From an uncultured bacterium (lineage in GTDB: Bacteria > Abyssobacteria > SURF-5), in contig CAZSKP010000006.1 of NCBI GenBank assembly GCA_964607485.1, positions 75,344-139,343 of the forward strand: DNA of 64,000 nucleotides, written 5' to 3'. This document shows, piece by piece, positions 1 through 64,000 of the stretch. Each line of letters begins with the position of its first letter. Within the stretch, counting starts at the first letter, position 1. The position numbers and the translations under genes were made by a program. The notes beneath the pieces were generated by a model, which was not told the origin of the DNA, did no database searches, and worked only from the letters and a program-made list of their open reading frames with translations.

Positions 1-1
1 C

Positions 2-868
2 GACGGCTCCGGGATAAGGACACTGGTCTTTCTCAAAGGGTGTCCGTTGACGTGCAAGTGGTGCTCCAACCCCGAAGGGCAGTCCTATTCACCCGAGCTG
101 GCATACAACGTGAACAAATGCATCGGAATGAATGAGTGTGACAGGTGCATGCGGGTTTGCAAACCGGGGGCGGTTCGAGAGGGCAGCGACGGAAAGGTGG
201 AGATCGACAGAGAGCTGTGCGATAACTGCGGCAGTTGCGTCGATGTGTGTCCCTCCAAAGCCCTGGAGCTCTTCGGCAGGCACATGAGCGTGGACGATGT
301 CATCAAGGTTGTCGAGGAGGACAGCGGCTTTTATGCGAGGTCCGGCGGCGGATTGACCCTCAGTGGCGGAGAGCCGTTGTCGCAGGCCAAGTTTGTCGGC
401 CGGCTGCTCGAGGCGGCCCGCAGCCGGGGCATCGACACGGCGCTGGAGACCTCGGGATATTGTGACTGGGAAGACTTGAGATACGCGTGCAGTCTTGCAA
501 ATCAAGTCTTCTTCGACATCAAATCAATGGATCCCAAAAAGCACAAAGATGCCGTCGGCGTCGAAAACGGGTTGATACTGGACAACTTTCGAAGGCTGTG
601 CGAAAGCCTTCCGGATATTCCCATAATCGTACGGACGCCTATCATCCCGGGATTCAACGATTCGCCGAACGACATCAGGCTCATAGCAGACCTTATCGGC
701 GCAATGCCGGGCTCACCCAAGCATGAGCTTCTCTCATACCACGGATTCGGCGAGCCCAAGTATCGACAATTGGGCAAGCAGTATCCACTGCAAGGTCTCA
801 AGCCGCCGCCCGAAGAGCGCATGGCAGTCCTGAGGAGAGTGTTACGCTCGAGCGAATCTCCCGTGTGA
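2..868 (+). CDS. Glycyl-radical enzyme activating protein (radical SAM with ferredoxin insert), 5' partial
   Basis: Frame is open from position 2: DGSGIRTLVFLKGCPLTCKWCSNPE (CxxxCxxC). Also two ferredoxin Cys clusters (CDNCGSCVDVCP), GGLTLSGGEP, ETSG, RTPIIPGFND. Confidence 0.9.
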   Translation, partial: DGSGIRTLVFLKGCPLTCKWCSNPEGQSYSPELAYNVNKCIGMNECDRCMRVCKPGAVREGSDGKVEIDRELCDNCGSCVDVCPSKALELFGRHMSVDDVIKVVEEDSGFYARSGGGLTLSGGEPLSQAKFVGRLLEAARSRGIDTALETSGYCDWEDLRYACSLANQVFFDIKSMDPKKHKDAVGVENGLILDNFRRLCESLPDIPIIVRTPIIPGFNDSPNDIRLIADLIGAMPGSPKHELLSYHGFGEPKYRQLGKQYPLQGLKPPPEERMAVLRRVLRSSESPV

Positions 869-906
869 ATCCATCGGGGCCGGAGGCAACTTTCTCTCTG
901 TGGCGC

Positions 907-935
907 TTGACTTTAGGACAAGAATTTGTTATCTT
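907..935 (+). promoter_or_regulatory. Sigma70-type promoter for the tRNA-tig-clpPX operon
   Basis: TTGACT (907-912), 17 nt spacer, TATCTT (930-935). Confidence 0.6.
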
Positions 936-971
936 TTTGTTACCGGGCGGAAGGGCCCGATTCTTTTGATT

Positions 972-1044
972 GGGCCGTTAGCTCAACTGGTAGAGCAAGT
1001 GACTCTTAATCACTAGGTTCGGGGTTCGAGTCCCTGACGGCTCA
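972..1044 (+). tRNA. tRNA-Lys(CTT)
   Basis: Acceptor GGGCCGT/ACGGCTC-A, anticodon stem AGTGA/TCACT with loop CT-CTT-AA, T-loop TTCGAGT. CCA not encoded. Confidence 0.95.
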
Positions 1045-1049
1045 CACGG

Positions 1050-1132
1050 GGGCGGGTGGCGGAATCTGGCAGACGCGCATGACTTAGGATCATGTACCAT
1101 GTGGTGTGCGGGTTCAAATCCCGCCCCGCCCA
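1050..1132 (+). tRNA. tRNA-Leu(TAG)
   Basis: Acceptor GGGCGGG/CCCGCCC-A, anticodon stem CATGA/TCATG with loop CT-TAG-GA, long variable arm, T-arm GCGGG-TTCAAAT-CCCGC. Typical position upstream of tig. Confidence 0.95.
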
Positions 1133-1177
1133 CCGCCTCGCCTCACCGGGCATCACATTCCTACAGGGGGAATTCAC

Positions 1178-2518
1178 GTGAAAGTCAGTGTGGAAAAACC
1201 GTCAAGCTACCAGAGGGTCCTGACGATTGAGGTCCCTTCTGAGACGGTTGACGCAGAAATTGAGAACATCTATTCCAGAATTGATAAGACGGCCACCCAT
1301 CCAGGCTTCCGAAAGGGAAAAGTCCCTCGAAAGATAATCGAGAAAAAGTTTGGTAAATCGGTCCGCCTGGAGGCGGTCGAGTCCACTGTCTCTTCTTCTC
1401 TCAAAAAAGCGCTGGAAGAGCAGAAGCTTACTCCTCTGACCGACCCCGATTTCGACGACGTCAAGTTCGAAGACGAGGGACCGCTTTCGTTCAAGGCGAC
1501 GATAGAGATCGAGCCGACGGTCGAGCTGGGCGACTACAAGGAACTCGAGCTGAAATGCCCGAAGGCCGAGGTTACCGACGAAGATGTCGCAAGGGTTCTC
1601 GAAAGGCTGCGTCTAAACAATGCCAAGTACACTCCGGCGGAACGATCCGTTGAGAAAGGCGATATTGTCATAATCGATTTCGAGGGCTTCAAGGACGGCA
1701 AACCCGTGAAGGGCGTGAAGGCCGAAAACTTCCCATTGGAGGTGGGCTCCAACGTCTTCGGGGAGGATTTCGAGAATGAGCTCGTGGGAGCGGGCAAGGA
1801 TAATAAGAAGCAGATCACTGTCGCGTATCCCGAGGATTTTCGCACGAAGGAGCTGGCCGGCAAGGAGATAACGTTCGCGGTGACGGTGAAGGATGTCAAG
1901 GTGAGGCAGCTCCCCGACTTGGACGACGACTTTGCGAAGGACCTCGGCGAATACGATACACTCGATAAGCTGAAGCAGCACGTGCGCGAGAACCTCGAAA
2001 AGGACTTACGGAAGCGCATCGACCATTTTGTGCGTGAGCAGGCCCTGATGAAAGTTGTGACCGATTCGAAGGCGGAGATACCGCCCAAATTGAGGTCGAA
2101 AGTGGCCGCCTCCATATTCGAGGAAGAAGTAAAAAAACTGGCGTACCGTGGCGCCGACCGCGAGGCCCTGACCGCAGAACGTGACAAGATAGCGGAGTTC
2201 GCCGAAGCCGAGGCCGCGCGCCAGTTGAAGGTGACCTTTGTGACCGACGCAATAGCCCGGCAGGAGAACCTGGACGTCTCCGATGAGGAGCTGAATCAAA
2301 GCCTGGAGGAGACCATCAAGGAGTCGGAGCAGACCGACCCCCGTGTAAGGAGCTATTTGAACAGTGAGCGCGTGCGCGAACGCTACCGGGAGCAGCTACG
2401 GGTCGGGAAGATATTGGATTTTATCGTGAGCAGTGCTAAAATAGAAGAGGTCGATCAGGCGGCGGGCGGAGCTGCGTCCGCGCCGACCCCTGGCGGAGAA
2501 GAAGAAGGAGAAAGTTAG
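1178..2518 (+). CDS. tig: Trigger factor
   Basis: GFRKGKVP ribosome-binding signature, FKBP-like middle domain. GTG start at 1178 after a GGGGG SD-like site; the longer ORF start overlaps the tRNA. Confidence 0.95.
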   Translation: MKVSVEKPSSYQRVLTIEVPSETVDAEIENIYSRIDKTATHPGFRKGKVPRKIIEKKFGKSVRLEAVESTVSSSLKKALEEQKLTPLTDPDFDDVKFEDEGPLSFKATIEIEPTVELGDYKELELKCPKAEVTDEDVARVLERLRLNNAKYTPAERSVEKGDIVIIDFEGFKDGKPVKGVKAENFPLEVGSNVFGEDFENELVGAGKDNKKQITVAYPEDFRTKELAGKEITFAVTVKDVKVRQLPDLDDDFAKDLGEYDTLDKLKQHVRENLEKDLRKRIDHFVREQALMKVVTDSKAEIPPKLRSKVAASIFEEEVKKLAYRGADREALTAERDKIAEFAEAEAARQLKVTFVTDAIARQENLDVSDEELNQSLEETIKESEQTDPRVRSYLNSERVRERYREQLRVGKILDFIVSSAKIEEVDQAAGGAASAPTPGGEEEGES

Positions 2519-2521
2519 AAA

Positions 2522-3118
2522 ATGCCCCTCATCATACCAAGGATTGTCGAACAGGACGCACGAGGCGAAAAGGGCTGGGACATAATCTCTCGCCTGCTCA
2601 AAGACCGCATCATCTTCATCGGCGAGGCGATCGACGAGTGGGTGTCTCAGTTGATAATAGCCCAGCTCCTGTATCTCGAGGCGGAGGACCCTGAGAAAGA
2701 CATATACGTTTACATCAACAGCCCCGGCGGCTACGTCACGGCGGGCCTGGCGATATACGACACGATGCAATACATACGCGCGAACATTTCAACGATCTGC
2801 ATCGGCCAGGCGGCGAGTCTGGGCGCGCTGTTGCTGTGCGCCGGCACCAAGGGCAAACGGTTCGCGCTTCCTTATGCGCGAATTCTCATACATCAGCCGC
2901 TCGGCGGAGCCCACGGTCAGGCGACCGACATCGAGATTCAGGCCAAGGAGATTCTGAAGGTCAGAGAGATCATCAACGAGATTCTCGTCAGACACACGGG
3001 CCAATCGCCGGAGAAGATTCGGCAGGATACGGAGCGGGACTATTACATGTCCGCCGAGGAAGCCAGGGCATACGGCATCGTCGATGAGGTGCTCGTCAAG
3101 AACATCGATACTAAATAG
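2522..3118 (+). CDS. clpP: ATP-dependent Clp protease proteolytic subunit
   Basis: YINSPGG, GQAASLG (catalytic Ser), [15 protein letters not shown]. Confidence 0.97.
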
Positions 3119-3132
3119 GCGGGGGATGTCAG

Positions 3133-4380
3133 ATGGTGTTTAATTACGGCGAGGGCAGCGACGTGCCCACCTGTTCGTTCTGCGGGAAGAGACAGGACGA
3201 GGTGAAGAAGCTGATCGCAGGCCCCATGGTGTACATCTGCGACGAGTGCGTGGAACTGTGCGGGGAAATGCTTGAGGGCGAGGCCCGCGTCGCTCCCGCC
3301 GCGCAGCGTCCGAAAGTTCCAAAGCCGAAGGAAATCAAGAAGATTCTCGACGAATATGTCATCGGCCAGGAACGCGCGAAAAAAATCCTCTCCGTCGCGG
3401 TTCACAATCATTATAAGCGGATTGAGTTCGACCTAGACGACGACGTCGAACTGCAGAAGAGCAACGTTCTTCTGGTCGGACCCACGGGGTCGGGCAAGAC
3501 ACTGCTCGCGCAGACTCTGGCCCGTATTCTCGACGTGCCGTTCGCCATCGCCGATGCAACCACGCTCACCGAGGCGGGGTACGTGGGCGAGGATGTGGAG
3601 AACATCATCCTGAAACTTCTCCAGAACGCCGACTACGACCCCGAACAGGCCGAGGTGGGAATCGTCTACGTCGATGAAATAGACAAGATAGCCCGGAAGA
3701 ACGAGAACGTGTCCATCACCCGCGATGTCTCCGGCGAAGGAGTGCAGCAGGCGCTTCTGAAGATACTCGAAGGCACGATAGCGAACGTGCCCCCACAGGG
3801 CGGGCGCAAGCATCCTCAGCAGGAATACATTCAGGTGGATACCACCAACGTTCTCTTCATCTGCGGCGGCGCGTTCGTCGGCGTTGAAAAGATGATCGAG
3901 TCGCGGCTGGGCAAGAACGCCATCGGCTTCGGCGCCGAGCCCCGGCCGCGCCAGAAGGGGCGGGTGGGCGAAATCCTGAAGCACATTCAGCCCGAGGATT
4001 TGCTGAAGTACGGAATGATACCGGAATTCGTCGGCCGTATTCCGGTCATTGCCACGTTCGATGAACTTTGCGAAGACGACCTGATTCGCATCCTGCAAGA
4101 GCCGAAGAACGCGCTTGTGAAACAATACGAAAAATTTTTCGGGATCGAAAACGTCAAGCTGACTTTCACCGATGACGCATTGGTCGAAATCGCGCGCCAG
4201 GCCATCGCGCGCAAGAGCGGCGCCCGGGGCCTCCGCGCCATCATGGAGGAGGTCATGCTCGACATAATGTATGAGACTCCTTCAAAGAGCGATGTTCGAG
4301 AATGCATCATCACCGCCGCGGTTGTACGAAAACAGGAAGAGCCCAGGCTCGTGCACGTGAGCCGAAAGCGCTCGGCCTGA
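3133..4380 (+). CDS. clpX: ATP-dependent Clp protease ATP-binding subunit
   Basis: CSFCGK...ICDECVELC zinc finger, [29 protein letters not shown] loop. Confidence 0.97.
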
Positions 4381-4401
4381 GCAGGCATGTGAGTTAATAT
4401 T

Positions 4402-4436
4402 GAGAGAGGCAGCCCGGGGCTGTCTCTTTTGCTTTG
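4402..4436 (+). terminator. Intrinsic terminator after clpX
   Basis: AGAGGCAGCC-CGG-GGCTGTCTCT hairpin followed by a T-rich tract. Confidence 0.65.
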
Positions 4437-4476
4437 TCCGAAGCTTGGCTTCTCCGTTGCCGTCGGGGCGCAGGGA

Positions 4477-5055
4477 ATGAAGATTACTTCCTCGGAATAC
4501 ATCGTCAGCGCGTTCAACAGGACGCAGTTCCCAAAAGACCGGTTGCCTGAGATCGCCTTTGCGGGCAGGTCAAACGTCGGCAAGTCTTCGCTCCTCAATT
4601 GCCTTGTCGGAAGAGACATCGCCAAAATCAGCGGCACTCCCGGCAAAACGCGGGCGATCAATTTCTTTCTCATCAATCGGAAATTCTATTTCGTTGACTT
4701 GCCGGGATACGGTTATGCGCGCGTGCCGAAGCGTATGCAGGAGAGTTGGCGGCAATTGATGGAGGGATACATCGGCGGGAGGCCCAACCTCAGGGCGGCC
4801 GTCGTGATCATCGACGTCCGCAGGGAGGCGATTCCGGAAATGGATTTGCAGATGATCGACTACCTGTCATCCGTCAAAGTCGCGTGCGTTCCCGTTCTGA
4901 CCAAGGTGGACAAGCTGAGCCGGTCCGCGCTGGCCCGTTTGAAAAAGGCTCACGCCCGCCAGCTTCCTTCCGAAGCGCACCCGACGCTGTTTTCCGCCGT
5001 CACACGCGAGGGACTCAGCGAGCTGCGGAACCGAATAGCCGACTATCTCGCCTGA
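4477..5055 (+). CDS. engB: Ribosome biogenesis GTPase YihA/YsxC
   Basis: GRSNVGKSS, PGKT, DLPGYGY, TKVDK G-motifs. ATG at 4477. Confidence 0.95.
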   Translation: MKITSSEYIVSAFNRTQFPKDRLPEIAFAGRSNVGKSSLLNCLVGRDIAKISGTPGKTRAINFFLINRKFYFVDLPGYGYARVPKRMQESWRQLMEGYIGGRPNLRAAVVIIDVRREAIPEMDLQMIDYLSSVKVACVPVLTKVDKLSRSALARLKKAHARQLPSEAHPTLFSAVTREGLSELRNRIADYLA

Positions 5056-6740
5056 GTCTGCGCTTCTTCCTCCGAAACGTCGTATATGAAGATGGAATAT
5101 CCCAGGGTCTTTTTCGGTTGTAGCTTCTTCAGCCAGTCGTGGCAGTGCCGGTCTTTCAGGTAAAGGTTCTGAAGGTAAGTCGCGCTGACTGCCCATACAC
5201 CGGGAGAGGGCTCGCAGTCGTTCAGGTCGGCGTTTTTCAATCCATAGTATTCCATCACTCCGGGAGGCCCGAAGTATTTAATTTTCGCATCCGTTATGTC
5301 GTTTTTGGCAAGGTAATTTGCAAGCTCGCCGAGGCTCTGGCCCCAGTCGAGATTGGAGTCCACGAGATACTTATACCCGTTGCTCGGACCGCCGACCAAC
5401 TCGTTGAAATAGGCGAGATAGTGCGGATATATCCACGCCGCCGACGCCGCATACCAGACGCACAGCAGCGCCAGAGCTTGCCTCCATTTTTTCGATTCGG
5501 TGGTCGCGACTTTTCCGGCAAGAATACAAAACAGCGGGATCAGCGGAAGAATATATCTGAGCCCGATGTTTATCTTTGTCGGGAGCGAGAACAGTATTAT
5601 CATGGGCGCCATCGATAACAACAGAAAGCGTTCATCTTCTTTCCGCTCGTTCGCGTTTCTGCGCGTGACGAGCGCCACCGCGAGGAAAATGATGAATGGC
5701 AGCGGAGTTTTTATCAAAAAGGCCGCCCAGTAGAAATACCACCAGCCGGTGGACGAGATGTGACCGAAGAGGAAATTGTCTTTCCAGCCCTTGGCCGCCG
5801 CAAGCTGGGTGTAGATGCCGAGGATGTACGAATATGCCGGCACGCGCACCCCGCGACTTGCGAGCGCGTCCACCGCATGCCAGAACGGTTTTTCCTTCAC
5901 CAACCTCTGCGCCTCCGGCTTCAGCCACTCCGGCATGAATGGGACGCCGAACTGGAAGCCATAACCCGCCCAAACGACGAACACCGCGACGCCGAAAATG
6001 AGCGCGAGCCTCAACGCAAGTTGGCTCAGAGTGTGCGGGCGGCTCGATTTCTCCCCGGGCCGGCGCCACTGCATGAGCGCGACAAAGAGAAACGTGGGAA
6101 CCAGGATCAGCCCGGTGAACTTCGACAGCAACGCGAGGCCCAGCCCCAGCCCGGTCAGGAGAAGACGCCCGGCCGACGGATTCCGAAGGTAGCGGCTCAG
6201 CAAATACAGCGCCAGCGTCATGGTCAGCGCGAGCAGCAGGTCGGCCGTCGCCAGCCGGCAGTGCGCGAGAATCGTCGGACACAGCGCGTAAAGAAACGTC
6301 GCGAGAACGGCGGCGGATGCGCCGTAGATTTCTCTGCACCAGAGGAATACCAACAGTCCCAGCAGGGCCGAAAGGATGACAAACGGGACACGAGCCAGAA
6401 ACATCATGAGGGCGGGGGAGTGTCCTGAGTCGAACACCAGCGGCGGGCCGATGTACTTGCGATATATGTATTGCTCGTCGCCGAACCGGTCGGGCTGGAA
6501 CTTCAGCGGGAACAGCAGGAGGCTGTTTACGTAATAAGAGAGCGGCGGATGGAGCTGAAGCGCCGTGATTCCGTAGTTCCGCGTCTCAAGGAGCTGGCGG
6601 CCGACGCCGATGTAGCTAGGCTCGTCCCACGTGAGCGACGCCTGCCGCATGCTTCCCACCGCCAGCGCAACATGCACGGCGAGCAATGCGGCCACGACTC
6701 TTAAAATCGGGACAGAGCCTATTTTTTCGCCATTAATCAT
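5043..6740 (-). CDS. ArnT/PMT-like GT-C glycosyltransferase (GT39-like), start uncertain
   Basis: TWDEP and HPPL luminal motifs, many TM helices, SKFTG, RYILP, YFNELVGG, DSNLDWGQ. Confidence 0.8.
   Translation of the reverse strand: MINGEKIGSVPILRVVAALLAVHVALAVGSMRQASLTWDEPSYIGVGRQLLETRNYGITALQLHPPLSYYVNSLLLFPLKFQPDRFGDEQYIYRKYIGPPLVFDSGHSPALMMFLARVPFVILSALLGLLVFLWCREIYGASAAVLATFLYALCPTILAHCRLATADLLLALTMTLALYLLSRYLRNPSAGRLLLTGLGLGLALLSKFTGLILVPTFLFVALMQWRRPGEKSSRPHTLSQLALRLALIFGVAVFVVWAGYGFQFGVPFMPEWLKPEAQRLVKEKPFWHAVDALASRGVRVPAYSYILGIYTQLAAAKGWKDNFLFGHISSTGWWYFYWAAFLIKTPLPFIIFLAVALVTRRNANERKEDERFLLLSMAPMIILFSLPTKINIGLRYILPLIPLFCILAGKVATTESKKWRQALALLCVWYAASAAWIYPHYLAYFNELVGGPSNGYKYLVDSNLDWGQSLGELANYLAKNDITDAKIKYFGPPGVMEYYGLKNADLNDCEPSPGVWAVSATYLQNLYLKDRHCHDWLKKLQPKKTLGYSIFIYDVSEEEAQTQAR
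6709..6727 (+). repeat. Left copy of a perfect 19-bp inverted repeat flanking the transposase
   Basis: GGGACAGAGCCTATTTTTT is the exact reverse complement of 7486-7504. Confidence 0.9.
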
Positions 6741-7407
6741 GTTTTTTCAATGACTTAGAGGGGCGACCCCTCCTCGATTTCCGAAGTTTTCGGCCAAGTA
6801 CACGCTCAAGCTTATTGAGAAAATCAGGCGAACCTAGCGGATTTCCCGCCAGAGTTGAGCGTCTAATTTCGTCGGTCTCGGAGTGGGTTTCGCTTCTTGC
6901 GACGAATTCACGCCATTCCATGAGCAAATCCTTCGGGGGCCATCTTCTGGATAGGAGCCGGTCCATCTCGTCCATGTGACCCCGTGTGCTCGACCACAAA
7001 TAATCCCAAGGCCGCGCCACCGACCCGGCTCTCACGGGGTTCCGCTCAACATAGCGGACGGCGGCCAGCGTGTGCATCTCGTCGAGAATGCACGAGAAAA
7101 AACGCCCTTGCCAGAGATGCCCGGACTGAGAGTATTTTCGGTTGAAATGTTGGGCGTAGCGCATGTGCGTATCGGCGAGCGTTCGAGCCAGTGAATGTTG
7201 GCTCTTGGGGACGCACACGAGGTGGACATGGTTGGACATCAAGCAGTACGCGAAAATCTCAAGGCCGTGCTTTTCGCGATACCTCGCAAGCAGGTCGAGA
7301 TAGAGACGGCGGTCGGCATCGTCCAGAAAAACCTCCTGTTGCCTGTTACCGCGCTGAGTCACGTGATGCGGAAGACCCGCGGCCACGACTCTGGCTATTC
7401 TCGGCAT
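6733..7407 (-). mobile_element. REP-associated tyrosine transposase-like (Y1_Tnp, HUH) gene
   Basis: PHHVTQRGN, YCLMSNHVHL (HUH), GHLWQGRF, YVERNPVRAG (catalytic Tyr), WSS. Confidence 0.9.
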
Positions 7408-7413
7408 GGAAGA

Positions 7414-7442
7414 ATAATACCGGAATACTCTGCGCGTGTCAA
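7414..7442 (-). promoter_or_regulatory. Promoter of the RAYT-like gene (probably leaderless mRNA)
   Basis: TTGACA, 17 nt, TATTAT, then 6 nt to the ATG at 7407. Confidence 0.7.
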
Positions 7443-7485
7443 GGAGGCGATGTCGTTACTATTATAGTGGTAATGAGTTAGTACT

Positions 7486-7524
7486 AAAAAATAGGCTCTG
7501 TCCCTTTAAAGTGTCCCTTTAAAG
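7486..7524 (+). repeat. Right copy of the 19-bp inverted repeat plus a 13-bp tandem duplication
   Basis: AAAAAATAGGCTCTGTCCC (7486-7504); TGTCCCTTTAAAG occurs twice (7499-7511, 7512-7524). Confidence 0.9.
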
Positions 7525-7545
7525 ACGCACACTTCGCGCGTGCAT

Positions 7546-7902
7546 TCAGAGTAACCACCTAAAATAAATTAACACAAGGAAGGCGAAGGAAAGCACAAAC
7601 ACCCATCCAGCAGTGAAAATCGACTCTTCCACAAATCGTCCTGATAGGCTGGCATATTGGTTCAAGCAGAACATTATCGCGAAGCCCACAATAGAACAGA
7701 TCAGGTTGAGTTTCAAGAAATACATCACAGCGGCCCCGCCTCCTGTAATCAAAAGGGTATCGACGAAAGGGTTGATATATCGATGGACAAGCTGATTCGT
7801 AGGTGGGGGCCACCATCTGGAACATGTTATCGCAGGAGTGACAACAATCGCTATGACGTATTCAGCGAGAAGGAATAAGAAGAACTTACCGAGCATCAGC
7901 AT
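7546..7902 (-). CDS. Hypothetical small membrane protein (about 4 TM)
   Basis: 118 aa hydrophobic ORF in the AT-richer block with an upstream GAGG. Confidence 0.55.
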   Translation of the reverse strand: MLMLGKFFLFLLAEYVIAIVVTPAITCSRWWPPPTNQLVHRYINPFVDTLLITGGGAAVMYFLKLNLICSIVGFAIMFCLNQYASLSGRFVEESIFTAGWVFVLSFAFLVLIYFRWLL

Positions 7903-7965
7903 ATCTCTCTATTCCTCACGCGCTCACGCAAATGGGATCAGTTGATCCTATTGTTCCATTATGTC

Positions 7966-8415
7966 TTATCTGAGTCTTCTCAGTCTCCAAAACCTCTTCA
8001 GCATACCATGAGAGTAGTACTTCTTGCCGGTAGAAGCCTGCGCGAAGGCGACATACTTTTCAGATTTCTGCCCGTACTCCAGAGCCTTTTTCTCATCGAT
8101 GAAGTATGAATGCGTCCTTCCTTCTGTCAGCTCGACATTTTGTATAGAGTCTTGAGCAATCGTATAGCGGTGCGCTGTTCCACGAGGATAGACAAGACCT
8201 GCTCCTGAGATCGTGATTGGCCTTCTCCCGGTATTGACAACGGAAATGTGAATCAAATCCATGTTGGCGTATTCTCCGATCGGCGGATATATCTTGAAGC
8301 CTCCAGAAACCCAAACTTTCACTTCTGGACGGTCTTTCAAGAATTCGACTATTCTGATAAGAGCCAAAATTGTTGAAAGTACCGCTCCCCAGATCGCAAG
8401 TAGCAAAGTGGCCAT
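7966..8415 (-). CDS. Hypothetical protein, N-terminal TM anchor plus beta-rich domain
   Basis: MATLLLAIWGAVLSTILALI helix, then ISVVNTGRRPITI motif; AT-richer codon usage. Confidence 0.65.
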   Translation of the reverse strand: MATLLLAIWGAVLSTILALIRIVEFLKDRPEVKVWVSGGFKIYPPIGEYANMDLIHISVVNTGRRPITISGAGLVYPRGTAHRYTIAQDSIQNVELTEGRTHSYFIDEKKALEYGQKSEKYVAFAQASTGKKYYSHGMLKRFWRLRRLR

Positions 8416-8438
8416 ATCTGTTCCGTCTGAACCCAACA

Positions 8439-9167
8439 CTATATGTTCCCGGTCGATTTCAGTTCTTCGGCGAGTTTGGCAACAAACTGCGTAGACAGGC
8501 GCTCATCAAAACAAAGGGTGAGCGTCCCGGTTTCGGAAAGAAATTTGCTGGCAATCATGGCCTCCGGAGGACGTTTAGAGACAAAGAAAATCCAAAGGAA
8601 TCCACCTAAGATGAGCCGATAACAGTAGTGCCCGCGCGGACGCAGTTTTTCTGCACCCAATATCGCGTCCGTGATCAGTTGCCCGTTAACAACAAGTCCG
8701 CATACGAGGCACCCATATTTGTCTGGAGCGCCCGGGTCTTCGTTCAGCAACATCTTCCTTATGATTGGCTCATGCGGGCCCAATTTGACCTCCGCAAATG
8801 CTTTGTGTTTTGCTACTCCAGCTCGCCATAGCAAGGATAACTGAAATAGCTTGAATTTCTGGTAGTCGATTCCGGTAAGGGTTGTATTTCCAGCTATCTT
8901 ACCTTTAACTGTGGGGATCGTTATGGTCCGGCCGTTAAAAGCAGAGGAGGCATATGTTTCGAGCTTAGAAAACTTTGTTTCGCACGGCTGGCAGAGTAAT
9001 TTCTCTTGGATTCCCTTTTGCAGAAATTCGTGTTGTTTGTCTGCAACTGTGGAAAGTTTGTGGAATCGATGTATGCTATCGTATAACGGCTTATAGACAA
9101 ACTCAGGTATGATGTGCGAATTCCGCAGATCATCCTGACTTCCACACAGTTTGCACGGCATTTTCAT
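8439..9167 (-). CDS. HNH-like zinc-binding nuclease-domain protein
   Basis: CKLC...SHIIP...LLCQPCE N-terminal pattern; LSLLWRA C-terminal motif. Confidence 0.6.
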   Translation of the reverse strand: MKMPCKLCGSQDDLRNSHIIPEFVYKPLYDSIHRFHKLSTVADKQHEFLQKGIQEKLLCQPCETKFSKLETYASSAFNGRTITIPTVKGKIAGNTTLTGIDYQKFKLFQLSLLWRAGVAKHKAFAEVKLGPHEPIIRKMLLNEDPGAPDKYGCLVCGLVVNGQLITDAILGAEKLRPRGHYCYRLILGGFLWIFFVSKRPPEAMIASKFLSETGTLTLCFDERLSTQFVAKLAEELKSTGNI

Positions 9168-9219
9168 TCTTTCAGAGTTGAAGAAGCGAATGATAGCTTC
9201 ATAAGACGCAGTGCTGATC

Positions 9220-10212
9220 CTACTTCTCCTGCAGGGTTTCTTCGATTTTCATGCCGAAGTGGCGGCCGCCGGATTGGCGGTGGACGAGGACTTCAGTGCC
9301 TTTTTTGAGGGAGGCGACGGAGACGGATTCGCCGCCGGGTTGGACGAGCCGGATGGTCTCGGCGTTTTGCAGGATGGTGGTGACTCGCTTGCCCCCGACC
9401 TCGGCGACGACGAGCAGGAGCGGCCGCTTCTCTATCTTGCAGCGGCCGACGTTGGCGATCTGCGTGGCGCCCTCGTAATCGACCACCATCGCCTCTTCGC
9501 CGGTCGCGAGTTCCGAGAGGTACCTCGTCTTACCGTCGGGGCTGAGTATGTAGGCGTGGACGGGGCCGGCGTTGACGCGGAACGGTCTCGCGGCGACGTA
9601 GGGGTTCTCTTCGGATTCCGACTGAACGAGGAAGAACGCGTCGCTCGCGTTGCCGATGAGCATTCCCTGGCCTCGTGTCATCTGCGTGCAGGTGTCGATG
9701 CACACGCGGTCGCCCATGCCGAGAATCTTCGTTTCGACGACCTTCGCCGTTTCCATCTCCAGTTTGGGAAGGAGGCCGTGGATGATATCGACCGTCTTGC
9801 GTACCTCGTTCGGGTCGTCGGTGCGAAGCACGACGCCGTCCACCCCTTTTTCGAGTATCTGGACCGCGGTCCTGGCCATCTCGGAATCCTTGACCTCGAC
9901 AAACAGGCCGCCCCTCTGGGCGATGAGGTTTTCGAGCGGGATGACCGTCCAGTCCTTCATGCGGAGGATAAGCTGTTTTCCCTTCGGAGCGCGGGCGGCC
10001 TTCTGTTCGTCGTCCTTCCCCTTGATTTCGAGGCTGAGGACTTCGTCGCCCAGCTTAATGTCGCCGTCGTCGGCCACGGTGGGTATTATCCCGAGTTCTT
10101 TGACCTTCGGCGTGTATCCCTTCGGGACGACGACCGCGTCGGCTCCGCACTCGAGCGCGCGTATGACGATATCCTTATTCCATGGGTCGGCGTTCACCCA
10201 TATCTTCTTCAT
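9220..10212 (-). CDS. aroB': 3-dehydroquinate synthase II (archaeal-type AroB')
   Basis: DWTVIPLENLIA, GDRVCIDTC, RPFRVNAGPVHAY, KIEKRPL, LQNAETI, GRHFG. Confidence 0.93.
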   Translation of the reverse strand: MKKIWVNADPWNKDIVIRALECGADAVVVPKGYTPKVKELGIIPTVADDGDIKLGDEVLSLEIKGKDDEQKAARAPKGKQLILRMKDWTVIPLENLIAQRGGLFVEVKDSEMARTAVQILEKGVDGVVLRTDDPNEVRKTVDIIHGLLPKLEMETAKVVETKILGMGDRVCIDTCTQMTRGQGMLIGNASDAFFLVQSESEENPYVAARPFRVNAGPVHAYILSPDGKTRYLSELATGEEAMVVDYEGATQIANVGRCKIEKRPLLLVVAEVGGKRVTTILQNAETIRLVQPGGESVSVASLKKGTEVLVHRQSGGRHFGMKIEETLQEK

Positions 10213-10215
10213 CGT

Positions 10216-11010
10216 CTATTTCTCCAACACTTTCTTCGCCTGCTTGGCGGTTGCCCCGTCGTGCACCACTTTGCCGATGGCCTCGACAATCTTCTCGGGC
10301 TTCTTATGTTGAAACGCGTTTCGGCCTATCGACACGCCCACGGCTCCCGCCTTGAGCGCATGTTCGACCATCGTGAGAAGCTGCGTCTCGGTCTCCATCT
10401 TCTCGCCGCCCGCGATGACGACGGGAACGGGGCAGCCCGCGACGACCTGCTTGAACGAATCGACGCTGCCCGTGTAGTTGCATTTGACGATGTCGGCGCC
10501 CAGCTCGGCCCCGACGCGCGCCGCATGCTTCACGTATTTCACGTCGTATTCGCTCTCAATTTTCCTGCCGCGCGTGTACATCATCGCCACCAGAGGCATG
10601 CCCCACTGGTAACAGGCCTTGGAGACTTGGCCGAAGTACTCCAACATCTCGGTGTCTCTCTCCGCGCCGAGGTTGATGTGGATACTGACGGCGTCGGCCC
10701 CCAGCCTGATCGCTTCCTCCACGGTACAGACCGGAACCTTCGTGTTGGGGTCGGGGCTCAACGAGGTGCTGCCGGACAGATGGATGATGAGACCGACGTC
10801 TTTTCCGCTGCCGCGATGGCCTGCGCCGACTATACCCTTATGAATGATGATGGCGTTGGCGCCGCCCTCGGTGACCTTGTTTATCGTCGTCCTCATATCT
10901 ACGAGGCCCTCGATAGGCCCCATCGTCGTGCCGTGGTCCATGGGCACGATCACCGTCCTGCCAGAATTTCTGTCGATGATCCTTTCGAGCCTTATCTTTT
11001 TTCCTATCAT
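10216..11010 (-). CDS. aroA': 2-amino-3,7-dideoxy-D-threo-hept-6-ulosonate synthase (DhnA-type aldolase, AroA')
   Basis: [34 protein letters not shown] (Schiff-base Lys), GRNAFQ; adjacent to DHQS II. Confidence 0.88.
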
Positions 11011-11084
11011 GGCGGATCCTTTCTCTGCGACGTCGTATAGCTCGATTTCTAAACACGCGTCGAATAATGACAAAACAAAAACAT

Positions 11085-11113
11085 ATTCTACTCCTTTATC
11101 ATCCAAAATTCAA
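11085..11113 (-). promoter_or_regulatory. Promoter of the aroA'-aroB' operon
   Basis: TTGAAT, 17 nt, TAGAAT on the minus strand. Confidence 0.6.
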
Positions 11114-11277
11114 TTTTCCTAAGGAACAACGGAAATTTGCCCGAAAAACCGTGAATCCTTTCCCACGAGCCGGGCGCAATTCGCTTGCGATTCACGCCGC
11201 AGCGACCGGGTCCGATTTGCTAATCCTACTGCTGAGATTTGACACCAGTTGATCGGGCAGGATTCGTCGTTGAGGTC

Positions 11278-11778
11278 TCAAAAGAAGAATTTGAAATCTC
11301 TGAAGCAGTTTCCATTCGTGTGCAACAGGCAGCCCTTTATTTGAGGATACACTTCGTATTCTATCGCCAGTCCGTCGAACCAGCCTGCCATCCTGGCGAA
11401 TATGCCGCAGTCGTATCCGTCAATGGCCCCCATCTTCTTGATCCCCTCGTAGGCGAAGCATCGATTCGTCTCGATGTGCAGAATATTCTCTGTGCCGAGG
11501 TCGAAGGCGAAATCCATGAAATCGCCTCTGACCACGTCGAATCCCTCGTCAATGAGCTCCTTGAGTTCCTCGAAGGTCTCGATTTTTTCTATGCCGAGGG
11601 CCCTCGTGATCTTCTTTGCCTCCGCTGCGCCTATCGCTCTCGCTGCCGCCTGATTTATCTTGCTGGTCTTCTCGGCGCCGCATTCCTGCAAGCAGTGGTA
11701 GAACCACAACCCATCGTGGGTCATCCAGCACCTGACCAGGAGCTCCTTGAGTTCCTTTTTATCCAATGATCTCATCAT
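11278..11778 (-). CDS. DUF6125 / ATC-hydrolase-like (V4R-like) protein
   Basis: WMTHDGLWF motif and conserved Cys (CFAY, YDCG, CLL, CFR). Confidence 0.6.
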   Translation of the reverse strand: MMRSLDKKELKELLVRCWMTHDGLWFYHCLQECGAEKTSKINQAAARAIGAAEAKKITRALGIEKIETFEELKELIDEGFDVVRGDFMDFAFDLGTENILHIETNRCFAYEGIKKMGAIDGYDCGIFARMAGWFDGLAIEYEVYPQIKGCLLHTNGNCFRDFKFFF

Positions 11779-12022
11779 GCATGCTCCTCTCATTCCGACT
11801 GGCTAAATCACGGCTGAGAGCATATCGAAAAGTGAAGACACTCCCGTCCGGGGAGATGGAGAAGACGGCACAGTCTCGCCAAGCGAGCACCGTCTTCCCC
11901 ATCCCGGAGTATGATGTCACGCGCTGCCTGTGCGTTCACATATTCCTTGCTTTGCACAGAGAATCAGTTTCGTCCAAATGAGCAGCGTATAGGGATTTCT
12001 GCAAAATCCTCCAGCGGCCTCA

Positions 12023-13102
12023 TCAATCCACTGTGAAATTCATCCCGCGCTCGGCGGCGCGCTTCAGGCTCCAATCCATCAGGTTTGCGGGGGGCTTGTC
12101 ATGTTCGGACTCCGGTTTTCGGACGAGCTTGATCGACTCCGTCGGGCACGTCGGCGCGCAGACCCCGCATCCGATACAGCGCTCAGCCAGCACGCGGTAA
12201 GCGCCGTTCTCTTCGACAATCGCATCCATCGGGCAGCGCTCGTCCGCGCATACGCCGCAAACGGAACAACTCTCCTGGTCTATCGCGGCCACGAAATGGC
12301 TCTTCGCGATCATGTTTGGGGACTTGAACTCCTTGATGGCGCGCATTCCCGCGCAGCAGCAGGAGCAGCAGTTGCACACAAATATCTGTCCCTTTTGGAC
12401 GTTGTAGGTGCAGTGTACCAGTCCCTCCTCCTCGGCGTCCTTTATGACCTTCAGCGCCTCTTCCTTGGAAATGACCCTTCCTCTCAGGTAGTTCTCATGG
12501 TAGGCATCCTCCTCGGGGGAGAAGAATAAGCACGCCTCCAATGTGTGGCCGCATCCTTTACCCTCCAGGGTGCGCTCTTTTCGACAGATGCAATCCGTCA
12601 CCTGGAACGATTTTGCCTCCTCGATCATCCGGCGCACGTCCTCGTATCTGTGTACGTGAAGGTCTTGCTTGATCTCGGTGCTCACGGGCACCACGCGTGC
12701 CAACGACGGTTCGAATCCTCCCAGCGTTTCGACCAGCTTAGGCATGTACTCCTCGAAGAGCTCAGCAAACTGCTTGTCCATCCGATTCAACTGTAGCTCG
12801 TAAAGGCCTATTATGAATGGGAGAAACACGTACACATGCTGCCCGGCTATCTTGGCGGCCGCGATATGTCCTCTTCGGACCATGTCGTCCAGAATTTTCT
12901 GCATTTCGTCCACGGGTTTCCCGAAACGTTCTGCGATTGCCTCGACGGTCTCGGGCATGGGCTTTATCTTCAGGACCATCTCGGCTTCTTCGGGTGTGAA
13001 TATCTTCTTAAGAATCTTCAGTTCGACACCGCTGTCGGTAGCGGGGAAACCGTTTGGAAAGCCATCCAGTTTTTTTGCCAGTCGTCTGTAGACATCTGTC
13101 AT
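12023..13102 (-). CDS. 4Fe-4S binding protein with N-terminal HTH-like region
   Basis: GFPATDSGVELKIL N-terminus, CICR, CNCCSCCC, C-terminal ferredoxin CSVCGVC...CP / CIGCGVCAPTCP. GGAGG SD before the ATG at 13102. Confidence 0.85.
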   Translation of the reverse strand: MTDVYRRLAKKLDGFPNGFPATDSGVELKILKKIFTPEEAEMVLKIKPMPETVEAIAERFGKPVDEMQKILDDMVRRGHIAAAKIAGQHVYVFLPFIIGLYELQLNRMDKQFAELFEEYMPKLVETLGGFEPSLARVVPVSTEIKQDLHVHRYEDVRRMIEEAKSFQVTDCICRKERTLEGKGCGHTLEACLFFSPEEDAYHENYLRGRVISKEEALKVIKDAEEEGLVHCTYNVQKGQIFVCNCCSCCCAGMRAIKEFKSPNMIAKSHFVAAIDQESCSVCGVCADERCPMDAIVEENGAYRVLAERCIGCGVCAPTCPTESIKLVRKPESEHDKPPANLMDWSLKRAAERGMNFTVD

Positions 13103-13121
13103 GGTCTTCCTCCTTTGGTTA

Positions 13122-13142
13122 GAAAACCGCATGCGGGTTTTC
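13122..13142. promoter_or_regulatory. Palindromic operator candidate upstream of the Fe-S gene
   Basis: GAAAACCGCATGCGGGTTTTC near-perfect dyad, directly downstream of a minus-strand TTGACT. Confidence 0.5.
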
Positions 13143-13357
13143 AGTCAAAGAGCTGGATGATGCCGCCGCTCATCCCGCCGTCCGATATCCTCGCCGAAAA
13201 CGGGGTGTGCGAGGAATCGGCAGGCAATTATCCTCAGCGACTGAGAGGGCAGCGCGCCCTCGAAAAGCGTCTTTGGGCGAGGCCGAATCGCCTCTCGTCA
13301 CTGTAATCCCGCGCCGAACTTTGCACCAACCTTGCTATAATTCATGCGCCGTCCAAG

Positions 13358-13969
13358 CTACTCCTGCCCCTGCAGCGCCAGCCAGGCTGCGTGGGCCAAT
13401 TGTTCAGCGGCTTCGGAAGGCTTCATCCGCGCCTTTCCTGAAAGCCACACCCCCGCATACTCCTGGCATGGTCCGAAGAGGATTGAAAAAACAATTTCCG
13501 GAGGCAGGCGCTTCACCGCCCCCGCTTCAATATGCGGTTGAAGCCAGTCGAGGAGTCGTTTAAAGAAAGGCCTGTTCAGCTCTGAGATCGAAGCCTCCGT
13601 GGCCTCCATGAAATCGGCATATCTCATCTGCCACAGGTAACGCGCCCAGTCCGGATTCTCCGTCACCCATCGGATATGAAAACCGATGATCGCGTACACG
13701 CCTGCGCGTGCCCCCTGATTTTGGTCAAGCTCGGCGAGGAGACCGGCCTGGTAAGCTTTCAACCCTTCAAGGTAAACAGCGGCGGCAAGCATCTCTTTGT
13801 TCGAGAAATGATGATAGATGCTGCCGTTACTCGCTCTTGCTCGCCGACAGATGTCTTCCATCGTCGTATTGGAGAAGCCGAGTTCAACAAAACAGCCTAA
13901 GGCCGCCTGTATGATCTTCTGCTTGCGCTTCGGGGTTCTTGCGTGGCTTATACGTACCTTTCTCGGCAT
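13358..13969 (-). CDS. TetR/AcrR family transcriptional regulator
   Basis: GFSNTTMEDICRRARASNGSIYHHFSNKE helix-turn-helix. Confidence 0.93.
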   Translation of the reverse strand: MPRKVRISHARTPKRKQKIIQAALGCFVELGFSNTTMEDICRRARASNGSIYHHFSNKEMLAAAVYLEGLKAYQAGLLAELDQNQGARAGVYAIIGFHIRWVTENPDWARYLWQMRYADFMEATEASISELNRPFFKRLLDWLQPHIEAGAVKRLPPEIVFSILFGPCQEYAGVWLSGKARMKPSEAAEQLAHAAWLALQGQE

Positions 13970-13975
13970 ATTATA

Positions 13976-14004
13976 ATTATACTCTAGAATCTTATTCTTG
14001 TCAA
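13976..14004 (-). promoter_or_regulatory. Perfect consensus promoter of tetR with a dyad in the spacer; leaderless
   Basis: TTGACA, 17 nt, TATAAT, then 6 nt to the ATG. AGAAT-CTT-ATTCT dyad at 13986-13998. Confidence 0.8.
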
Positions 14005-14262
14005 TATATAAATTACTATAAATTAGTCCTTTAAATAATTAAAGAGAAGTCAATGTTCCGTCTCCGCGACGTTCTCGGGCGGAAGATGGCAGGACGGAAC
14101 CTCGGGACGATGCCGCAAAATGATCACTATACGGTTTGCGAACGCACACCAGTGGGACTCCGGAACGCCGGAAGGATCTTCGGGCTGTGCGGACAACCGC
14201 AGGATGCATGCGCAGGCGTTTCAATTCCAGCCGCGCATGCCGAGCCATGCTTCGAGGTCAAG

Positions 14263-14291
14263 TTGCAAAAACGAGAGCGAAGTGGTAAAAT
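14263..14291 (+). promoter_or_regulatory. Promoter of the tat operon
   Basis: TTGCAA, 17 nt, TAAAAT with extended TG. Confidence 0.55.
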
Positions 14292-14413
14292 GTAAATTGT
14301 TGTTAAGTTTGCACTTGAGACTTCTGGGCGTCGCTGCGCGCCGGAGACGCCCGACGGTTTTTCGCAGACTGAAGCGATAAGTTGCCGACATTGAAACAGG
14401 GAGGTGAACCGAT

Positions 14414-14623
14414 TTGCTTGGCTGGCAGGAACTGATAATCATCTTAGTCATCGTGATGCTCATCTTCGGGACAAGCAAGATCAGCGGTATCGGTAAGTCG
14501 CTGGGCACGGCGATACGCGATTTCAGAGACAGCATGAAGGGCGAGCCTTCGGAAGAGAACAAGTCGCCCGAACAAAGCCCCAACGAAGAAAATCCGAAGG
14601 ACGCTGGCAAGTCAAATGAATGA
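14414..14623 (+). CDS. tatA: Twin-arginine translocase TatA
   Basis: GWQELIIILVIVMLIFGTSKI...GKSLGTAIRDFR; TTG start after GGAGGTG. Confidence 0.92.
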   Translation: MLGWQELIIILVIVMLIFGTSKISGIGKSLGTAIRDFRDSMKGEPSEENKSPEQSPNEENPKDAGKSNE

Positions 14624-15332
14624 TGTGAAGATGACCTTCACCGAGCACCTCTCGGAGCTCAGGGTTCGCTTGGTGAAGGGACTCGTTGCGATTGCCGTTT
14701 TCTCGGTGGCCGGTTACATTTTTCGTGGAGCCGTACTTGAGGTTATCAAGAAGCCGCTCGGCGAAACGGTTCCTCTTCACGCGTTCGACCTCTTCGAACA
14801 GTTCTTTGCTTCTCTGAGGATTGCCGTTTACACCGGCATATTCTTCGGGTTGCCTTTCCTCATTTATCAAATCCTGATGTTTTGTCTGCCCGCGCTCAGG
14901 CCAAACGAGAAGAAGGTCATCGTCGTCGGGCTGTGTTTCGGCGTCTTCCTTCTTTACGGCGGCATAATTTTTTCGTACCTTCTGATACTACCGTTGCTGA
15001 TACCACAGCTCTCGGGTTTCTTTTCGACGGGGGTGGAGCAGACGTTTTCGCTGAATATGTACATAAACAAAGTCTTCCGATTCATCATAGCCTTTGGCCT
15101 GGGGTTTCAGCTCCCCATAGTCCTGATCATCCTCGTCCGCATCGGCGTGATATCGGTTGAAGGGTTGAGGAAGAACAGGAAGTATATGATAATCGGAATT
15201 TTTGTGATGGCGGCAATACTCACGCCCCCCGACATGATATCTCAATTGCTGCTGGCCGTCCCCCTCTTGGCGCTTTACGAACTAAGCATCTGGGTATCAG
15301 TGCTGCTTGAAAGGGGGAAGCACACGTCATGA
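14616..15332 (+). CDS. tatC: Twin-arginine translocase TatC
   Basis: MTFTEHLSELRVRL, PALRPNEK, FQLP, AAILTPPD. Confidence 0.95.
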   Translation: MNDVKMTFTEHLSELRVRLVKGLVAIAVFSVAGYIFRGAVLEVIKKPLGETVPLHAFDLFEQFFASLRIAVYTGIFFGLPFLIYQILMFCLPALRPNEKKVIVVGLCFGVFLLYGGIIFSYLLILPLLIPQLSGFFSTGVEQTFSLNMYINKVFRFIIAFGLGFQLPIVLIILVRIGVISVEGLRKNRKYMIIGIFVMAAILTPPDMISQLLLAVPLLALYELSIWVSVLLERGKHTS

Positions 15333-15694
15333 TGGGCATCGGGCCGATGGAGATTATCGTCATACTGATAGTGACCCTTATTGTGGTCGGTCCGGAGAAG
15401 ATGCCGGAGCTTGCCCGCGCGCTCGCCCGACTGATGCGCGACCTTCGCCATGCGATGAACGAGGTGCGCGACCAGTTCGATGAACTGACGCGGGAAGACC
15501 TGCTCGGCACAAAGGAAATCGATTCGTACTATCGCGAGACTATCGACAGCGTGAAGAAGTCGGTCGAGCCGCCGCCGGACGTGAAGGAAATCGGCAAGGA
15601 AATAGAGAAATCCATCCAGCAGGAAGAACGCCCGGAAGAGAAACCGAAAGACGAACCGAAGCAGGACACGCCGCCCACTCAGCCTTCTCCGTGA
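15329..15694 (+). CDS. tatB: Twin-arginine translocase TatB
   Basis: IGPMEIIVILIVTLIVVGPEKMPELARALAR. Confidence 0.9.
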   Translation: MMGIGPMEIIVILIVTLIVVGPEKMPELARALARLMRDLRHAMNEVRDQFDELTREDLLGTKEIDSYYRETIDSVKKSVEPPPDVKEIGKEIEKSIQQEERPEEKPKDEPKQDTPPTQPSP

Positions 15695-15771
15695 ACCCAC
15701 TTCCACATTCCCGATTCCTCCTCGAATCTTATCTCGAATTTCTTGCTGCTACAGGCAGGAACTCTTGAAGG

Positions 15772-17520
15772 TCAGAGCTTGTAGATAAAAATCTCCGGGT
15801 CTTGCGTGGGGGACTCCAGGAAGGCAAAATTGCCCGGGAATTTTTGAATCGGCTCGAGGTGTGCGAACGGCTCGTCGAACGCGGAGACGGGTTCCTTGTC
15901 GAGACGGTCCACCTTGAAGCGTCCTGCGACAAAGTACTCGAAGCCGAGCTCGCGCAGGTACGACAGGTTCACGTTCCGCTGCGCAATCGGAATCACCTCA
16001 AAAGCGGCGTCCGAAAGAGTGGGAAGATGGAAGTGCAATTCGGCTGCCACCGCCGTTTTTGCGCCGGCCGGAATGTTCTGTTTCATCCATTCGGCGGCCA
16101 CGAGCCTTGTATCTCGATGGCGGTGGAGTTCCCATCCGTCTCTCAAGCTGGTCACGGCCGGGTAAAGCGCCAGAAGCACTACGATGGCTGCCGGCAGGAA
16201 GCGAAGCATGGACGATTTTCTTCCCGGCCTGAAAAGGCCCAGTGGGACGGCGGCAAATAGTGCGAGAAACGGAACGACGGGCATCATGTTTCTGGAGAAA
16301 GCCGAAGTCTGCACAGACATGTAGCAATAATACAAGAGAGGGAAGCTGACAAGGAAGGCCGCCTTCTTACGCCATTCTCTGGAGAATAATCCATACGCGA
16401 CCCCTGCGAGTGCCAGGATGGAGAGAATCTTGAGGCCCAACGCTTCCGAAAAGAGCCAACGGGCGTAGAAGAGCCAGTTGCTCTCCATGGGGCTGCCCCT
16501 GAATTTTGTCGCCCCATACAGGCGGGCAACGTAGCCCAGGTCGTTGACGAAACGGTTCATGTCGAAGAGCGCAAACGGAGTCGCCACGAAAAATCCCAAG
16601 GCGATGAAGATCACGCCGACCGCAGTTTTGAACGCGGCGTGGCGCCTGACGGTGATCGACGCCAGCGCGGCGAACAGGTATGGAACGACCACCGGAAACA
16701 CGTTGTATTTCGTCGATATCGCCAGTCCACAGGCCGTAGCCGCGAAGCAGTACTCGAGCCAGGAGTCTTCCTGCAGCACCCGTGCGCATAGATACACCGC
16801 GAGGACGACCATGAACGCCGCGGGGACATCAACCGCGACAAGGTTCGACTGGGCGATGTGGCCGGGACTCACGGCCAGAAACAGGGCCGACGCCAGCGCG
16901 ATGTTCTTCTTCTTGAAAAGCGAGCGAGCCAACATGTACAGGACGACGACGGTCAATGCGCCCACTACGCAGGTCAGGATTCGGCCCCAGAGGTAAAGCT
17001 CGGGCGTCGTGATAGACCAGCCGCCGAAGTAGTGGATGTCGTCCAATGAGGTTATCGCACCCCGTGAAACCTTGAAGAGGAAGAAAAGGAGGACCACGAT
17101 GAATTGCAGATAGATGACGAGGGAGGGATAGTGGAAATAGTGAGGGTTGAAGTCGCCCGTCTTGAGCATCTGGACGGCTCGATACATGAAGTGAAACTCG
17201 TCGTAGTGGTAGAGATACGGCAGCCCGAAATCGGCTCGGAGCACCCGGAGAAACAGCGCCAGCAGAAAAATCGCCAGTATCGCCCAGTGTTCCCTGAGAA
17301 TCCCGGCCGGCGCGCTTGGAGGAACCGAGGCTTCCCGTTCTTTTTCGACCGAGCGAAGCGCACGATAGGCTTCGCGAGCGGACAGGATATCGTTCAACTC
17401 CTGCGCATCGCTGAATTTCCCTGCCAGGTCGGGGCGGGCCTTCCTGAGATACTCGAGAAAGTCCTCGCCGTCCCCAAATTCTTTGGGGAAATCCTTGCCT
17501 CTATTGTTTTCCTCGCCCAT
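15772..17520 (-). CDS. PMT/ArnT-like GT-C glycosyltransferase with N-terminal soluble extension
   Basis: FGLPYLYHYDE, DFNPHYFHYPSL, STKYN, many TM helices. Confidence 0.8.
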   Translation of the reverse strand: MGEENNRGKDFPKEFGDGEDFLEYLRKARPDLAGKFSDAQELNDILSAREAYRALRSVEKEREASVPPSAPAGILREHWAILAIFLLALFLRVLRADFGLPYLYHYDEFHFMYRAVQMLKTGDFNPHYFHYPSLVIYLQFIVVLLFFLFKVSRGAITSLDDIHYFGGWSITTPELYLWGRILTCVVGALTVVVLYMLARSLFKKKNIALASALFLAVSPGHIAQSNLVAVDVPAAFMVVLAVYLCARVLQEDSWLEYCFAATACGLAISTKYNVFPVVVPYLFAALASITVRRHAAFKTAVGVIFIALGFFVATPFALFDMNRFVNDLGYVARLYGATKFRGSPMESNWLFYARWLFSEALGLKILSILALAGVAYGLFSREWRKKAAFLVSFPLLYYCYMSVQTSAFSRNMMPVVPFLALFAAVPLGLFRPGRKSSMLRFLPAAIVVLLALYPAVTSLRDGWELHRHRDTRLVAAEWMKQNIPAGAKTAVAAELHFHLPTLSDAAFEVIPIAQRNVNLSYLRELGFEYFVAGRFKVDRLDKEPVSAFDEPFAHLEPIQKFPGNFAFLESPTQDPEIFIYKL

Positions 17521-17888
17521 GAGTGAGTTGCAGCCGAGTAGTCATGACCCGTGCGTCGCGCATGTTCTCCTGGCGTTTCCAAGAGCGGTGTCGGCAGACA
17601 TTTGGCAAACATTCTAGCATATCGATACACTTCTGTCATTATTCCGTGACGCCGCGTGTTCACTTTTCGTAACGGAGACGGTGCGTTGCTCGATGCGCGC
17701 AAGTCCTTGACACCAGAAACTTTCGTGTGATAATATCGCTCTGGTTTCGAAAGTGCGGATGAATAGATTCGACTTGCTGCAAGCGCATCTGGTTGCCTGC
17801 GGGATGTGCGGAAGGCGTCGCACGGCGAGGTTGTTCACGCGCAGCGGTTCTGCTTGTGTCATCGGCAGAGAAAACTGGTAGGTAAAGG

Positions 17889-19148
17889 ATGACTAAGAAG
17901 ATATGCGTGCTGGGCCTCGGCTACGTGGGGTTGCCGACGGCGTGCATGTTTGCAATGCAGGGGCATAGGGTCATCGGCGTCGATGTGAAGCCCGAAGTTG
18001 TCGAGACCGTCTCGAAGGGGGGAGTCCACATAGAGGAAGCCGGCCTGAAGACGATGCTGCAGGCCGCGATAAACAGCCGAAACCTCGTGGCCCGAACGGA
18101 AGTAGAACCGGCCGATGTGTTCATCATCGCTGTTCCGACGCCGCTCACCTCCGACAAGCGGGCCGACATGAGCTGTGTCGAGCGCAGTGCACGCTCGCTG
18201 GTTCCCGTTCTCGCGCCCGGCAATCTCGTCATACTGGAATCGACGGTGCCGCCGGGCACGACTGTTGGCCTTCTGTGCCGAATCCTGTCGGAGTCGGGTC
18301 TGGAGCCGGGCTCCGATTTTCGCGTGGCTCATTCGCCCGAACGAGTGCTGCCGGGCAATATCTTCAGCGAACTGGTCTCGAACGACCGCGTAGTCGGAGG
18401 CGTGACACCCGAGTGCGCGGAGGCTGCGTCGGAGCTGTACAAGACGTTTGTGGAAGGAGAGATATTCCTGACCGATGCGACCACGGCGGAGATGGTGAAG
18501 CTCGTTGAGAATACCTTCCGCGACGTCAATATCGCTCTTGCAAATGAGCTGGCCTTGGTTGCGGCCGAAAACGATGTGGACATCTTCGAGGTCATTGCTC
18601 TTGCCAACCGGCATGCGCGGGTCAACGTCCACCAGCCGGGTCCCGGCGTCGGGGGCCACTGCATCCCGATAGACCCGTGGTTCATCATCGAAAAATCCAA
18701 CGAGGCGGGAGAGCTCATACGGGCTGCGCGGACAGTGAACGATTCGATGCCGGACAGAATCGTGGAGTTTCTGGAAGAGGTCGTCGGCAGCGGCGCCGAT
18801 AACAAGATCAGCGTTTGGGGCGTTGCCTACAAGGGAAATGTGGATGACACGCGTGAGACGCCGGCCGTTCATATAATAAACGACCTGAAGGAGCGAAACT
18901 ACAGGCTCGGGCTGTTCGATTTCCACGTCAAAAACTTCGACTTCGAGCTCGACAGCCTTGAAAAAGCGGTGACCGACGCTGATTCCATCCTGCTCCTGGC
19001 GGACCACAAGGAATTCAGATACCTCGACCCTCATCTTATCGGACAGAAGATGCGACGGCGGATCGTGATTGACACTCGCAACTGCCTCGACGCGGCAAAA
19101 TGGAAAGACGCGGGATTTGAATTCTATCATCTTCGGAAGAAGCTGTGA
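17889..19148 (+). CDS. wecC: UDP-N-acetyl-hexosamine dehydrogenase (WecC-like)
   Basis: GLGYVGLP, AVPTP, ESTVPPGTT, PERVLPG, KLVENTFRDVNIA, PGPGVGGHCI. Confidence 0.88.
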   Translation: MTKKICVLGLGYVGLPTACMFAMQGHRVIGVDVKPEVVETVSKGGVHIEEAGLKTMLQAAINSRNLVARTEVEPADVFIIAVPTPLTSDKRADMSCVERSARSLVPVLAPGNLVILESTVPPGTTVGLLCRILSESGLEPGSDFRVAHSPERVLPGNIFSELVSNDRVVGGVTPECAEAASELYKTFVEGEIFLTDATTAEMVKLVENTFRDVNIALANELALVAAENDVDIFEVIALANRHARVNVHQPGPGVGGHCIPIDPWFIIEKSNEAGELIRAARTVNDSMPDRIVEFLEEVVGSGADNKISVWGVAYKGNVDDTRETPAVHIINDLKERNYRLGLFDFHVKNFDFELDSLEKAVTDADSILLLADHKEFRYLDPHLIGQKMRRRIVIDTRNCLDAAKWKDAGFEFYHLRKKL

Positions 19149-19207
19149 CGGGGAAGACTGTTTGCAATGGCCATCGGGACGCTTCAATCGGGGGAAAACC
19201 AGACTGA

Positions 19208-20188
19208 ATGACCATGAATGATGCTGGAGCAATCTACTGCAGCGTCGTATCTCCCATGTTCAACGAGGAAGCCAATATCGCTTCCACCGTCGAGACCATC
19301 GAGAAGGTCATGGACGGCATCGGCAAACCGTGGGAGCTCATTCTGGTAAACGACGGCAGCACCGACCACACCGAAGAGGCAGCCGACAAAATCTGCCGGG
19401 AAAAACCCTATGCCAGACTGCTCTCCTACAAGCGCAACCGGGGTCGCGGCAAGGCGCTCCGCACGGGCTTCGCACAGGCGAGAGGACGATTCATACTCAC
19501 GATAGAATCCGACCTTAGCTGGGACGCCTCGCTCATGCCGGCCATGTTGCGCATCCTGGAGGAAGACGAAGCCGACATGGTTCTCGCTTCGCCCTATGCG
19601 AAGGGGGGCGGAACGGAGGGGGTGCCACCGGCCCGGCTCATGATAAGCCGGTTGGGCAATCTCATACTGAATTTCGTGATTCCGGGCAATTTCAAGATGG
19701 TCACCCAGATGTTTCGGGCATATAAGCGTGAGGTCATCGATTCGCTTGAACTCGAATCGGACGATAAAGAGATTCACCTGGAAATACTCTCGAAAGCCCT
19801 CGCGCTGGGATATCGCGCGAAGGAAATACCCGCGGTTCTGCGGTCTCGCGGGTCGGGCAAGTCGAAGTTCAAGCTGGGTAAGACCGTGGCGTCGCACCTG
19901 GCCTTTTCGTATTTCGAGAAGCCGCTTTTTCTGTTCGGACTTGCGGGACTCGCTTTCCTGGCGCTCGCCCTCGCCATCGGAATATATCTCCTGGTAGAGT
20001 TTTCCCGGGGCGCGCTCAACCCCGACCGACCGCTGATGACGCTGATAGTCATCCTGATCATCGGCGGACTCCAATTCGTCTCTTTGGGCCTCGTTGGCAC
20101 CCAGATAGTCCAACTTCGAAAAGAGATCTATCGTATTCAGATGAAGAATCGCGAGCTGGAGCGACAGGTCTCGGGCGGAAAACGCTGA
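19208..20188 (+). CDS. GT2 polyprenol-phosphate glycosyltransferase (DPM1/ArnC-like) with 2 C-terminal TMs
   Basis: VVSPMFNEE, VNDGSTD, NRGRGKA, ESDL. Confidence 0.85.
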   Translation: MTMNDAGAIYCSVVSPMFNEEANIASTVETIEKVMDGIGKPWELILVNDGSTDHTEEAADKICREKPYARLLSYKRNRGRGKALRTGFAQARGRFILTIESDLSWDASLMPAMLRILEEDEADMVLASPYAKGGGTEGVPPARLMISRLGNLILNFVIPGNFKMVTQMFRAYKREVIDSLELESDDKEIHLEILSKALALGYRAKEIPAVLRSRGSGKSKFKLGKTVASHLAFSYFEKPLFLFGLAGLAFLALALAIGIYLLVEFSRGALNPDRPLMTLIVILIIGGLQFVSLGLVGTQIVQLRKEIYRIQMKNRELERQVSGGKR

Positions 20189-20189
20189 G

Positions 20190-21377
20190 GTGATAACGAC
20201 CGGGCCAATGCGTCGCTCTGTCTGCCTGCTCACGAATGCATACCCCGATTTTCCCGATTCCAACCGCGTCGTGTTCATCCGTGCTCTCGCTCAATTGCTC
20301 TCCCGGGAAGGCTGGACGGTCTCGGTCGTCGCTCCGCGCATTTTCCCCGGCAGCAGGCGGAGCGAGCGCGAGGGCGCGGTCGAGATTCGGCGATTTTTCT
20401 CTTTCATGGGCCATAAGCTGCTCGTCGAGTATTCGCGGGTTCCGGTCTTTCGCCTGATAGGATATATGGCCGCCGGCATCCTTTCCGCCATACGCTGCGT
20501 TCGCAAGAAGAAATGCGAGTTGATACACGCCCATTGGGCCATCCCCGCCGGGTTGATGGCGCTTGTCGTCGGCAGGATATGCGGAAAGCCGGTCATTGTT
20601 ACGGCTCATGGCTCGGATATATTGGTCACGCCCAAAGGTAACGCTCTGATAACGAATATCGTCAGGCTCGTGTTGAATCGCGCGGATGCAGTCACTTCGG
20701 TCGCCGAGCACCTGACGGCCGAGATTATCGGCATGGGTATTCCGGAGGACAAGCTTCTCACATTTCCGATGAGCGTGCTCCCTGAGTCGTTTCAGGCCGA
20801 TGGGCCGTTGCCAGACGGCTGGGGCGCGGAGCGCGTGATATTCAGCAATCGAAGCCTCTATCCCGTGTACGATATCGAGTCGCTCGTAAGGGCGGCTTCG
20901 GCGATTCTCGAGAGGGTTCCCGATGCAAAGGTGCTCATCGCGGGAGAGGGGCCCGAGGCGGGCAGGCTCGCCTCTCTTGCCCGCGAACTGGGTGTAGCCG
21001 AACGAGTGGAACTCCTGGGGGCGGTTCCTCACGAGCAGATGCCCAAATACCTGAGAGGCGCATCGGCGTATGTTTCGACTGCGCTTTCCGACGGCGCGTC
21101 GGTTTCCTTGCTCGAAGCGATGGCGTGCGGGACATTTCCCATCGTTGCCGATATTCCCGCGAATCGTGAATGGATCGAAGATGGCAGAAACGGGTTCTTG
21201 TTTCCGCCCAACGATGCCGACGCGTTGGCGCGGAAGGTGGAGGAGTGTCTCAACCAACCCGGCCTTGTGGCGAAGGCGCGCGAAATCAACGCGCGGCTGA
21301 TTTACGAGAGGGCTCGATGGAGATCGAACATAGAGAAACTGCTCGGGCTATACGAGAGAGTTACGGCTCGGTCGTAA
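20190..21377 (+). CDS. GT4 glycosyltransferase
   Basis: IHAHWAIPAG, TAHGSDI, LLEAMACG. Confidence 0.88.
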   Translation: MITTGPMRRSVCLLTNAYPDFPDSNRVVFIRALAQLLSREGWTVSVVAPRIFPGSRRSEREGAVEIRRFFSFMGHKLLVEYSRVPVFRLIGYMAAGILSAIRCVRKKKCELIHAHWAIPAGLMALVVGRICGKPVIVTAHGSDILVTPKGNALITNIVRLVLNRADAVTSVAEHLTAEIIGMGIPEDKLLTFPMSVLPESFQADGPLPDGWGAERVIFSNRSLYPVYDIESLVRAASAILERVPDAKVLIAGEGPEAGRLASLARELGVAERVELLGAVPHEQMPKYLRGASAYVSTALSDGASVSLLEAMACGTFPIVADIPANREWIEDGRNGFLFPPNDADALARKVEECLNQPGLVAKAREINARLIYERARWRSNIEKLLGLYERVTARS

Positions 21378-21397
21378 GCGCGGAGGGAGGCAAGGGA

Positions 21398-22579
21398 CTG
21401 AGGGTCTTCTTCCTTGCGCTCACGGTGGATGCCGGCGCGTATCAGGGCGACAGCACCCACGTCAGGGAATTGGTTTCTCATCTGCGACAGATGGGACATC
21501 ATGTCCGCTGGGTGGCCCGACAGAGCAGCGGCCGCACGGGGTGGTCCGACCCCTTCTTCCACTGCGTGAGCCGCGCTCCCAAACCGGCCGGCGAGCTCAT
21601 GCGCCTGTTGCAGTTGTTGCTTTCAATGGGATGGGGCACATATCACATCCTTCGACACACCTCGGACGCGGACATCATATACTCTCGCGACCGGTTCTCT
21701 CTGCTGCTCGCTCTGCTTCCGGCGAAGCTTGCGCGCAAGCCGATTGTGTATGAGGTCAACGGGTTGACCAGTGAGCAGCGCAAGATGCACGGCGACTACC
21801 TGCTGAATCGACTGTACGTATGGCTGCTCGAGACTCTCGACAAGCTGGCGTTCAAGAACGCGGCCCGCGTCGTCTGCGTGACCGACGCAATCAGGGATTT
21901 CTACTGCGGGCGCCATCCCGCATATGCGGACAAGTTCCTCACCGTCAACAACGGTGTCAATACGAAGCTTTTTCATCCTCTCCCCGTGGATGAGGAGGTC
22001 GCCGAGCTCAGGAAACGGCTGGGATTCGATGAGGGCGAGGAGATCGTCGCGTATGTAGGCAACCTTTCGATTTGGCAGGGAGTCGAATACCTCATCAGGA
22101 GTGCTCCAAAAGTCGTGAAGGGCAATCCCGCCGTCAGGTTTATGATTGTGGGCCATGGCCCGACGCTTTCCGCGTGCCGGAAGCTTGCCGACGAGCTGGG
22201 CGTCGGCGACAAGTTCAAATTTGTCGGGCAGGCGCCTTATACGTCGCTGGCGTACTACATCAATATCGCCGACGTCTGCGTGGCGCCGTACACGCGCGAC
22301 ATTCCCAATTGCCCAATCAAAGTCTACGAGTACCTCGCCTGCGGGAAACCCGTCGTGTGCTCCGACATCCCCGGAATCGACAACTTGCGTCGAAGCGGAG
22401 CCGTCGTTCTGACCGAGCCGTGCAACCCCGACGCGCTCGCGTCGGCCCTGCTGAGGGTGCTCGCGGACATGCACGCCAGGACCGCCCAAAGAGAGCTGGG
22501 CCCGAAGGCGGTGGCGGAATACACGTGGGTGAACACCGCCGGCAAGGTGGCCGCCATCTGCGAAAAAGTGGCGAGCTAG
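21398..22579 (+). CDS. GT4 glycosyltransferase (start probably CTG 21398; alternative ATG 21317)
   Basis: YEVNG, NGVN, YVGNL..WQG, PIKVYEYLACGKPVV; GGAGGGAGG 7 nt before the CTG. Confidence 0.85.
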   Translation: MRVFFLALTVDAGAYQGDSTHVRELVSHLRQMGHHVRWVARQSSGRTGWSDPFFHCVSRAPKPAGELMRLLQLLLSMGWGTYHILRHTSDADIIYSRDRFSLLLALLPAKLARKPIVYEVNGLTSEQRKMHGDYLLNRLYVWLLETLDKLAFKNAARVVCVTDAIRDFYCGRHPAYADKFLTVNNGVNTKLFHPLPVDEEVAELRKRLGFDEGEEIVAYVGNLSIWQGVEYLIRSAPKVVKGNPAVRFMIVGHGPTLSACRKLADELGVGDKFKFVGQAPYTSLAYYINIADVCVAPYTRDIPNCPIKVYEYLACGKPVVCSDIPGIDNLRRSGAVVLTEPCNPDALASALLRVLADMHARTAQRELGPKAVAEYTWVNTAGKVAAICEKVAS

Positions 22580-22661
22580 CCGCTCATGCGTTTCTATGCT
22601 TGGGACGCTCGCGCCTCTTGCCGCTGTCTGAGAAAACGATAACGTGCAAACATAATTGCCC

Positions 22662-24839
22662 ATGGTAACCAGGTCAGACCGTCTGCGTTCGCTTCCATCC
22701 GCTCTCGACACGGGTGAAAACCGCCGGTTCTGCGTGACTCTGGCGGCAGCAATTCTGATCCTGTGCGTCATGGCGCTGCCGCTATTTCGCGGGCTTGTCT
22801 ATACGTTCAACGACCTCGGAGACTACCACCTTCCGATTCGCTTCTTCTACGCGCAGAGCCTGGCAGCCGGCGAGAGCTTCATCTGGCTGCCGAATATTTT
22901 CTGCGGTTTTTATATCCACGGCGAAGGCCAGGCGGGCATGCTTCATCCACTTCATCTCATCCTCTACCGAGTGCTGCCGCTCGATACCGCATTCAACATT
23001 GACTTGTTGTTCAGCTATCCGTTCATGCTGGCGGGCATGTTCCTTTTCTTGCGGCGCTGGAACATTCGCCGTGACGCGTCTATGTTTGGAGCGCTCGTGT
23101 TCGCGTTTTCCGGATTCGATCTCCTCCATTTCATACATATGAACTTGGTGGCTGTGGCCGCGCATATTCCGTGGCTCCTATTGGCCGTCGATGTTGCCGT
23201 GCGTGGTCGCAGCGCCAGGAGCGAGGCCTTAGGCGGTTTGGGCGTAGTGTTGCTTACGGCATCCCAGCTCCTCCTCGGTTTTCCGCAGTTCGTCTTTTTC
23301 TCACTGTTGCTCGAAATCTTGTACGCCGCGTTTCTTGCAGCATCATTGAAAAGAGTCCGGCGGCTGCTGCCACTGGGTGGGGCAATAATATTGGGTCTGC
23401 TTGCGGGTTCCGTTCAGATATTTCCTACCTTGGATGTTTTGTCTGCTTCGGTTCGTGAGACTCCGCAGCCGGACTTTCTCTACTGGCGCTCTTTGCACCC
23501 CATTAACCTCGTACAGTTGGTGGGGCCGTATTTTTTCCGAGGCCGAGTGTTCGGCGACAACACTCACGAACTGGGAATATATAACGGGGCAATTACGTTG
23601 GTGTTGCTCATTGTGCTTGTGCTCCGGAGGAAGGAATGGGGCTCGATGCGACAACTGACCGCGGGCGCCCTTGGGTTGGGGGCTGTGGCCTTCGTTCTTG
23701 CTTTGGGGAAATATGGTTATCTGTATCGGCTGCAAACGCTGCTGCCGCTCGTCGGACTGTTTCGAGGGCCTGTCCGTTACATCTTCGTGTTTCACTTCGC
23801 TATGGCGATTTGCGCTGCGATTGCCTTCAGCGAGCTTTCGGCTCTTGTCCAGAAGCGGGAGCGACTCGCGTGGCGCAAGCTCTGGCCGCTGGGGCTGGTG
23901 CCGATTGCGAGCATACTGCCGGTCATCTTCCTGTTTTGGGCCGATGGGCATCTCGACCCCGCGACGGCGCAGAAGATTTTTCGGTACATCGCACCGCAAA
24001 ATCTGGTGCTCGTAGGTCCGGTGCTTCTGACTCTGGCGACCGTAATCGTCGTCGCCGCATCGCGGGGGAGCCGGGTTGCCCTGGTGGGAGTAATATTGTT
24101 TGCCGCTGCCGATTTGGGCGCTTACGGGCTGACCTACATCTGGAGCAGTCCGCCGGCCGACATCGCGTCTTTTAAAGATTCCCTGTTGATGCCTCCCGAG
24201 GTGTCCGGGCACCGGATTCAATCCGCAGACGACGCGTTGATCATGAAGGGAGCCAGCCTTGCCAGCGGGTACGTCGCCCTGGAGCCAAAGCACAAGCTCG
24301 ACGACGAAAGCAGAGGGCGTCTGCGACTGGCGGACGTGAGCTGGGTTTGGGCCAAGCGCGGCGAGCCGTTGTATGGAAAAATTTACGGTTGGCAAGTTCC
24401 CGATCCCTTGCCGCGGGCCAGGCTCGTGTCGAGGACGGTTGTGAGCTCCGACCCCGGCAGAGATATCGACACCATCGATATAGATACGACCGCGCTCGTC
24501 TCGGAAGAACTCGGCCTGCCGGGAGGGCAGCCGGGCAGCGCGACCATCGTGAGCGACCGCCCGGGCGAAATCAGCGTGACCACCGACGCCGAATCCAGGC
24601 AGTTTCTGGTCCTGTCGGAGAGCTATCACGATGGCTGGCGGGCGAGCGTTGACGGCAGGGAGACCCCGGTGGTACGGGCGTACGGCGATTTCATGGGCTG
24701 TGTCGTGGATGCCGGCACGCACAAAGTAGAGTTTTCGTTTCGTCCGAAGAGCCTCCGAGTGGGCGCATGGTTCTCCGCGCTCGGGCTGGGGCTCACGCTT
24801 GTCTTCTTTCTTGTCTTGTTACATCCTCGGGAGGGATAA
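22662..24839 (+). CDS. YfhO-family GT-C membrane protein
   Basis: DL..YHLP, WLPNIFCGF, LHPL, many TMs, C-terminal LVLSESYHDGWRASVDG. Confidence 0.8.
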   Translation: MVTRSDRLRSLPSALDTGENRRFCVTLAAAILILCVMALPLFRGLVYTFNDLGDYHLPIRFFYAQSLAAGESFIWLPNIFCGFYIHGEGQAGMLHPLHLILYRVLPLDTAFNIDLLFSYPFMLAGMFLFLRRWNIRRDASMFGALVFAFSGFDLLHFIHMNLVAVAAHIPWLLLAVDVAVRGRSARSEALGGLGVVLLTASQLLLGFPQFVFFSLLLEILYAAFLAASLKRVRRLLPLGGAIILGLLAGSVQIFPTLDVLSASVRETPQPDFLYWRSLHPINLVQLVGPYFFRGRVFGDNTHELGIYNGAITLVLLIVLVLRRKEWGSMRQLTAGALGLGAVAFVLALGKYGYLYRLQTLLPLVGLFRGPVRYIFVFHFAMAICAAIAFSELSALVQKRERLAWRKLWPLGLVPIASILPVIFLFWADGHLDPATAQKIFRYIAPQNLVLVGPVLLTLATVIVVAASRGSRVALVGVILFAAADLGAYGLTYIWSSPPADIASFKDSLLMPPEVSGHRIQSADDALIMKGASLASGYVALEPKHKLDDESRGRLRLADVSWVWAKRGEPLYGKIYGWQVPDPLPRARLVSRTVVSSDPGRDIDTIDIDTTALVSEELGLPGGQPGSATIVSDRPGEISVTTDAESRQFLVLSESYHDGWRASVDGRETPVVRAYGDFMGCVVDAGTHKVEFSFRPKSLRVGAWFSALGLGLTLVFFLVLLHPREG

Positions 24840-24946
24840 TCCCAATCTGAACTCTTTCACTACCACAGGTCTTCTTGACACACCTCGGCTGTTCCAAATA
24901 TGATTTATGTTTGTGAATCAAGGGCACAAGGGAAATTCACATACCG

Positions 24947-25948
24947 ATGCCGCGAAAGAACATTTCTATTGGATTTTTCGATCCCGTCGGCGAGATGACC
25001 GGGGGGAGGGCGTACCGGGAGGCCGTGCGCGAGGCCTTGGGCAAGAGATACGACGTTGAGGTGTTCACCGCCACCGGTGAGGCCGGAATAATCCCTTCGG
25101 TCAGGCTCCGGCGAATGGCCGAAATAGCGAGAGTAAAGGCACCCAAAGGCGTTTGGATTCGAGATTTCTATCCCGTCGTCGGCATGAGCATTCGACGGAA
25201 TCCGGGAAAGAACATAGCCCTTTTTCTCCACATGTACACCGAAGGCGAGCAATCCGACATCTTGGGGCGGCTGTTCACGAGCCTGTTCTTCCGCAACATC
25301 AGGAAATGCGAGCGCGTCGTCACAATCGCGAATTTCTGGAAGGACTATCTCACGCGACTCGGCATAGGGAATGTCCGGGTGATACTAAACGCAATTGACC
25401 CGGCAGAATTCACCTTCCAGCCCGATGAGATCGAAGCGTTCAAAAGAAAATATTCTCTGACCGACGCCGCCGTGGTTTATATCGGCAACTGCCGCAGGAA
25501 TAAGGGGGTTGTCGAAGCGTATGACGCGCTTAAGGACCGGGGGTATCATCTGGTGACAAGCGGCGAGCCCGACGTTCGGCTTCCGTGCCCGAACTTCAAC
25601 TTACCATATCGCGAATATCTCCTCCTGCTCAAGGCGTCATCGGTGGTGGTCACGCTGTCGAAGTTTCGAGAAGGCTGGTGCAGAACCGCTCACGAGGCGA
25701 TGCTCTGCAAGACCCCCGTCGTGGGGTCGGGCGCGGGCGGAATGGCCGAGCTGCTTGAAGGTGGAGGGCAGTTCATATGCCGGGACGTCTCCGAGCTTCC
25801 GCATATGGTCGAGACCGCCATGAGCCGGAGCGAGGCGGTGGGGGAGGAGGGGTACAAGTTCGCGAGCGCTTTGACGGTGGAGCGGTTTGAAAGAGAATGG
25901 TCGGAGCTGATAGAGGAGGTGGTGCACGACGATTCTCGGCCCCGGTAA
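24947..25948 (+). CDS. GT4 glycosyltransferase
   Basis: KGV, EGWCRTAHEAMLCKTPVVGS. Has its own TTGACA-18-TATGAT promoter at 24875-24904. Confidence 0.8.
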   Translation: MPRKNISIGFFDPVGEMTGGRAYREAVREALGKRYDVEVFTATGEAGIIPSVRLRRMAEIARVKAPKGVWIRDFYPVVGMSIRRNPGKNIALFLHMYTEGEQSDILGRLFTSLFFRNIRKCERVVTIANFWKDYLTRLGIGNVRVILNAIDPAEFTFQPDEIEAFKRKYSLTDAAVVYIGNCRRNKGVVEAYDALKDRGYHLVTSGEPDVRLPCPNFNLPYREYLLLLKASSVVVTLSKFREGWCRTAHEAMLCKTPVVGSGAGGMAELLEGGGQFICRDVSELPHMVETAMSRSEAVGEEGYKFASALTVERFEREWSELIEEVVHDDSRPR

Positions 25949-25979
25949 GCCCACAGGCGAGACGGAACAGCGGTCGGCG

Positions 25980-27440
25980 ATGCGGGCGCCGTTTTCCCGG
26001 ATTCTCGAAAGGCTATCCGTTCCCGACGACATCGTCCGCCTCTCCACGGATACCGTTTACTACGGCGTCGGCAAGGGAGCCGAGGCGCTGGCGGCTCTCG
26101 TTCTGATTCCCGTGCTCACGCGCGCCTTTTCCCCCGCCCAGTTCGGCCTGTGGGACGTCACCATGACGTTCTTCCTGCTCACGACGACCGTGGCATCTCT
26201 GGCGCTGGAGCCGGCGCTTGCCGCGTTCTACTTCGAGACGCAGCAAGGCGAACAAAGAAGACTCGTCGCCTCGACGTCTGTCCATTTCCGGCTTGTTTCG
26301 TCTGTCCTTGTCGCAATCCCGGTCTTTGCGCTTGCGCCCCACATTTCGCGGATTATATTCGACACGCCCGAACACGCCTCGTATTTTCGGATTGTGGCGG
26401 CTGCCATCCCATTCTTTCTCATGGTCAACGTATTCAAGCAGATCCTTCGCATCGACTTCGCCCCGGGGAAATTCAACGTCGTCGCGGTGGGCCACGCGTG
26501 CCTTTACGCGGCGCTGGGCATTTTTCTCGTAACGACGATGCAGATGGGAGTGACGGGAATTTTGCTCGGCATGCTCGGGGCGGCAGTTTGTTTTTCGTTG
26601 GTCGGCGGGGCGCTGGCTTCGCGGCTGGTTTCCTTTGAGTTCTCGGGCCGGGAGCTCAAGAATATGCTCGCCTTCGGCCTTCCATTGCTGCCCTCCCTGT
26701 TGGCGTACTGGGTGATCGATTTTTCGGACCGATACTTTCTGACGAAGCTCAGCACGCTCGAGCAGGTGGGCATCTATTCGGTGGGCGCCAGGATAAGCTC
26801 GATAATTATCCTGTTCGTCACCTCGTTCCAGATGGCATGGGCTCCGGTGGCACTGAGCTTTCAGCACCGGCCGGACGCGAAGGAACGATATTCCCGCGGC
26901 CTTTTCTTCTTCCTTGTCGTCGCCCTCACGGCAGCCACCGCCATCGTCGTCTTCGCCAGGCCTATCCTCATCGTTTTAACTCAGCCGAAATATTATGGGG
27001 CGGAGAAGGTGGTCGGCCTGCTTGTGCTGGCGACCGTCGCTTTTGGCGCGTTCCTCATCATAAACATCGGCCTAATACTCACGAAGAAGACCTCGCTCAC
27101 CAGCATTGCCATCGCGGTAGGAGCTGTCATCAACCTCGCGCTGAACTATCTGCTCATTCCCCGGTTCCAGATGATGGGCGCCGCGGTCGCAACGCTGGTT
27201 TCGTATTCTGTGGCTGTGGCGCTCCTGTACCGGTTCGCCCAAAGACACTATCCGATAGACTACGGAATTCCGCGGATAGCCAAGCTCGCGTTGCTGGCGG
27301 TTGGCGTGATGGCAGTCGCGACGGTAATTACTTTTGAGAAGTCGGTGTTCATGGATTCGCTGTTCGGCGTTGTGCTCATGGCGGTATTCCTGTTTTTGCT
27401 CATCCGCTATTTCTTACGCGACCGGATAAGGACCGAATGA
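25980..27440 (+). CDS. Wzx-like oligosaccharide flippase (MOP family)
   Basis: PVLTRAFSPAQFG, SDRYFL, VGIYSVG, LNYLLIPRFQMMGAAVAT; about 14 TMs. Confidence 0.88.
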   Translation: MRAPFSRILERLSVPDDIVRLSTDTVYYGVGKGAEALAALVLIPVLTRAFSPAQFGLWDVTMTFFLLTTTVASLALEPALAAFYFETQQGEQRRLVASTSVHFRLVSSVLVAIPVFALAPHISRIIFDTPEHASYFRIVAAAIPFFLMVNVFKQILRIDFAPGKFNVVAVGHACLYAALGIFLVTTMQMGVTGILLGMLGAAVCFSLVGGALASRLVSFEFSGRELKNMLAFGLPLLPSLLAYWVIDFSDRYFLTKLSTLEQVGIYSVGARISSIIILFVTSFQMAWAPVALSFQHRPDAKERYSRGLFFFLVVALTAATAIVVFARPILIVLTQPKYYGAEKVVGLLVLATVAFGAFLIINIGLILTKKTSLTSIAIAVGAVINLALNYLLIPRFQMMGAAVATLVSYSVAVALLYRFAQRHYPIDYGIPRIAKLALLAVGVMAVATVITFEKSVFMDSLFGVVLMAVFLFLLIRYFLRDRIRTE

Positions 27441-29305
27441 TGGAATCGATGGACGACACGCGCGACGGAACGAGGCCCGGGCGGAACTCTATGTTTGCGG
27501 CCGGCCTGTTGCTATGTTTCCTGGCAGCGCTCGTCTTCGCCAACTCGTTCAAGAACGATTTTGTCGGATATGACGACCAGAACCTCATAGTGAATAATCC
27601 CGCGATTCGCAGCCTGTCGCCTGACAATGTCGCTCAGATGTTTGTACCGAAGCTCAGGGGCAACTACCAGCCGATTCGCACGCTGTCGTATGCCATCGAT
27701 TACGCCATCTGGGGAGCGCGCCCTCTGGGCTTTCATCTGACGAACATTGTTCTCCATGCGTTGACCGTGGTCTGCGTCTGGCTTCTGCTTCGTGGCCTGT
27801 TGTCTGAGCCGGTTGCCCTGCTCGCGGCAATGCTCTTTGCGGTGCACCCTATCCACGTGGAGAGCGTGACGTGGATGTCGGCCCGGAAGGATCTTCTGTC
27901 GCTGGCCTTCTTCTTGTTGGCGATTCTGTGGTACGAAAAGTCGGAGTCGAGCGGAAAGGTCGTTCCATACGTGGGCTCAATCATCGCGACCGCGCTCGCG
28001 CTGCTTTCCAAGCTGACGGCCGTATCGCTGCCGTTCTGCATCTTGCTGCTGGAATTCTGTCGGCATGGTCGGCCGGGAGCGGCCGAACTGGGGCGAAAGC
28101 TGGTTCGCCTGTTGCCGCATTTTCTCCTGGTATGCCTGGTCGTGGGGCTGAACTTTCTCCGCGTCGGGACGATGCCCACGCATGGCGACGCGTTGGTCGG
28201 GCTTGAACAAGCTGGACACCCGTTCGTTCGCGACGTGTGGCTGAGCATGCCGATGGTTGTCTGCCGGTATATCGGTCTGCTGCTCGTCCCCTGCCGTTTG
28301 AGCACGCATTACGACGTGACCCGGCTCACGGACTTGGCCGATGCTCGGGTGCTCGTTCCTTCGGCATTTCTCGCAGCGGTCGTTCTCATTGGAGTTGTTG
28401 CTTTCTTTCGCGGCCGCATGGCGCTCGCATTTTGCATCGGATGGTTTGTCATCACGTTTCTGCCCACGTCCAATCTGGTTCCGACGGCCGCAATGATGAC
28501 CGACCGGTATATGCACATCCCCTCCATCGGATTTGCCGCCCTTCTCGCCATGGCTTTGACGTATCCCATCAAGAAAATGTCCGGCGCCACAAATCCGACC
28601 GTCCGCCTGCTTGCGCTGGCGCCGGCCCTAATCGTCATGTTGCTGTTTTCAGTGCTGACGGTCCGGCGCAACACCGATTGGCGCGACACGACCTCGTTGT
28701 TCTCCCGAACGCTGCTCGTTAATCCAAGGAGCGTCGATGCCAGGCTGGCTATCGGCGCGATGTACGACAGGGCGGGCGATTACAACGCCGCCATCGAGAT
28801 GTATCGGAGCGCGCTCGACATCGTCCCCGGCCATTATCGCGTTCTCTACGATTTGGGTGTGTCGTACATGAAGAAGGGCTGGCTCCATCAGGCCATTGAG
28901 GCCCTCGAGGAATCCCGCGCGGCGAATCCGGATTTTCTGGCGACGCATTTCAACCTTGCGCTTTCCTATCACGAACAGGGACGGTACGATGATGCGATTG
29001 CCGAGCACAGGGAAGTTTTGAGGATCAACCCCCGTTATGCCGCATCGCACGGCGATCTCGGCCGCATTTACATCGAGATGGGTGAGCCGGAACTGGCGCT
29101 GAAGGAGCTGAATCGTGCTCTCACTATCCAGCCCGACCTGGCGCCCGCCCTCATCGACAGGGCCGGCCTGTTGATACGTGAGGGCCGTTACGAAGACGCC
29201 GAGCAGGACATACGAAAGCTCGCGTCGCTCGGCGTCGATACGAGCGAATTGCGGGAAAAGCTGGTTACGGCCCGGAAAGCGAAACAGGAATCCCCTTCCG
29301 ATTGA
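27437..29305 (+). CDS. TMTC-like GT-C protein O-glycosyltransferase with C-terminal TPRs
   Basis: FVGYDD..IVNN, YQPIRTLSY, FHLTNIVLH, FAVHPIHVESVTW, DRYMHIP, RNTDWRD, followed by TPR repeats. Confidence 0.85.
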   Translation: MMESMDDTRDGTRPGRNSMFAAGLLLCFLAALVFANSFKNDFVGYDDQNLIVNNPAIRSLSPDNVAQMFVPKLRGNYQPIRTLSYAIDYAIWGARPLGFHLTNIVLHALTVVCVWLLLRGLLSEPVALLAAMLFAVHPIHVESVTWMSARKDLLSLAFFLLAILWYEKSESSGKVVPYVGSIIATALALLSKLTAVSLPFCILLLEFCRHGRPGAAELGRKLVRLLPHFLLVCLVVGLNFLRVGTMPTHGDALVGLEQAGHPFVRDVWLSMPMVVCRYIGLLLVPCRLSTHYDVTRLTDLADARVLVPSAFLAAVVLIGVVAFFRGRMALAFCIGWFVITFLPTSNLVPTAAMMTDRYMHIPSIGFAALLAMALTYPIKKMSGATNPTVRLLALAPALIVMLLFSVLTVRRNTDWRDTTSLFSRTLLVNPRSVDARLAIGAMYDRAGDYNAAIEMYRSALDIVPGHYRVLYDLGVSYMKKGWLHQAIEALEESRAANPDFLATHFNLALSYHEQGRYDDAIAEHREVLRINPRYAASHGDLGRIYIEMGEPELALKELNRALTIQPDLAPALIDRAGLLIREGRYEDAEQDIRKLASLGVDTSELREKLVTARKAKQESPSD

Positions 29306-29322
29306 CCGGTACGCTCGGAGGG

Positions 29323-30978
29323 TCAGTCGAGCGAGTACAGATCTCTTAGAACGGTTTTCAGTTCCTCCGGAGAGGAAGGCGCGAGGACGCCCCCCGTATA
29401 AACGAGGAAAGGCGAGACGCCGTATCTGTCCCAATCGAGCAGGTATCGGGAATCTTTTCGGAGGATCCCGAGGTCGATAAGCCTGCGCCAACGCGCCGCA
29501 ATTTGGGGGTTCTGCAGGCTTTCTTCGGAGAGATACACATGGCGGCCCATCGCCGCGATTTTGAAATAGGCCGATTCGGCGTTGGAAAGAGAGCCTTGCG
29601 GCACCCTGTCGAGCGTGACGATTCGTACGGCCTCGATTGAATCGTCTTCATAAGCAAGCCAGAGCGCATAAGTAAGGTTGTCGAATCTGAATACCAACGC
29701 GCCCCCAATGGAATCGGGCACGTTCAGGAAGAAGAACGTTTTGTTCCGTGGGGGCGTCGGATAAGAGCGTGTCGTTTGTTCGACTACACTGCCGGCAACC
29801 TCGGAAGCATATCTCCATATCTCCTGCCTCTCCTTGAGAAAGAAGCAGCTCGACGTTGCGTACATGACCACAAAAAAAGACGTGAGCGCAATCGATGCTC
29901 CGTTCGTCCGACGGGTTATCCACTCGGCGAATCTGAACAAGACGATAGAGACAAGGAGGGCCGCGCCGACGGAGCCCAGCACCACATGCCTCTCCGATGG
30001 CACCAGCCCAAGCGCCATGACGGGCGCGGCGCTCGCCAGAATCCACCACAGCAGAAACGTGAGCCGGAATCTCTTGAGAGCTACCGGGACCACGGCGACC
30101 ATGATAATGGCGCACGCGGCGAGGATATAGAATACTGTTCCGGCCGCAGCCAGCCTGTCGAACCAATTCAGCGCAAGAGCCCAATCGATTGGAGAAAGAG
30201 TCATTATCAGCGAATACCAGAGCCCCAGCATCATAATGTGCCAGTCGAAGGAGGTAACGGAAGGCGGCAATTCGGCCTGTCTCATCACCAGGCTTCGAAG
30301 CGCGATGAACAGAATCCCTATGAGAACGAAAGGCCAGCCGCTTTTCGCCGCGCGCTTCGCCGCCGTGGGCCAGCGCACTTCTCCTCCCAATAGCAGGTCA
30401 TAGAGAATAAGGACAATAGGGAGGACGACCGCCGATTCCTTCGTGAACACAGCCAGGACAAAGAAGATCAGCGAAAGCGCGTAAGCGAAACGTCTGGAGC
30501 TTCGACGCCAGAAAACGAAGAAGATGAGCGATGTTAGAACGAGAATGTTCTCGACAGCTCCGTTCAGGCTTGAAATCCAGAAGATTACCTCGGCATGCAC
30601 GGTCGACGTCAGGAAGATGACCGCCGCAGCCAGCGCCATGGACCAACGCTCGCACAGGAGCAGTCCGAGCACATAGACCTGCATACAGAGCAGCGCGTAG
30701 CACACCAGGCTCACTGCGTGAAATGCCCCGGCCCACAGCCCGAACGATTTCGCCAAGACTTCGAAGAATATCTTGATGCCGGGTCGATAATACACTCCCC
30801 ACGACGGCTTCAGGAATTCCGTGAGTCCTTCGCTCAGCGTGTCGGCCGGTCGGTTGAGCGCATGGTAGAGGACGATGTAATCGTCGGAATTGAAACCGTG
30901 GCTCACCGTCCTGCCGAAGAGGATGCAGACGAGAGCGATAAGAGAGAGCACGGCAACGATGTGTCTGTATTTCCCCAC
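29323..30978 (-). CDS. TMTC/PMT-like GT-C membrane protein without TPRs
   Basis: FNSDDY, YYRP, HAEVIFWIS, TKES, ERH. Confidence 0.7.
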   Translation of the reverse strand: MGKYRHIVAVLSLIALVCILFGRTVSHGFNSDDYIVLYHALNRPADTLSEGLTEFLKPSWGVYYRPGIKIFFEVLAKSFGLWAGAFHAVSLVCYALLCMQVYVLGLLLCERWSMALAAAVIFLTSTVHAEVIFWISSLNGAVENILVLTSLIFFVFWRRSSRRFAYALSLIFFVLAVFTKESAVVLPIVLILYDLLLGGEVRWPTAAKRAAKSGWPFVLIGILFIALRSLVMRQAELPPSVTSFDWHIMMLGLWYSLIMTLSPIDWALALNWFDRLAAAGTVFYILAACAIIMVAVVPVALKRFRLTFLLWWILASAAPVMALGLVPSERHVVLGSVGAALLVSIVLFRFAEWITRRTNGASIALTSFFVVMYATSSCFFLKERQEIWRYASEVAGSVVEQTTRSYPTPPRNKTFFFLNVPDSIGGALVFRFDNLTYALWLAYEDDSIEAVRIVTLDRVPQGSLSNAESAYFKIAAMGRHVYLSEESLQNPQIAARWRRLIDLGILRKDSRYLLDWDRYGVSPFLVYTGGVLAPSSPEELKTVLRDLYSLD

Positions 30979-30998
30979 TGATTTTCCCTAAGGTTCAC

Positions 30999-31730
30999 TT
31001 ACCCCTTCGAGGCGACCATCAGTATCGAGAGCCCGAACGGCAGGTCGCGTCGGTCGAGCAGCCGGCGTTCCACCCTCATGACTCCGAGCAGGACCCGGTT
31101 GAGCAGCTTCAGGTTCTCATAATACCTGATGCGGTATTTTGACGGATCTCTCCTGAACTTTCCAAGGGTCAGCCTCGCTGCCGCGACGGGCGGGAAGAGA
31201 AGGGTGTTGAAATAGCTCAGGCGCTCAACAATGTAACCGGCGGCCTCCGCCTTACGCGACAGTTCCCGCTTGGAGTATCTCCGCCTGTGATGCAGCGCGA
31301 CATCGTGCGCGCTCCACAGCGTCTCGTGAGCGGGAACGCTTGCCAGCAGCCTGCCCCGAGGCGCGGTGACCCTGTGCAGTTCGCCGAGCACCGCCTCGTC
31401 GTGCTCGCAGTGCTCGAGCAAGTCTGCAGCGACGACCAGCTCGAATGCGTCTGACCCGAAGGGGAGCATGCCGGCATCGGCCTGGCACAGTTTGGCTAAT
31501 CCGACGCTGCGGCAATGAGTCAGTGCGCCGATGTTGTCGTCTATTCCAAACACGGGGCCGACGCTCGCGAACCTCTTCATCATCAGCCCCGAGCCGCATC
31601 CGACGTCGAGGATCCGTTTGCCGCGAAGCTCTTCCCGGTATGCGCTGAAAAACAGGAGATCGCGGGTTCCGACAAACCACCAGTGATTTTCGCCGAGCCG
31701 AAAAAGCTGGGCGTACTCTTCAGGATTCAT
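30999..31730 (-). CDS. Class I SAM-dependent methyltransferase
   Basis: ENHWWF, ILDVGCGSG, DLLEH, LWSAHD..LHHRRRY. ATGA overlap with the upstream gene. Confidence 0.88.
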   Translation of the reverse strand: MNPEEYAQLFRLGENHWWFVGTRDLLFFSAYREELRGKRILDVGCGSGLMMKRFASVGPVFGIDDNIGALTHCRSVGLAKLCQADAGMLPFGSDAFELVVAADLLEHCEHDEAVLGELHRVTAPRGRLLASVPAHETLWSAHDVALHHRRRYSKRELSRKAEAAGYIVERLSYFNTLLFPPVAAARLTLGKFRRDPSKYRIRYYENLKLLNRVLLGVMRVERRLLDRRDLPFGLSILMVASKG

Positions 31731-32626
31731 TCGACGCTGTCTGTCTTTCTCCCATACACGAGCATTATGTCGAACGGGTTGACATAGACCACGCGGTCGG
31801 CGATGCGAAGCAGCCGAGCCGCTCGGGAGAGCAGGCGTTGCGTCGCCGAGCTGTATTGTCCCGCCCTCTTGATGAAGAATTGCACGTCTATGTATTTGCC
31901 GACGTGTGTCAACCGAACGGGCTCGAAATGGTACTTGACGAGAAAACGGCGGATGGTGTCGGGTGAGAAATAGTACAGGTGCTCTCCCTGTTTGATGCCC
32001 ATCCAGCGAGTGCGCCATATCCGTGCAGGCAGGCTGGAGACATCCGGAGTGGTGAGCGCCAGCAGTCCTCCCTTTTTCAGAAGCCGGTTTGCGTGGACCA
32101 GTTCCTTCGCCGGACGGGGACAGTGTTCGATGTAGTCCCACATGGTTATCACATCGAAAGCCGCAGGTTCCAGGTGTGCATCGTCCAGCGAGCCGCACAA
32201 TATGTCGATGCCCAGATTGCGCCGCGCAAACTCGCAGGCGAATTCGGATATCTCTATTCCCTCCGCCTCCCAGCCCAGTTGCCTGGCGACTTCGAGTGAG
32301 AATCCCGTCGCGCAGCCCACGTCGAGGAGCTTCCCTTTGCCTCCCATCCATTCTTCAATTTCATTCATGCGCTTTTGAAAGGTTTTCGAGATCTTGGCTC
32401 GGTCGGCGATGTAGTCGTCGTATCCCAGCGCGGCGGAATCGGCGCTCCGGAAATAGGCTTCCGAGTACAGCCGCTTCAGCTCTTCCCGGTCGGGAATCTC
32501 ATCGGCGCGCACCAGCCCGCAGCCTGTGCATTGGAGTATCCCGAGGTTTGGGTAGAGGTGTCGGGCCGATTGAGAGCCGCAGAGGTCGCATGGAGAAGCG
32601 TCAGTCGTTGGCGGGCGCGGATTCAT
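31727..32626 (-). CDS. Class I SAM-dependent methyltransferase with N-terminal Zn ribbon
   Basis: CDLC...CTGC, LLDVGCATG, DYIEH, EHLYYF. Confidence 0.88.
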   Translation of the reverse strand: MNPRPPTTDASPCDLCGSQSARHLYPNLGILQCTGCGLVRADEIPDREELKRLYSEAYFRSADSAALGYDDYIADRAKISKTFQKRMNEIEEWMGGKGKLLDVGCATGFSLEVARQLGWEAEGIEISEFACEFARRNLGIDILCGSLDDAHLEPAAFDVITMWDYIEHCPRPAKELVHANRLLKKGGLLALTTPDVSSLPARIWRTRWMGIKQGEHLYYFSPDTIRRFLVKYHFEPVRLTHVGKYIDVQFFIKRAGQYSSATQRLLSRAARLLRIADRVVYVNPFDIMLVYGRKTDSVE

Positions 32627-33350
32627 ATCGTCTTTTCCGGTCGTTGATGCGCACCTTCACGATCTCGAGCAGCATCGGGAGCGTATGCTTCAGCACGCTG
32701 ACCTTTGTGGAGGGCGAATTGTTCCAGGTGACTCCGATTTCGCCGATGCGGTAGCCGAATTTGCGGGCCAGAAAGAGTGCCTCGACGTCGAAACCGAAGC
32801 CGTCGAGACGCGCGACCGAAAATATCTTCGTTGCCGAGCCGTCCTCGAAATACTTGAACCCGCATTGGGTGTCTCGAACCTTGGGCACGGCCAGCAGGCG
32901 CACTATCTTGTTGAACACCTTGCCGCTCAGTTCCCTGTACCAGGGTCGCCAGCCCACTATGACCGAATCACTAAGAGCCCTCGACCCGACAACCACGTCG
33001 CAGCCGTTTTTCGCGCCTTGCTTCAGCTTTTCCAGTTCCTCGATGGGGGTCGCGAGGTCGGCGTCGGAGAGGAGCACGTCCTTTGCGCTCGCGTTGAGCA
33101 TGCCCGTCCGCACGGCGCAGCCTTTGCCTCGATTCGGATGATAACTGATGAGTCGTATGCGGCTATCCTTGCGAGCGTAACTTTCAACGACTTCATCCGT
33201 GGAGTCGATGCTTCCGTCGCTCACGACGATTATCTCGTAGTCGATTCCGCGGTTGGTCAGATGTGTGGATATGGCCTCCAGTGTGGAACCAATTCGTTCG
33301 GCCTCGTTGTAAGCGGGAATGACAACGGAGAGCTCGGTTGTATGTGCCAT
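32601..33350 (-). CDS. Dolichyl/polyprenyl-phosphate beta-glucosyltransferase-like GT2
   Basis: SVVIPAYNE, DGSID, NRGKG, DADLATP, DTQCGFK, FGFDVE. Confidence 0.9.
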   Translation of the reverse strand: MAHTTELSVVIPAYNEAERIGSTLEAISTHLTNRGIDYEIIVVSDGSIDSTDEVVESYARKDSRIRLISYHPNRGKGCAVRTGMLNASAKDVLLSDADLATPIEELEKLKQGAKNGCDVVVGSRALSDSVIVGWRPWYRELSGKVFNKIVRLLAVPKVRDTQCGFKYFEDGSATKIFSVARLDGFGFDVEALFLARKFGYRIGEIGVTWNNSPSTKVSVLKHTLPMLLEIVKVRINDRKRRYESAPAND

Positions 33351-33427
33351 AGCGGGAGATCCGGGTTGCGCATCCGGTTACGGAAGGCCGGATTTTCGTC
33401 TGTGTCATCACGAAACAAGCAGTCATC

Positions 33428-33456
33428 ATTATACTTGTGGCGAAAGAGCGTGTCAA
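33428..33456 (-). promoter_or_regulatory. Perfect consensus promoter of the GT2-methyltransferase-GT-C operon
   Basis: TTGACA, 17 nt, TATAAT on the minus strand. Confidence 0.8.
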
Positions 33457-33545
33457 CTGACCCGCCAACGTCCCGGACCTGCAACCGAGCGGATTTTGTT
33501 GAAAGAAGGGAGGCGTTCGTGTCTTGATGTTGTCGCGGTCGGGCT

Positions 33546-35249
33546 TCAGCGTTTTTGGCGGAGTTTCTTTAGGGAAAGCGTGTTGAGGATGTCCTGTGGC
33601 TCGAGCCAGCCGCGACGGGCCACGGCGATGCCGAGCCTCAGCATGTCCAGGTGTTCGAGCCGATGCGCGTCGGTGCCGATGGCGAGCTTGACGCCGAGCT
33701 GTTTGGCGCGTTTGCACCAGATGTCGTCGAGGTCGAGCCTGTCGTAGTTGGCGTTGATTTCTATCGCCGTTCCCGTCTTGGCGGCGACGGCGAGGATTTC
33801 CTCGATGTCGACATCGTAAGGCGACCGCTGGCCGATGAGCCTGCCGGTCGGGTGCGCGATGCAGTCAACCAGCCGGTTCTCCATGGCGGAGACGATACGG
33901 CGCGTGATTTTCTCGCGAGGCTGCTTGAAGCCCGAGTGTATCGAGGCGACCACCCAGTCGAATTTTTCGAGAAGGTCGTCGGGATAGTCGAGCTTTCCGT
34001 CGGAGAGTATGTCCAGCTCCGTCCCCATGAGCAGCTTGAGATTCTTGAGCTTGGAATTGAGTTTTTGGATTTTCCTGCGTTTCTCCTCCACCCGGTCGGG
34101 GGTGAGACCGCGCGCGATCTTGAGCGATTGCGAATGGTCGGTGACGGCTATGTATTTGTAGCCAAGCGCCTGCGCGCGTTCGGCAAGCTGTTCGAGCGTG
34201 GCGCGGCCGTCGCTGAAGTCGGAATGCACGTGCATATCGCCCTTTATCTGTTTGGTGGTCACGAGGTCGGGCAGCGCGTCTTCGCCGGCCGCCTCGATCT
34301 CGCCCCTGTCCTCCCTGAGCTCAGGCGGCATGTAGCGCAATCCCATTGCGTCGTAAATATCTTCCTCTTCCGCGCCTCCGATTCTCTTTTCACCCTTGAA
34401 GATGCCGTACTCATTGATTTTCATCCCGCGGCCTTTTGCGATGTCGCGCAGCTTGATATTGTGGGCTTTCGAGCCGGTGAAATACTGGAGCGCGGCCCCG
34501 AAGCAGTCCTCGTCCACGACTCGCAGGTCGATCTGTTGGTTTCCCTCGACAATCACGCTTGCCTTGGTACTTCCGGCCGCCAGCACTCTCTTCACTTGGG
34601 GAAGAGTCGTGAATGCCTCGATGGCCTTGGCGTGGTCGGCGGCCGAGGCGAGAATGTCGATGTCCCCGATTGTTTCACACATGCGCCTGAGACTGCCGGC
34701 CATCTCGGCCCGTTTGACGGCCCGAAATTTTCTCACCGACGCCACAATCTCTTCCGCTACGGGAAGCGCGATTCCCAGGGGGATGCGCTTCGCCGCCTCG
34801 CGGAGCAGCTCGATGCCTTTGAGAATGTTTTCCGCCTTTTTTTCGCCCATCCCCGGCAGCTCTGCCAATTTGCCTGAGCGAGCCGCCTCTTCGAGCGCCT
34901 GGAAGGAATCTATCTTCAGCTTGGAATGGATGAGCGCCAGGCTCTTGGGGCCCATTCCGGGTATCTGAAGCATGTCGATGAGCTCGTCGGAGAGCCCCTT
35001 GCGCTCTTCTTCATACTTCTTGATTTTTCCCGTCTCAAGGTATTCACGTATTTTCTCCGCCGTGCTCTTGCCGATGCCCGGCAGCTCCGACAGCCGGTCT
35101 TCGGCCGCGACGACGGCGATGTCCTCGGTGGTGTCGCGCAATGTGCGCGCCGCCTTTCGGTACGAGTTGACCTTGAACACGACGTCGCCCTTGAATTCAA
35201 GGATGTCGCCGAGACGGTCGAATATTTCAGCTATCTCCGAATTTTTCAT
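33546..35249 (-). CDS. polX: DNA polymerase X / PHP 3'-5' exonuclease
   Basis: GSLRR, GDIDIL (DxD), IDLR, YFTGSKAHN; PHP motifs HVHS, TDHS, AHPTGR, TDAH. Confidence 0.95.
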   Translation of the reverse strand: MKNSEIAEIFDRLGDILEFKGDVVFKVNSYRKAARTLRDTTEDIAVVAAEDRLSELPGIGKSTAEKIREYLETGKIKKYEEERKGLSDELIDMLQIPGMGPKSLALIHSKLKIDSFQALEEAARSGKLAELPGMGEKKAENILKGIELLREAAKRIPLGIALPVAEEIVASVRKFRAVKRAEMAGSLRRMCETIGDIDILASAADHAKAIEAFTTLPQVKRVLAAGSTKASVIVEGNQQIDLRVVDEDCFGAALQYFTGSKAHNIKLRDIAKGRGMKINEYGIFKGEKRIGGAEEEDIYDAMGLRYMPPELREDRGEIEAAGEDALPDLVTTKQIKGDMHVHSDFSDGRATLEQLAERAQALGYKYIAVTDHSQSLKIARGLTPDRVEEKRRKIQKLNSKLKNLKLLMGTELDILSDGKLDYPDDLLEKFDWVVASIHSGFKQPREKITRRIVSAMENRLVDCIAHPTGRLIGQRSPYDVDIEEILAVAAKTGTAIEINANYDRLDLDDIWCKRAKQLGVKLAIGTDAHRLEHLDMLRLGIAVARRGWLEPQDILNTLSLKKLRQKR

Positions 35250-35264
35250 GGATTCGCGGTGCTC

Positions 35265-35756
35265 TCAGCGGTCTGCCGACCCGCTCAGGCTCCATTTTGG
35301 GACGAGGTCGTCCAGCAGAGCCTTCACGTACTTCTCGATTTCCTCGTACGTGGAAATGAAATACTCTATCGGCGCCCCGTAGGGGTCTTCGACGTCACGG
35401 CCGCGGACGTGGGGAGGACCGAAATCTGTCAACAAGCGATACTTGCCGCCGCTGTCCCCGCATATGACACCGGCTTCTCTGAGATGGTTTCTCTCCAGTC
35501 CGATAACAAGGTCGGCCCTCTTGAGCATCTGCCGTGTGACTTGCCGGGCCCGATGGCGCGACAGGTCAACACCCCGTTCGGCCGCCACCTCGACGGCAAG
35601 CTCGGCCGCGGTCTGACCGATCAGCGCTAACGTGCCCGCCGATGAGACGGTGACGGAATTTATCCCTCTTTTCGCCAGCTCTTGCTTCAGGATTCCCTCG
35701 GCTATAGGAGACCTGCACAGGTTGCCGGTACAGAGAAACAGTACATGTCTGCTCAT
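35265..35756 (-). CDS. Low molecular weight protein phosphatase
   Basis: CTGNLCRS P-loop, SAGT, DVEDPYG. ATG at 35756. Confidence 0.93.
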   Translation of the reverse strand: MSRHVLFLCTGNLCRSPIAEGILKQELAKRGINSVTVSSAGTLALIGQTAAELAVEVAAERGVDLSRHRARQVTRQMLKRADLVIGLERNHLREAGVICGDSGGKYRLLTDFGPPHVRGRDVEDPYGAPIEYFISTYEEIEKYVKALLDDLVPKWSLSGSADR

Positions 35757-35763
35757 CGAGTCT

Positions 35764-35792
35764 AATGTAGAGGAATCGAGGGGTAAAGTCAA
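35764..35792 (-). promoter_or_regulatory. Promoter of LMW-PTP/polX (probably leaderless)
   Basis: TTGACT, 17 nt, TACATT, then 7 nt to the ATG. Confidence 0.55.
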
Positions 35793-35828
35793 GGCGGCCG
35801 AGACGGCCGAAATCGGAGGCAGCGCCTG

Positions 35829-36887
35829 CTACGGAGCTTGGCCTTTGGAGCCCGATTGTATTTCCTTGCGGAGGCCTTCAACGAGCGAGCGGCACTCAGG
35901 GTCGGTCTTCTGGAGGGTCTTGATCTTGCGGCAGGCGTGCAGGACGGTCGTGTGGTCCTTCCTGCCGAAAACCTGTCCGATCTCGGAGAGCGAGGCCGAG
36001 GTGAGCTCGCGACTCAGATACATGGCCACCTGACGCGGAAACGCCACGGAGCGCGAACGGCGGGGCGAGGTGAAATCGGATTCCTTGATGCCGAAGAATT
36101 TGGCGGCGATTTGCCTTATGCCGTCCACCGTGACCTCGGAGATTCGCCCGCGCTTGATTATGTCTGCAAGCACCTCCCTCACAAGCTTCGGTGAGGGCGA
36201 CTCCCCGCGAACGCCTGCCGTCGCTATCGTTCTTGTGAGCACTCCCTCCAGCTCGCGTATGTTTGAGCTCACATGCTCGGCTATCAGCCTCAGCACGTCC
36301 GTCGAGAGCTCGACCTTGCAGTTCTCGGCTTTCTTTCTGAGTATGGCGACGCGGGTGTCGAAATCGGGCGGCTCCAGCGCCGCCACGAGTCCCCATTCGA
36401 ACCTGCTCACCAGACGGTCCTCGAGCGTGGGTATCTGCTTGGGAGGACGGTCGGACGAGATGACTATCTGCTTCTTCTTATCGTGAAGCGCGTTGAACGT
36501 ATGAAAGAACTCCTCCTGGGTGGCGTCCTTTCCGGCGATGAAATGAATGTCGTCTATGAGCAAGAAATCGATGCTCCGAAACCTTTGTCGAAACTCCTCC
36601 GTCGCCCTGTTCTGAATGGCCATAATCAACTGATTCGTGAAATGCTCCGTCGAAAGGTATGCGGCCTTCAGCCTGCCCGTATGCCGCGAAAGCGCGTGGT
36701 GACCGATGGCCTGCATCAGATGCGTCTTGCCCAGGCCCACGCCCCCGTGCAGGAAGAGGGGGTTATACAGCTCGGCGGGAGTTTCGGCCACCCCTTTGGC
36801 CGCCGAATGCGCAAACAGGTTGCATGAACCGACCACAAAGTTTTCGAAGGTGTACTGGGGATTGAGCGTTGAACGGGAGTATCGCAT
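35829..36887 (-). CDS. dnaA: DnaA-family protein, domains III-IV only (352 aa)
   Basis: LNPQYTFENFVVG, YNPLFLHGGVGLGKTHL, DDIHF, TQEEFFHTFN, RLVSRFEWGL, NIRELEG, RQVAMYL, DHTTVLHA. In-frame stop shortly upstream of the ATG. Confidence 0.92.
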   Translation of the reverse strand: MRYSRSTLNPQYTFENFVVGSCNLFAHSAAKGVAETPAELYNPLFLHGGVGLGKTHLMQAIGHHALSRHTGRLKAAYLSTEHFTNQLIMAIQNRATEEFRQRFRSIDFLLIDDIHFIAGKDATQEEFFHTFNALHDKKKQIVISSDRPPKQIPTLEDRLVSRFEWGLVAALEPPDFDTRVAILRKKAENCKVELSTDVLRLIAEHVSSNIRELEGVLTRTIATAGVRGESPSPKLVREVLADIIKRGRISEVTVDGIRQIAAKFFGIKESDFTSPRRSRSVAFPRQVAMYLSRELTSASLSEIGQVFGRKDHTTVLHACRKIKTLQKTDPECRSLVEGLRKEIQSGSKGQAP

Positions 36888-36936
36888 GGATATACCAAAC
36901 GGTCAATCGGGCTTGCCTAAAGAGTTTCTCAAGGAC

Positions 36937-37050
36937 ACATCCACAAAATTATCAACATTTCCCATGTCGTCTCATAAGCTACTGTTGCTGAATTGGTTAG
37001 CCTGACTTCAAGCACCAATATCGGCTATCTTATCCACAGTCTTATTCACA
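36937..37050 (+). promoter_or_regulatory. DnaA box cluster (two tandem pairs)
   Basis: ACATCCACA 36937-45, TTATCAACA 36949-57, TTATCCACA 37030-38, TTATTCACA 37042-50; 3-nt gap within each pair. Confidence 0.8.
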
Positions 37051-37337
37051 GGTCTCAGTTGTAACATGTCGCTACAAAACCACGGAAGCCCGCCCCAGAA
37101 GGTCGTTGAACGAACGATTAGCATGGACGTCTCCCAGGAAGGTGCTTATGCCTTTCTTGTCCATCTCTTTCTGTGTCTTGGGGTTTGGCGACCATCGGCA
37201 TATTGTAATAAATAGTGACACTTCAAACACTCCGACCACGCGCACCCATTGAGATACAGAGAAAGCGGCGCACAATCAGTCTTGCCACCCAATCGGGGTT
37301 GCCGTCAGTGCTCAGAGATGATTTTCCGGAGGGGTTA

Positions 37338-39065
37338 TTAGGCGTACCCCATGGTTTCGCCCACAACTTCTTCTATGGAGGTGACGCCCGCTAGTATCTT
37401 GGCGATACCAGCTTCTCGAAGCGTATGCATGCCCGCCCGGATGGCAGCGTCTCTCAACTCTCCGGTCGCGCACCGTTGAAGTACGAGCTCGCGCATTTCA
37501 TCGTTGAACGTCATCAGTTCGTAGATGCCGGTCCTGCCTTTATACCCGATATGCGAGCATTCCTTGCACCCGCGTGCCCGATATATCTTCTTGTCTTTTA
37601 TTCGCTCCCTGGTCAGTCCGATGGTATGGAGCTCTTCGTCTGAAGGCTCATACTCTTCGTGACAGAACAGGCAGAGCTTTCGCACGAGCCGCTGGGCAAC
37701 CACGGCCTCGATGGTGGAGGTCAAGAGGAACGGCTCGACGCCCATATCGATGAGGCGCGTGATCGTGCTGGGCGCGTCGTTGGTGTGAAGGGTGCTGAAG
37801 ACGAGGTGGCCGGTGAGCGAAGCCTCGACCGCGAGGTCGGCCGTTTCCTGGTCACGTATTTCGCCAACCATACAGATGTCGGGGTCCTGACGGAGAATCG
37901 ACCTGAGGCACTTGGCGAATGTCAGTCCCACCTTTTCGTTTATGTGCACCTGAACAATTCCGTTGACCTGATATTCGACCGGGTCCTCGGTCGTTATTAT
38001 CTTCCATTGCGGGTCGTTCAACTCATTGAGGCAGGCATACAGCGTAGTCGTCTTGCCGGAACCGGTCGGTCCCGTCACGAGGATGATTCCGTTGGGCTTC
38101 TCAATGAGCTGCATTACCTCCTCGTACTGATTTTGTTGAAGGCCGAGACCGTCAAGGTTGATCATGACGGCGCTTCTGTCCAGAATACGAATCACGACGC
38201 TTTCGCCGAACATTGTCGGCAGGAATGAGATACGGAGGTCGATATCCTTGCCCCCGAGGGAGAGCTGTATGCGACCGTCCTGCGGGAGCCTCCGCTCGGC
38301 GATGTCGAGGTTCGACATGACCTTGAGACGGGAGCAGACGGCCACGCTCAGATGTTTGGGCGGTGTGGAGATGGTATAGAGCACGCCGTCAACTCGCTGG
38401 CGCACCTGATAGTCTTCCTCGAACGGTTCAAAGTGAAGGTCCGAGGCGCGGCTCTGTATCGCCTGCAGGATGACCAGGTTGATGAGTTTAATGACGGGCG
38501 CTTCGTGGGCGAGTGCGATGAGATTGTTCGCGTCGGCTATCTCTTCGCGTGTGCCCGACGTGGTCGATTGATCCAGCACTTTCTCGACGTCGGCGAAAAG
38601 TTCGTCGATCATCGCCGCTGCGGATTCGCCCTGGTAGCCGTAATGCTTTTCGATTGCCGCGGCGATTTCGCTCTGCGTGCTGACGGCTCCCTCTATCTCG
38701 CATCCGAGTATGACCTTCAGGTCGTCGATGGTGTTGATGGCAAGCGGGTCCGCCATGGCTATGGTCAGGACGTTATCGTTTTTCCGAATGGGAATGATGT
38801 TATAAAATTGCGCGATGTCGGGAGTGACCAGGTTGAGAACGTCGGTGTTGATGGATATCTGTGACAGGTTGGCCTGCTCCATGCCCTGCTGGACGCCCAG
38901 GGCATTGACGATATCCTGCTCGGTGGCATACCCCATGCTCACAAGAGTACGCCCCAGGAACTCGCGGCTCACCCGTTGTTTTTCGAGGGCCTCCTCGAGT
39001 TGAGCAGCCGTTATGACACCGTTTTCGAGAAGTATTTCTCCGAGATTTCTCGTTCCTAGTGGCAA
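37338..39065 (-). CDS. PilB/GspE-family secretion ATPase
   Basis: MshEN-like N-terminus, [39 protein letters not shown], Cys Zn motif. Confidence 0.92.
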   Translation of the reverse strand: MPLGTRNLGEILLENGVITAAQLEEALEKQRVSREFLGRTLVSMGYATEQDIVNALGVQQGMEQANLSQISINTDVLNLVTPDIAQFYNIIPIRKNDNVLTIAMADPLAINTIDDLKVILGCEIEGAVSTQSEIAAAIEKHYGYQGESAAAMIDELFADVEKVLDQSTTSGTREEIADANNLIALAHEAPVIKLINLVILQAIQSRASDLHFEPFEEDYQVRQRVDGVLYTISTPPKHLSVAVCSRLKVMSNLDIAERRLPQDGRIQLSLGGKDIDLRISFLPTMFGESVVIRILDRSAVMINLDGLGLQQNQYEEVMQLIEKPNGIILVTGPTGSGKTTTLYACLNELNDPQWKIITTEDPVEYQVNGIVQVHINEKVGLTFAKCLRSILRQDPDICMVGEIRDQETADLAVEASLTGHLVFSTLHTNDAPSTITRLIDMGVEPFLLTSTIEAVVAQRLVRKLCLFCHEEYEPSDEELHTIGLTRERIKDKKIYRARGCKECSHIGYKGRTGIYELMTFNDEMRELVLQRCATGELRDAAIRAGMHTLREAGIAKILAGVTSIEEVVGETMGYA

Positions 39066-39103
39066 GGCTTACTCACGCTCCTTTTTCACATCCGCCCAAA
39101 CTC

Positions 39104-40897
39104 TCAGCTGACGCTCTTCACCAGTTTCAGTCCCGGCAACACGTCGTCCTGCTGGGTGACCGACACGGCCTCCTCGATCGTGGTCGTGCCCGAAAACACT
39201 TTGAGCCAGGCGTCGTCCCGAAGGGTTCTCATTCCATCCCGCCGCGCCTGGTTTTTCAAATTGAGTGTGGGCTCGTGCTTGAGCACCATCTCGCGGATGA
39301 TTTCATTCATCATTAAAAGTTCCAGCACGGTAGTTCGGCCGTGGTAGCCGGTGCGGTTGCAGCTCTCACACCCTGTGCCCTTATAGAAGGTGATGTCTCG
39401 GACTTCATCGGGGTCAAGGCCCAGCTGGCGCAGTTGGTCGTCGCTCGGATGGTCCTCGACCTTGCAGCTCCTGCAGATTTTCCGGACGAGGCGCTGCGCC
39501 GATATGGCCTGAACGGCGGAGGACACGAGGAAGGGTTTTATGCCCATGTCGATGAGTCGGTTCAACGCGCCGGCTGAGTCGTTGGTATGAAGCGTGCTGA
39601 ACACGAGGTGTCCGGTGAGAGCCGACCGGATGGCGATCTCCGCGGTCTCGCTGTCGCGGATTTCACCGACCATCACGATATCGGGCGACTGTCGGAGGAT
39701 CGACCTCAGCCCGGCGGCGAAGGTAAGGCCTATCTCGGAATCGATCTGCACCTGATTTATGCCCGACAGAACGTACTCGACCGGGTTCTCGATGGTGATT
39801 ATCTTGCGTTCGGGCGTGTTGATGGTATTGAGCGACGCGTACAGCGTGGTCGTCTTGCCCGAGCCGGTCGGCCCGGTCACCAGCACGATGCCCGTGGGGA
39901 TATGCAGCAGGCTTTCCCATTGCCTGAGCGTGTCAACGGCGTAACCGAGGTCGCGCAGGTCGAGTGCCAGGCTGCTCTTGTCGAGGATTCGGAGAACGAA
40001 ACTTTCGCCGTATATCGCCGGAAGCGCGGAAGCGCGGAGGTCGATGTCCTTGCCCATCAATTGCAGTTTTATGCGGCCGTCCTGCGGGATTCTCTTTTCC
40101 GAAATGTCCATTCCGGCCATCAGCTTCAGACGGGAGAGGATGGCGTTCTGCAGCGCTTTGGGAGGCGGGTTCACCTCGTGCAGAATGCCGTCGATGCGGT
40201 ACCGGACCTTCAGTTCGCGCTCGAACGGCTCTATATGGATGTCGCTCGCGCGGTGCCTGAACGCTTCGAGGATCAGCAGGGTGACCAGTTTGATTATGGG
40301 CCCTTCGTCGCCCTCCTCGTCGTCGCCGCCCTCCATTATCGAACCGTCGAATTCGATGCTCTCGACGCTCAGACTGCTCACGCTCAAACTGCTCACCGTG
40401 CTCAGGCTGTCTCCGCTCACCTGGGACAACATGGTATCGACGGTGACCTCCTCGAGGCCGTAGTATTTGCGGATGGCTTCCTTGATGTCCTCCGGTGTGG
40501 CCAACACGGGGCTTATGTTGCACTCGAGCAGCAGGCGCAGATTATCTACCACGCCGAGGTTCGTCGGGTCGAACATGGCCACGTAAAGGGTGTTGCCCTC
40601 TTTCCGGACGGGGACAACCTGATAGATTTTTGCGATAGACGGTTGTACGAAATCTATCAGTTGCTGCGAAATTTCCAGATTGGACAAGTTCACCAACGGG
40701 AGGTTAAGCTGAGTGGCGAGGGCTTCGGCCAGATGCTTGGAGGTTATGTAGCCAAAACTGACGAGAACGTCGCCCAGCCGCTTGCTGCTGGCGCGTGTCT
40801 GCTGCCGTTTCAGGGCATCCTTGAGCTGCTCCTGTGTGATGGCGCCCTGAGCCAGCAATATCTGCCCTAACGACTTGCTGCTCTCAACTACCGCCAT
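39104..40897 (-). CDS. PilB/GspE-family secretion ATPase with Ser-rich acidic linker
   Basis: MshEN-like N-terminus, [35 protein letters not shown]. Confidence 0.92.
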   Translation of the reverse strand: MAVVESSKSLGQILLAQGAITQEQLKDALKRQQTRASSKRLGDVLVSFGYITSKHLAEALATQLNLPLVNLSNLEISQQLIDFVQPSIAKIYQVVPVRKEGNTLYVAMFDPTNLGVVDNLRLLLECNISPVLATPEDIKEAIRKYYGLEEVTVDTMLSQVSGDSLSTVSSLSVSSLSVESIEFDGSIMEGGDDEEGDEGPIIKLVTLLILEAFRHRASDIHIEPFERELKVRYRIDGILHEVNPPPKALQNAILSRLKLMAGMDISEKRIPQDGRIKLQLMGKDIDLRASALPAIYGESFVLRILDKSSLALDLRDLGYAVDTLRQWESLLHIPTGIVLVTGPTGSGKTTTLYASLNTINTPERKIITIENPVEYVLSGINQVQIDSEIGLTFAAGLRSILRQSPDIVMVGEIRDSETAEIAIRSALTGHLVFSTLHTNDSAGALNRLIDMGIKPFLVSSAVQAISAQRLVRKICRSCKVEDHPSDDQLRQLGLDPDEVRDITFYKGTGCESCNRTGYHGRTTVLELLMMNEIIREMVLKHEPTLNLKNQARRDGMRTLRDDAWLKVFSGTTTIEEAVSVTQQDDVLPGLKLVKSVS

Positions 40898-40941
40898 CGT
40901 CCTTCCCCCCTTTTCGGATTCATGCGGATTATACCAAGAAA

Positions 40942-40970
40942 ATTATACCTCACCGCCCAATCGATGTCAA
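40942..40970 (-). promoter_or_regulatory. Perfect consensus promoter for the ATPase pair
   Basis: TTGACA, 17 nt, TATAAT on the minus strand. Confidence 0.8.
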
Positions 40971-41016
40971 GCCGCCAAAGCCGTTTCGCGGCCTGTATCT
41001 CCAGCGCCGGCAGGGA

Positions 41017-41541
41017 TTAGGACATGCCTATCGAAGTGACCAGCATCGACACGTTCAATCCTCCGCCCAATCGCGATTCGGGCTGGATGCGGATGCTTGC
41101 GATGGCAACCGCCGCGCCGGTTCTCTCGATTTCATACAGATAGGCTACCAGATTCTCCAGCGATATTCCTTCCAGCCTGACCTCAACCATGTCCTCGGCA
41201 AGATCGCCGCCAAGATTGCGACGAGATGGTTTCATCGAGGTCAAGTTCTTCTTCAGATTGAGCCTGTTTGCGGTTTGGTCGAGGAAGGAGAACAACGCGA
41301 AGTCACGCGAGCGTCCGCTCACACCCTGCTTGATCTCCTTGGTTTCCTTGAGTATCTGGTCGTATTCCTGCTCGAGCAGTCTCAGGTCGATAAGCTGAGC
41401 GCGGGCCCGCTTTATCCGATTGTCCAAATCGGCTCGTTTTTTCAGCGTCGGGGAAATGACCAGCATATGAATGAGCACCCCGACCACCACGGCGGCAGCG
41501 GCCGCGATAAGCTTTCTCTCTCTCGTTTTGAGACCTGTCAT
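41017..41541 (-). CDS. gspM: Type II secretion protein M
   Basis: LKTRERKL plus TM, coiled coil, ferredoxin-like C-terminus; operon position. Confidence 0.75.
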   Translation of the reverse strand: MTGLKTRERKLIAAAAAVVVGVLIHMLVISPTLKKRADLDNRIKRARAQLIDLRLLEQEYDQILKETKEIKQGVSGRSRDFALFSFLDQTANRLNLKKNLTSMKPSRRNLGGDLAEDMVEVRLEGISLENLVAYLYEIERTGAAVAIASIRIQPESRLGGGLNVSMLVTSIGMS

Positions 41542-43031
41542 GGGTTATCCCCGGTCCTCGCGCCGGCGTCCGATTGGAATTCGTTTCGTATCCTCGCCCG
41601 GATCCTGAAATTCACTTTTTCACCCTTTTCCGCCTTTGTGGCGGAATCGATTTTCACTTCGTAGAGCAAAGGTGATTTTTCCAGCCGGCCATTGAATATG
41701 TTGATGTCATCGAAGGAATCCACCTCGCCCGTCATGCGGAGGACATTGTCTGAAATAGCCAGGTCGTTCAGCGCAAGGTTCTTCTTGTCGGGTATGCTCG
41801 CCGTCACCTCGGAGAGAACGTTGAGCGGCGACACGTATGTCGAGGAATAGTTTCTGAGCGACTTGAACTTATCCTGCTCCTCTTTTACTCTCTGCTCGGC
41901 TACCTCGGGAGAATTGATTCCGGGAAGAGTGTCCGCGAAAATCTTCAGCATTTCCCGGTTCAACGATTCCAGTTGGCGCGATTCCTGACGAATCTCGGCT
42001 GCGACGCTGCCGAACCACGCGACCAACGCCACCGCGAGAACGACAAGGCTGAAATAAATGTTTGACTTCACCCGGGAGAGCGGGGAGAGGGGGGCATATT
42101 CCTCCCGCCTGAAGTTGACCTCGTTTGCCGACGTTCCCAGTCCGACGCGGGCAAGAGCTATCGCAAGCCGGAAATCGTCGGCTCTGTCCAAGAGCGGCGG
42201 AGGAATTTCGGCGAGAGTTCCCTCGTTGAATCCGACTGTCCTCACGGGGAAATCGCGAAGCGACCCTTGCAGGATTTTGCGCATGTTGTCCGCGCCCGTG
42301 CCGGCTATACACAGCGTGCCGACCTCCGCGCTCACCGAGGATTGAAAGGAGAAAAGCGACCGCTGTATCTCCTTGACCATCTTCTTTGCGGCCTGTTCGT
42401 CGCCCGGGGACATTCCGTCGAGATTCCTGTAACCGAGCAGCTTCTCTCCGCTGAAGAAGCCCAGGAAAGAACCGCTGCTGTCCACATGCAGCAGAGCCGT
42501 GGCTTTATCGGGCGAAAAATCGAACGGATTCATGTAGAAGTCCGCCAGCGCCAGCGCATCGAGCGTGATGACCTGCGGGTCCACGCCGGCCATCTCGAAC
42601 AGCTGCAATCGTTCCGATATGAGGTTCTTCGTCACGGCTATCGCGAGTAGTTCGGCGCCGGCATCCGTCTCCCGCATCGCGACATAGTCGGAGACAACCT
42701 GCTCGATGGGATACGGAATCTGGGGTTCAATCTGAAACTTCAACGTCTGCCTGAGCTTGCCGGGGTCGGTAATGGGAGTGGCCAACGTTCGGTTTATGCT
42801 TGCGGAGGCGGGCAGACAGGCGACCGAGGTGTCGCCGTCGAGCCCGCTTTCTTCGAACATTTGTCGTATCACTGAAGCTGTCGCCGCCTTTGCCTCCTGC
42901 CCGGATGTTTGCGGAATCTCTCTCTCTATCAGGTCCAGCACCCTCATTCGTCCGCCCTGGCCGCTGGCCACGGCTATCTTCACGCAATCCGGCTGAATGT
43001 CGATCCCAATGCTTTTGCTCTGGAATATCAT
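41538..43031 (-). CDS. gspL: Type II secretion protein L (PilM/PilN-like)
   Basis: IGIDI actin-like N-domain, VNFRREEY, TM, PilN-like C-domain. ATGA overlap with gspK. Confidence 0.8.
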   Translation of the reverse strand: MIFQSKSIGIDIQPDCVKIAVASGQGGRMRVLDLIEREIPQTSGQEAKAATASVIRQMFEESGLDGDTSVACLPASASINRTLATPITDPGKLRQTLKFQIEPQIPYPIEQVVSDYVAMRETDAGAELLAIAVTKNLISERLQLFEMAGVDPQVITLDALALADFYMNPFDFSPDKATALLHVDSSGSFLGFFSGEKLLGYRNLDGMSPGDEQAAKKMVKEIQRSLFSFQSSVSAEVGTLCIAGTGADNMRKILQGSLRDFPVRTVGFNEGTLAEIPPPLLDRADDFRLAIALARVGLGTSANEVNFRREEYAPLSPLSRVKSNIYFSLVVLAVALVAWFGSVAAEIRQESRQLESLNREMLKIFADTLPGINSPEVAEQRVKEEQDKFKSLRNYSSTYVSPLNVLSEVTASIPDKKNLALNDLAISDNVLRMTGEVDSFDDINIFNGRLEKSPLLYEVKIDSATKAEKGEKVNFRIRARIRNEFQSDAGARTGDNP

Positions 43032-44098
43032 CTGTCCACTTTCCAAAACGCAGTGTCGATGCTGAAGTACTCGTGGTCCGCCTGCTGCTCATCGGCGTGG
43101 ACGCGCTTCAGAAGAGCTCTTATCTTCACGTCCCGTGTCGGCGGCTCTTTGGTCGATGACTCTTCGGTTTGTGGCGCTTGGGAGAGAACGCGTCCGCTCG
43201 ATTCCGCCAGAAAGTACGAGCTTCGGGTTGTGAACTTCTCCGAAAGGTTGACATCGGGAATGCGGCCGGCCATGTCCTGGGCGCTTTCGAACGGGGAGGT
43301 CTGCCGCATGTCCACTATCGTCGAAGCGAGAGACTCGCTGTTCAGAAGAGCCGCGACCACCTGTTCGGGCGCAGTGTTGATGTTGACGAGCCCGTCCTCG
43401 TCTCCGAAGACAGTGACGAAATCCGCCAGGCCGGGGTTCTTATCGTCTCCGTACAGAGTCTTCTTGTCAAACCCCTTCACGAGCAACAGCTCTTCGACGC
43501 TGTCCATCGGTCCGTTCTTGCATTTCATTGGCGGGTCCAGAGATTCGTAGTATGCATTCTCTGCGCCGAAAGGCTGCTCCTGGTCGTTTTCATCCAGCCA
43601 GTCCACGATGCAGTCAACTAGGTTAGGGTCGATCTCCAGCAGTTCGAACAAGTGCCTGAAACTCTCAACCATCGACACGTTCAGGCTCTCGATGTCATAC
43701 TCGGTCGTGGGTCTCTTTATCAAACGGTTCAAGTTGAGCTTGGACATCTCGTCCGAGATACGCGTCTCGGCTTCCGTAGATGCCGTCTCCACTTTGATTT
43801 CCGACGCCCACTCCTCATTGAGCGTGTCGGCCGTCAGCCCGGTTTCGAAATCCGTCATGACGTCGTTCAGCAGCATGGCCTTGGCCTTCTCGACGCCCGC
43901 GCGCGCCGCCGCCTCGGCCCGGAGGTTTTCGACCATGTTGCCCGAGAGCGTCGCGTGAACCCGCATGAGATAATTGAATTCCAACACAACGACGGACAGA
44001 ATGACGGTGACGAGCAGGGTCAACAGCAAGGCCATCCCCCCTTCGTCACACGCGGCCCTTACTGGTCGCTCTCGGCTTATTATGGGGCATTTGTTCAT
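43028..44098 (-). CDS. gspK: Type II secretion minor pseudopilin K
   Basis: GG|MALLLTL, DEMSKLNLN, DWLDEND, EELLLVKG, VNINTAP. Confidence 0.9.
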   Translation of the reverse strand: MNKCPIISRERPVRAACDEGGMALLLTLLVTVILSVVVLEFNYLMRVHATLSGNMVENLRAEAAARAGVEKAKAMLLNDVMTDFETGLTADTLNEEWASEIKVETASTEAETRISDEMSKLNLNRLIKRPTTEYDIESLNVSMVESFRHLFELLEIDPNLVDCIVDWLDENDQEQPFGAENAYYESLDPPMKCKNGPMDSVEELLLVKGFDKKTLYGDDKNPGLADFVTVFGDEDGLVNINTAPEQVVAALLNSESLASTIVDMRQTSPFESAQDMAGRIPDVNLSEKFTTRSSYFLAESSGRVLSQAPQTEESSTKEPPTRDVKIRALLKRVHADEQQADHEYFSIDTAFWKVDR

Positions 44099-44192
44099 TC
44101 TGTGTCAAGCCTGCAATGTTCGCTTGCGCACGCGGACTCACCTGCGTTTTGCATCCTCGGCCGCATGCGCCGAGCCCGCCGATTCCCCCGTT

Positions 44193-45071
44193 TCAGAAAG
44201 TGAGCGATGAATCGGACGACTCGTCGGATTTGGGAAACTCGATCGGTTCATCCGATTCAGCAGGAGCGTCCCCCGACGCCTCCCCTTCGGGCGCTTCTTC
44301 AACCTGTTCGGTCTCTTTGGTCTCTTCCGTCTCTTCTGTTTCTTCCGGTTCCTGGGCCGGCGGTTCCATCGGCTGTTCGAGCAGCGTATTCACTTCGACG
44401 TGAGCGATCGTGGAAAACGTATATGTGTCGCCGTTCGAATCTGCCAGCTCGAGGGCGACCCTGACGGCGTCGGGCAGCACCCCTTGGTCCTCATACTTCC
44501 ACTCCTGAAGCCAGTCGGCGCCGTCGGAATATTCAAGGTTGAGGGAGCGGATATTCAGCGACCATTGAGGCGTCGCCTCCTCGTCCTCCGACTTCAGCAG
44601 CAGCGGCTCCACCGTGCACTTCAGGACGAACGGATTGTTTTCGTCTCCAAACAGTTCGGCGTCCTCGAGGTCCTGTGCACGGACGACTTCGTAACTGACA
44701 CGCGCGGTTTCGCCCGGCATCGCGCGTGTGCCGAAGCGGGGATTGGTCGTGAAGGCGCTCAATGAATCCGCATCGGAATTTTCGATTAGGGTATCCGTCC
44801 CGAGGAAGACAGACTGGTCGTCGTCTTCCGGCGAATAGCTTCCCGCGAACGGGACGTAGGCCGATGATACGTTCCGGGAGATATTGCTGAGGATGAAGTT
44901 GGCGCGGTGATAGATGGCCGCGCGCTCTTCCTGTTCCTCCGCGTTCCTGACGGTGTAGAAGAACGTGCCGAAAATGATGCTGAATATCATCGCGAGGATT
45001 GTGATGGCTACCAGAATCTCAATCAGGGTGAATCCTTCGCAGGCGGCCCTCTTGTTCACGGACGCTTTCAT
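44193..45071 (-). CDS. gspJ: Type II secretion pseudopilin J with acidic tail
   Basis: G|FTLIEILVA, W...LPDAVRV. Confidence 0.85.
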   Translation of the reverse strand: MKASVNKRAACEGFTLIEILVAITILAMIFSIIFGTFFYTVRNAEEQEERAAIYHRANFILSNISRNVSSAYVPFAGSYSPEDDDQSVFLGTDTLIENSDADSLSAFTTNPRFGTRAMPGETARVSYEVVRAQDLEDAELFGDENNPFVLKCTVEPLLLKSEDEEATPQWSLNIRSLNLEYSDGADWLQEWKYEDQGVLPDAVRVALELADSNGDTYTFSTIAHVEVNTLLEQPMEPPAQEPEETEETEETKETEQVEEAPEGEASGDAPAESDEPIEFPKSDESSDSSLTF

Positions 45072-45436
45072 TCGACCAAGGCCCTCGCAACGAAAGTCTC
45101 CAGCGCGAACTCGCTCTCCGGAAACTTGATCGTTATCGTCACCTTCTTGAGATTCTTGACATCGGCGTCCTCGACTTCCAGCTCCCATTCACAGTTGGGA
45201 TACTGGGATTCGAAATCGCCTGAATCGCTCGCGAGAGAATCGAACGGGGTCGTGAGAATCTCTTCCATCTTTTGGCGGGCCAGCAGCGCGGCCAGCGTCT
45301 GTTCGCGGTTTTTCTCGGCGAGGTTCAGGCTCATCAGGTGGGTTCCAAGCAGAGTCACGAGCGCGGTTGCGATGATGCTGAGCGCCACCATCACTTCCAA
45401 CAGCGTGAATCCTCTGTTTGAACGATGTGCGGTCAT
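45068..45436 (-). CDS. gspI: Type II secretion pseudopilin I
   Basis: RG|FTLLEVMVALSI; small size; operon position. Confidence 0.85.
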   Translation of the reverse strand: MTAHRSNRGFTLLEVMVALSIIATALVTLLGTHLMSLNLAEKNREQTLAALLARQKMEEILTTPFDSLASDSGDFESQYPNCEWELEVEDADVKNLKKVTITIKFPESEFALETFVARALVE

Positions 45437-46023
45437 CCGGTTTCGCTGCTCAGGGGAAGAAGCGTGGGAATGCCTGTCACGCCATCATACAGGACGGCGA
45501 ACCTTCCCCCGTCCTCGTTCGCGAGATATATAGTGGCGGGACTCGCGTTGCCAAGCGGGCTGAACTCGATGTATTGCGGGCCGAGCGACGCCGTGGTGCG
45601 CTCTTCCCGCACCTCGACCGATGAAAAATGCACACCGGGAGGCAGCTTTCTGGGAGCGAACATGGGCTCGCTCGGAGTGGTCTCCTCGACGTTTCCGCCG
45701 CTTTCCTCATGTTGAAGCAGTTCAAAATGCGTCCCGATTCGAATTCCGGTTGCGCGGGTCGAGCCTTCGCCTTCTTCGACTTCAGTGACCTCCGTTATCC
45801 AGTACTTGTCGGCCGAACTGTCCAGATAGAGCCTGTACGTCTTGTTCTTCGTGACCGACTCGCCATAGGCGAGGCTGATTGTGCCCGAGAGCAGCCGGGC
45901 CGCGCTCTTGAGCCTTCGTTGGGGCACGAAGGGGTCCAGCCGCGGAAGCACGATGGCGGCCATGATACTGATGATCGCCATGACCACGACGAGCTCGACG
46001 AGAGTGAATCCTCTTCTTCTCAT
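45433..46023 (-). CDS. gspH: Type II secretion pseudopilin H
   Basis: RRG|FTLVELVVV, IEFSPLG. Confidence 0.85.
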   Translation of the reverse strand: MRRRGFTLVELVVVMAIISIMAAIVLPRLDPFVPQRRLKSAARLLSGTISLAYGESVTKNKTYRLYLDSSADKYWITEVTEVEEGEGSTRATGIRIGTHFELLQHEESGGNVEETTPSEPMFAPRKLPPGVHFSSVEVREERTTASLGPQYIEFSPLGNASPATIYLANEDGGRFAVLYDGVTGIPTLLPLSSETG

Positions 46024-46070
46024 GTTTCCAACCCTACTCCTGCATTAGGGCCTTCAGTCAAATTACATTC

Positions 46071-46230
46071 ACCGCGAAGACGCAAAGAACGCAAAGAGAT
46101 ACTAGCCACAGCACACTTTCTCTTCCTTTTTTGGTGTCTTGGTGCCTTGGTGGTTCGCGGTCATTTCTCTGCGCCCTTTGCGTCTTTGCGGTTCAAATCT
46201 TATTCGTGGCATTTGTTCCCATTCGTGTTC
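46071..46230. repeat. Nested 8-9-mer tandem repeats forming a long inverted repeat between gspG and gspH
   Basis: ACCGCGAAGACGCAAAGAACGCAAAGA (46071-97) matches the reverse complement of 46166-92 at 23/27. Also TTGGTG units x3 (46131-55) and ATTCGTG-type units (46202-30). Confidence 0.8.
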
Positions 46231-46246
46231 GGGAGTTGTTTCGTCT

Positions 46247-46699
46247 TTACTCGATGTTCCAGCTTTCGATATCGGCGTTTTCGTCTTCGCCGCCCTCAAC
46301 GCCGTCGGCGCCGAGCGACTTTATTTCATAGTCGAACCCGTGAGAGCCGGGCGATTCGTATATGTAAGGGTTGCCCCACGGGTCGTTCGGAACCTTTGCG
46401 CTGTCGAGGTAGCCACCCTTCTTGTATTTCTCGGGGATTCTGCCGGTCGTCGGCTCGACCACGAGCGCCTGCAAGCCCTGCTCGGTTGAAGGGTAGAAGC
46501 CGCTATCCAGCCTGAACAGCTTCAGCCCCGTCTCGAAGCTTCTTATCTGCGCCTTGGCTGCGTTTATCTTCGCGTCCTCGGTTCTCTCGATGAACTTGGG
46601 GGCGATGTAGGCGGCGAGGATGCCTATGATGACGATGACCACCATCAATTCGATCAGCGTGAATCCGCGCTCCGACTTCCGGAAACGGGTTCCGTTCAT
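46247..46699 (-). CDS. gspG: Type II secretion major pseudopilin G
   Basis: RG|FTLIELMVV, YPSTEQGLQALV, DPWGNPYIY, SLGADG. Confidence 0.97.
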   Translation of the reverse strand: MNGTRFRKSERGFTLIELMVVIVIIGILAAYIAPKFIERTEDAKINAAKAQIRSFETGLKLFRLDSGFYPSTEQGLQALVVEPTTGRIPEKYKKGGYLDSAKVPNDPWGNPYIYESPGSHGFDYEIKSLGADGVEGGEDENADIESWNIE

Positions 46700-46715
46700 T
46701 CCCAACACTCCCTCC

Positions 46716-47939
46716 TCACTGGACGATACGGTTGATGTCGAATATCGGCAGCAGCACCGCCAGCACGATGAATCCCACCGCCGCCGCCATGACCACTATC
46801 ATCGTCGGCTCGAGCAGCGACACGATGCCCAAAAGCGTCGTGTCCACTTCGTCGTCGAATGTGTCGGCCACCTTGATGAGCATGTCTTCGAGCTGGCCGC
46901 TGCGTTCGCCGAGCGCTATCATGTGGGTCACGACCGGCGGAAACACGGTGCTTCGCTTCAATGACACGGCAAGGTCGTCGCCCTTGCGCACGCTCTCCTG
47001 CGCCTCATCTATCGCGCGGGCGATGATCCGGTTGTTGACGATGCTCTTCACGATTTCGAGTGAATCCAAAAGGTTGACGCCGCTCTGCGTGAGCGTGCCG
47101 AGCGTGCGAGCGAATCGAGCGACGGCCATCTTGCGGTTCAGCTTCCCGAAGACGGGAAGCACGAGCTTGATCCTGTCCCACGCCGTTCCGCCCGCCTCTG
47201 TCTTCAGGTAGCGGTTTATCGCGAGCAAGCCGAGCGCCGCTATGATAAAGATTACCAGCCAGTAGTGGCGCATGAAAGCTGACACGTTGATGAGAACGAC
47301 GGTCGGCGTCGGCAACGCTCGGTTGACCTGCATGAATATTTTCGTGATGGTGGGGATGATGTAGGTCATCAGAAAGAACAGCACGCCGAAGCCCACCACC
47401 GTCATGAGCGATGGATAGAGCATGGCCGAGGTCACCCGTCGTCGGAGCGCGAGCTGTTTTTCCATGTAGTCGGCCAGTCGGAACAGCACGATCTCGATCG
47501 CCCCCGACGATTCACCCGCCTTGACCATGTTCACGTATAACTGGGGAAAATAGCGCCGATGCTGTGCGAGCGCCGCCGAGAGAGAGGCCCCTTCGCTGAT
47601 CGTTTCTTTTATCTGATATACGATCTTCACCAGGCCCTTGTTGTCTATCTGTTCGAGCACGGCGTTGAGCGCCTCGACGAGAGGCATCCCCGCCTGCAGG
47701 AGCACGGCGAGCTGGCGGGTGAACAGGGCGATGTCAGGCGTCTTGGGCCGGGAGAGAATTTCGGACAGGACTATCTCGCGCGCGGGCTTCGCCGCGCCGC
47801 GCGTTGTCTCGCCGACCTGAACGGGCATGAGGCCCATCTCGCGCAGCTTTGCGCGTGCGGCCAGCGCGCTGTCGGCGTCGAGCACACCCTTTACCCGCTT
47901 GCTGGCGTCGTTTATCGCGATGTATTCAAAGACGGGCAT
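46716..47939 (-). CDS. gspF: Type II secretion inner membrane platform F
   Basis: MPVFEY, FTRQLAVLL, AGESSG, MLYP, GERSGQL, LLEP. Confidence 0.95.
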   Translation of the reverse strand: MPVFEYIAINDASKRVKGVLDADSALAARAKLREMGLMPVQVGETTRGAAKPAREIVLSEILSRPKTPDIALFTRQLAVLLQAGMPLVEALNAVLEQIDNKGLVKIVYQIKETISEGASLSAALAQHRRYFPQLYVNMVKAGESSGAIEIVLFRLADYMEKQLALRRRVTSAMLYPSLMTVVGFGVLFFLMTYIIPTITKIFMQVNRALPTPTVVLINVSAFMRHYWLVIFIIAALGLLAINRYLKTEAGGTAWDRIKLVLPVFGKLNRKMAVARFARTLGTLTQSGVNLLDSLEIVKSIVNNRIIARAIDEAQESVRKGDDLAVSLKRSTVFPPVVTHMIALGERSGQLEDMLIKVADTFDDEVDTTLLGIVSLLEPTMIVVMAAAVGFIVLAVLLPIFDINRIVQ

Positions 47940-48109
47940 TGGAAGCGTTATTGCAGCGTGGTCCCCTTCAGGAACGATGTCGCCCAAAAATCACGGGAGC
48001 AGCCACAACCGGTTGAAAAAAAATGGTTATGAGTCCGCTCCCTTTCCCCGGGCAATAACGGATTGGGTTTCGGGTCCAAGCGTTTTCCTTTTCGCCTTTT
48101 CCCCCTTTT

Positions 48110-49825
48110 CTAAACAATGTCTTCGCGGGTAACCCGCATCACTTCCTCTACGGTGGTGACACCCGCAACCGCCTTCGCGGCTCCATCTTCACGGAGCGTA
48201 ATCATCCCGTTTTTCGTGATGGCCTCCCGCTTTATCGCATTCGAATCCACATTTCCCAGTATGCGGTTCTGAATGTTCTCGCGAACGAGCAGCAGCTCGA
48301 AGATTCCCGTGCGTCCGCGGTATCCTCGGCCCACACAGTCGGCGCATCCGCCGCCTCGCCACAGTGCGGCGTCCCGGAGCCGTTTCCTCTCTATCCCTAT
48401 GTTCTCGAGCTCGAGAGCGTCGGGTTCGTAAGAGGTCTTGCAGGCGGGGCAAACGGTGCGCACCAGCCGCTGGGCGAGCACGGCCACGACCGACGATGAG
48501 ACGAGGAACGGCTCGATTCCCATGTTCAACAGCCGCGTGATGGCGCCGGCCGCGTCGTTCGTGTGAAGTGTGCTGAAGACGAGATGGCCGGTGAGCGACG
48601 CCTGTATGGCCATCTCGGCGGTTTCGATGTCCCGGATTTCTCCGACCAGTATTATGTCGGGGTCCTGCCGGAGAATGGACCGGAGGCCGTTGGCGAACGT
48701 GAGGTCGATCTTCGGCTTGACCTGTATCTGCGCGATGCCGTCCATCATGTACTCGATGGGGTCCTCGACGGTGATGATGTTTTTTTCCAGCGAATTCAAC
48801 CGATTCAGCGCGGCGTACTGCGTGGTCGTCTTGCCGCTGCCCGTTGGCCCGGTCATCAGTATGATGCCGTGTGAACATTCCAGGAGGCGCTCGAATTGGC
48901 TCAGGTTCTCCATGTTGAGCCCCAGCTCCTCCAGCGAGAAGAGGAAGACGCCCTTATCGAGCAGCCGCATCACGACCCTCTCGCCGAAGGCGGTGGGCAC
49001 GATCGAGACGCGGATGTCGATCTCGCGGCCCGTGAGCATGATTTTTATGCGGCCGTCCTGCGGGAGGCGCCGCTCGGCTATGTTCAGGTTGGCCATTATC
49101 TTTATCCGGGACACGATGGCCGCGTGGTACGACCGGGGCGGGCTGAGTATCTGGTAGAGAACCCCGTCGATACGATACCGCACCCGCAGGTCCTTCTCAT
49201 ACGGTTCTATATGGATGTCGCTCGCCCTTTCCTTCACCGCCTGCGAGATGATGACGTTGACAAGCTTGATGATGGGCGCCTCGTTGGCGAGGTCGAGCAG
49301 GTCGCGGCGTTCTTCGAGGGCTTCGGTCGTGAGCAGGCCCATGTCCTCTTCGTCCATGTCCATTATGACCTGAGCCGCCGAATGGTTCTGGAGGTCGAAA
49401 TAGTGGGTGATGATGCGCTCGATCTCCTCGAACGGACATATCATCACGCTCATCGGCATTCCGAGCAGCAGCTTGAGATCGTCCACGGGCGCCAAGTTGA
49501 ACGGGTCGTGCACGGCGACCAGGCACCCATTCTCTTCTTCGCAGATGGGCACGACGTGGTTTTCCTTGATGAATGAGAGAGGGACCTTTGAGAGAATGCC
49601 GGGATTCACCTGGACGTCGATTCTGGGCCGATAGGGGATGTCGAGAAACTCGCCGACGGCGCTCAGGTACCGGTCCTCCGACAGATGGCCGCTCTGCACG
49701 ACGGCATCGAAAAAGCTCAGACTCTTTTCGTCCTGCGCCTGCAAGATATCGCCGAGCTGTTCGCGCGAGAGATACCCGTTCTGAATGAGGAAACTTCCGA
49801 TTGCCTTTCCCGTGGCGGTCGTCAC
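48110..49825 (-). CDS. gspE: Type II secretion ATPase E
   Basis: [34 protein letters not shown]; located between gspD and gspF. Confidence 0.95.
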   Translation of the reverse strand: MTTATGKAIGSFLIQNGYLSREQLGDILQAQDEKSLSFFDAVVQSGHLSEDRYLSAVGEFLDIPYRPRIDVQVNPGILSKVPLSFIKENHVVPICEEENGCLVAVHDPFNLAPVDDLKLLLGMPMSVMICPFEEIERIITHYFDLQNHSAAQVIMDMDEEDMGLLTTEALEERRDLLDLANEAPIIKLVNVIISQAVKERASDIHIEPYEKDLRVRYRIDGVLYQILSPPRSYHAAIVSRIKIMANLNIAERRLPQDGRIKIMLTGREIDIRVSIVPTAFGERVVMRLLDKGVFLFSLEELGLNMENLSQFERLLECSHGIILMTGPTGSGKTTTQYAALNRLNSLEKNIITVEDPIEYMMDGIAQIQVKPKIDLTFANGLRSILRQDPDIILVGEIRDIETAEMAIQASLTGHLVFSTLHTNDAAGAITRLLNMGIEPFLVSSSVVAVLAQRLVRTVCPACKTSYEPDALELENIGIERKRLRDAALWRGGGCADCVGRGYRGRTGIFELLLVRENIQNRILGNVDSNAIKREAITKNGMITLREDGAAKAVAGVTTVEEVMRVTREDIV

Positions 49826-51942
49826 TTCGGTCCGGCCTCCTGCAGCGATTCATCCATGAGCGTGGCGCTGTCGCCGAAGGTCTTGCTGCGCCTCATGATG
49901 GGTGAACCTTCCATCTGTTTGTAGAGTTGGTCGCCTGCCTCGTTCCTCTTCTCGAGGGTCAGGTCTCTGGCTTCGGCCACGTTGGCCACTATGCTCGGCG
50001 TGATGAAAATCAACAGGTTCGTCTTCCTGCGCGTGTTCGATTTGCTCTTGAAAGCCCATCCGAGGATGGGAATGTCGCCCAGGAAGGGAACCTTGTTTAT
50101 CGTCACGTTGTCGGTGTCCTGCATCAGCCCCCCGAGCACGAGCGTATTTTGGTCCTTGACCATGAGGGTCGTCTGGGCCTCGCGTTTGAACTCTGAGAGA
50201 ACCTTGCCTGTTGTTCCGCCTGCGTCCACGGTGCTCACGTCGTTGACCTTCTGCACGATTTCCAGCCGCACCATACGCTCGGGACTGATATGAGGAGTTA
50301 TCTCAAGAATAATTCCTACGTCGCGGAATTCGAACGTCTCGCTCGTAGCCAGGGCGGTAGTCCCGCCGGTGTCCGTAAGCCTTTGAGTGATAAAGGGCAC
50401 GTTCTGCGATACGTTTATCACCGCCTGCTCGTTGTCGAGCGTGAGCACGTGGGGCGCGGAGAGAATATTAAAATCGGAATTGGTTTCCGATGCGTTGAGT
50501 TCGACGAACGCCTTCAGAAGACCGGCGTCTATGTTGAGATATCCCACCGAGATGCCGGCAGGCGTAGCGCCCAGAACCGCGCCGCCCAGGTCATCGAACC
50601 CAACCGCCGCGGTGGAGGTGCTGAGGTTGCCGACAATCGAGCCGCCGCTCGACTGCTGATTCACTGCCGCAAAGCCATGGTCTTCGCCTCGCGGGTTTGC
50701 CACCTGCCACCTTATGCCGAGGTCGCGGGTGAAGTCGAGACTGACTTCCGCGATCAACGTTTCCACCAGCACCTGCGGCCGCAATATATCGAGTTGCTCG
50801 ATGACCCTGCTCAGAACGGTGTAATCCTGGGGCGTCGCGGTAATGATGAGAGAATTGGTGGTCTTGTCGGCGACGACCGAGACCTCCTTATAAAACGTGC
50901 GCACACCCGAGACCGCAGCCGCTGCCGCCGTCGCACCCCCCTGCGCGCCCGCGGGAGTGGTGGTCGCGGCGAGGCTCGTCAGCACGGCGGCCACGTCTTC
51001 GGCCAGCGCGTTTTGCAGCCGATACACGTGAATGTTGTTGGCCTCGACGGGCGTTGTCTTGTCGAGCTCGCGGACAAGGAACCGCACCTGTTCCGTGTCG
51101 AATTCGTTCGCCACGATTATGAGAGAGTTTGTGCGCAAGTCGGGGATAATCTTTACCTGTGCGCTGGAGGTGCCCGCGAGCGCCGGCTGAGTAGGAGTTA
51201 TTCGCCTTCGAGTGCGTGCAACGGGAACGCCGGGCGTGGTGGCAGTGCTGGGTTCGAGCGCCTGCAGTATCTCCTGCGCCAGTATGTCGGCCTGCGCGTT
51301 GACAAGCGGAATTATCGTGATGGTCTCCTCGAAGCCCGGGACGTCTATTTCCTTGACTATTTCAAGCAGCCGCTTGATGTTGGAAGAGGTTTCGGTAATG
51401 ATGATGGTGTTGGTATTGGGGTAAGCTGCGATGTTCGCGTCGCGGGAGATGAGCGGGGTGAAAATGCTCACGAGCGCCTGCGCGTCGGAATACTTTATGG
51501 GTATCAACTGCGTGATAATCTGGTCGCCTCCGTGGACCTTCGAGGCCTCGCGCCCGGGGACAACGGGGATGCTCTTCTGGGTGGCGGTCCTGCTGGGCAC
51601 CACTTTGACGACATTGCCGAGCGGCACCAGCGAGAACCCGTTGAGCTCGAGAATGGACTGGAAAATGCCGTATGCCTCCTCCTTGGGCACGCGCTTCGGC
51701 GCTATGACCGTGACGTTTCCCTTCACCGCCGGGTCGATGATGAAGTTCTTGCCGGTCACCCGGCTGATCACATCGATAACCTCCATGATGGGTGCGTTAT
51801 CGAAATTGATGGATATCTCGTTGTTCTCTTCGTTGGCGCCCGGACGAGAGGGCCTCACTTGCTGGGCAGTCGCGCCGGACCCGGGACCCAGAGCCAGGCC
51901 GAGAGCGAGCGCCGCTGCCATGATGATGCGATAATTACCCAT
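49822..51942 (-). CDS. gspD: Type II secretion secretin D
   Basis: Signal peptide, INFDNA, TGKNFIIDP, N-domain repeats, QVLVETLIAEV, KVPFLGDIPILG. Confidence 0.95.
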   Translation of the reverse strand: MGNYRIIMAAALALGLALGPGSGATAQQVRPSRPGANEENNEISINFDNAPIMEVIDVISRVTGKNFIIDPAVKGNVTVIAPKRVPKEEAYGIFQSILELNGFSLVPLGNVVKVVPSRTATQKSIPVVPGREASKVHGGDQIITQLIPIKYSDAQALVSIFTPLISRDANIAAYPNTNTIIITETSSNIKRLLEIVKEIDVPGFEETITIIPLVNAQADILAQEILQALEPSTATTPGVPVARTRRRITPTQPALAGTSSAQVKIIPDLRTNSLIIVANEFDTEQVRFLVRELDKTTPVEANNIHVYRLQNALAEDVAAVLTSLAATTTPAGAQGGATAAAAAVSGVRTFYKEVSVVADKTTNSLIITATPQDYTVLSRVIEQLDILRPQVLVETLIAEVSLDFTRDLGIRWQVANPRGEDHGFAAVNQQSSGGSIVGNLSTSTAAVGFDDLGGAVLGATPAGISVGYLNIDAGLLKAFVELNASETNSDFNILSAPHVLTLDNEQAVINVSQNVPFITQRLTDTGGTTALATSETFEFRDVGIILEITPHISPERMVRLEIVQKVNDVSTVDAGGTTGKVLSEFKREAQTTLMVKDQNTLVLGGLMQDTDNVTINKVPFLGDIPILGWAFKSKSNTRRKTNLLIFITPSIVANVAEARDLTLEKRNEAGDQLYKQMEGSPIMRRSKTFGDSATLMDESLQEAGPK

Positions 51943-51998
51943 CCGATAAGTTCTCCCGTCGCGCTATGCGCCGTTTGCTGAGTATGCTCGGTTTCCCG

Positions 51999-52925
51999 CT
52001 AGCGGATCTTGTACACGAGCGTTCTGTGACGGCCGTCGCGCTCGATGACCACGCGTATCTCGGGCGCGTTCTGGAGGCGGTCTTTGAGCTCGAGTACGTC
52101 ATTCAGAGAGTTGATGCGCACACCGTTGACGCTCTTGACTATGTCGCCCGACCGGATGCCCGATTGCTCGACAAGAGGTCCCGACCCGACCGCGTCGATG
52201 CTGACGCCGGCCGGTTTGTTTTCCACAACGTTCGGACTCGTGCGAAATTCGTTCAAAAGCTGGCCCGGATTGTTGCTTACCTCATCCATCAGCTTTGCCC
52301 GGTTGATATATCGCAGATTCTCGTTGACGACGCGGATCGAGGTGTCGAAGGCCGAAGAGGAACGGGCCGGAGCCCGGAATACGGATTGCCGCCTGTCGAA
52401 CGGCAAGGGCGAACTGGCCGCGAAGGGACTCTCATCCGTAAACGACATCGCCAGCACCTCGCGCCTGCCCGCCCTCGATATTACGACCTCCCACTCGCGT
52501 ATCTCTTCCACTTTTGCGTCGGCAACGATAAAATCCCCGGGCGCATAGGTGCCTTCGGTCCTTCTTCTCTTGTCACGGATGATCGCAAAGCTCAGGTCGG
52601 GCTCATATGACGCAACGCATCCCAGCAGCTCCAGCTCGAGCGTGGTCTCGGGCAACTGTTCCTCTATCACCCTCTTGGCTGCGACGTTCGATGAGGACAG
52701 CGCGCCGAATAGATTGCTCTCTCTGAGGGACGCATATTGTTCGTATGACCGGATTTTCGGATGGGTTCCGGCGATTCTTATGGAAGGTGAGTCGGTGAGC
52801 GGTTCGGGTTTCGACACCGGTGTCATGAACAGATATTGCATGGTTTTCACGAGGAAAAAGACGGCCACGGCCGTCAGGACCAGGTCGATCCCCCAGAAAC
52901 CGGCTTTAATCTGCTGGACTCTCAT
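51999..52925 (-). CDS. gspC: Type II secretion protein C with PDZ
   Basis: N-terminal TM, LELLG...FAII HR domain, GIRSGDIVKSVNG PDZ. Confidence 0.85.
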   Translation of the reverse strand: MRVQQIKAGFWGIDLVLTAVAVFFLVKTMQYLFMTPVSKPEPLTDSPSIRIAGTHPKIRSYEQYASLRESNLFGALSSSNVAAKRVIEEQLPETTLELELLGCVASYEPDLSFAIIRDKRRRTEGTYAPGDFIVADAKVEEIREWEVVISRAGRREVLAMSFTDESPFAASSPLPFDRRQSVFRAPARSSSAFDTSIRVVNENLRYINRAKLMDEVSNNPGQLLNEFRTSPNVVENKPAGVSIDAVGSGPLVEQSGIRSGDIVKSVNGVRINSLNDVLELKDRLQNAPEIRVVIERDGRHRTLVYKIR

Positions 52926-52966
52926 CGGCTAACACCACCGCTGGCAAAGGGAAAAGGCACTTTTTA

Positions 52967-52995
52967 ATTATAAACTCTGCCGGGAACAAAGTCAA
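52967..52995 (-). promoter_or_regulatory. Promoter of the gsp operon
   Basis: TTGACT, 17 nt, TATAAT on the minus strand. Confidence 0.75.
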
Positions 52996-53441
52996 TTGGC
53001 GGAGTTTTCTTTTTTCGCCCTCATTACCTTCTTTTCGTCGGGCAAGGACGGAAAAAGAAGCTAGGGGAGAGGAGCGGATGGAGGCGAATGAGAAGAGGAT
53101 ATCCGTGGACGCAGCCGCGCTGAAGTTCTTTGCCGAGGGTATCTTGGTATGTGTCATCGACGGCTTTCCTGCGGCGAAGCCGTTTGACGGGCACCCCGTG
53201 CCGGCCACAAGGGCATTAAACCACAGATGTCGTCTGTTGTCAACAAATTGCGATAGAATGGGGCGATAGCGGCGAGGCCGCACAATAGTTGAATATGCTG
53301 GCTGGTTTGTGGTATCCTTATACGTTGTGAAAAACGGCTGTTCTTGGCGCTAATCGCAGGAGGGCGTGGGCAATTCTCGTGTCCCCTGATGGCAGGGGAA
53401 GTGACGGGAATTGCCTTAGGACTGTCAAGGAGGAGGTCCGA

Positions 53442-54371
53442 ATGGGAAAGGTCACGATGGTCGGGGGCGGAAACGTCGGCGCCACTACTGTTCAGCATAT
53501 CGCACAGAGGGAAATGTGCGAAGAACTTGTCATGATAGACATCGTCGAGGGGCTGCCTCAGGGCAAGGGGCTCGACATGTGGGAGACGGCTCCCCTGCTG
53601 GGTTCGGACACGCGCGTGCAGGGCAGCAACGAGATGGCGGCCATGAAGGACTCGGACCTGGTCCTGATGACGGCTGGGCTCGCGCGCAAGCCCGGAATGT
53701 CGCGTTCCGACCTGCTCGACAAGAACGCCGCCATCATAAGGGGCATCGTTGAAGACATCGTGCGATATGCGCCGAAGGCGATAATCATGGTCGTCACAAA
53801 TCCGCTCGACGTGATGACATATCTCGCATATCGCGTCTCGGGCTTCGGCAGGGAACGCGTGTTCGGCATGGCCGGCGTGCTCGACTCGGCAAGGCTCCGC
53901 AGCTTTGTGGCGATGGAACTGGGAGTGTCGGTCAAGGACACCCAGGCGCTCGTTCTGGGCGGCCACGGCGATTCGATGGTACCGCTGCCCCGGTACACCA
54001 CGGTCGCGGGAATCCCCATAACGCAGCTCATGGACGAGGCCACCATATCGAGGATTGTCGAACGCACCCGCAAGGCCGGCGGCGAGATAGTGGGACTCCT
54101 AAAAACCGGAAGCGCGTACTACTCGCCCGGAGCCTCGCTCGCGGAGATGGTGGAGGCGGTGGTGAGAAACAAGAAACGTGTCCTTCCCTGCGCCGCGATT
54201 CTGGATGGAGAATACGGCCTCAGCGACGTGTGCGCGGGAGTACCGGCGCTGCTCGGGGCGAAGGGGATAGAAAAAATAATAGAAATCTCGCTCGAACCCT
54301 CCGAACTCGAGACACTAAAGAAGTCGGCCCAAGACGTGAGGAAAGACATCGACCGCCTGAACCTGCCATGA
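53442..54371 (+). CDS. mdh: Malate dehydrogenase (LDH-like)
   Basis: GGGNVG, GLARKPGMSRSDL, VTNPLD, GVLDSAR, LGGHGD. GGAGG SD. Confidence 0.95.
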   Translation: MGKVTMVGGGNVGATTVQHIAQREMCEELVMIDIVEGLPQGKGLDMWETAPLLGSDTRVQGSNEMAAMKDSDLVLMTAGLARKPGMSRSDLLDKNAAIIRGIVEDIVRYAPKAIIMVVTNPLDVMTYLAYRVSGFGRERVFGMAGVLDSARLRSFVAMELGVSVKDTQALVLGGHGDSMVPLPRYTTVAGIPITQLMDEATISRIVERTRKAGGEIVGLLKTGSAYYSPGASLAEMVEAVVRNKKRVLPCAAILDGEYGLSDVCAGVPALLGAKGIEKIIEISLEPSELETLKKSAQDVRKDIDRLNLP

Positions 54372-55525
54372 CCGTTACGCACACATCGACGACACTCCGC
54401 CCGACCAGGGCCATTGTGGACCTGGCCGCCATTGAGCACAACCTGACACGGATTCGCGGGTTGGTCGGCGAGGGGGTCAAGATTCTGGCCGTCGTCAAGG
54501 CCGACGCATACGGCCACGGCGCGGTCGAGGTCGCCCGCCTGTGCGCTCGCGCCGGAGCGACGATGCTCGGCGTGGCCACCGTCGAGGAAGGCGCGGAGCT
54601 GAGAAAAGCCGGCATCGGGCTCCCGATATTGTTGCAATGCTGCATAGGGGAGGCCGAGATAGAAGCGGCTCTCGAGAGCGGCCTCACCCTGACAGCGGCT
54701 TCTCGCGAGTTTGCAGCGAAACTCTCCGGAAAGGCGTCAAGCGCGGGAGTCACCGCAACGGTTCACGCCGACATAGACACCGGAATGGGACGAATCGGGT
54801 TTACGCCGGAGTCGGCCGTTGAGGAGATTGCCGAGGTCGCGAGCCTGCCCCACGTGAAACTCGATGGAATATACACGCACTTCTCGACGTCCGAAATCGA
54901 AAACGACCCTTTCACGCTGGGCCAATTGGAACTCTTCGGAAAGATAACTGAGGCGCTTTCCGCGCGGGGCGTCAGACCGCCCAGAATCCACGCGGCCAAC
55001 AGCGGCGCAATAATAAATTATCCCGCGTCACACCTGAGCATGGTGCGGCCCGGCCTCATCCTGTACGGAGCCTACCCTCACGAAAGCCTGAGGAGCAAGG
55101 TCGAACTGCGCGCGGCTCTCAAGTTCGAGACGTCGATAGTTTTCCTGAAGGACATCCCGGCCGGGACCCCGCTGGGATACGGGCGCACGTTCGTCGCCTC
55201 GAAGCGCTTGAGAATCGCGACGGCCGGTGTTGGATATGCGGATGGGTATCCCTGGCGGCTCTCAAGCAAGGCCAAGGCAATCGTCCGGGGAACGCTCGTG
55301 CCGGTGGTCGGAAGGGTGAGCATGGACCAATTACTGCTCGACGTCAGCCCCGTTCCCGACGCCGGACTCGGGGACACGGTCACGCTCCTGGGCGAAGACG
55401 GCTCCGAGCACATACGCGCCGAGGACCTGGCTGAATGGGCGGGCAGCATTCCGTATGAGATACTGTGCGGAATCAGCAAGAGGGTTCCCCGCCAATACAC
55501 GGGGGAGAAACAGGCGACGGCTTGA
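54368..55525 (+). CDS. alr: Alanine racemase
   Basis: AVVKADAYGHG, DTGMGRIG, HAANSG, MVRPG, GYADG, GRVSMDQ. Confidence 0.96.
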   Translation: MTVTHTSTTLRPTRAIVDLAAIEHNLTRIRGLVGEGVKILAVVKADAYGHGAVEVARLCARAGATMLGVATVEEGAELRKAGIGLPILLQCCIGEAEIEAALESGLTLTAASREFAAKLSGKASSAGVTATVHADIDTGMGRIGFTPESAVEEIAEVASLPHVKLDGIYTHFSTSEIENDPFTLGQLELFGKITEALSARGVRPPRIHAANSGAIINYPASHLSMVRPGLILYGAYPHESLRSKVELRAALKFETSIVFLKDIPAGTPLGYGRTFVASKRLRIATAGVGYADGYPWRLSSKAKAIVRGTLVPVVGRVSMDQLLLDVSPVPDAGLGDTVTLLGEDGSEHIRAEDLAEWAGSIPYEILCGISKRVPRQYTGEKQATA

Positions 55526-55629
55526 CCAATGCGGTCGCCGAGGTGCACAATAAAGAGGGGATAAACCCGCAAGCGATTCACTCTGTTTTGAGGAATCCTT
55601 GGGGAAAGGAAGGCGAAGAGACGACCCTG

Positions 55630-56589
55630 ATGAATGTTAAAGGACTGGAAAAAGCCTCAGAATCGATAAGCGCGCTCGAGAACAACATCGCCTCTGTCAT
55701 CTTCGGCAAGCACAAGGCCGTCCGGTTGGCCGTGGCGGCGTTGCTGGCGAAGGGGCACCTGCTGATAGAGGACGTGCCCGGCATCGGTAAGACGACGCTC
55801 GCCCGCGCTATCGCCAAATCGATCGACTGCACCTTTCAGCGGATACAGTTCACGAGCGACCTGCTGCCGTCGGACATAATCGGCGTGACAATCTACAACC
55901 AGCACACACACCAATTCGAGTTCAAGGCCGGCCCGATATTCGCCAACGTGATTCTCGCCGACGAGATAAACCGCACCACTCCGAAGACTCAGAGCTGTTT
56001 GCTCGAGGCCATGAACGAGTTGCAGGTGTCGGTCGACGGCGTCACGTACCGGCTGCCGGAGCCGTTTCTCGTGTTGGCAACACAGAATCCCGTGGAGTTT
56101 CACGGCACATATCCGCTTCCCGAGTCGCAGCTTGACAGGTTCATGCTCAAGGTGAGGATGGGATACCCGCCGAGCGAGGACGAGAAGAACATGATAACGG
56201 GCCAGCAGCTTACGGCCCCCGTCGATAACCTCGCGCCGGTTGTTCCCGCGGAAGACATCTGCGTGATGCAGAACATGGTCGCCGACGTGAGAGTCGAGGG
56301 TGCGCTCGTGGATTACCTCATGGCGATCATCGAGGCGACACGTCACTCGCCGTCTATCGAGCTGGGCGTCAGCCCCCGCGGCGCGATGAGTTTCTACAGG
56401 GCCGCCCAGGCGAACGCGCTCGTGATGGGACGCGACTACTGCATTCCCGACGACATAAAAGACCTGGCAATTCCCTGCCTTTCCCACCGAGTGATCCCCG
56501 CAACGAGGCTTGACGTGGAAGGCCCCCGCACCGAGGTGGCCGAACGAGCCATCGCCGAAATCTTGAATCGGACTCCTGTTCCGCTTTGA
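55630..56589 (+). CDS. moxR: MoxR family AAA+ ATPase
   Basis: EDVPGIGKT, RIQFTSDLLPSDI, DEINR, ATQNP, QLDRF. Confidence 0.95.
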   Translation: MNVKGLEKASESISALENNIASVIFGKHKAVRLAVAALLAKGHLLIEDVPGIGKTTLARAIAKSIDCTFQRIQFTSDLLPSDIIGVTIYNQHTHQFEFKAGPIFANVILADEINRTTPKTQSCLLEAMNELQVSVDGVTYRLPEPFLVLATQNPVEFHGTYPLPESQLDRFMLKVRMGYPPSEDEKNMITGQQLTAPVDNLAPVVPAEDICVMQNMVADVRVEGALVDYLMAIIEATRHSPSIELGVSPRGAMSFYRAAQANALVMGRDYCIPDDIKDLAIPCLSHRVIPATRLDVEGPRTEVAERAIAEILNRTPVPL

Positions 56590-56614
56590 GCCCCCGGAGG
56601 ACGAGGAATAAGAA

Positions 56615-57703
56615 TTGACACCGAGTTCTCATAAAATCTCCCGTTCCCGTTTCTTGAGCACGATGTCGGGCGAGACGCTGGCGTTTCTCGCGCTGCTCGT
56701 TTCGATAATACTCGCGGGATTCAACAGCGGCAACAACCTGCTTTACCTGATTGCCTGCGTCATGCTGGGGAGCGTGTTCGTCTCGCTGGTCGCAGGCCGC
56801 GTCAATCTTTCGCGCCTCGAGGTGAGGAGGCGGCTGCCGACGTACGTCTTCGCCGGCCATCCGTTCAGGACGCGCTTGGAGATATTCAATAAGAAAAAGC
56901 ATTTTCACTCGTTCGGAATCAATCTCGAGGGCGCGGCCGGGGGCGACGGACATCTGTTCTTCGTATCGATTGCGAACGAGGGCAGCCGGGCGCGCGAGAC
57001 GGAGGTCGTGCTCAGAAGGAGGGGGCTGCATAAGTTTCCTCCGATGACGTTGAGCTCGAAGTTTCCGTGGGGTTTGTTCAACTTGAGGAAACGAACTTCC
57101 GACCGGCAGGAGGTCATTGTTTATCCGCACATCTACGACCTCGGCAGGATGGTGCCCGGCTCGGGCTACATCCGGGACGAATTTCCCCAGCATCTCAAGG
57201 GGCCGGGGAGCGGCTTGTACGGCGTGCGCGAATACCGGCACGGGGAAGATGGGGCGAGAATTTGTTGGAAGCTCTCGGCAAAGCTGGACAGGTTGATAGT
57301 GAGAGAGACCGAGTTAGAGGAAAAGCGAAGGGTGTGCATCGTATTCGACAATGCGCTGAAAGAGCGTTCCAAGGAGGCGCTCGGTGCGTTCGAGCGCGCC
57401 GTGAGCGCCGCGGCCTCGCTCGTGTGGTTTCTGTGCAGGAGCGGGTACTCCGTCAAGCTTGTCACGCGCGGCAACGTCGTTGCTTATGGAGATGGACTCG
57501 ATCACATGCACCGGATGCTCATCGCTCTGGCGCTGCTCGAGGCGGCCGCGTCCGACGATGAAGGTCCCTTGGCGGATAAGCGCATGTTCGAAGGAGGCAC
57601 CGGCCTGCTTGTCGGCTGCGCAGACGGAGCTGCCGAGATTCGCTCGGTTGACGGCGATTTCGCGCTGGCGATCCCCGAAAGAACCCGGGTTGACGAAGCA
57701 TGA
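56615..57703 (+). CDS. DUF58 domain protein
   Basis: NSGNNLLYL, SKFPWGL, REYRHGED..ICWKLSAK; follows moxR. Confidence 0.88.
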   Translation: MTPSSHKISRSRFLSTMSGETLAFLALLVSIILAGFNSGNNLLYLIACVMLGSVFVSLVAGRVNLSRLEVRRRLPTYVFAGHPFRTRLEIFNKKKHFHSFGINLEGAAGGDGHLFFVSIANEGSRARETEVVLRRRGLHKFPPMTLSSKFPWGLFNLRKRTSDRQEVIVYPHIYDLGRMVPGSGYIRDEFPQHLKGPGSGLYGVREYRHGEDGARICWKLSAKLDRLIVRETELEEKRRVCIVFDNALKERSKEALGAFERAVSAAASLVWFLCRSGYSVKLVTRGNVVAYGDGLDHMHRMLIALALLEAAASDDEGPLADKRMFEGGTGLLVGCADGAAEIRSVDGDFALAIPERTRVDEA

Positions 57704-59985
57704 AAGCACAGACGCATCTCAGAATTTGTGCCTACCTGCTCACGTTGCTGGGGCTGTGGTCGGTCACGATGACGGAGTACTTCTCCTCCATCTGGCCGAT
57801 TGCCGCGACGGCTATGGTTGCAGCCGGCTGGTTCTATGAAGGGCCGCACAAACATCGACGCGCGTACCGACGAGTATGGATGGCGCTGAGCATTTGCATG
57901 CTGTTGTTTTTCCCCTTCGACGTGACCCTCGTCGGCAGTCTGCTGCTTTCCGCTGTACACCTGTCAATGTTCGCCCAGGCGTATCTCCTCTTCAGTCCGA
58001 AGACAATCGGCTCCTATCGCCGGATGTTTGTGGTAAGCTTCGCCCAACTGCTCGCCTCGTCCAATCTCACGTCCGACGTCGTATTTGCCGCCGTTCTGAC
58101 CGCATATTGCATCACGGCGATTTACGGCGTGTTGCTCATGTACCTGCAGCGCGGCTTGGAGACATCGGACGACGCGGATGCCTCACCGCTCGACGAACAG
58201 AATGTGCCACATGGCCTGTTCGGCTCGTCGGTCGTATGGGCCACGATTCTGCTTCCGCTGACTCTGGCGTTTTTCTACAGTGCTCCACGCCTGCAATACG
58301 CGGTAATCGCCCGCGGAAGCACCGTGGATGCGCTGAGTCGGATGAACCGCGTGAGGCAGCAGACCGGGTTCACAAAGACCGTGCAGTTGGGAACCTTCGG
58401 GCGAATTCAGGAAGATAACACGCTCGCTTTGCGAGTCGAAATTCCGCCCGACTCGCCGGCAAGGAAGCACCCGCTCAGATGGCGGGGCGGCGCAGTGAAC
58501 ATTTACGACGGTATGACCTGGAGCTCGAGCAGAGACTACTTTTCTTATTACAACGGCAAGAGATGGAGCACGGGAGGCAAGAATGTAGGGCTGATATATC
58601 CGCGGAAGAACGACCTCTTCATAATGGACGAACAGTACACCGACTATGGAAACGCCGGGCAGTTGGACGCCGACCCGCAGCTCTTGAAGCAAGTGTTTTA
58701 CCTGGAGGTTCCCTTCTCCGAAAGCATTTTCGGAGCCGACCATATCGAGGCGATCGAAGGTCCCTTCACGTATGGGCTCGTGCAGGATTTCAATCGGTCG
58801 TTCTACATAAATAACAGGCAGGCCCTTCCCGAACTCATCAGCTACACGGTTTATTCGACCGTCTATGAGCCGGACGAGGCCGAGCTCAGAAAGGTGCGCC
58901 CCGAAGAGTTCGAAGCATTGATAGAGAACGAAGAGTACGGCTCCTACGTCAAGGCTCATTACTTGCAGCTACCCACCAGCCTGAACCCGAGCATCAGAGA
59001 ACTGGCGCTGGACATTACCAAAAACGCCGACACACCATACGACAAGGTGAAGGCGATCAAAGACTATCTGGAAACACGATACACTTACAGTCTCGACCTC
59101 GGCAAACCCATCACGGATGACCCGCTCTATGATTTTCTCTTTGTCAGCCGAAGCGGACACTGCGAGTATTTCGCCACAGCAATGGCGATAATGACCCGCG
59201 TCGTCGGCATGCCCGCTCGACTGGCAAGAGGATTCCAGGCGGGCGAGTGGAATGAAGCCGGCGGGTTCTACGAAGTGCGTCAACGCGATGCGCACGCATG
59301 GGTCGAGGTGTATTTCCCCGGCCACGGCTGGGTTTCGTTCGACCCCTCACCGCGCGAAGCCGCCGACGAATACTTCGAGGCCCAACGCTCGTTCATCGCG
59401 CGCGCTCTTTCCAAGAGGCTCATGCTGTTACAGGTACAATGGCGCAAGTACATCGTCGGTTACAACGAAGTCCGGAGACTGCGCCTGTTTGCCGAGCTGA
59501 AAGACCTGATATTCCGAGACGCGCCGAAGGCTGTGGTCGCACTGCCGGGCAAACTGGTGAGGATGATTTGGAATTTGACCGGCGTTCAATGGCTTATGCT
59601 CATGGCAATTGCCGCAATCCTGACTGCGGCCGTGTTGGCATACAGAAGGAGTGGCATGCTCCCCGCCTTTTCATGGGCGATGAGGCGGTCAAAATCCCGC
59701 ATATATGGCACCGCCTTTTACGAACGAATGCTGAGCTTGTTGGAGAAGAGGAAGATTGTGAAGCCCTCCGATTGGACGCCGCTTGAATTTCTCGGCTTCC
59801 CCGCTCTGCGCGAGCATCCAATGGTAACCGACATTGAAGCGCTGACTTCCATATATTATCGCGTGCGATTTGGGGGCGAAATCCTCGCAGAAAATGAGAC
59901 CGCCAGCGTCAACGATATCCTCAAACGCCTCAAGCAATCAAACGGCCGAATTCACCGCCGCGAGCCCACCACAGAGAGAATCTGA
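57700..59985 (+). CDS. TgpA-like membrane transglutaminase (DUF3488 + Transglut_core + DUF4129)
   Basis: GHCEYFATAM, DAHAWVEV, FDPSP triad; N-terminal TMs; YYRVRFG. Confidence 0.9.
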   Translation: MKAQTHLRICAYLLTLLGLWSVTMTEYFSSIWPIAATAMVAAGWFYEGPHKHRRAYRRVWMALSICMLLFFPFDVTLVGSLLLSAVHLSMFAQAYLLFSPKTIGSYRRMFVVSFAQLLASSNLTSDVVFAAVLTAYCITAIYGVLLMYLQRGLETSDDADASPLDEQNVPHGLFGSSVVWATILLPLTLAFFYSAPRLQYAVIARGSTVDALSRMNRVRQQTGFTKTVQLGTFGRIQEDNTLALRVEIPPDSPARKHPLRWRGGAVNIYDGMTWSSSRDYFSYYNGKRWSTGGKNVGLIYPRKNDLFIMDEQYTDYGNAGQLDADPQLLKQVFYLEVPFSESIFGADHIEAIEGPFTYGLVQDFNRSFYINNRQALPELISYTVYSTVYEPDEAELRKVRPEEFEALIENEEYGSYVKAHYLQLPTSLNPSIRELALDITKNADTPYDKVKAIKDYLETRYTYSLDLGKPITDDPLYDFLFVSRSGHCEYFATAMAIMTRVVGMPARLARGFQAGEWNEAGGFYEVRQRDAHAWVEVYFPGHGWVSFDPSPREAADEYFEAQRSFIARALSKRLMLLQVQWRKYIVGYNEVRRLRLFAELKDLIFRDAPKAVVALPGKLVRMIWNLTGVQWLMLMAIAAILTAAVLAYRRSGMLPAFSWAMRRSKSRIYGTAFYERMLSLLEKRKIVKPSDWTPLEFLGFPALREHPMVTDIEALTSIYYRVRFGGEILAENETASVNDILKRLKQSNGRIHRREPTTERI

Positions 59986-60151
59986 ACGCCCTATCCGCCC
60001 CGCTGCCCGAGAAAGGTTTTCGCCACAGCCATTTACAGAGGAGAACCGCCGGATTTGCCGCTGCACCGGGCACGCAGGGCGGGGCGGGAGGAATCTGGAG
60101 AATGTGCTGGGCGAAAAGGGGCCCTTCACGCCGACAAATTATCCTCTTGAT

Positions 60152-60180
60152 TTGACATATTTAAAGTCGTATGTTATACT
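60152..60180 (+). promoter_or_regulatory. Promoter of HU/IHF-thiE
   Basis: TTGACA, 17 nt, TATACT with extended TG. Confidence 0.75.
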
Positions 60181-60313
60181 TATGCCGATTCGGGGGATGG
60201 GTTGTCCTTCGAATGATTTCTTGCTGATGCAATATTACATACCTCAAATAAATGGATGTCGGCGACGACGCGTTTCAGGTTCAGGAATTGGATGAGGAAA
60301 GGAGCTCATTCTC

Positions 60314-60610
60314 ATGACGAAAAGGGAGTTGGTAATCGAGGTCGCCAGACAGCTCGGCTTCACACAGAACGACGTGGCGCGGGTGGTCCAGACGGCGTTT
60401 GACGTGATCACCGATTCGCTCGCCCAAGGGAAGCGCCTCGAAATCAGGAACTTCGGTGTGTTCGAGGTAAAGACCCGCGACGCGCGCATCGGCCGCAACC
60501 CGCGGACTGGTGAAGAGGTGCCCATCCCGGAAAAACGCGTCGCCACGTTCAAACCGGGCAAGCTGATTAAGGAGAGGGTGGAGAATTCGCGTCCGGAGCC
60601 TGCCGTGTAG
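60314..60610 (+). CDS. HU/IHF family DNA-binding protein
   Basis: MTKRELV, EIRNFGVF, GRNPRTGEEV, FKPGK. Confidence 0.95.
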   Translation: MTKRELVIEVARQLGFTQNDVARVVQTAFDVITDSLAQGKRLEIRNFGVFEVKTRDARIGRNPRTGEEVPIPEKRVATFKPGKLIKERVENSRPEPAV

Positions 60611-60612
60611 CG

Positions 60613-61329
60613 GTGCGCCGAACTGCTCGGCCACGCGACAGGCTTTCGACAGGATTTTCGGTGTGTGCTGATGTGGCTTCCCGCAAGCCCCGCCCTTCTT
60701 TGGAGTTATACGTAATCATCGACGAAGGCCTCCTCTCTTCGCGGAACATTCGAGAGGTATCCGAACAGGCGATCCGGGGAGGCGCCGACGCAATCCAGTT
60801 TCGCGCGAAACGGCTTTCCAAGCGCGAATACTACGAAAACGCTCTCACCTTACTTCCCATCGCTCGACGATTTAACATTCCTTTCTTCGTGAACGACCAC
60901 CTCGACATCGCGCTCGCCATTTCTGCCGACGGGATACATCTCGGACAGAACGACCTCCCGTGCAGTGCGGCGCGCCGGCTTGTGCCCGAAAGGATGATGC
61001 TGGGCGTCTCCACTCATTCCGTGGAACAGGCCGCCAGGGCTGTCGATGACGGCGCGGACTGTGTCGCCATCGGCCCCGTCTTTCGAACGACCACCAAGGA
61101 GAATCCGGAGGCCATTGTCGGAACGGAAATGGTCGGCACAGTCAAGCGCCGCGTGGGCGCTGTTCCGCTGGTCGCCATCGGAGGCATCAGCACCGGCAAC
61201 GTGGCCGAGGTGATTCGCTCGGGCGCAGACGGCGTGGCGGTGGCTTCAGCCGTCATTCTGGCGGCTGATCCGCTGTTGGCGGCTCGAACGTTGAAAGATC
61301 GGATCCGGTCCCACCTTCGACTGCGTTGA
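60613..61329 (+). CDS. thiE: Thiamine-phosphate synthase (start uncertain)
   Basis: QFRAK, VNDHLD, GIHLGQND, GVSTHS, GPVFRTTTK, VAIGGI. Confidence 0.93.
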   Translation: MRRTARPRDRLSTGFSVCADVASRKPRPSLELYVIIDEGLLSSRNIREVSEQAIRGGADAIQFRAKRLSKREYYENALTLLPIARRFNIPFFVNDHLDIALAISADGIHLGQNDLPCSAARRLVPERMMLGVSTHSVEQAARAVDDGADCVAIGPVFRTTTKENPEAIVGTEMVGTVKRRVGAVPLVAIGGISTGNVAEVIRSGADGVAVASAVILAADPLLAARTLKDRIRSHLRLR

Positions 61330-61511
61330 ACGCAGGACCTTCCTCAGGTTCGCTGAAGCTCATTCATCGCGAGCGTGTTCCGTCAAGGCGATTCGGAAGC
61401 GAGTGGGGCAGGGGAGTTACTTTTTTTCTTGTTGCAATAGGAACATGCCATGCAGTATCGTGTTAGGGCAATTCGCAGCATCGAAACAAGAGTGGAACCG
61501 GAGAAGCTCAT

Positions 61512-62798
61512 ATGAATGAGATACAAGGGCGACGGACGTTCTACGGCTGGTGGATTGTAGCCGCCAGTTCGGTCATCATCTTTCTCGGCACGGGAATACT
61601 GTTCTATTCGTTTAGCGTCTTCGTAAAGCCGCTCCAGGCACAGTTTGGGTGGAGCCGGACCGCGATTTCGGGAGCCGTCGCCGTATGGGCCGTAGTGTAC
61701 GGGTTCGGCGGGCCGCTGGTCGGCGTTCTTCTGCACAAATACGGAGCAAGGCCGGTGCTCATCGGTTCGGCCATTCTCGCTGGAACGAGCTATCTGCTGT
61801 TCGGTTCGCTCCAGGAGCTGCCACAACTTTTCGGGCTGATGTTCTTTGGCGGCGTCGGGGCGGCGGGTGTCACGCTGATCCCGAATCAGACGCTCATCTC
61901 GAACTGGTTCGACAAGTATCGTGGCCGCGCCATGGGATTCATGATGGCGAGCATCGGGCTCGGGGGATTGACGATGCCGCCGTTCGCGAACGCGCTCATC
62001 GTCTGGTTCGGCTGGAGAACGGCGTTCCGCGTGCTCGGTCTCGTGCTGCTTGCCGCAATTATTCCGGTCGCGTTGCTGATGGTACGAACGAGGCCGTCGG
62101 ACTTGGGGCTTGAGCCCGACGGCATCGGGCCCGGAGCCGAAGATGAAACCGCGCCGGACACCTTCCAGAAAACGGGCGGCTTGGGGCTTCCGGTGAAACG
62201 CGCGCTCAACACTTCCTCGTTCTGGCTGCTGTTTGCCGCGTTCGTGCTCTTGATTTTCGGCGAATCGGGGCTTACTGTCCATTTCGTTGCCTTTCTCGAC
62301 GATGAAGGGTTGTCGTCTCAGGCGGCCGCGAACTTTTGGGGATTGGCCGTGGGCGTCAGCGCTGCCGGACGCCTGCTTTTCGGGTTCTTGGCCGACCGGC
62401 GGAATCCGAGAAACCTGATAACGCTGACGCACGGCCTGCATGCGGTGGCCATCGCGGCCATTCTGATTCTCTTCCTGTATCTGGGCATTGCTCCCATGGG
62501 CAGCGTGCTGCCGTTCTCGGTGATCTACGGACTCTCACTCGGCGGTTCTGCCGTGCTGCTGCCGGTGCTCGTCGCGCGCTGTTTCGGATTGCTGAACTTC
62601 AGCAAGTTGCTCGGATTGTTGATGAGCGGATTCGCACTCGGCGTTGTCGGCGGCCCACTCATGGCGGGACGTGTGTTTGATGCCACCGGAAGCTATCAGA
62701 ATGCACTCGCGATTTTCTTGGTCGGCTTCGTCCTTGCCGCCCTCGCCGTCTCCTTCGTTCAGCCCGACGAGTACAAGGACGAATTCGTTCGTTCGTGA
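61512..62798 (+). CDS. MFS transporter (OFA/MCT-like)
   Basis: FYGWWIV, FGWSR, WFDKYRGRAMG, G.LADR, AGRVFDATGSY; 12 TMs. Confidence 0.9.
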   Translation: MNEIQGRRTFYGWWIVAASSVIIFLGTGILFYSFSVFVKPLQAQFGWSRTAISGAVAVWAVVYGFGGPLVGVLLHKYGARPVLIGSAILAGTSYLLFGSLQELPQLFGLMFFGGVGAAGVTLIPNQTLISNWFDKYRGRAMGFMMASIGLGGLTMPPFANALIVWFGWRTAFRVLGLVLLAAIIPVALLMVRTRPSDLGLEPDGIGPGAEDETAPDTFQKTGGLGLPVKRALNTSSFWLLFAAFVLLIFGESGLTVHFVAFLDDEGLSSQAAANFWGLAVGVSAAGRLLFGFLADRRNPRNLITLTHGLHAVAIAAILILFLYLGIAPMGSVLPFSVIYGLSLGGSAVLLPVLVARCFGLLNFSKLLGLLMSGFALGVVGGPLMAGRVFDATGSYQNALAIFLVGFVLAALAVSFVQPDEYKDEFVRS

Positions 62799-62834
62799 AA
62801 GCGCCGGCGTTTCCCAACGCGAAAGGCGAATGCA

Positions 62835-63230
62835 ATGAATAAAAAGACTCAAGCTGCACAGCAGACAGGTTCTCAAGAAAGCCGAGAGGAGTCTAAGGGA
62901 ACCGTTATCTTTATCCGCTCCGACCGCATCGGGAGGGGAGACGAAGAGCTGGGCTTCAACCTGATGATGAATTTTACGTATCACCTGGGCGAGGTCAAGC
63001 CTGCGCCGAACGTTGTGGTCATGATGAACTCCGGCGTCAAGCTTGTGGTCGAGGGCTCGGAGGTTCTTGAAAATCTGGAGCGGCTCGAAAAGAAGGGAGT
63101 GACTATTCTCGCCTGTGGCACCTGTCTGGATTTCTTCAAGCTCAAGGAGCGTCAGAGGGTGGGAAAGGTCTCGAATATGGCCGAGATCACGGGCGCGCTG
63201 CTGAATGCCTCGAAGGTAATCACCGTCTAG
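62835..63230 (+). CDS. YedF/DsrE-like sulfur/selenium relay protein (no TusA domain)
   Basis: IGRGDEELG, MNSGVKL, ACGTCLDF, VGKVSNM. Confidence 0.8.
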   Translation: MNKKTQAAQQTGSQESREESKGTVIFIRSDRIGRGDEELGFNLMMNFTYHLGEVKPAPNVVVMMNSGVKLVVEGSEVLENLERLEKKGVTILACGTCLDFFKLKERQRVGKVSNMAEITGALLNASKVITV

Positions 63231-63279
63231 CCGCTCGATTCGGAAGCTCTGGAGACAGGTAGAAAGCTGATTGCCGAAG

Positions 63280-63705
63280 TCAGAGCAGGCTCGTTCGATT
63301 GCGCCAGAGGTAGATGATTGTCGTCGGCCCGAGGATTAAGCAGACGCCGCAGATGAATAGGGATTCTGCGCTTGCGGCCGAGAGTTCCGTGAAAGTCCCC
63401 TGCTGCAGCGAATACAGCGTGTCCATCAGGCCCAGAAAGATTATCGCGCTTCCCGCCATCAGGCCGAACAACAATCCCCACGAACGTCCCCGGATGAGTC
63501 CCACCGCACAGACAAGACAGCACACGACCATGTAACCGTCGGCCAAGGGAAAAGACTTCTCGTGCGCCAGATAGCCCGGCTCGCCGGACATGGCCACCAT
63601 CCCTGATGTGAAGAACTCGACCCAGAACGCCACGGTGCCCAAAGCGAACAGCGTCAGAATAATTGCCAATACCAGGAACCCCTTCGGATGTGCGGGCGCA
63701 GTCAT
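63280..63705 (-). CDS. Hypothetical 4-TM membrane protein
   Basis: GGAGG SD, hydrophobic helices, HEKSFPLAD motif. Confidence 0.65.
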   Translation of the reverse strand: MTAPAHPKGFLVLAIILTLFALGTVAFWVEFFTSGMVAMSGEPGYLAHEKSFPLADGYMVVCCLVCAVGLIRGRSWGLLFGLMAGSAIIFLGLMDTLYSLQQGTFTELSAASAESLFICGVCLILGPTTIIYLWRNRTSLL

Positions 63706-63777
63706 TGTCTCAGAACCTCCGCGTTGTGGGACATCTACCAGTGCTCTGTCAACTTTCTTAGCTGTCAATTCATTCTC

Positions 63778-63806
63778 GTAGGGGCGCACGGCCGTGCGCC
63801 CCCACG
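63778..63806 (+). repeat. GTAG-type REP palindrome
   Basis: GTA followed by the perfect 22-bp palindrome GGGGCGCACGGCCGTGCGCCCC (63781-63802), intergenic. Confidence 0.75.
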
Positions 63807-63829
63807 CCTGATTCTGCATTGGAAGCCCG

Positions 63830-64000
63830 TTAGAGTCCCCTCTGCTTTCTCACCTTATCAACTGTTCCGTCGAGGAACTTGTCGACCAATGACGGCGCGA
63901 ACCTGTTCGCAATCCTCAACATCTTTCCGGAAAAGCTGGGGATGATGATGAATGAGCCTTTCTCCATGCCGTCCATCGCGGCGCGTGCGACGTCCTCGGG
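63830..64000 (-). CDS. Probable SDR oxidoreductase, C-terminal fragment (5' partial)
   Basis: PEDVARAAMDGMEKGSFIIIP...RFAPSLVD, resembling an SDR C-terminus. Confidence 0.55.
   Translation of the reverse strand, partial: PEDVARAAMDGMEKGSFIIIPSFSGKMLRIANRFAPSLVDKFLDGTVDKVRKQRGL

Follow-up and report, generated by a model that had tools for sequence, protein, structure and literature searches.

A dnaA gene coding only for domain III (AAA+) and domain IV (DNA-binding), with neither domain I nor the linker domain II, was found in the window, that is, the whole 64-kb stretch of DNA that was analysed, and the same truncation was shared by a whole clade of related proteins. The gene is intact, expressed-looking and codes for a naturally N-terminally truncated ("headless") DnaA. 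Sequence comparison modestly inclines us to the view that an Abyssobacteria-like lineage has its DnaA ortholog in this gene, which would be autoregulated through DnaA boxes and would probably act as the initiator of that lineage. We infer the ortholog and sole-initiator status from the tree and from conservation only. The gene, its domains and its downstream neighbours were located as follows:

35829..36887, minus strand: headless dnaA ORF of 352 aa, with the AAA+ domain III at residues ~8-245 and the DNA-binding domain IV at residues ~250-345
35265..35792, minus strand: gene of the low-molecular-weight phosphotyrosine phosphatase family (LMWPc, Pfam), downstream of dnaA
33546..35249, minus strand: PolX (pol beta-like and PHP domains), two genes downstream of dnaA

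The N-terminal beginning of the 352-aa ORF reads MRYSRSTLNPQYTF, and 7 residues only are present before domain III. The sequence-only reading had described an in-frame TGA six codons upstream of the start; this stop was confirmed 5' of the ATG, and more stops were found further upstream. The Pfam scan of the 352-aa protein returned Bac_DnaA (PF00308) at residues 8-169 (E 5e-68) and Bac_DnaA_C (PF08299) at residues 255-322 (E 1e-28), and DnaA_N (PF11638) was absent. The NCBIfam equivalog model TIGR00362 scored 483.9 bits, exceeding its cutoff of 343.9, and the match spanned positions 101-437 of the 437 profile positions, with positions 1-100 unmatched. The earlier description of a "headless" DnaA containing domains III and IV only was thus borne out by both the Pfam scan and the extent of the TIGR00362 match.

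To look for the missing part of the protein, a domain I/II profile HMM was built from 70 full-length relatives, of which the N-terminal 91-167 residues were used. No remnant of domains I/II was detected with this HMM in 1323 six-frame pieces of the 64-kb window searched with filters off (best E 0.78), and it gave zero matches inside the intergenic region 36888-37337, in line with the earlier remark that the 450 bp upstream of the gene contain no domain I-like coding sequence. Pfam likewise showed no DnaA_N among the 53 ORFs scanned in the window. Because the domain I/II HMM found nothing, domains III and IV make up the whole protein, and the 64 kb contain neither a remnant nor a separate copy of the head. 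These searches also bear on the idea of a split initiator, in which domain I, with or without the linker, would be encoded by a separate small gene elsewhere and would associate non-covalently with the headless protein. A split initiator would explain how a sole DnaA could work although domain I is known to be needed, but neither a domain I-like piece in any frame of the 64 kb nor a Pfam DnaA_N among the scanned ORFs was found, and we consider it very unlikely.

The same architecture was found in the relatives of the protein. When 5.8 billion protein clusters were searched, 28 more clusters with lengths of 317-357 aa matched the window DnaA at 61-92% identity, and PF11638 was present in none of these 28 clusters. 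The next matches were full-length proteins with at most 59% identity, and PF11638 was present in 91 of the 92 of those listed, the sole exception being a 409-aa protein on a 1284-bp contig. When a profile of the clade was used for the search, the same 28 clusters were recovered at 593-671 bits, followed by a gap to at most 539 bits. Neither the single-sequence search nor the clade-profile search returned a close full-length relative of the clade above 59% identity. The top full-length match to the clade profile, P0030, is a Bacillota-like DnaA with internally duplicated DnaA segments; it looks like an assembly artefact and was rejected as a close full-length relative.

The window protein and the 28 clusters were aligned, giving a clade alignment of 29 rows, of which 25 were N-terminally complete while the other 4 begin inside domain III. 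Of the 25 complete rows, 22 share one start column, while the start is two residues earlier in 2 rows and eleven residues earlier in 1 row; the NCBI version of the last one, P0127, reads MVLTAYTDRLVLPVPYIQS before the same motif. The rows came from separate sources (NCBI, JGI, ENA and Logan assemblies), and the organism names given by these sources were Candidatus Abyssobacteria (SURF_17 and another), Lindowbacteria and Poribacteria. Abyssobacteria is a class of Candidatus Hydrogenedentota in the NCBI taxonomy. The protein collection also contains the exact 352-aa window protein, from a contig of 161,156 bp.

A headless gene could also be the product of an artefact or of decay, namely a recent pseudogene, misassembly of the 5' end or a wrongly called start that hides domains I-II. 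The window DnaA has no row of its own among the relatives, being a non-representative member of the cluster of P0001, and no Shine-Dalgarno-like motif was seen by eye before the ATG, and both observations would fit such an artefact. However, 25/25 complete rows, which come from independent assemblies and reach down to 61% identity, share the truncation point, a stop six codons upstream closes the frame, no remnant of domains I/II was left, and conservation within the clade points to strong purifying selection. Because the truncation is conserved across independent assemblies, a pseudogene, a misassembly or a mis-called start is excluded for practical purposes, and we give an artefact or gene decay next to no chance. 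Neither the misassembly or frameshift nor the full-length close relatives envisaged in the sequence-only reading were encountered, with all 25 complete rows starting at or near the same point and all 28 clusters lacking PF11638.

The residues expected of a working DnaA were examined in alignments to solved structures. The 352-aa protein aligned with B. subtilis DnaA (PDB 8BTG residues 107-444) at E 1e-117 and with no large gaps, and the Thermotoga and Aquifex domain III-IV structures were also alignable to it. Because it is ~55% identical to a solved DnaA, the predicted DnaA-type fold of the protein is not in question. The alignment to 8BTG showed Walker A (GGVGLGKTH), Walker B (LLIDD) and the sensor II motif SNIRELEG, with R162 aligned to the B. 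subtilis arginine finger R264 and I88 aligned to I190. The roles of B. subtilis R264 (arginine finger) and I190 (ssDNA binding, initiator-specific motif) were taken from PMC8287927. G49-H56, D112, D113, R162 and R211 were invariant in the 29-row clade alignment, and at least 90% of the clade have I88. Aligned to domain IV of E. coli DnaA (1J1V), the protein has the equivalents of R399, D433, H434, T435 and H439, while P423 is replaced by Ser; these E. coli residues are the ones that we take to contact the bases of the DnaA box. The Walker A/B motifs, the arginine finger, sensor II and the domain IV signature, all called intact before, were therefore found intact against 8BTG and 1J1V. Overall, the protein showed the features of DnaA membership in its TIGR00362 score, AAA+ motifs, initiator-specific motif residue and domain IV contact residues, and lacked the N-terminal domain I, the linker II and the dnaA-dnaN arrangement, which is frequent without being universal.

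The protein was compared with the closest known systems. Domains III-IV align end to end with those of canonical DnaA (B. subtilis, 8BTG), the motifs are kept and TTATCCACA-type boxes are located upstream, but the window protein is without domain I and the linker domain II, and dnaN is not adjacent to its gene. Hda/HdaA is likewise a shortened relative of DnaA without domain I; however, Hda has no domain IV and is far more diverged, whereas domain IV of the window DnaA is intact. The Hda model TIGR03420 gave 113.5 bits against a cutoff of 194.8 and other Hda models stayed far below their cutoffs, and the earlier statement that the protein is not Hda held on both counts. Domains III-IV of Aquifex aeolicus DnaA (PDB 1L8Q/2HCB), the shortest well-studied DnaA and compact like the window protein, align to residues 7-342 here (E 4e-68). 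In the review PMC5448010, A. aeolicus DnaA is described as having no domain II and keeping a 74-residue domain I, while the window protein has neither domain. Laboratory truncations of E. coli DnaA reduced to domains III-IV, described in the same review, have the same domain content as the window DnaA; the E. coli truncation is not viable, whereas here an entire clade naturally has the truncated form and conserves it.

A conserved natural headless DnaA was not found described in full-text searches of the literature, where the matches concern laboratory truncations. Six supplement files of the Abyssubacteria genome paper (PMC6121073) contained no dnaA, dnaN, K02313 or K02338. A Fusobacterium preprint reports a plasmid Rep replacing dnaA and is not relevant to headless DnaA.

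A tree of domains III-IV with 122 rows was built with FastTree, and the labelled phyla were recovered in it (12 changes for 12 groups). The headless proteins grouped on one branch (support 100), the stem of which measured 0.39 changes per site, compared with stems of 0.39 for Omnitrophota, 0.33 for Nitrospirota and 0.45 for gammaproteobacteria (phylum range 0.33-0.45). No full-length sister to the headless clade was present in the 122-row tree. Of 109 positions that were at least 95% conserved in 208 full-length DnaAs, a Bacillota-rich set picked by similarity to the query, 89 were kept in at least 90% of the clade; the remaining 20 showed mostly conservative changes or were majority-retained. 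Clade-specific signature positions numbered nine only, and these were mostly conservative changes as well. The clade therefore appears to behave like a phylum-level DnaA ortholog group without rate acceleration. This pattern is expected if an initiator gene was inherited vertically and its 5' part disappeared in the ancestor of the lineage, and it is less expected of a regulatory duplicate because such duplicates, as with Hda, diverge strongly.

The sequence-only reading had proposed that the gene is a second DnaA paralog, in which case a canonical full-length DnaA would sit at oriC. Such an auxiliary paralog would bind the same boxes and co-oligomerise via domain III with no helicase recruitment; it would titrate boxes, regulate transcription as an ATP sensor or slow initiation in a dominant-negative way. 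We regard this as possible but doubtful, and the sequence by itself gives no sign of a second DnaA. If the duplicate had been born within the lineage, its full-length partner should have surfaced, but no full-length DnaA above 59% identity was found. The lack of rate acceleration and the phylum-level ortholog placement are unlike known regulatory derivatives, the Hda model stayed below its cutoff (113.5 against 194.8), and the ssDNA-binding and unwinding residues were kept. On the other hand, a regulator that co-assembles with DnaA would need conserved interaction surfaces too, and a dominant-negative regulator would likewise keep its oligomerisation and DNA-binding surfaces. An old or horizontally acquired paralog is compatible with the conservation pattern, since a co-assembling inhibitor keeps its interfaces. 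Taken together, the indirect evidence leans against the second-paralog reading.

The rarity of the architecture was examined in ordinary dnaA loci. The comparators were the best 80 dnaA loci listed from species-representative genomes; they covered many phyla, were 46-56% identical and were ordinary full-length genes. At least 99 open codons (range 99-282) preceded the equivalent of residue 1 in all 80 comparators, and 0/80 of these listed genes were headless. A headless sole initiator is thus unprecedented in that sample, which speaks for an auxiliary paralog. In a library of 1.84 billion proteins, the best 150 representatives included three single-module proteins with fewer than 60 residues before domain III. 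P0364, P0424 and P0425 were considered as another headless lineage and rejected, each being a singleton cluster; P0364 is on a 1237-bp contig, P0424 is on a 3753-bp contig, and P0425, on a 46,717-bp contig, has an aberrant C-terminal tail. The representatives of the ten nearest clusters shown in the ESM Atlas were 331-364 aa long and carried Bac_DnaA and Bac_DnaA_C, and one of them was named 'Fragment'; three Pfam families are shown per cluster there, and headless forms are indistinguishable from gene fragments. Our claim is therefore that a conserved headless clade exists, without any claim that it is unique.

The further neighbours of dnaA encode GspE/PilB-type ATPases, and the earlier list of neighbours, namely a phosphatase, polX and pilus ATPases rather than rpmH, dnaN, recF or gyrB, was reproduced by the Pfam scan. 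None of dnaN, recF, gyrB and rpmH was found among the 53 ORFs scanned in the window, which extends 36 kb to one side and 27 kb to the other side of dnaA. By comparison, dnaN was next door in 67/74 full-length comparators, which are the loci with a downstream ORF of at least 250 aa. The absence of these genes would favour the second paralog, but the remaining 7/74 canonical dnaA genes have no adjacent dnaN either. The missing dnaN noted earlier was thus correct as an observation and did not stand as a diagnostic feature.

PolX homologs were found in 38 cases, at 72-100% identity. The linkage of PolX and dnaA was inferred by matching contig sizes between the two homolog lists, in which the cluster tables give the contig of the representative only. 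Contigs of 84126, 82555, 26768, 9816 and 4825 bp were common to the headless-DnaA and PolX homologs, so that the linkage was present in at least five relatives, and the two genes were within a few kb on the two shortest contigs. The remaining 23 DnaA clusters showed no PolX contig coincidence, and many of them are on contigs below 6 kb. The PolX homolog P0131 is located on a 3.5-Mb contig of a close relative for which the representatives include no DnaA row, a point to set against the ortholog and initiator reading. Because five contigs carry both the headless DnaA and PolX homologs, the dnaA-PolX locus is stable across the clade. Relatives thus share with the window both the truncation and, in at least five cases, the PolX synteny.

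The genes surrounding the locus are housekeeping genes (tig-clpP-clpX, T2SS, alr and thiE), and an IS200-like ORF is located 29 kb away from headless dnaA. The position of the gene away from the usual origin genes and the presence of this ORF could suggest that it served a mobile element, a plasmid or a secondary replicon as initiator or regulator and was captured in the chromosome. This is highly improbable, given the housekeeping surroundings and the PolX linkage conserved in relatives. Furthermore, tblastn searches of 72,556 records of plasmids and 50,697 of phages returned only ordinary DnaA matches below 60% identity, bar one phage record: 65/65 plasmid records and 44/45 phage records with matches were below 60%, and 1 phage record was at 60-80%. 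Many of the listed plasmid and phage matches look like chromosomal DNA filed as plasmid or phage.

The region upstream of dnaA and the end of the gene contained the following features:

36888..37337, no strand: intergenic region 5' of dnaA, 450 bp
37042..37050, plus strand: DnaA box TTATTCACA with 1 mismatch, forming a tandem with the perfect box in a 12-bp register
37030..37038, plus strand: perfect DnaA box TTATCCACA, the sole perfect box in the 64-kb window
36949..36957, plus strand: DnaA box TTATCAACA, 1 mismatch, overlapping the -10 hexamer of the promoter-like site
36937..36945, plus strand: weak DnaA-box-like site ACATCCACA, 2 mismatches
36948..36975, minus strand: sigma-70-like promoter match ATGAGA-16-GATAAT facing dnaA, a consensus match only
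35795..35809, minus strand: possible weak terminator, a GC-rich hairpin and T-rich tail after the dnaA stop

The DnaA-box array of its own that had been ascribed to the gene was confirmed, with four sites at 36937-37050. These four DnaA-box-like sites occupy 114 bp, are located 50-160 bp upstream of dnaA and point in one direction. The whole window contained 14 sites with at most 1 mismatch, 3 of which were inside 102 bp upstream of dnaA; by our own Poisson estimate, such clustering of 3 boxes has a probability of ~1e-3 after scanning the window. In the comparator loci (n=75), 0-12 boxes were found in the 500 bp upstream of dnaA, with a median of 3. Because three boxes equal the median of 75 comparator dnaA loci, the array upstream of headless dnaA is ordinary for a dnaA gene. 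The array was therefore real as described, but it lost its weight as an argument, since upstream boxes are the norm.

Promoter-like sites were found five times in the region upstream of dnaA, compared with 0.8 expected, and the DnaA boxes lie over and just downstream of the promoter-like -10 hexamer. Autoregulation of dnaA through such boxes is classical, and the predicted layout of boxes and promoter fits classical dnaA autorepression. Rfam gave zero matches in the intergenic region 36888..37337. Only one terminator-like site was found compared with 1.6 expected, and the possible terminator alone is not significant.

No convincing oriC was found at the headless dnaA locus, and the locus does not look like an origin. 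Only 3-4 boxes were present, and the sole AT-rich patch is ~26 bp long and ~150 bp away from the boxes. The strand orientation used for the DnaA-trio rule was that of the B. subtilis origin. With a lenient rule after PMC8287927, no run of three DnaA-trios was present within 16 nt of a box, bar one belonging to the neighbouring box, and the nearest run, CTACTGTTGCTG, was 21 nt from its box. GC skew and GC3 skew did not show a switch at the locus or a replication signal anywhere in the window, and the replication-like component of the orientation-corrected GC3 skew was -0.003 on the left and +0.015 on the right, which makes both skews uninformative here. The lack of a convincing origin here counts for the second paralog; however, an origin elsewhere is compatible with both the sole-initiator and the paralog readings.

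In E. coli, B. subtilis and H. pylori, domain I of DnaA serves as the hub through which the protein self-associates and recruits the helicase or an adaptor, and on which most regulators act. To our knowledge, the DnaA N-terminus is treated as essential in every model system. According to PMC5448010, E. coli DnaA that lacks domains I-II can bind and open oriC in vitro, and N-terminally truncated E. coli DnaA does not support replication and is not viable. The contact between domain I of B. subtilis DnaA and DnaD is called essential in a preprint. By analogy, the need for domain I in model organisms would be a strong prior against a headless sole initiator, and the requirement described in PMC5448010 favours the auxiliary paralog.

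If the headless protein is the DnaA ortholog and initiator of its lineage, domain IV would bind the DnaA boxes upstream of the gene, and ATP-bound protomers would oligomerise via domain III and repress their own dnaA promoter. The same headless protein would open the chromosomal origin, probably not at the dnaA locus. The helicase would be recruited without domain I of DnaA, and this may occur through contacts of domain III or through another adaptor or loader. The chances are about even, in our estimate, that a class-level free-living lineage (Abyssobacteria-like Hydrogenedentota) lives with a sole DnaA lacking domains I/II and recruits its helicase independently of the DnaA N-terminus.

A natural DnaA that keeps everything except the domain I hub is a clean natural experiment. 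Annotation pipelines may call the headless protein DnaA or may flag it as truncated, and it possibly reflects a different start of replication in a group of uncultured bacteria. If the genome also encodes a canonical DnaA, the headless protein would be a natural regulator that titrates or is dominant-negative, of a type for which no description was found. Should the headless protein be the sole DnaA, the opening of the origin and the loading of the helicase would be separable from domain I, and another factor would take over the role of domain I in these bacteria.

The headless dnaA gene is directly preceded upstream by a tandem pair of secretion ATPase genes, the first two listed here; the three ATPases are paralogous to one another.

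37338–39065 (−), GspE/PilB-type secretion ATPase with T2SSE and MshEN domains
39104–40897 (−), GspE/PilB-type secretion ATPase with T2SSE and MshEN domains
48110–49825 (−), GspE/PilB-type secretion ATPase with T2SSE and MshEN domains
41017–52925, type II secretion-like cluster

The three ATPase genes adjoin the type II secretion-like genes of this cluster, which encode GspC, D, F, J, K and M, and a PilM/N-like gene is also present in this set. Elsewhere in the window, the following features were identified.

972–1044 (+), tRNA gene
1050–1132 (+), tRNA gene
1106–4380, tig-clpP-clpX operon
5043–6740, PMT/PMT_2-type glycosyltransferase (membrane protein)
6733–7407 (−), ORF matching the IS200-like Y1 transposase domain at E 2e-13
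7546–11769, several ORFs after the IS200-like ORF, none with a Pfam match
15772–17520, PMT/PMT_2-type glycosyltransferase (membrane protein)
27437–29305, PMT/PMT_2-type glycosyltransferase (membrane protein)

The two adjoining tRNA genes lie immediately upstream of tig-clpP-clpX. Since the second overlaps the tig start given by the longest ORF, the true start is probably further downstream. The PMT/PMT_2-type proteins are dolichyl-phosphate-mannose-like glycosyltransferases, one of the three being fused to TPR repeats, and their setting includes further glycosyltransferase and polysaccharide-export genes (21170–33350).

P0131 (UCD57456.1), a PolX 86% identical to that of the window, came from a close relative and was carried on a 3,505,456-bp contig named Candidatus Hydrogenedentota bacterium. 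This contig had no DnaA row in either the single-sequence or the clade-profile search, the tables of which give the contig of the cluster representative only. The dnaA of that genome may belong to a cluster as a non-representative member or may lack protein annotation.

P0030, a full-length Bacillota-like DnaA of 490 aa on a 1,480,493-bp contig, contained two internally duplicated segments, the Walker A region and PKEIPTLEDR, and this duplication inflated its profile score. This publicly deposited sequence probably reflects an error of assembly or consensus calling.

Among the matches listed in the representative search, the DnaA-like proteins P0325, P0385, P0334 and P0343 each showed two matched stretches. 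Inspection of the sequences of P0325 (697 aa, named 'AAA family ATPase', from a Gemmatimonadota MAG) and P0385 (651 aa, from a cluster of 16 members) showed that these stretches were two tandem DnaA-type AAA+ modules, that domain I was absent and, by eye, that there was no obvious domain IV. This architecture is odd and recurrent, and is unrelated to the window.

Third-position GC skew was set by gene orientation alone, with a coding-strand component of about −0.075 across the whole window. The component due to the replication strand was essentially nil, at −0.003 to the left of 36.9 kb and +0.015 to the right. Therefore, skew methods may be poorly suited to this genome.
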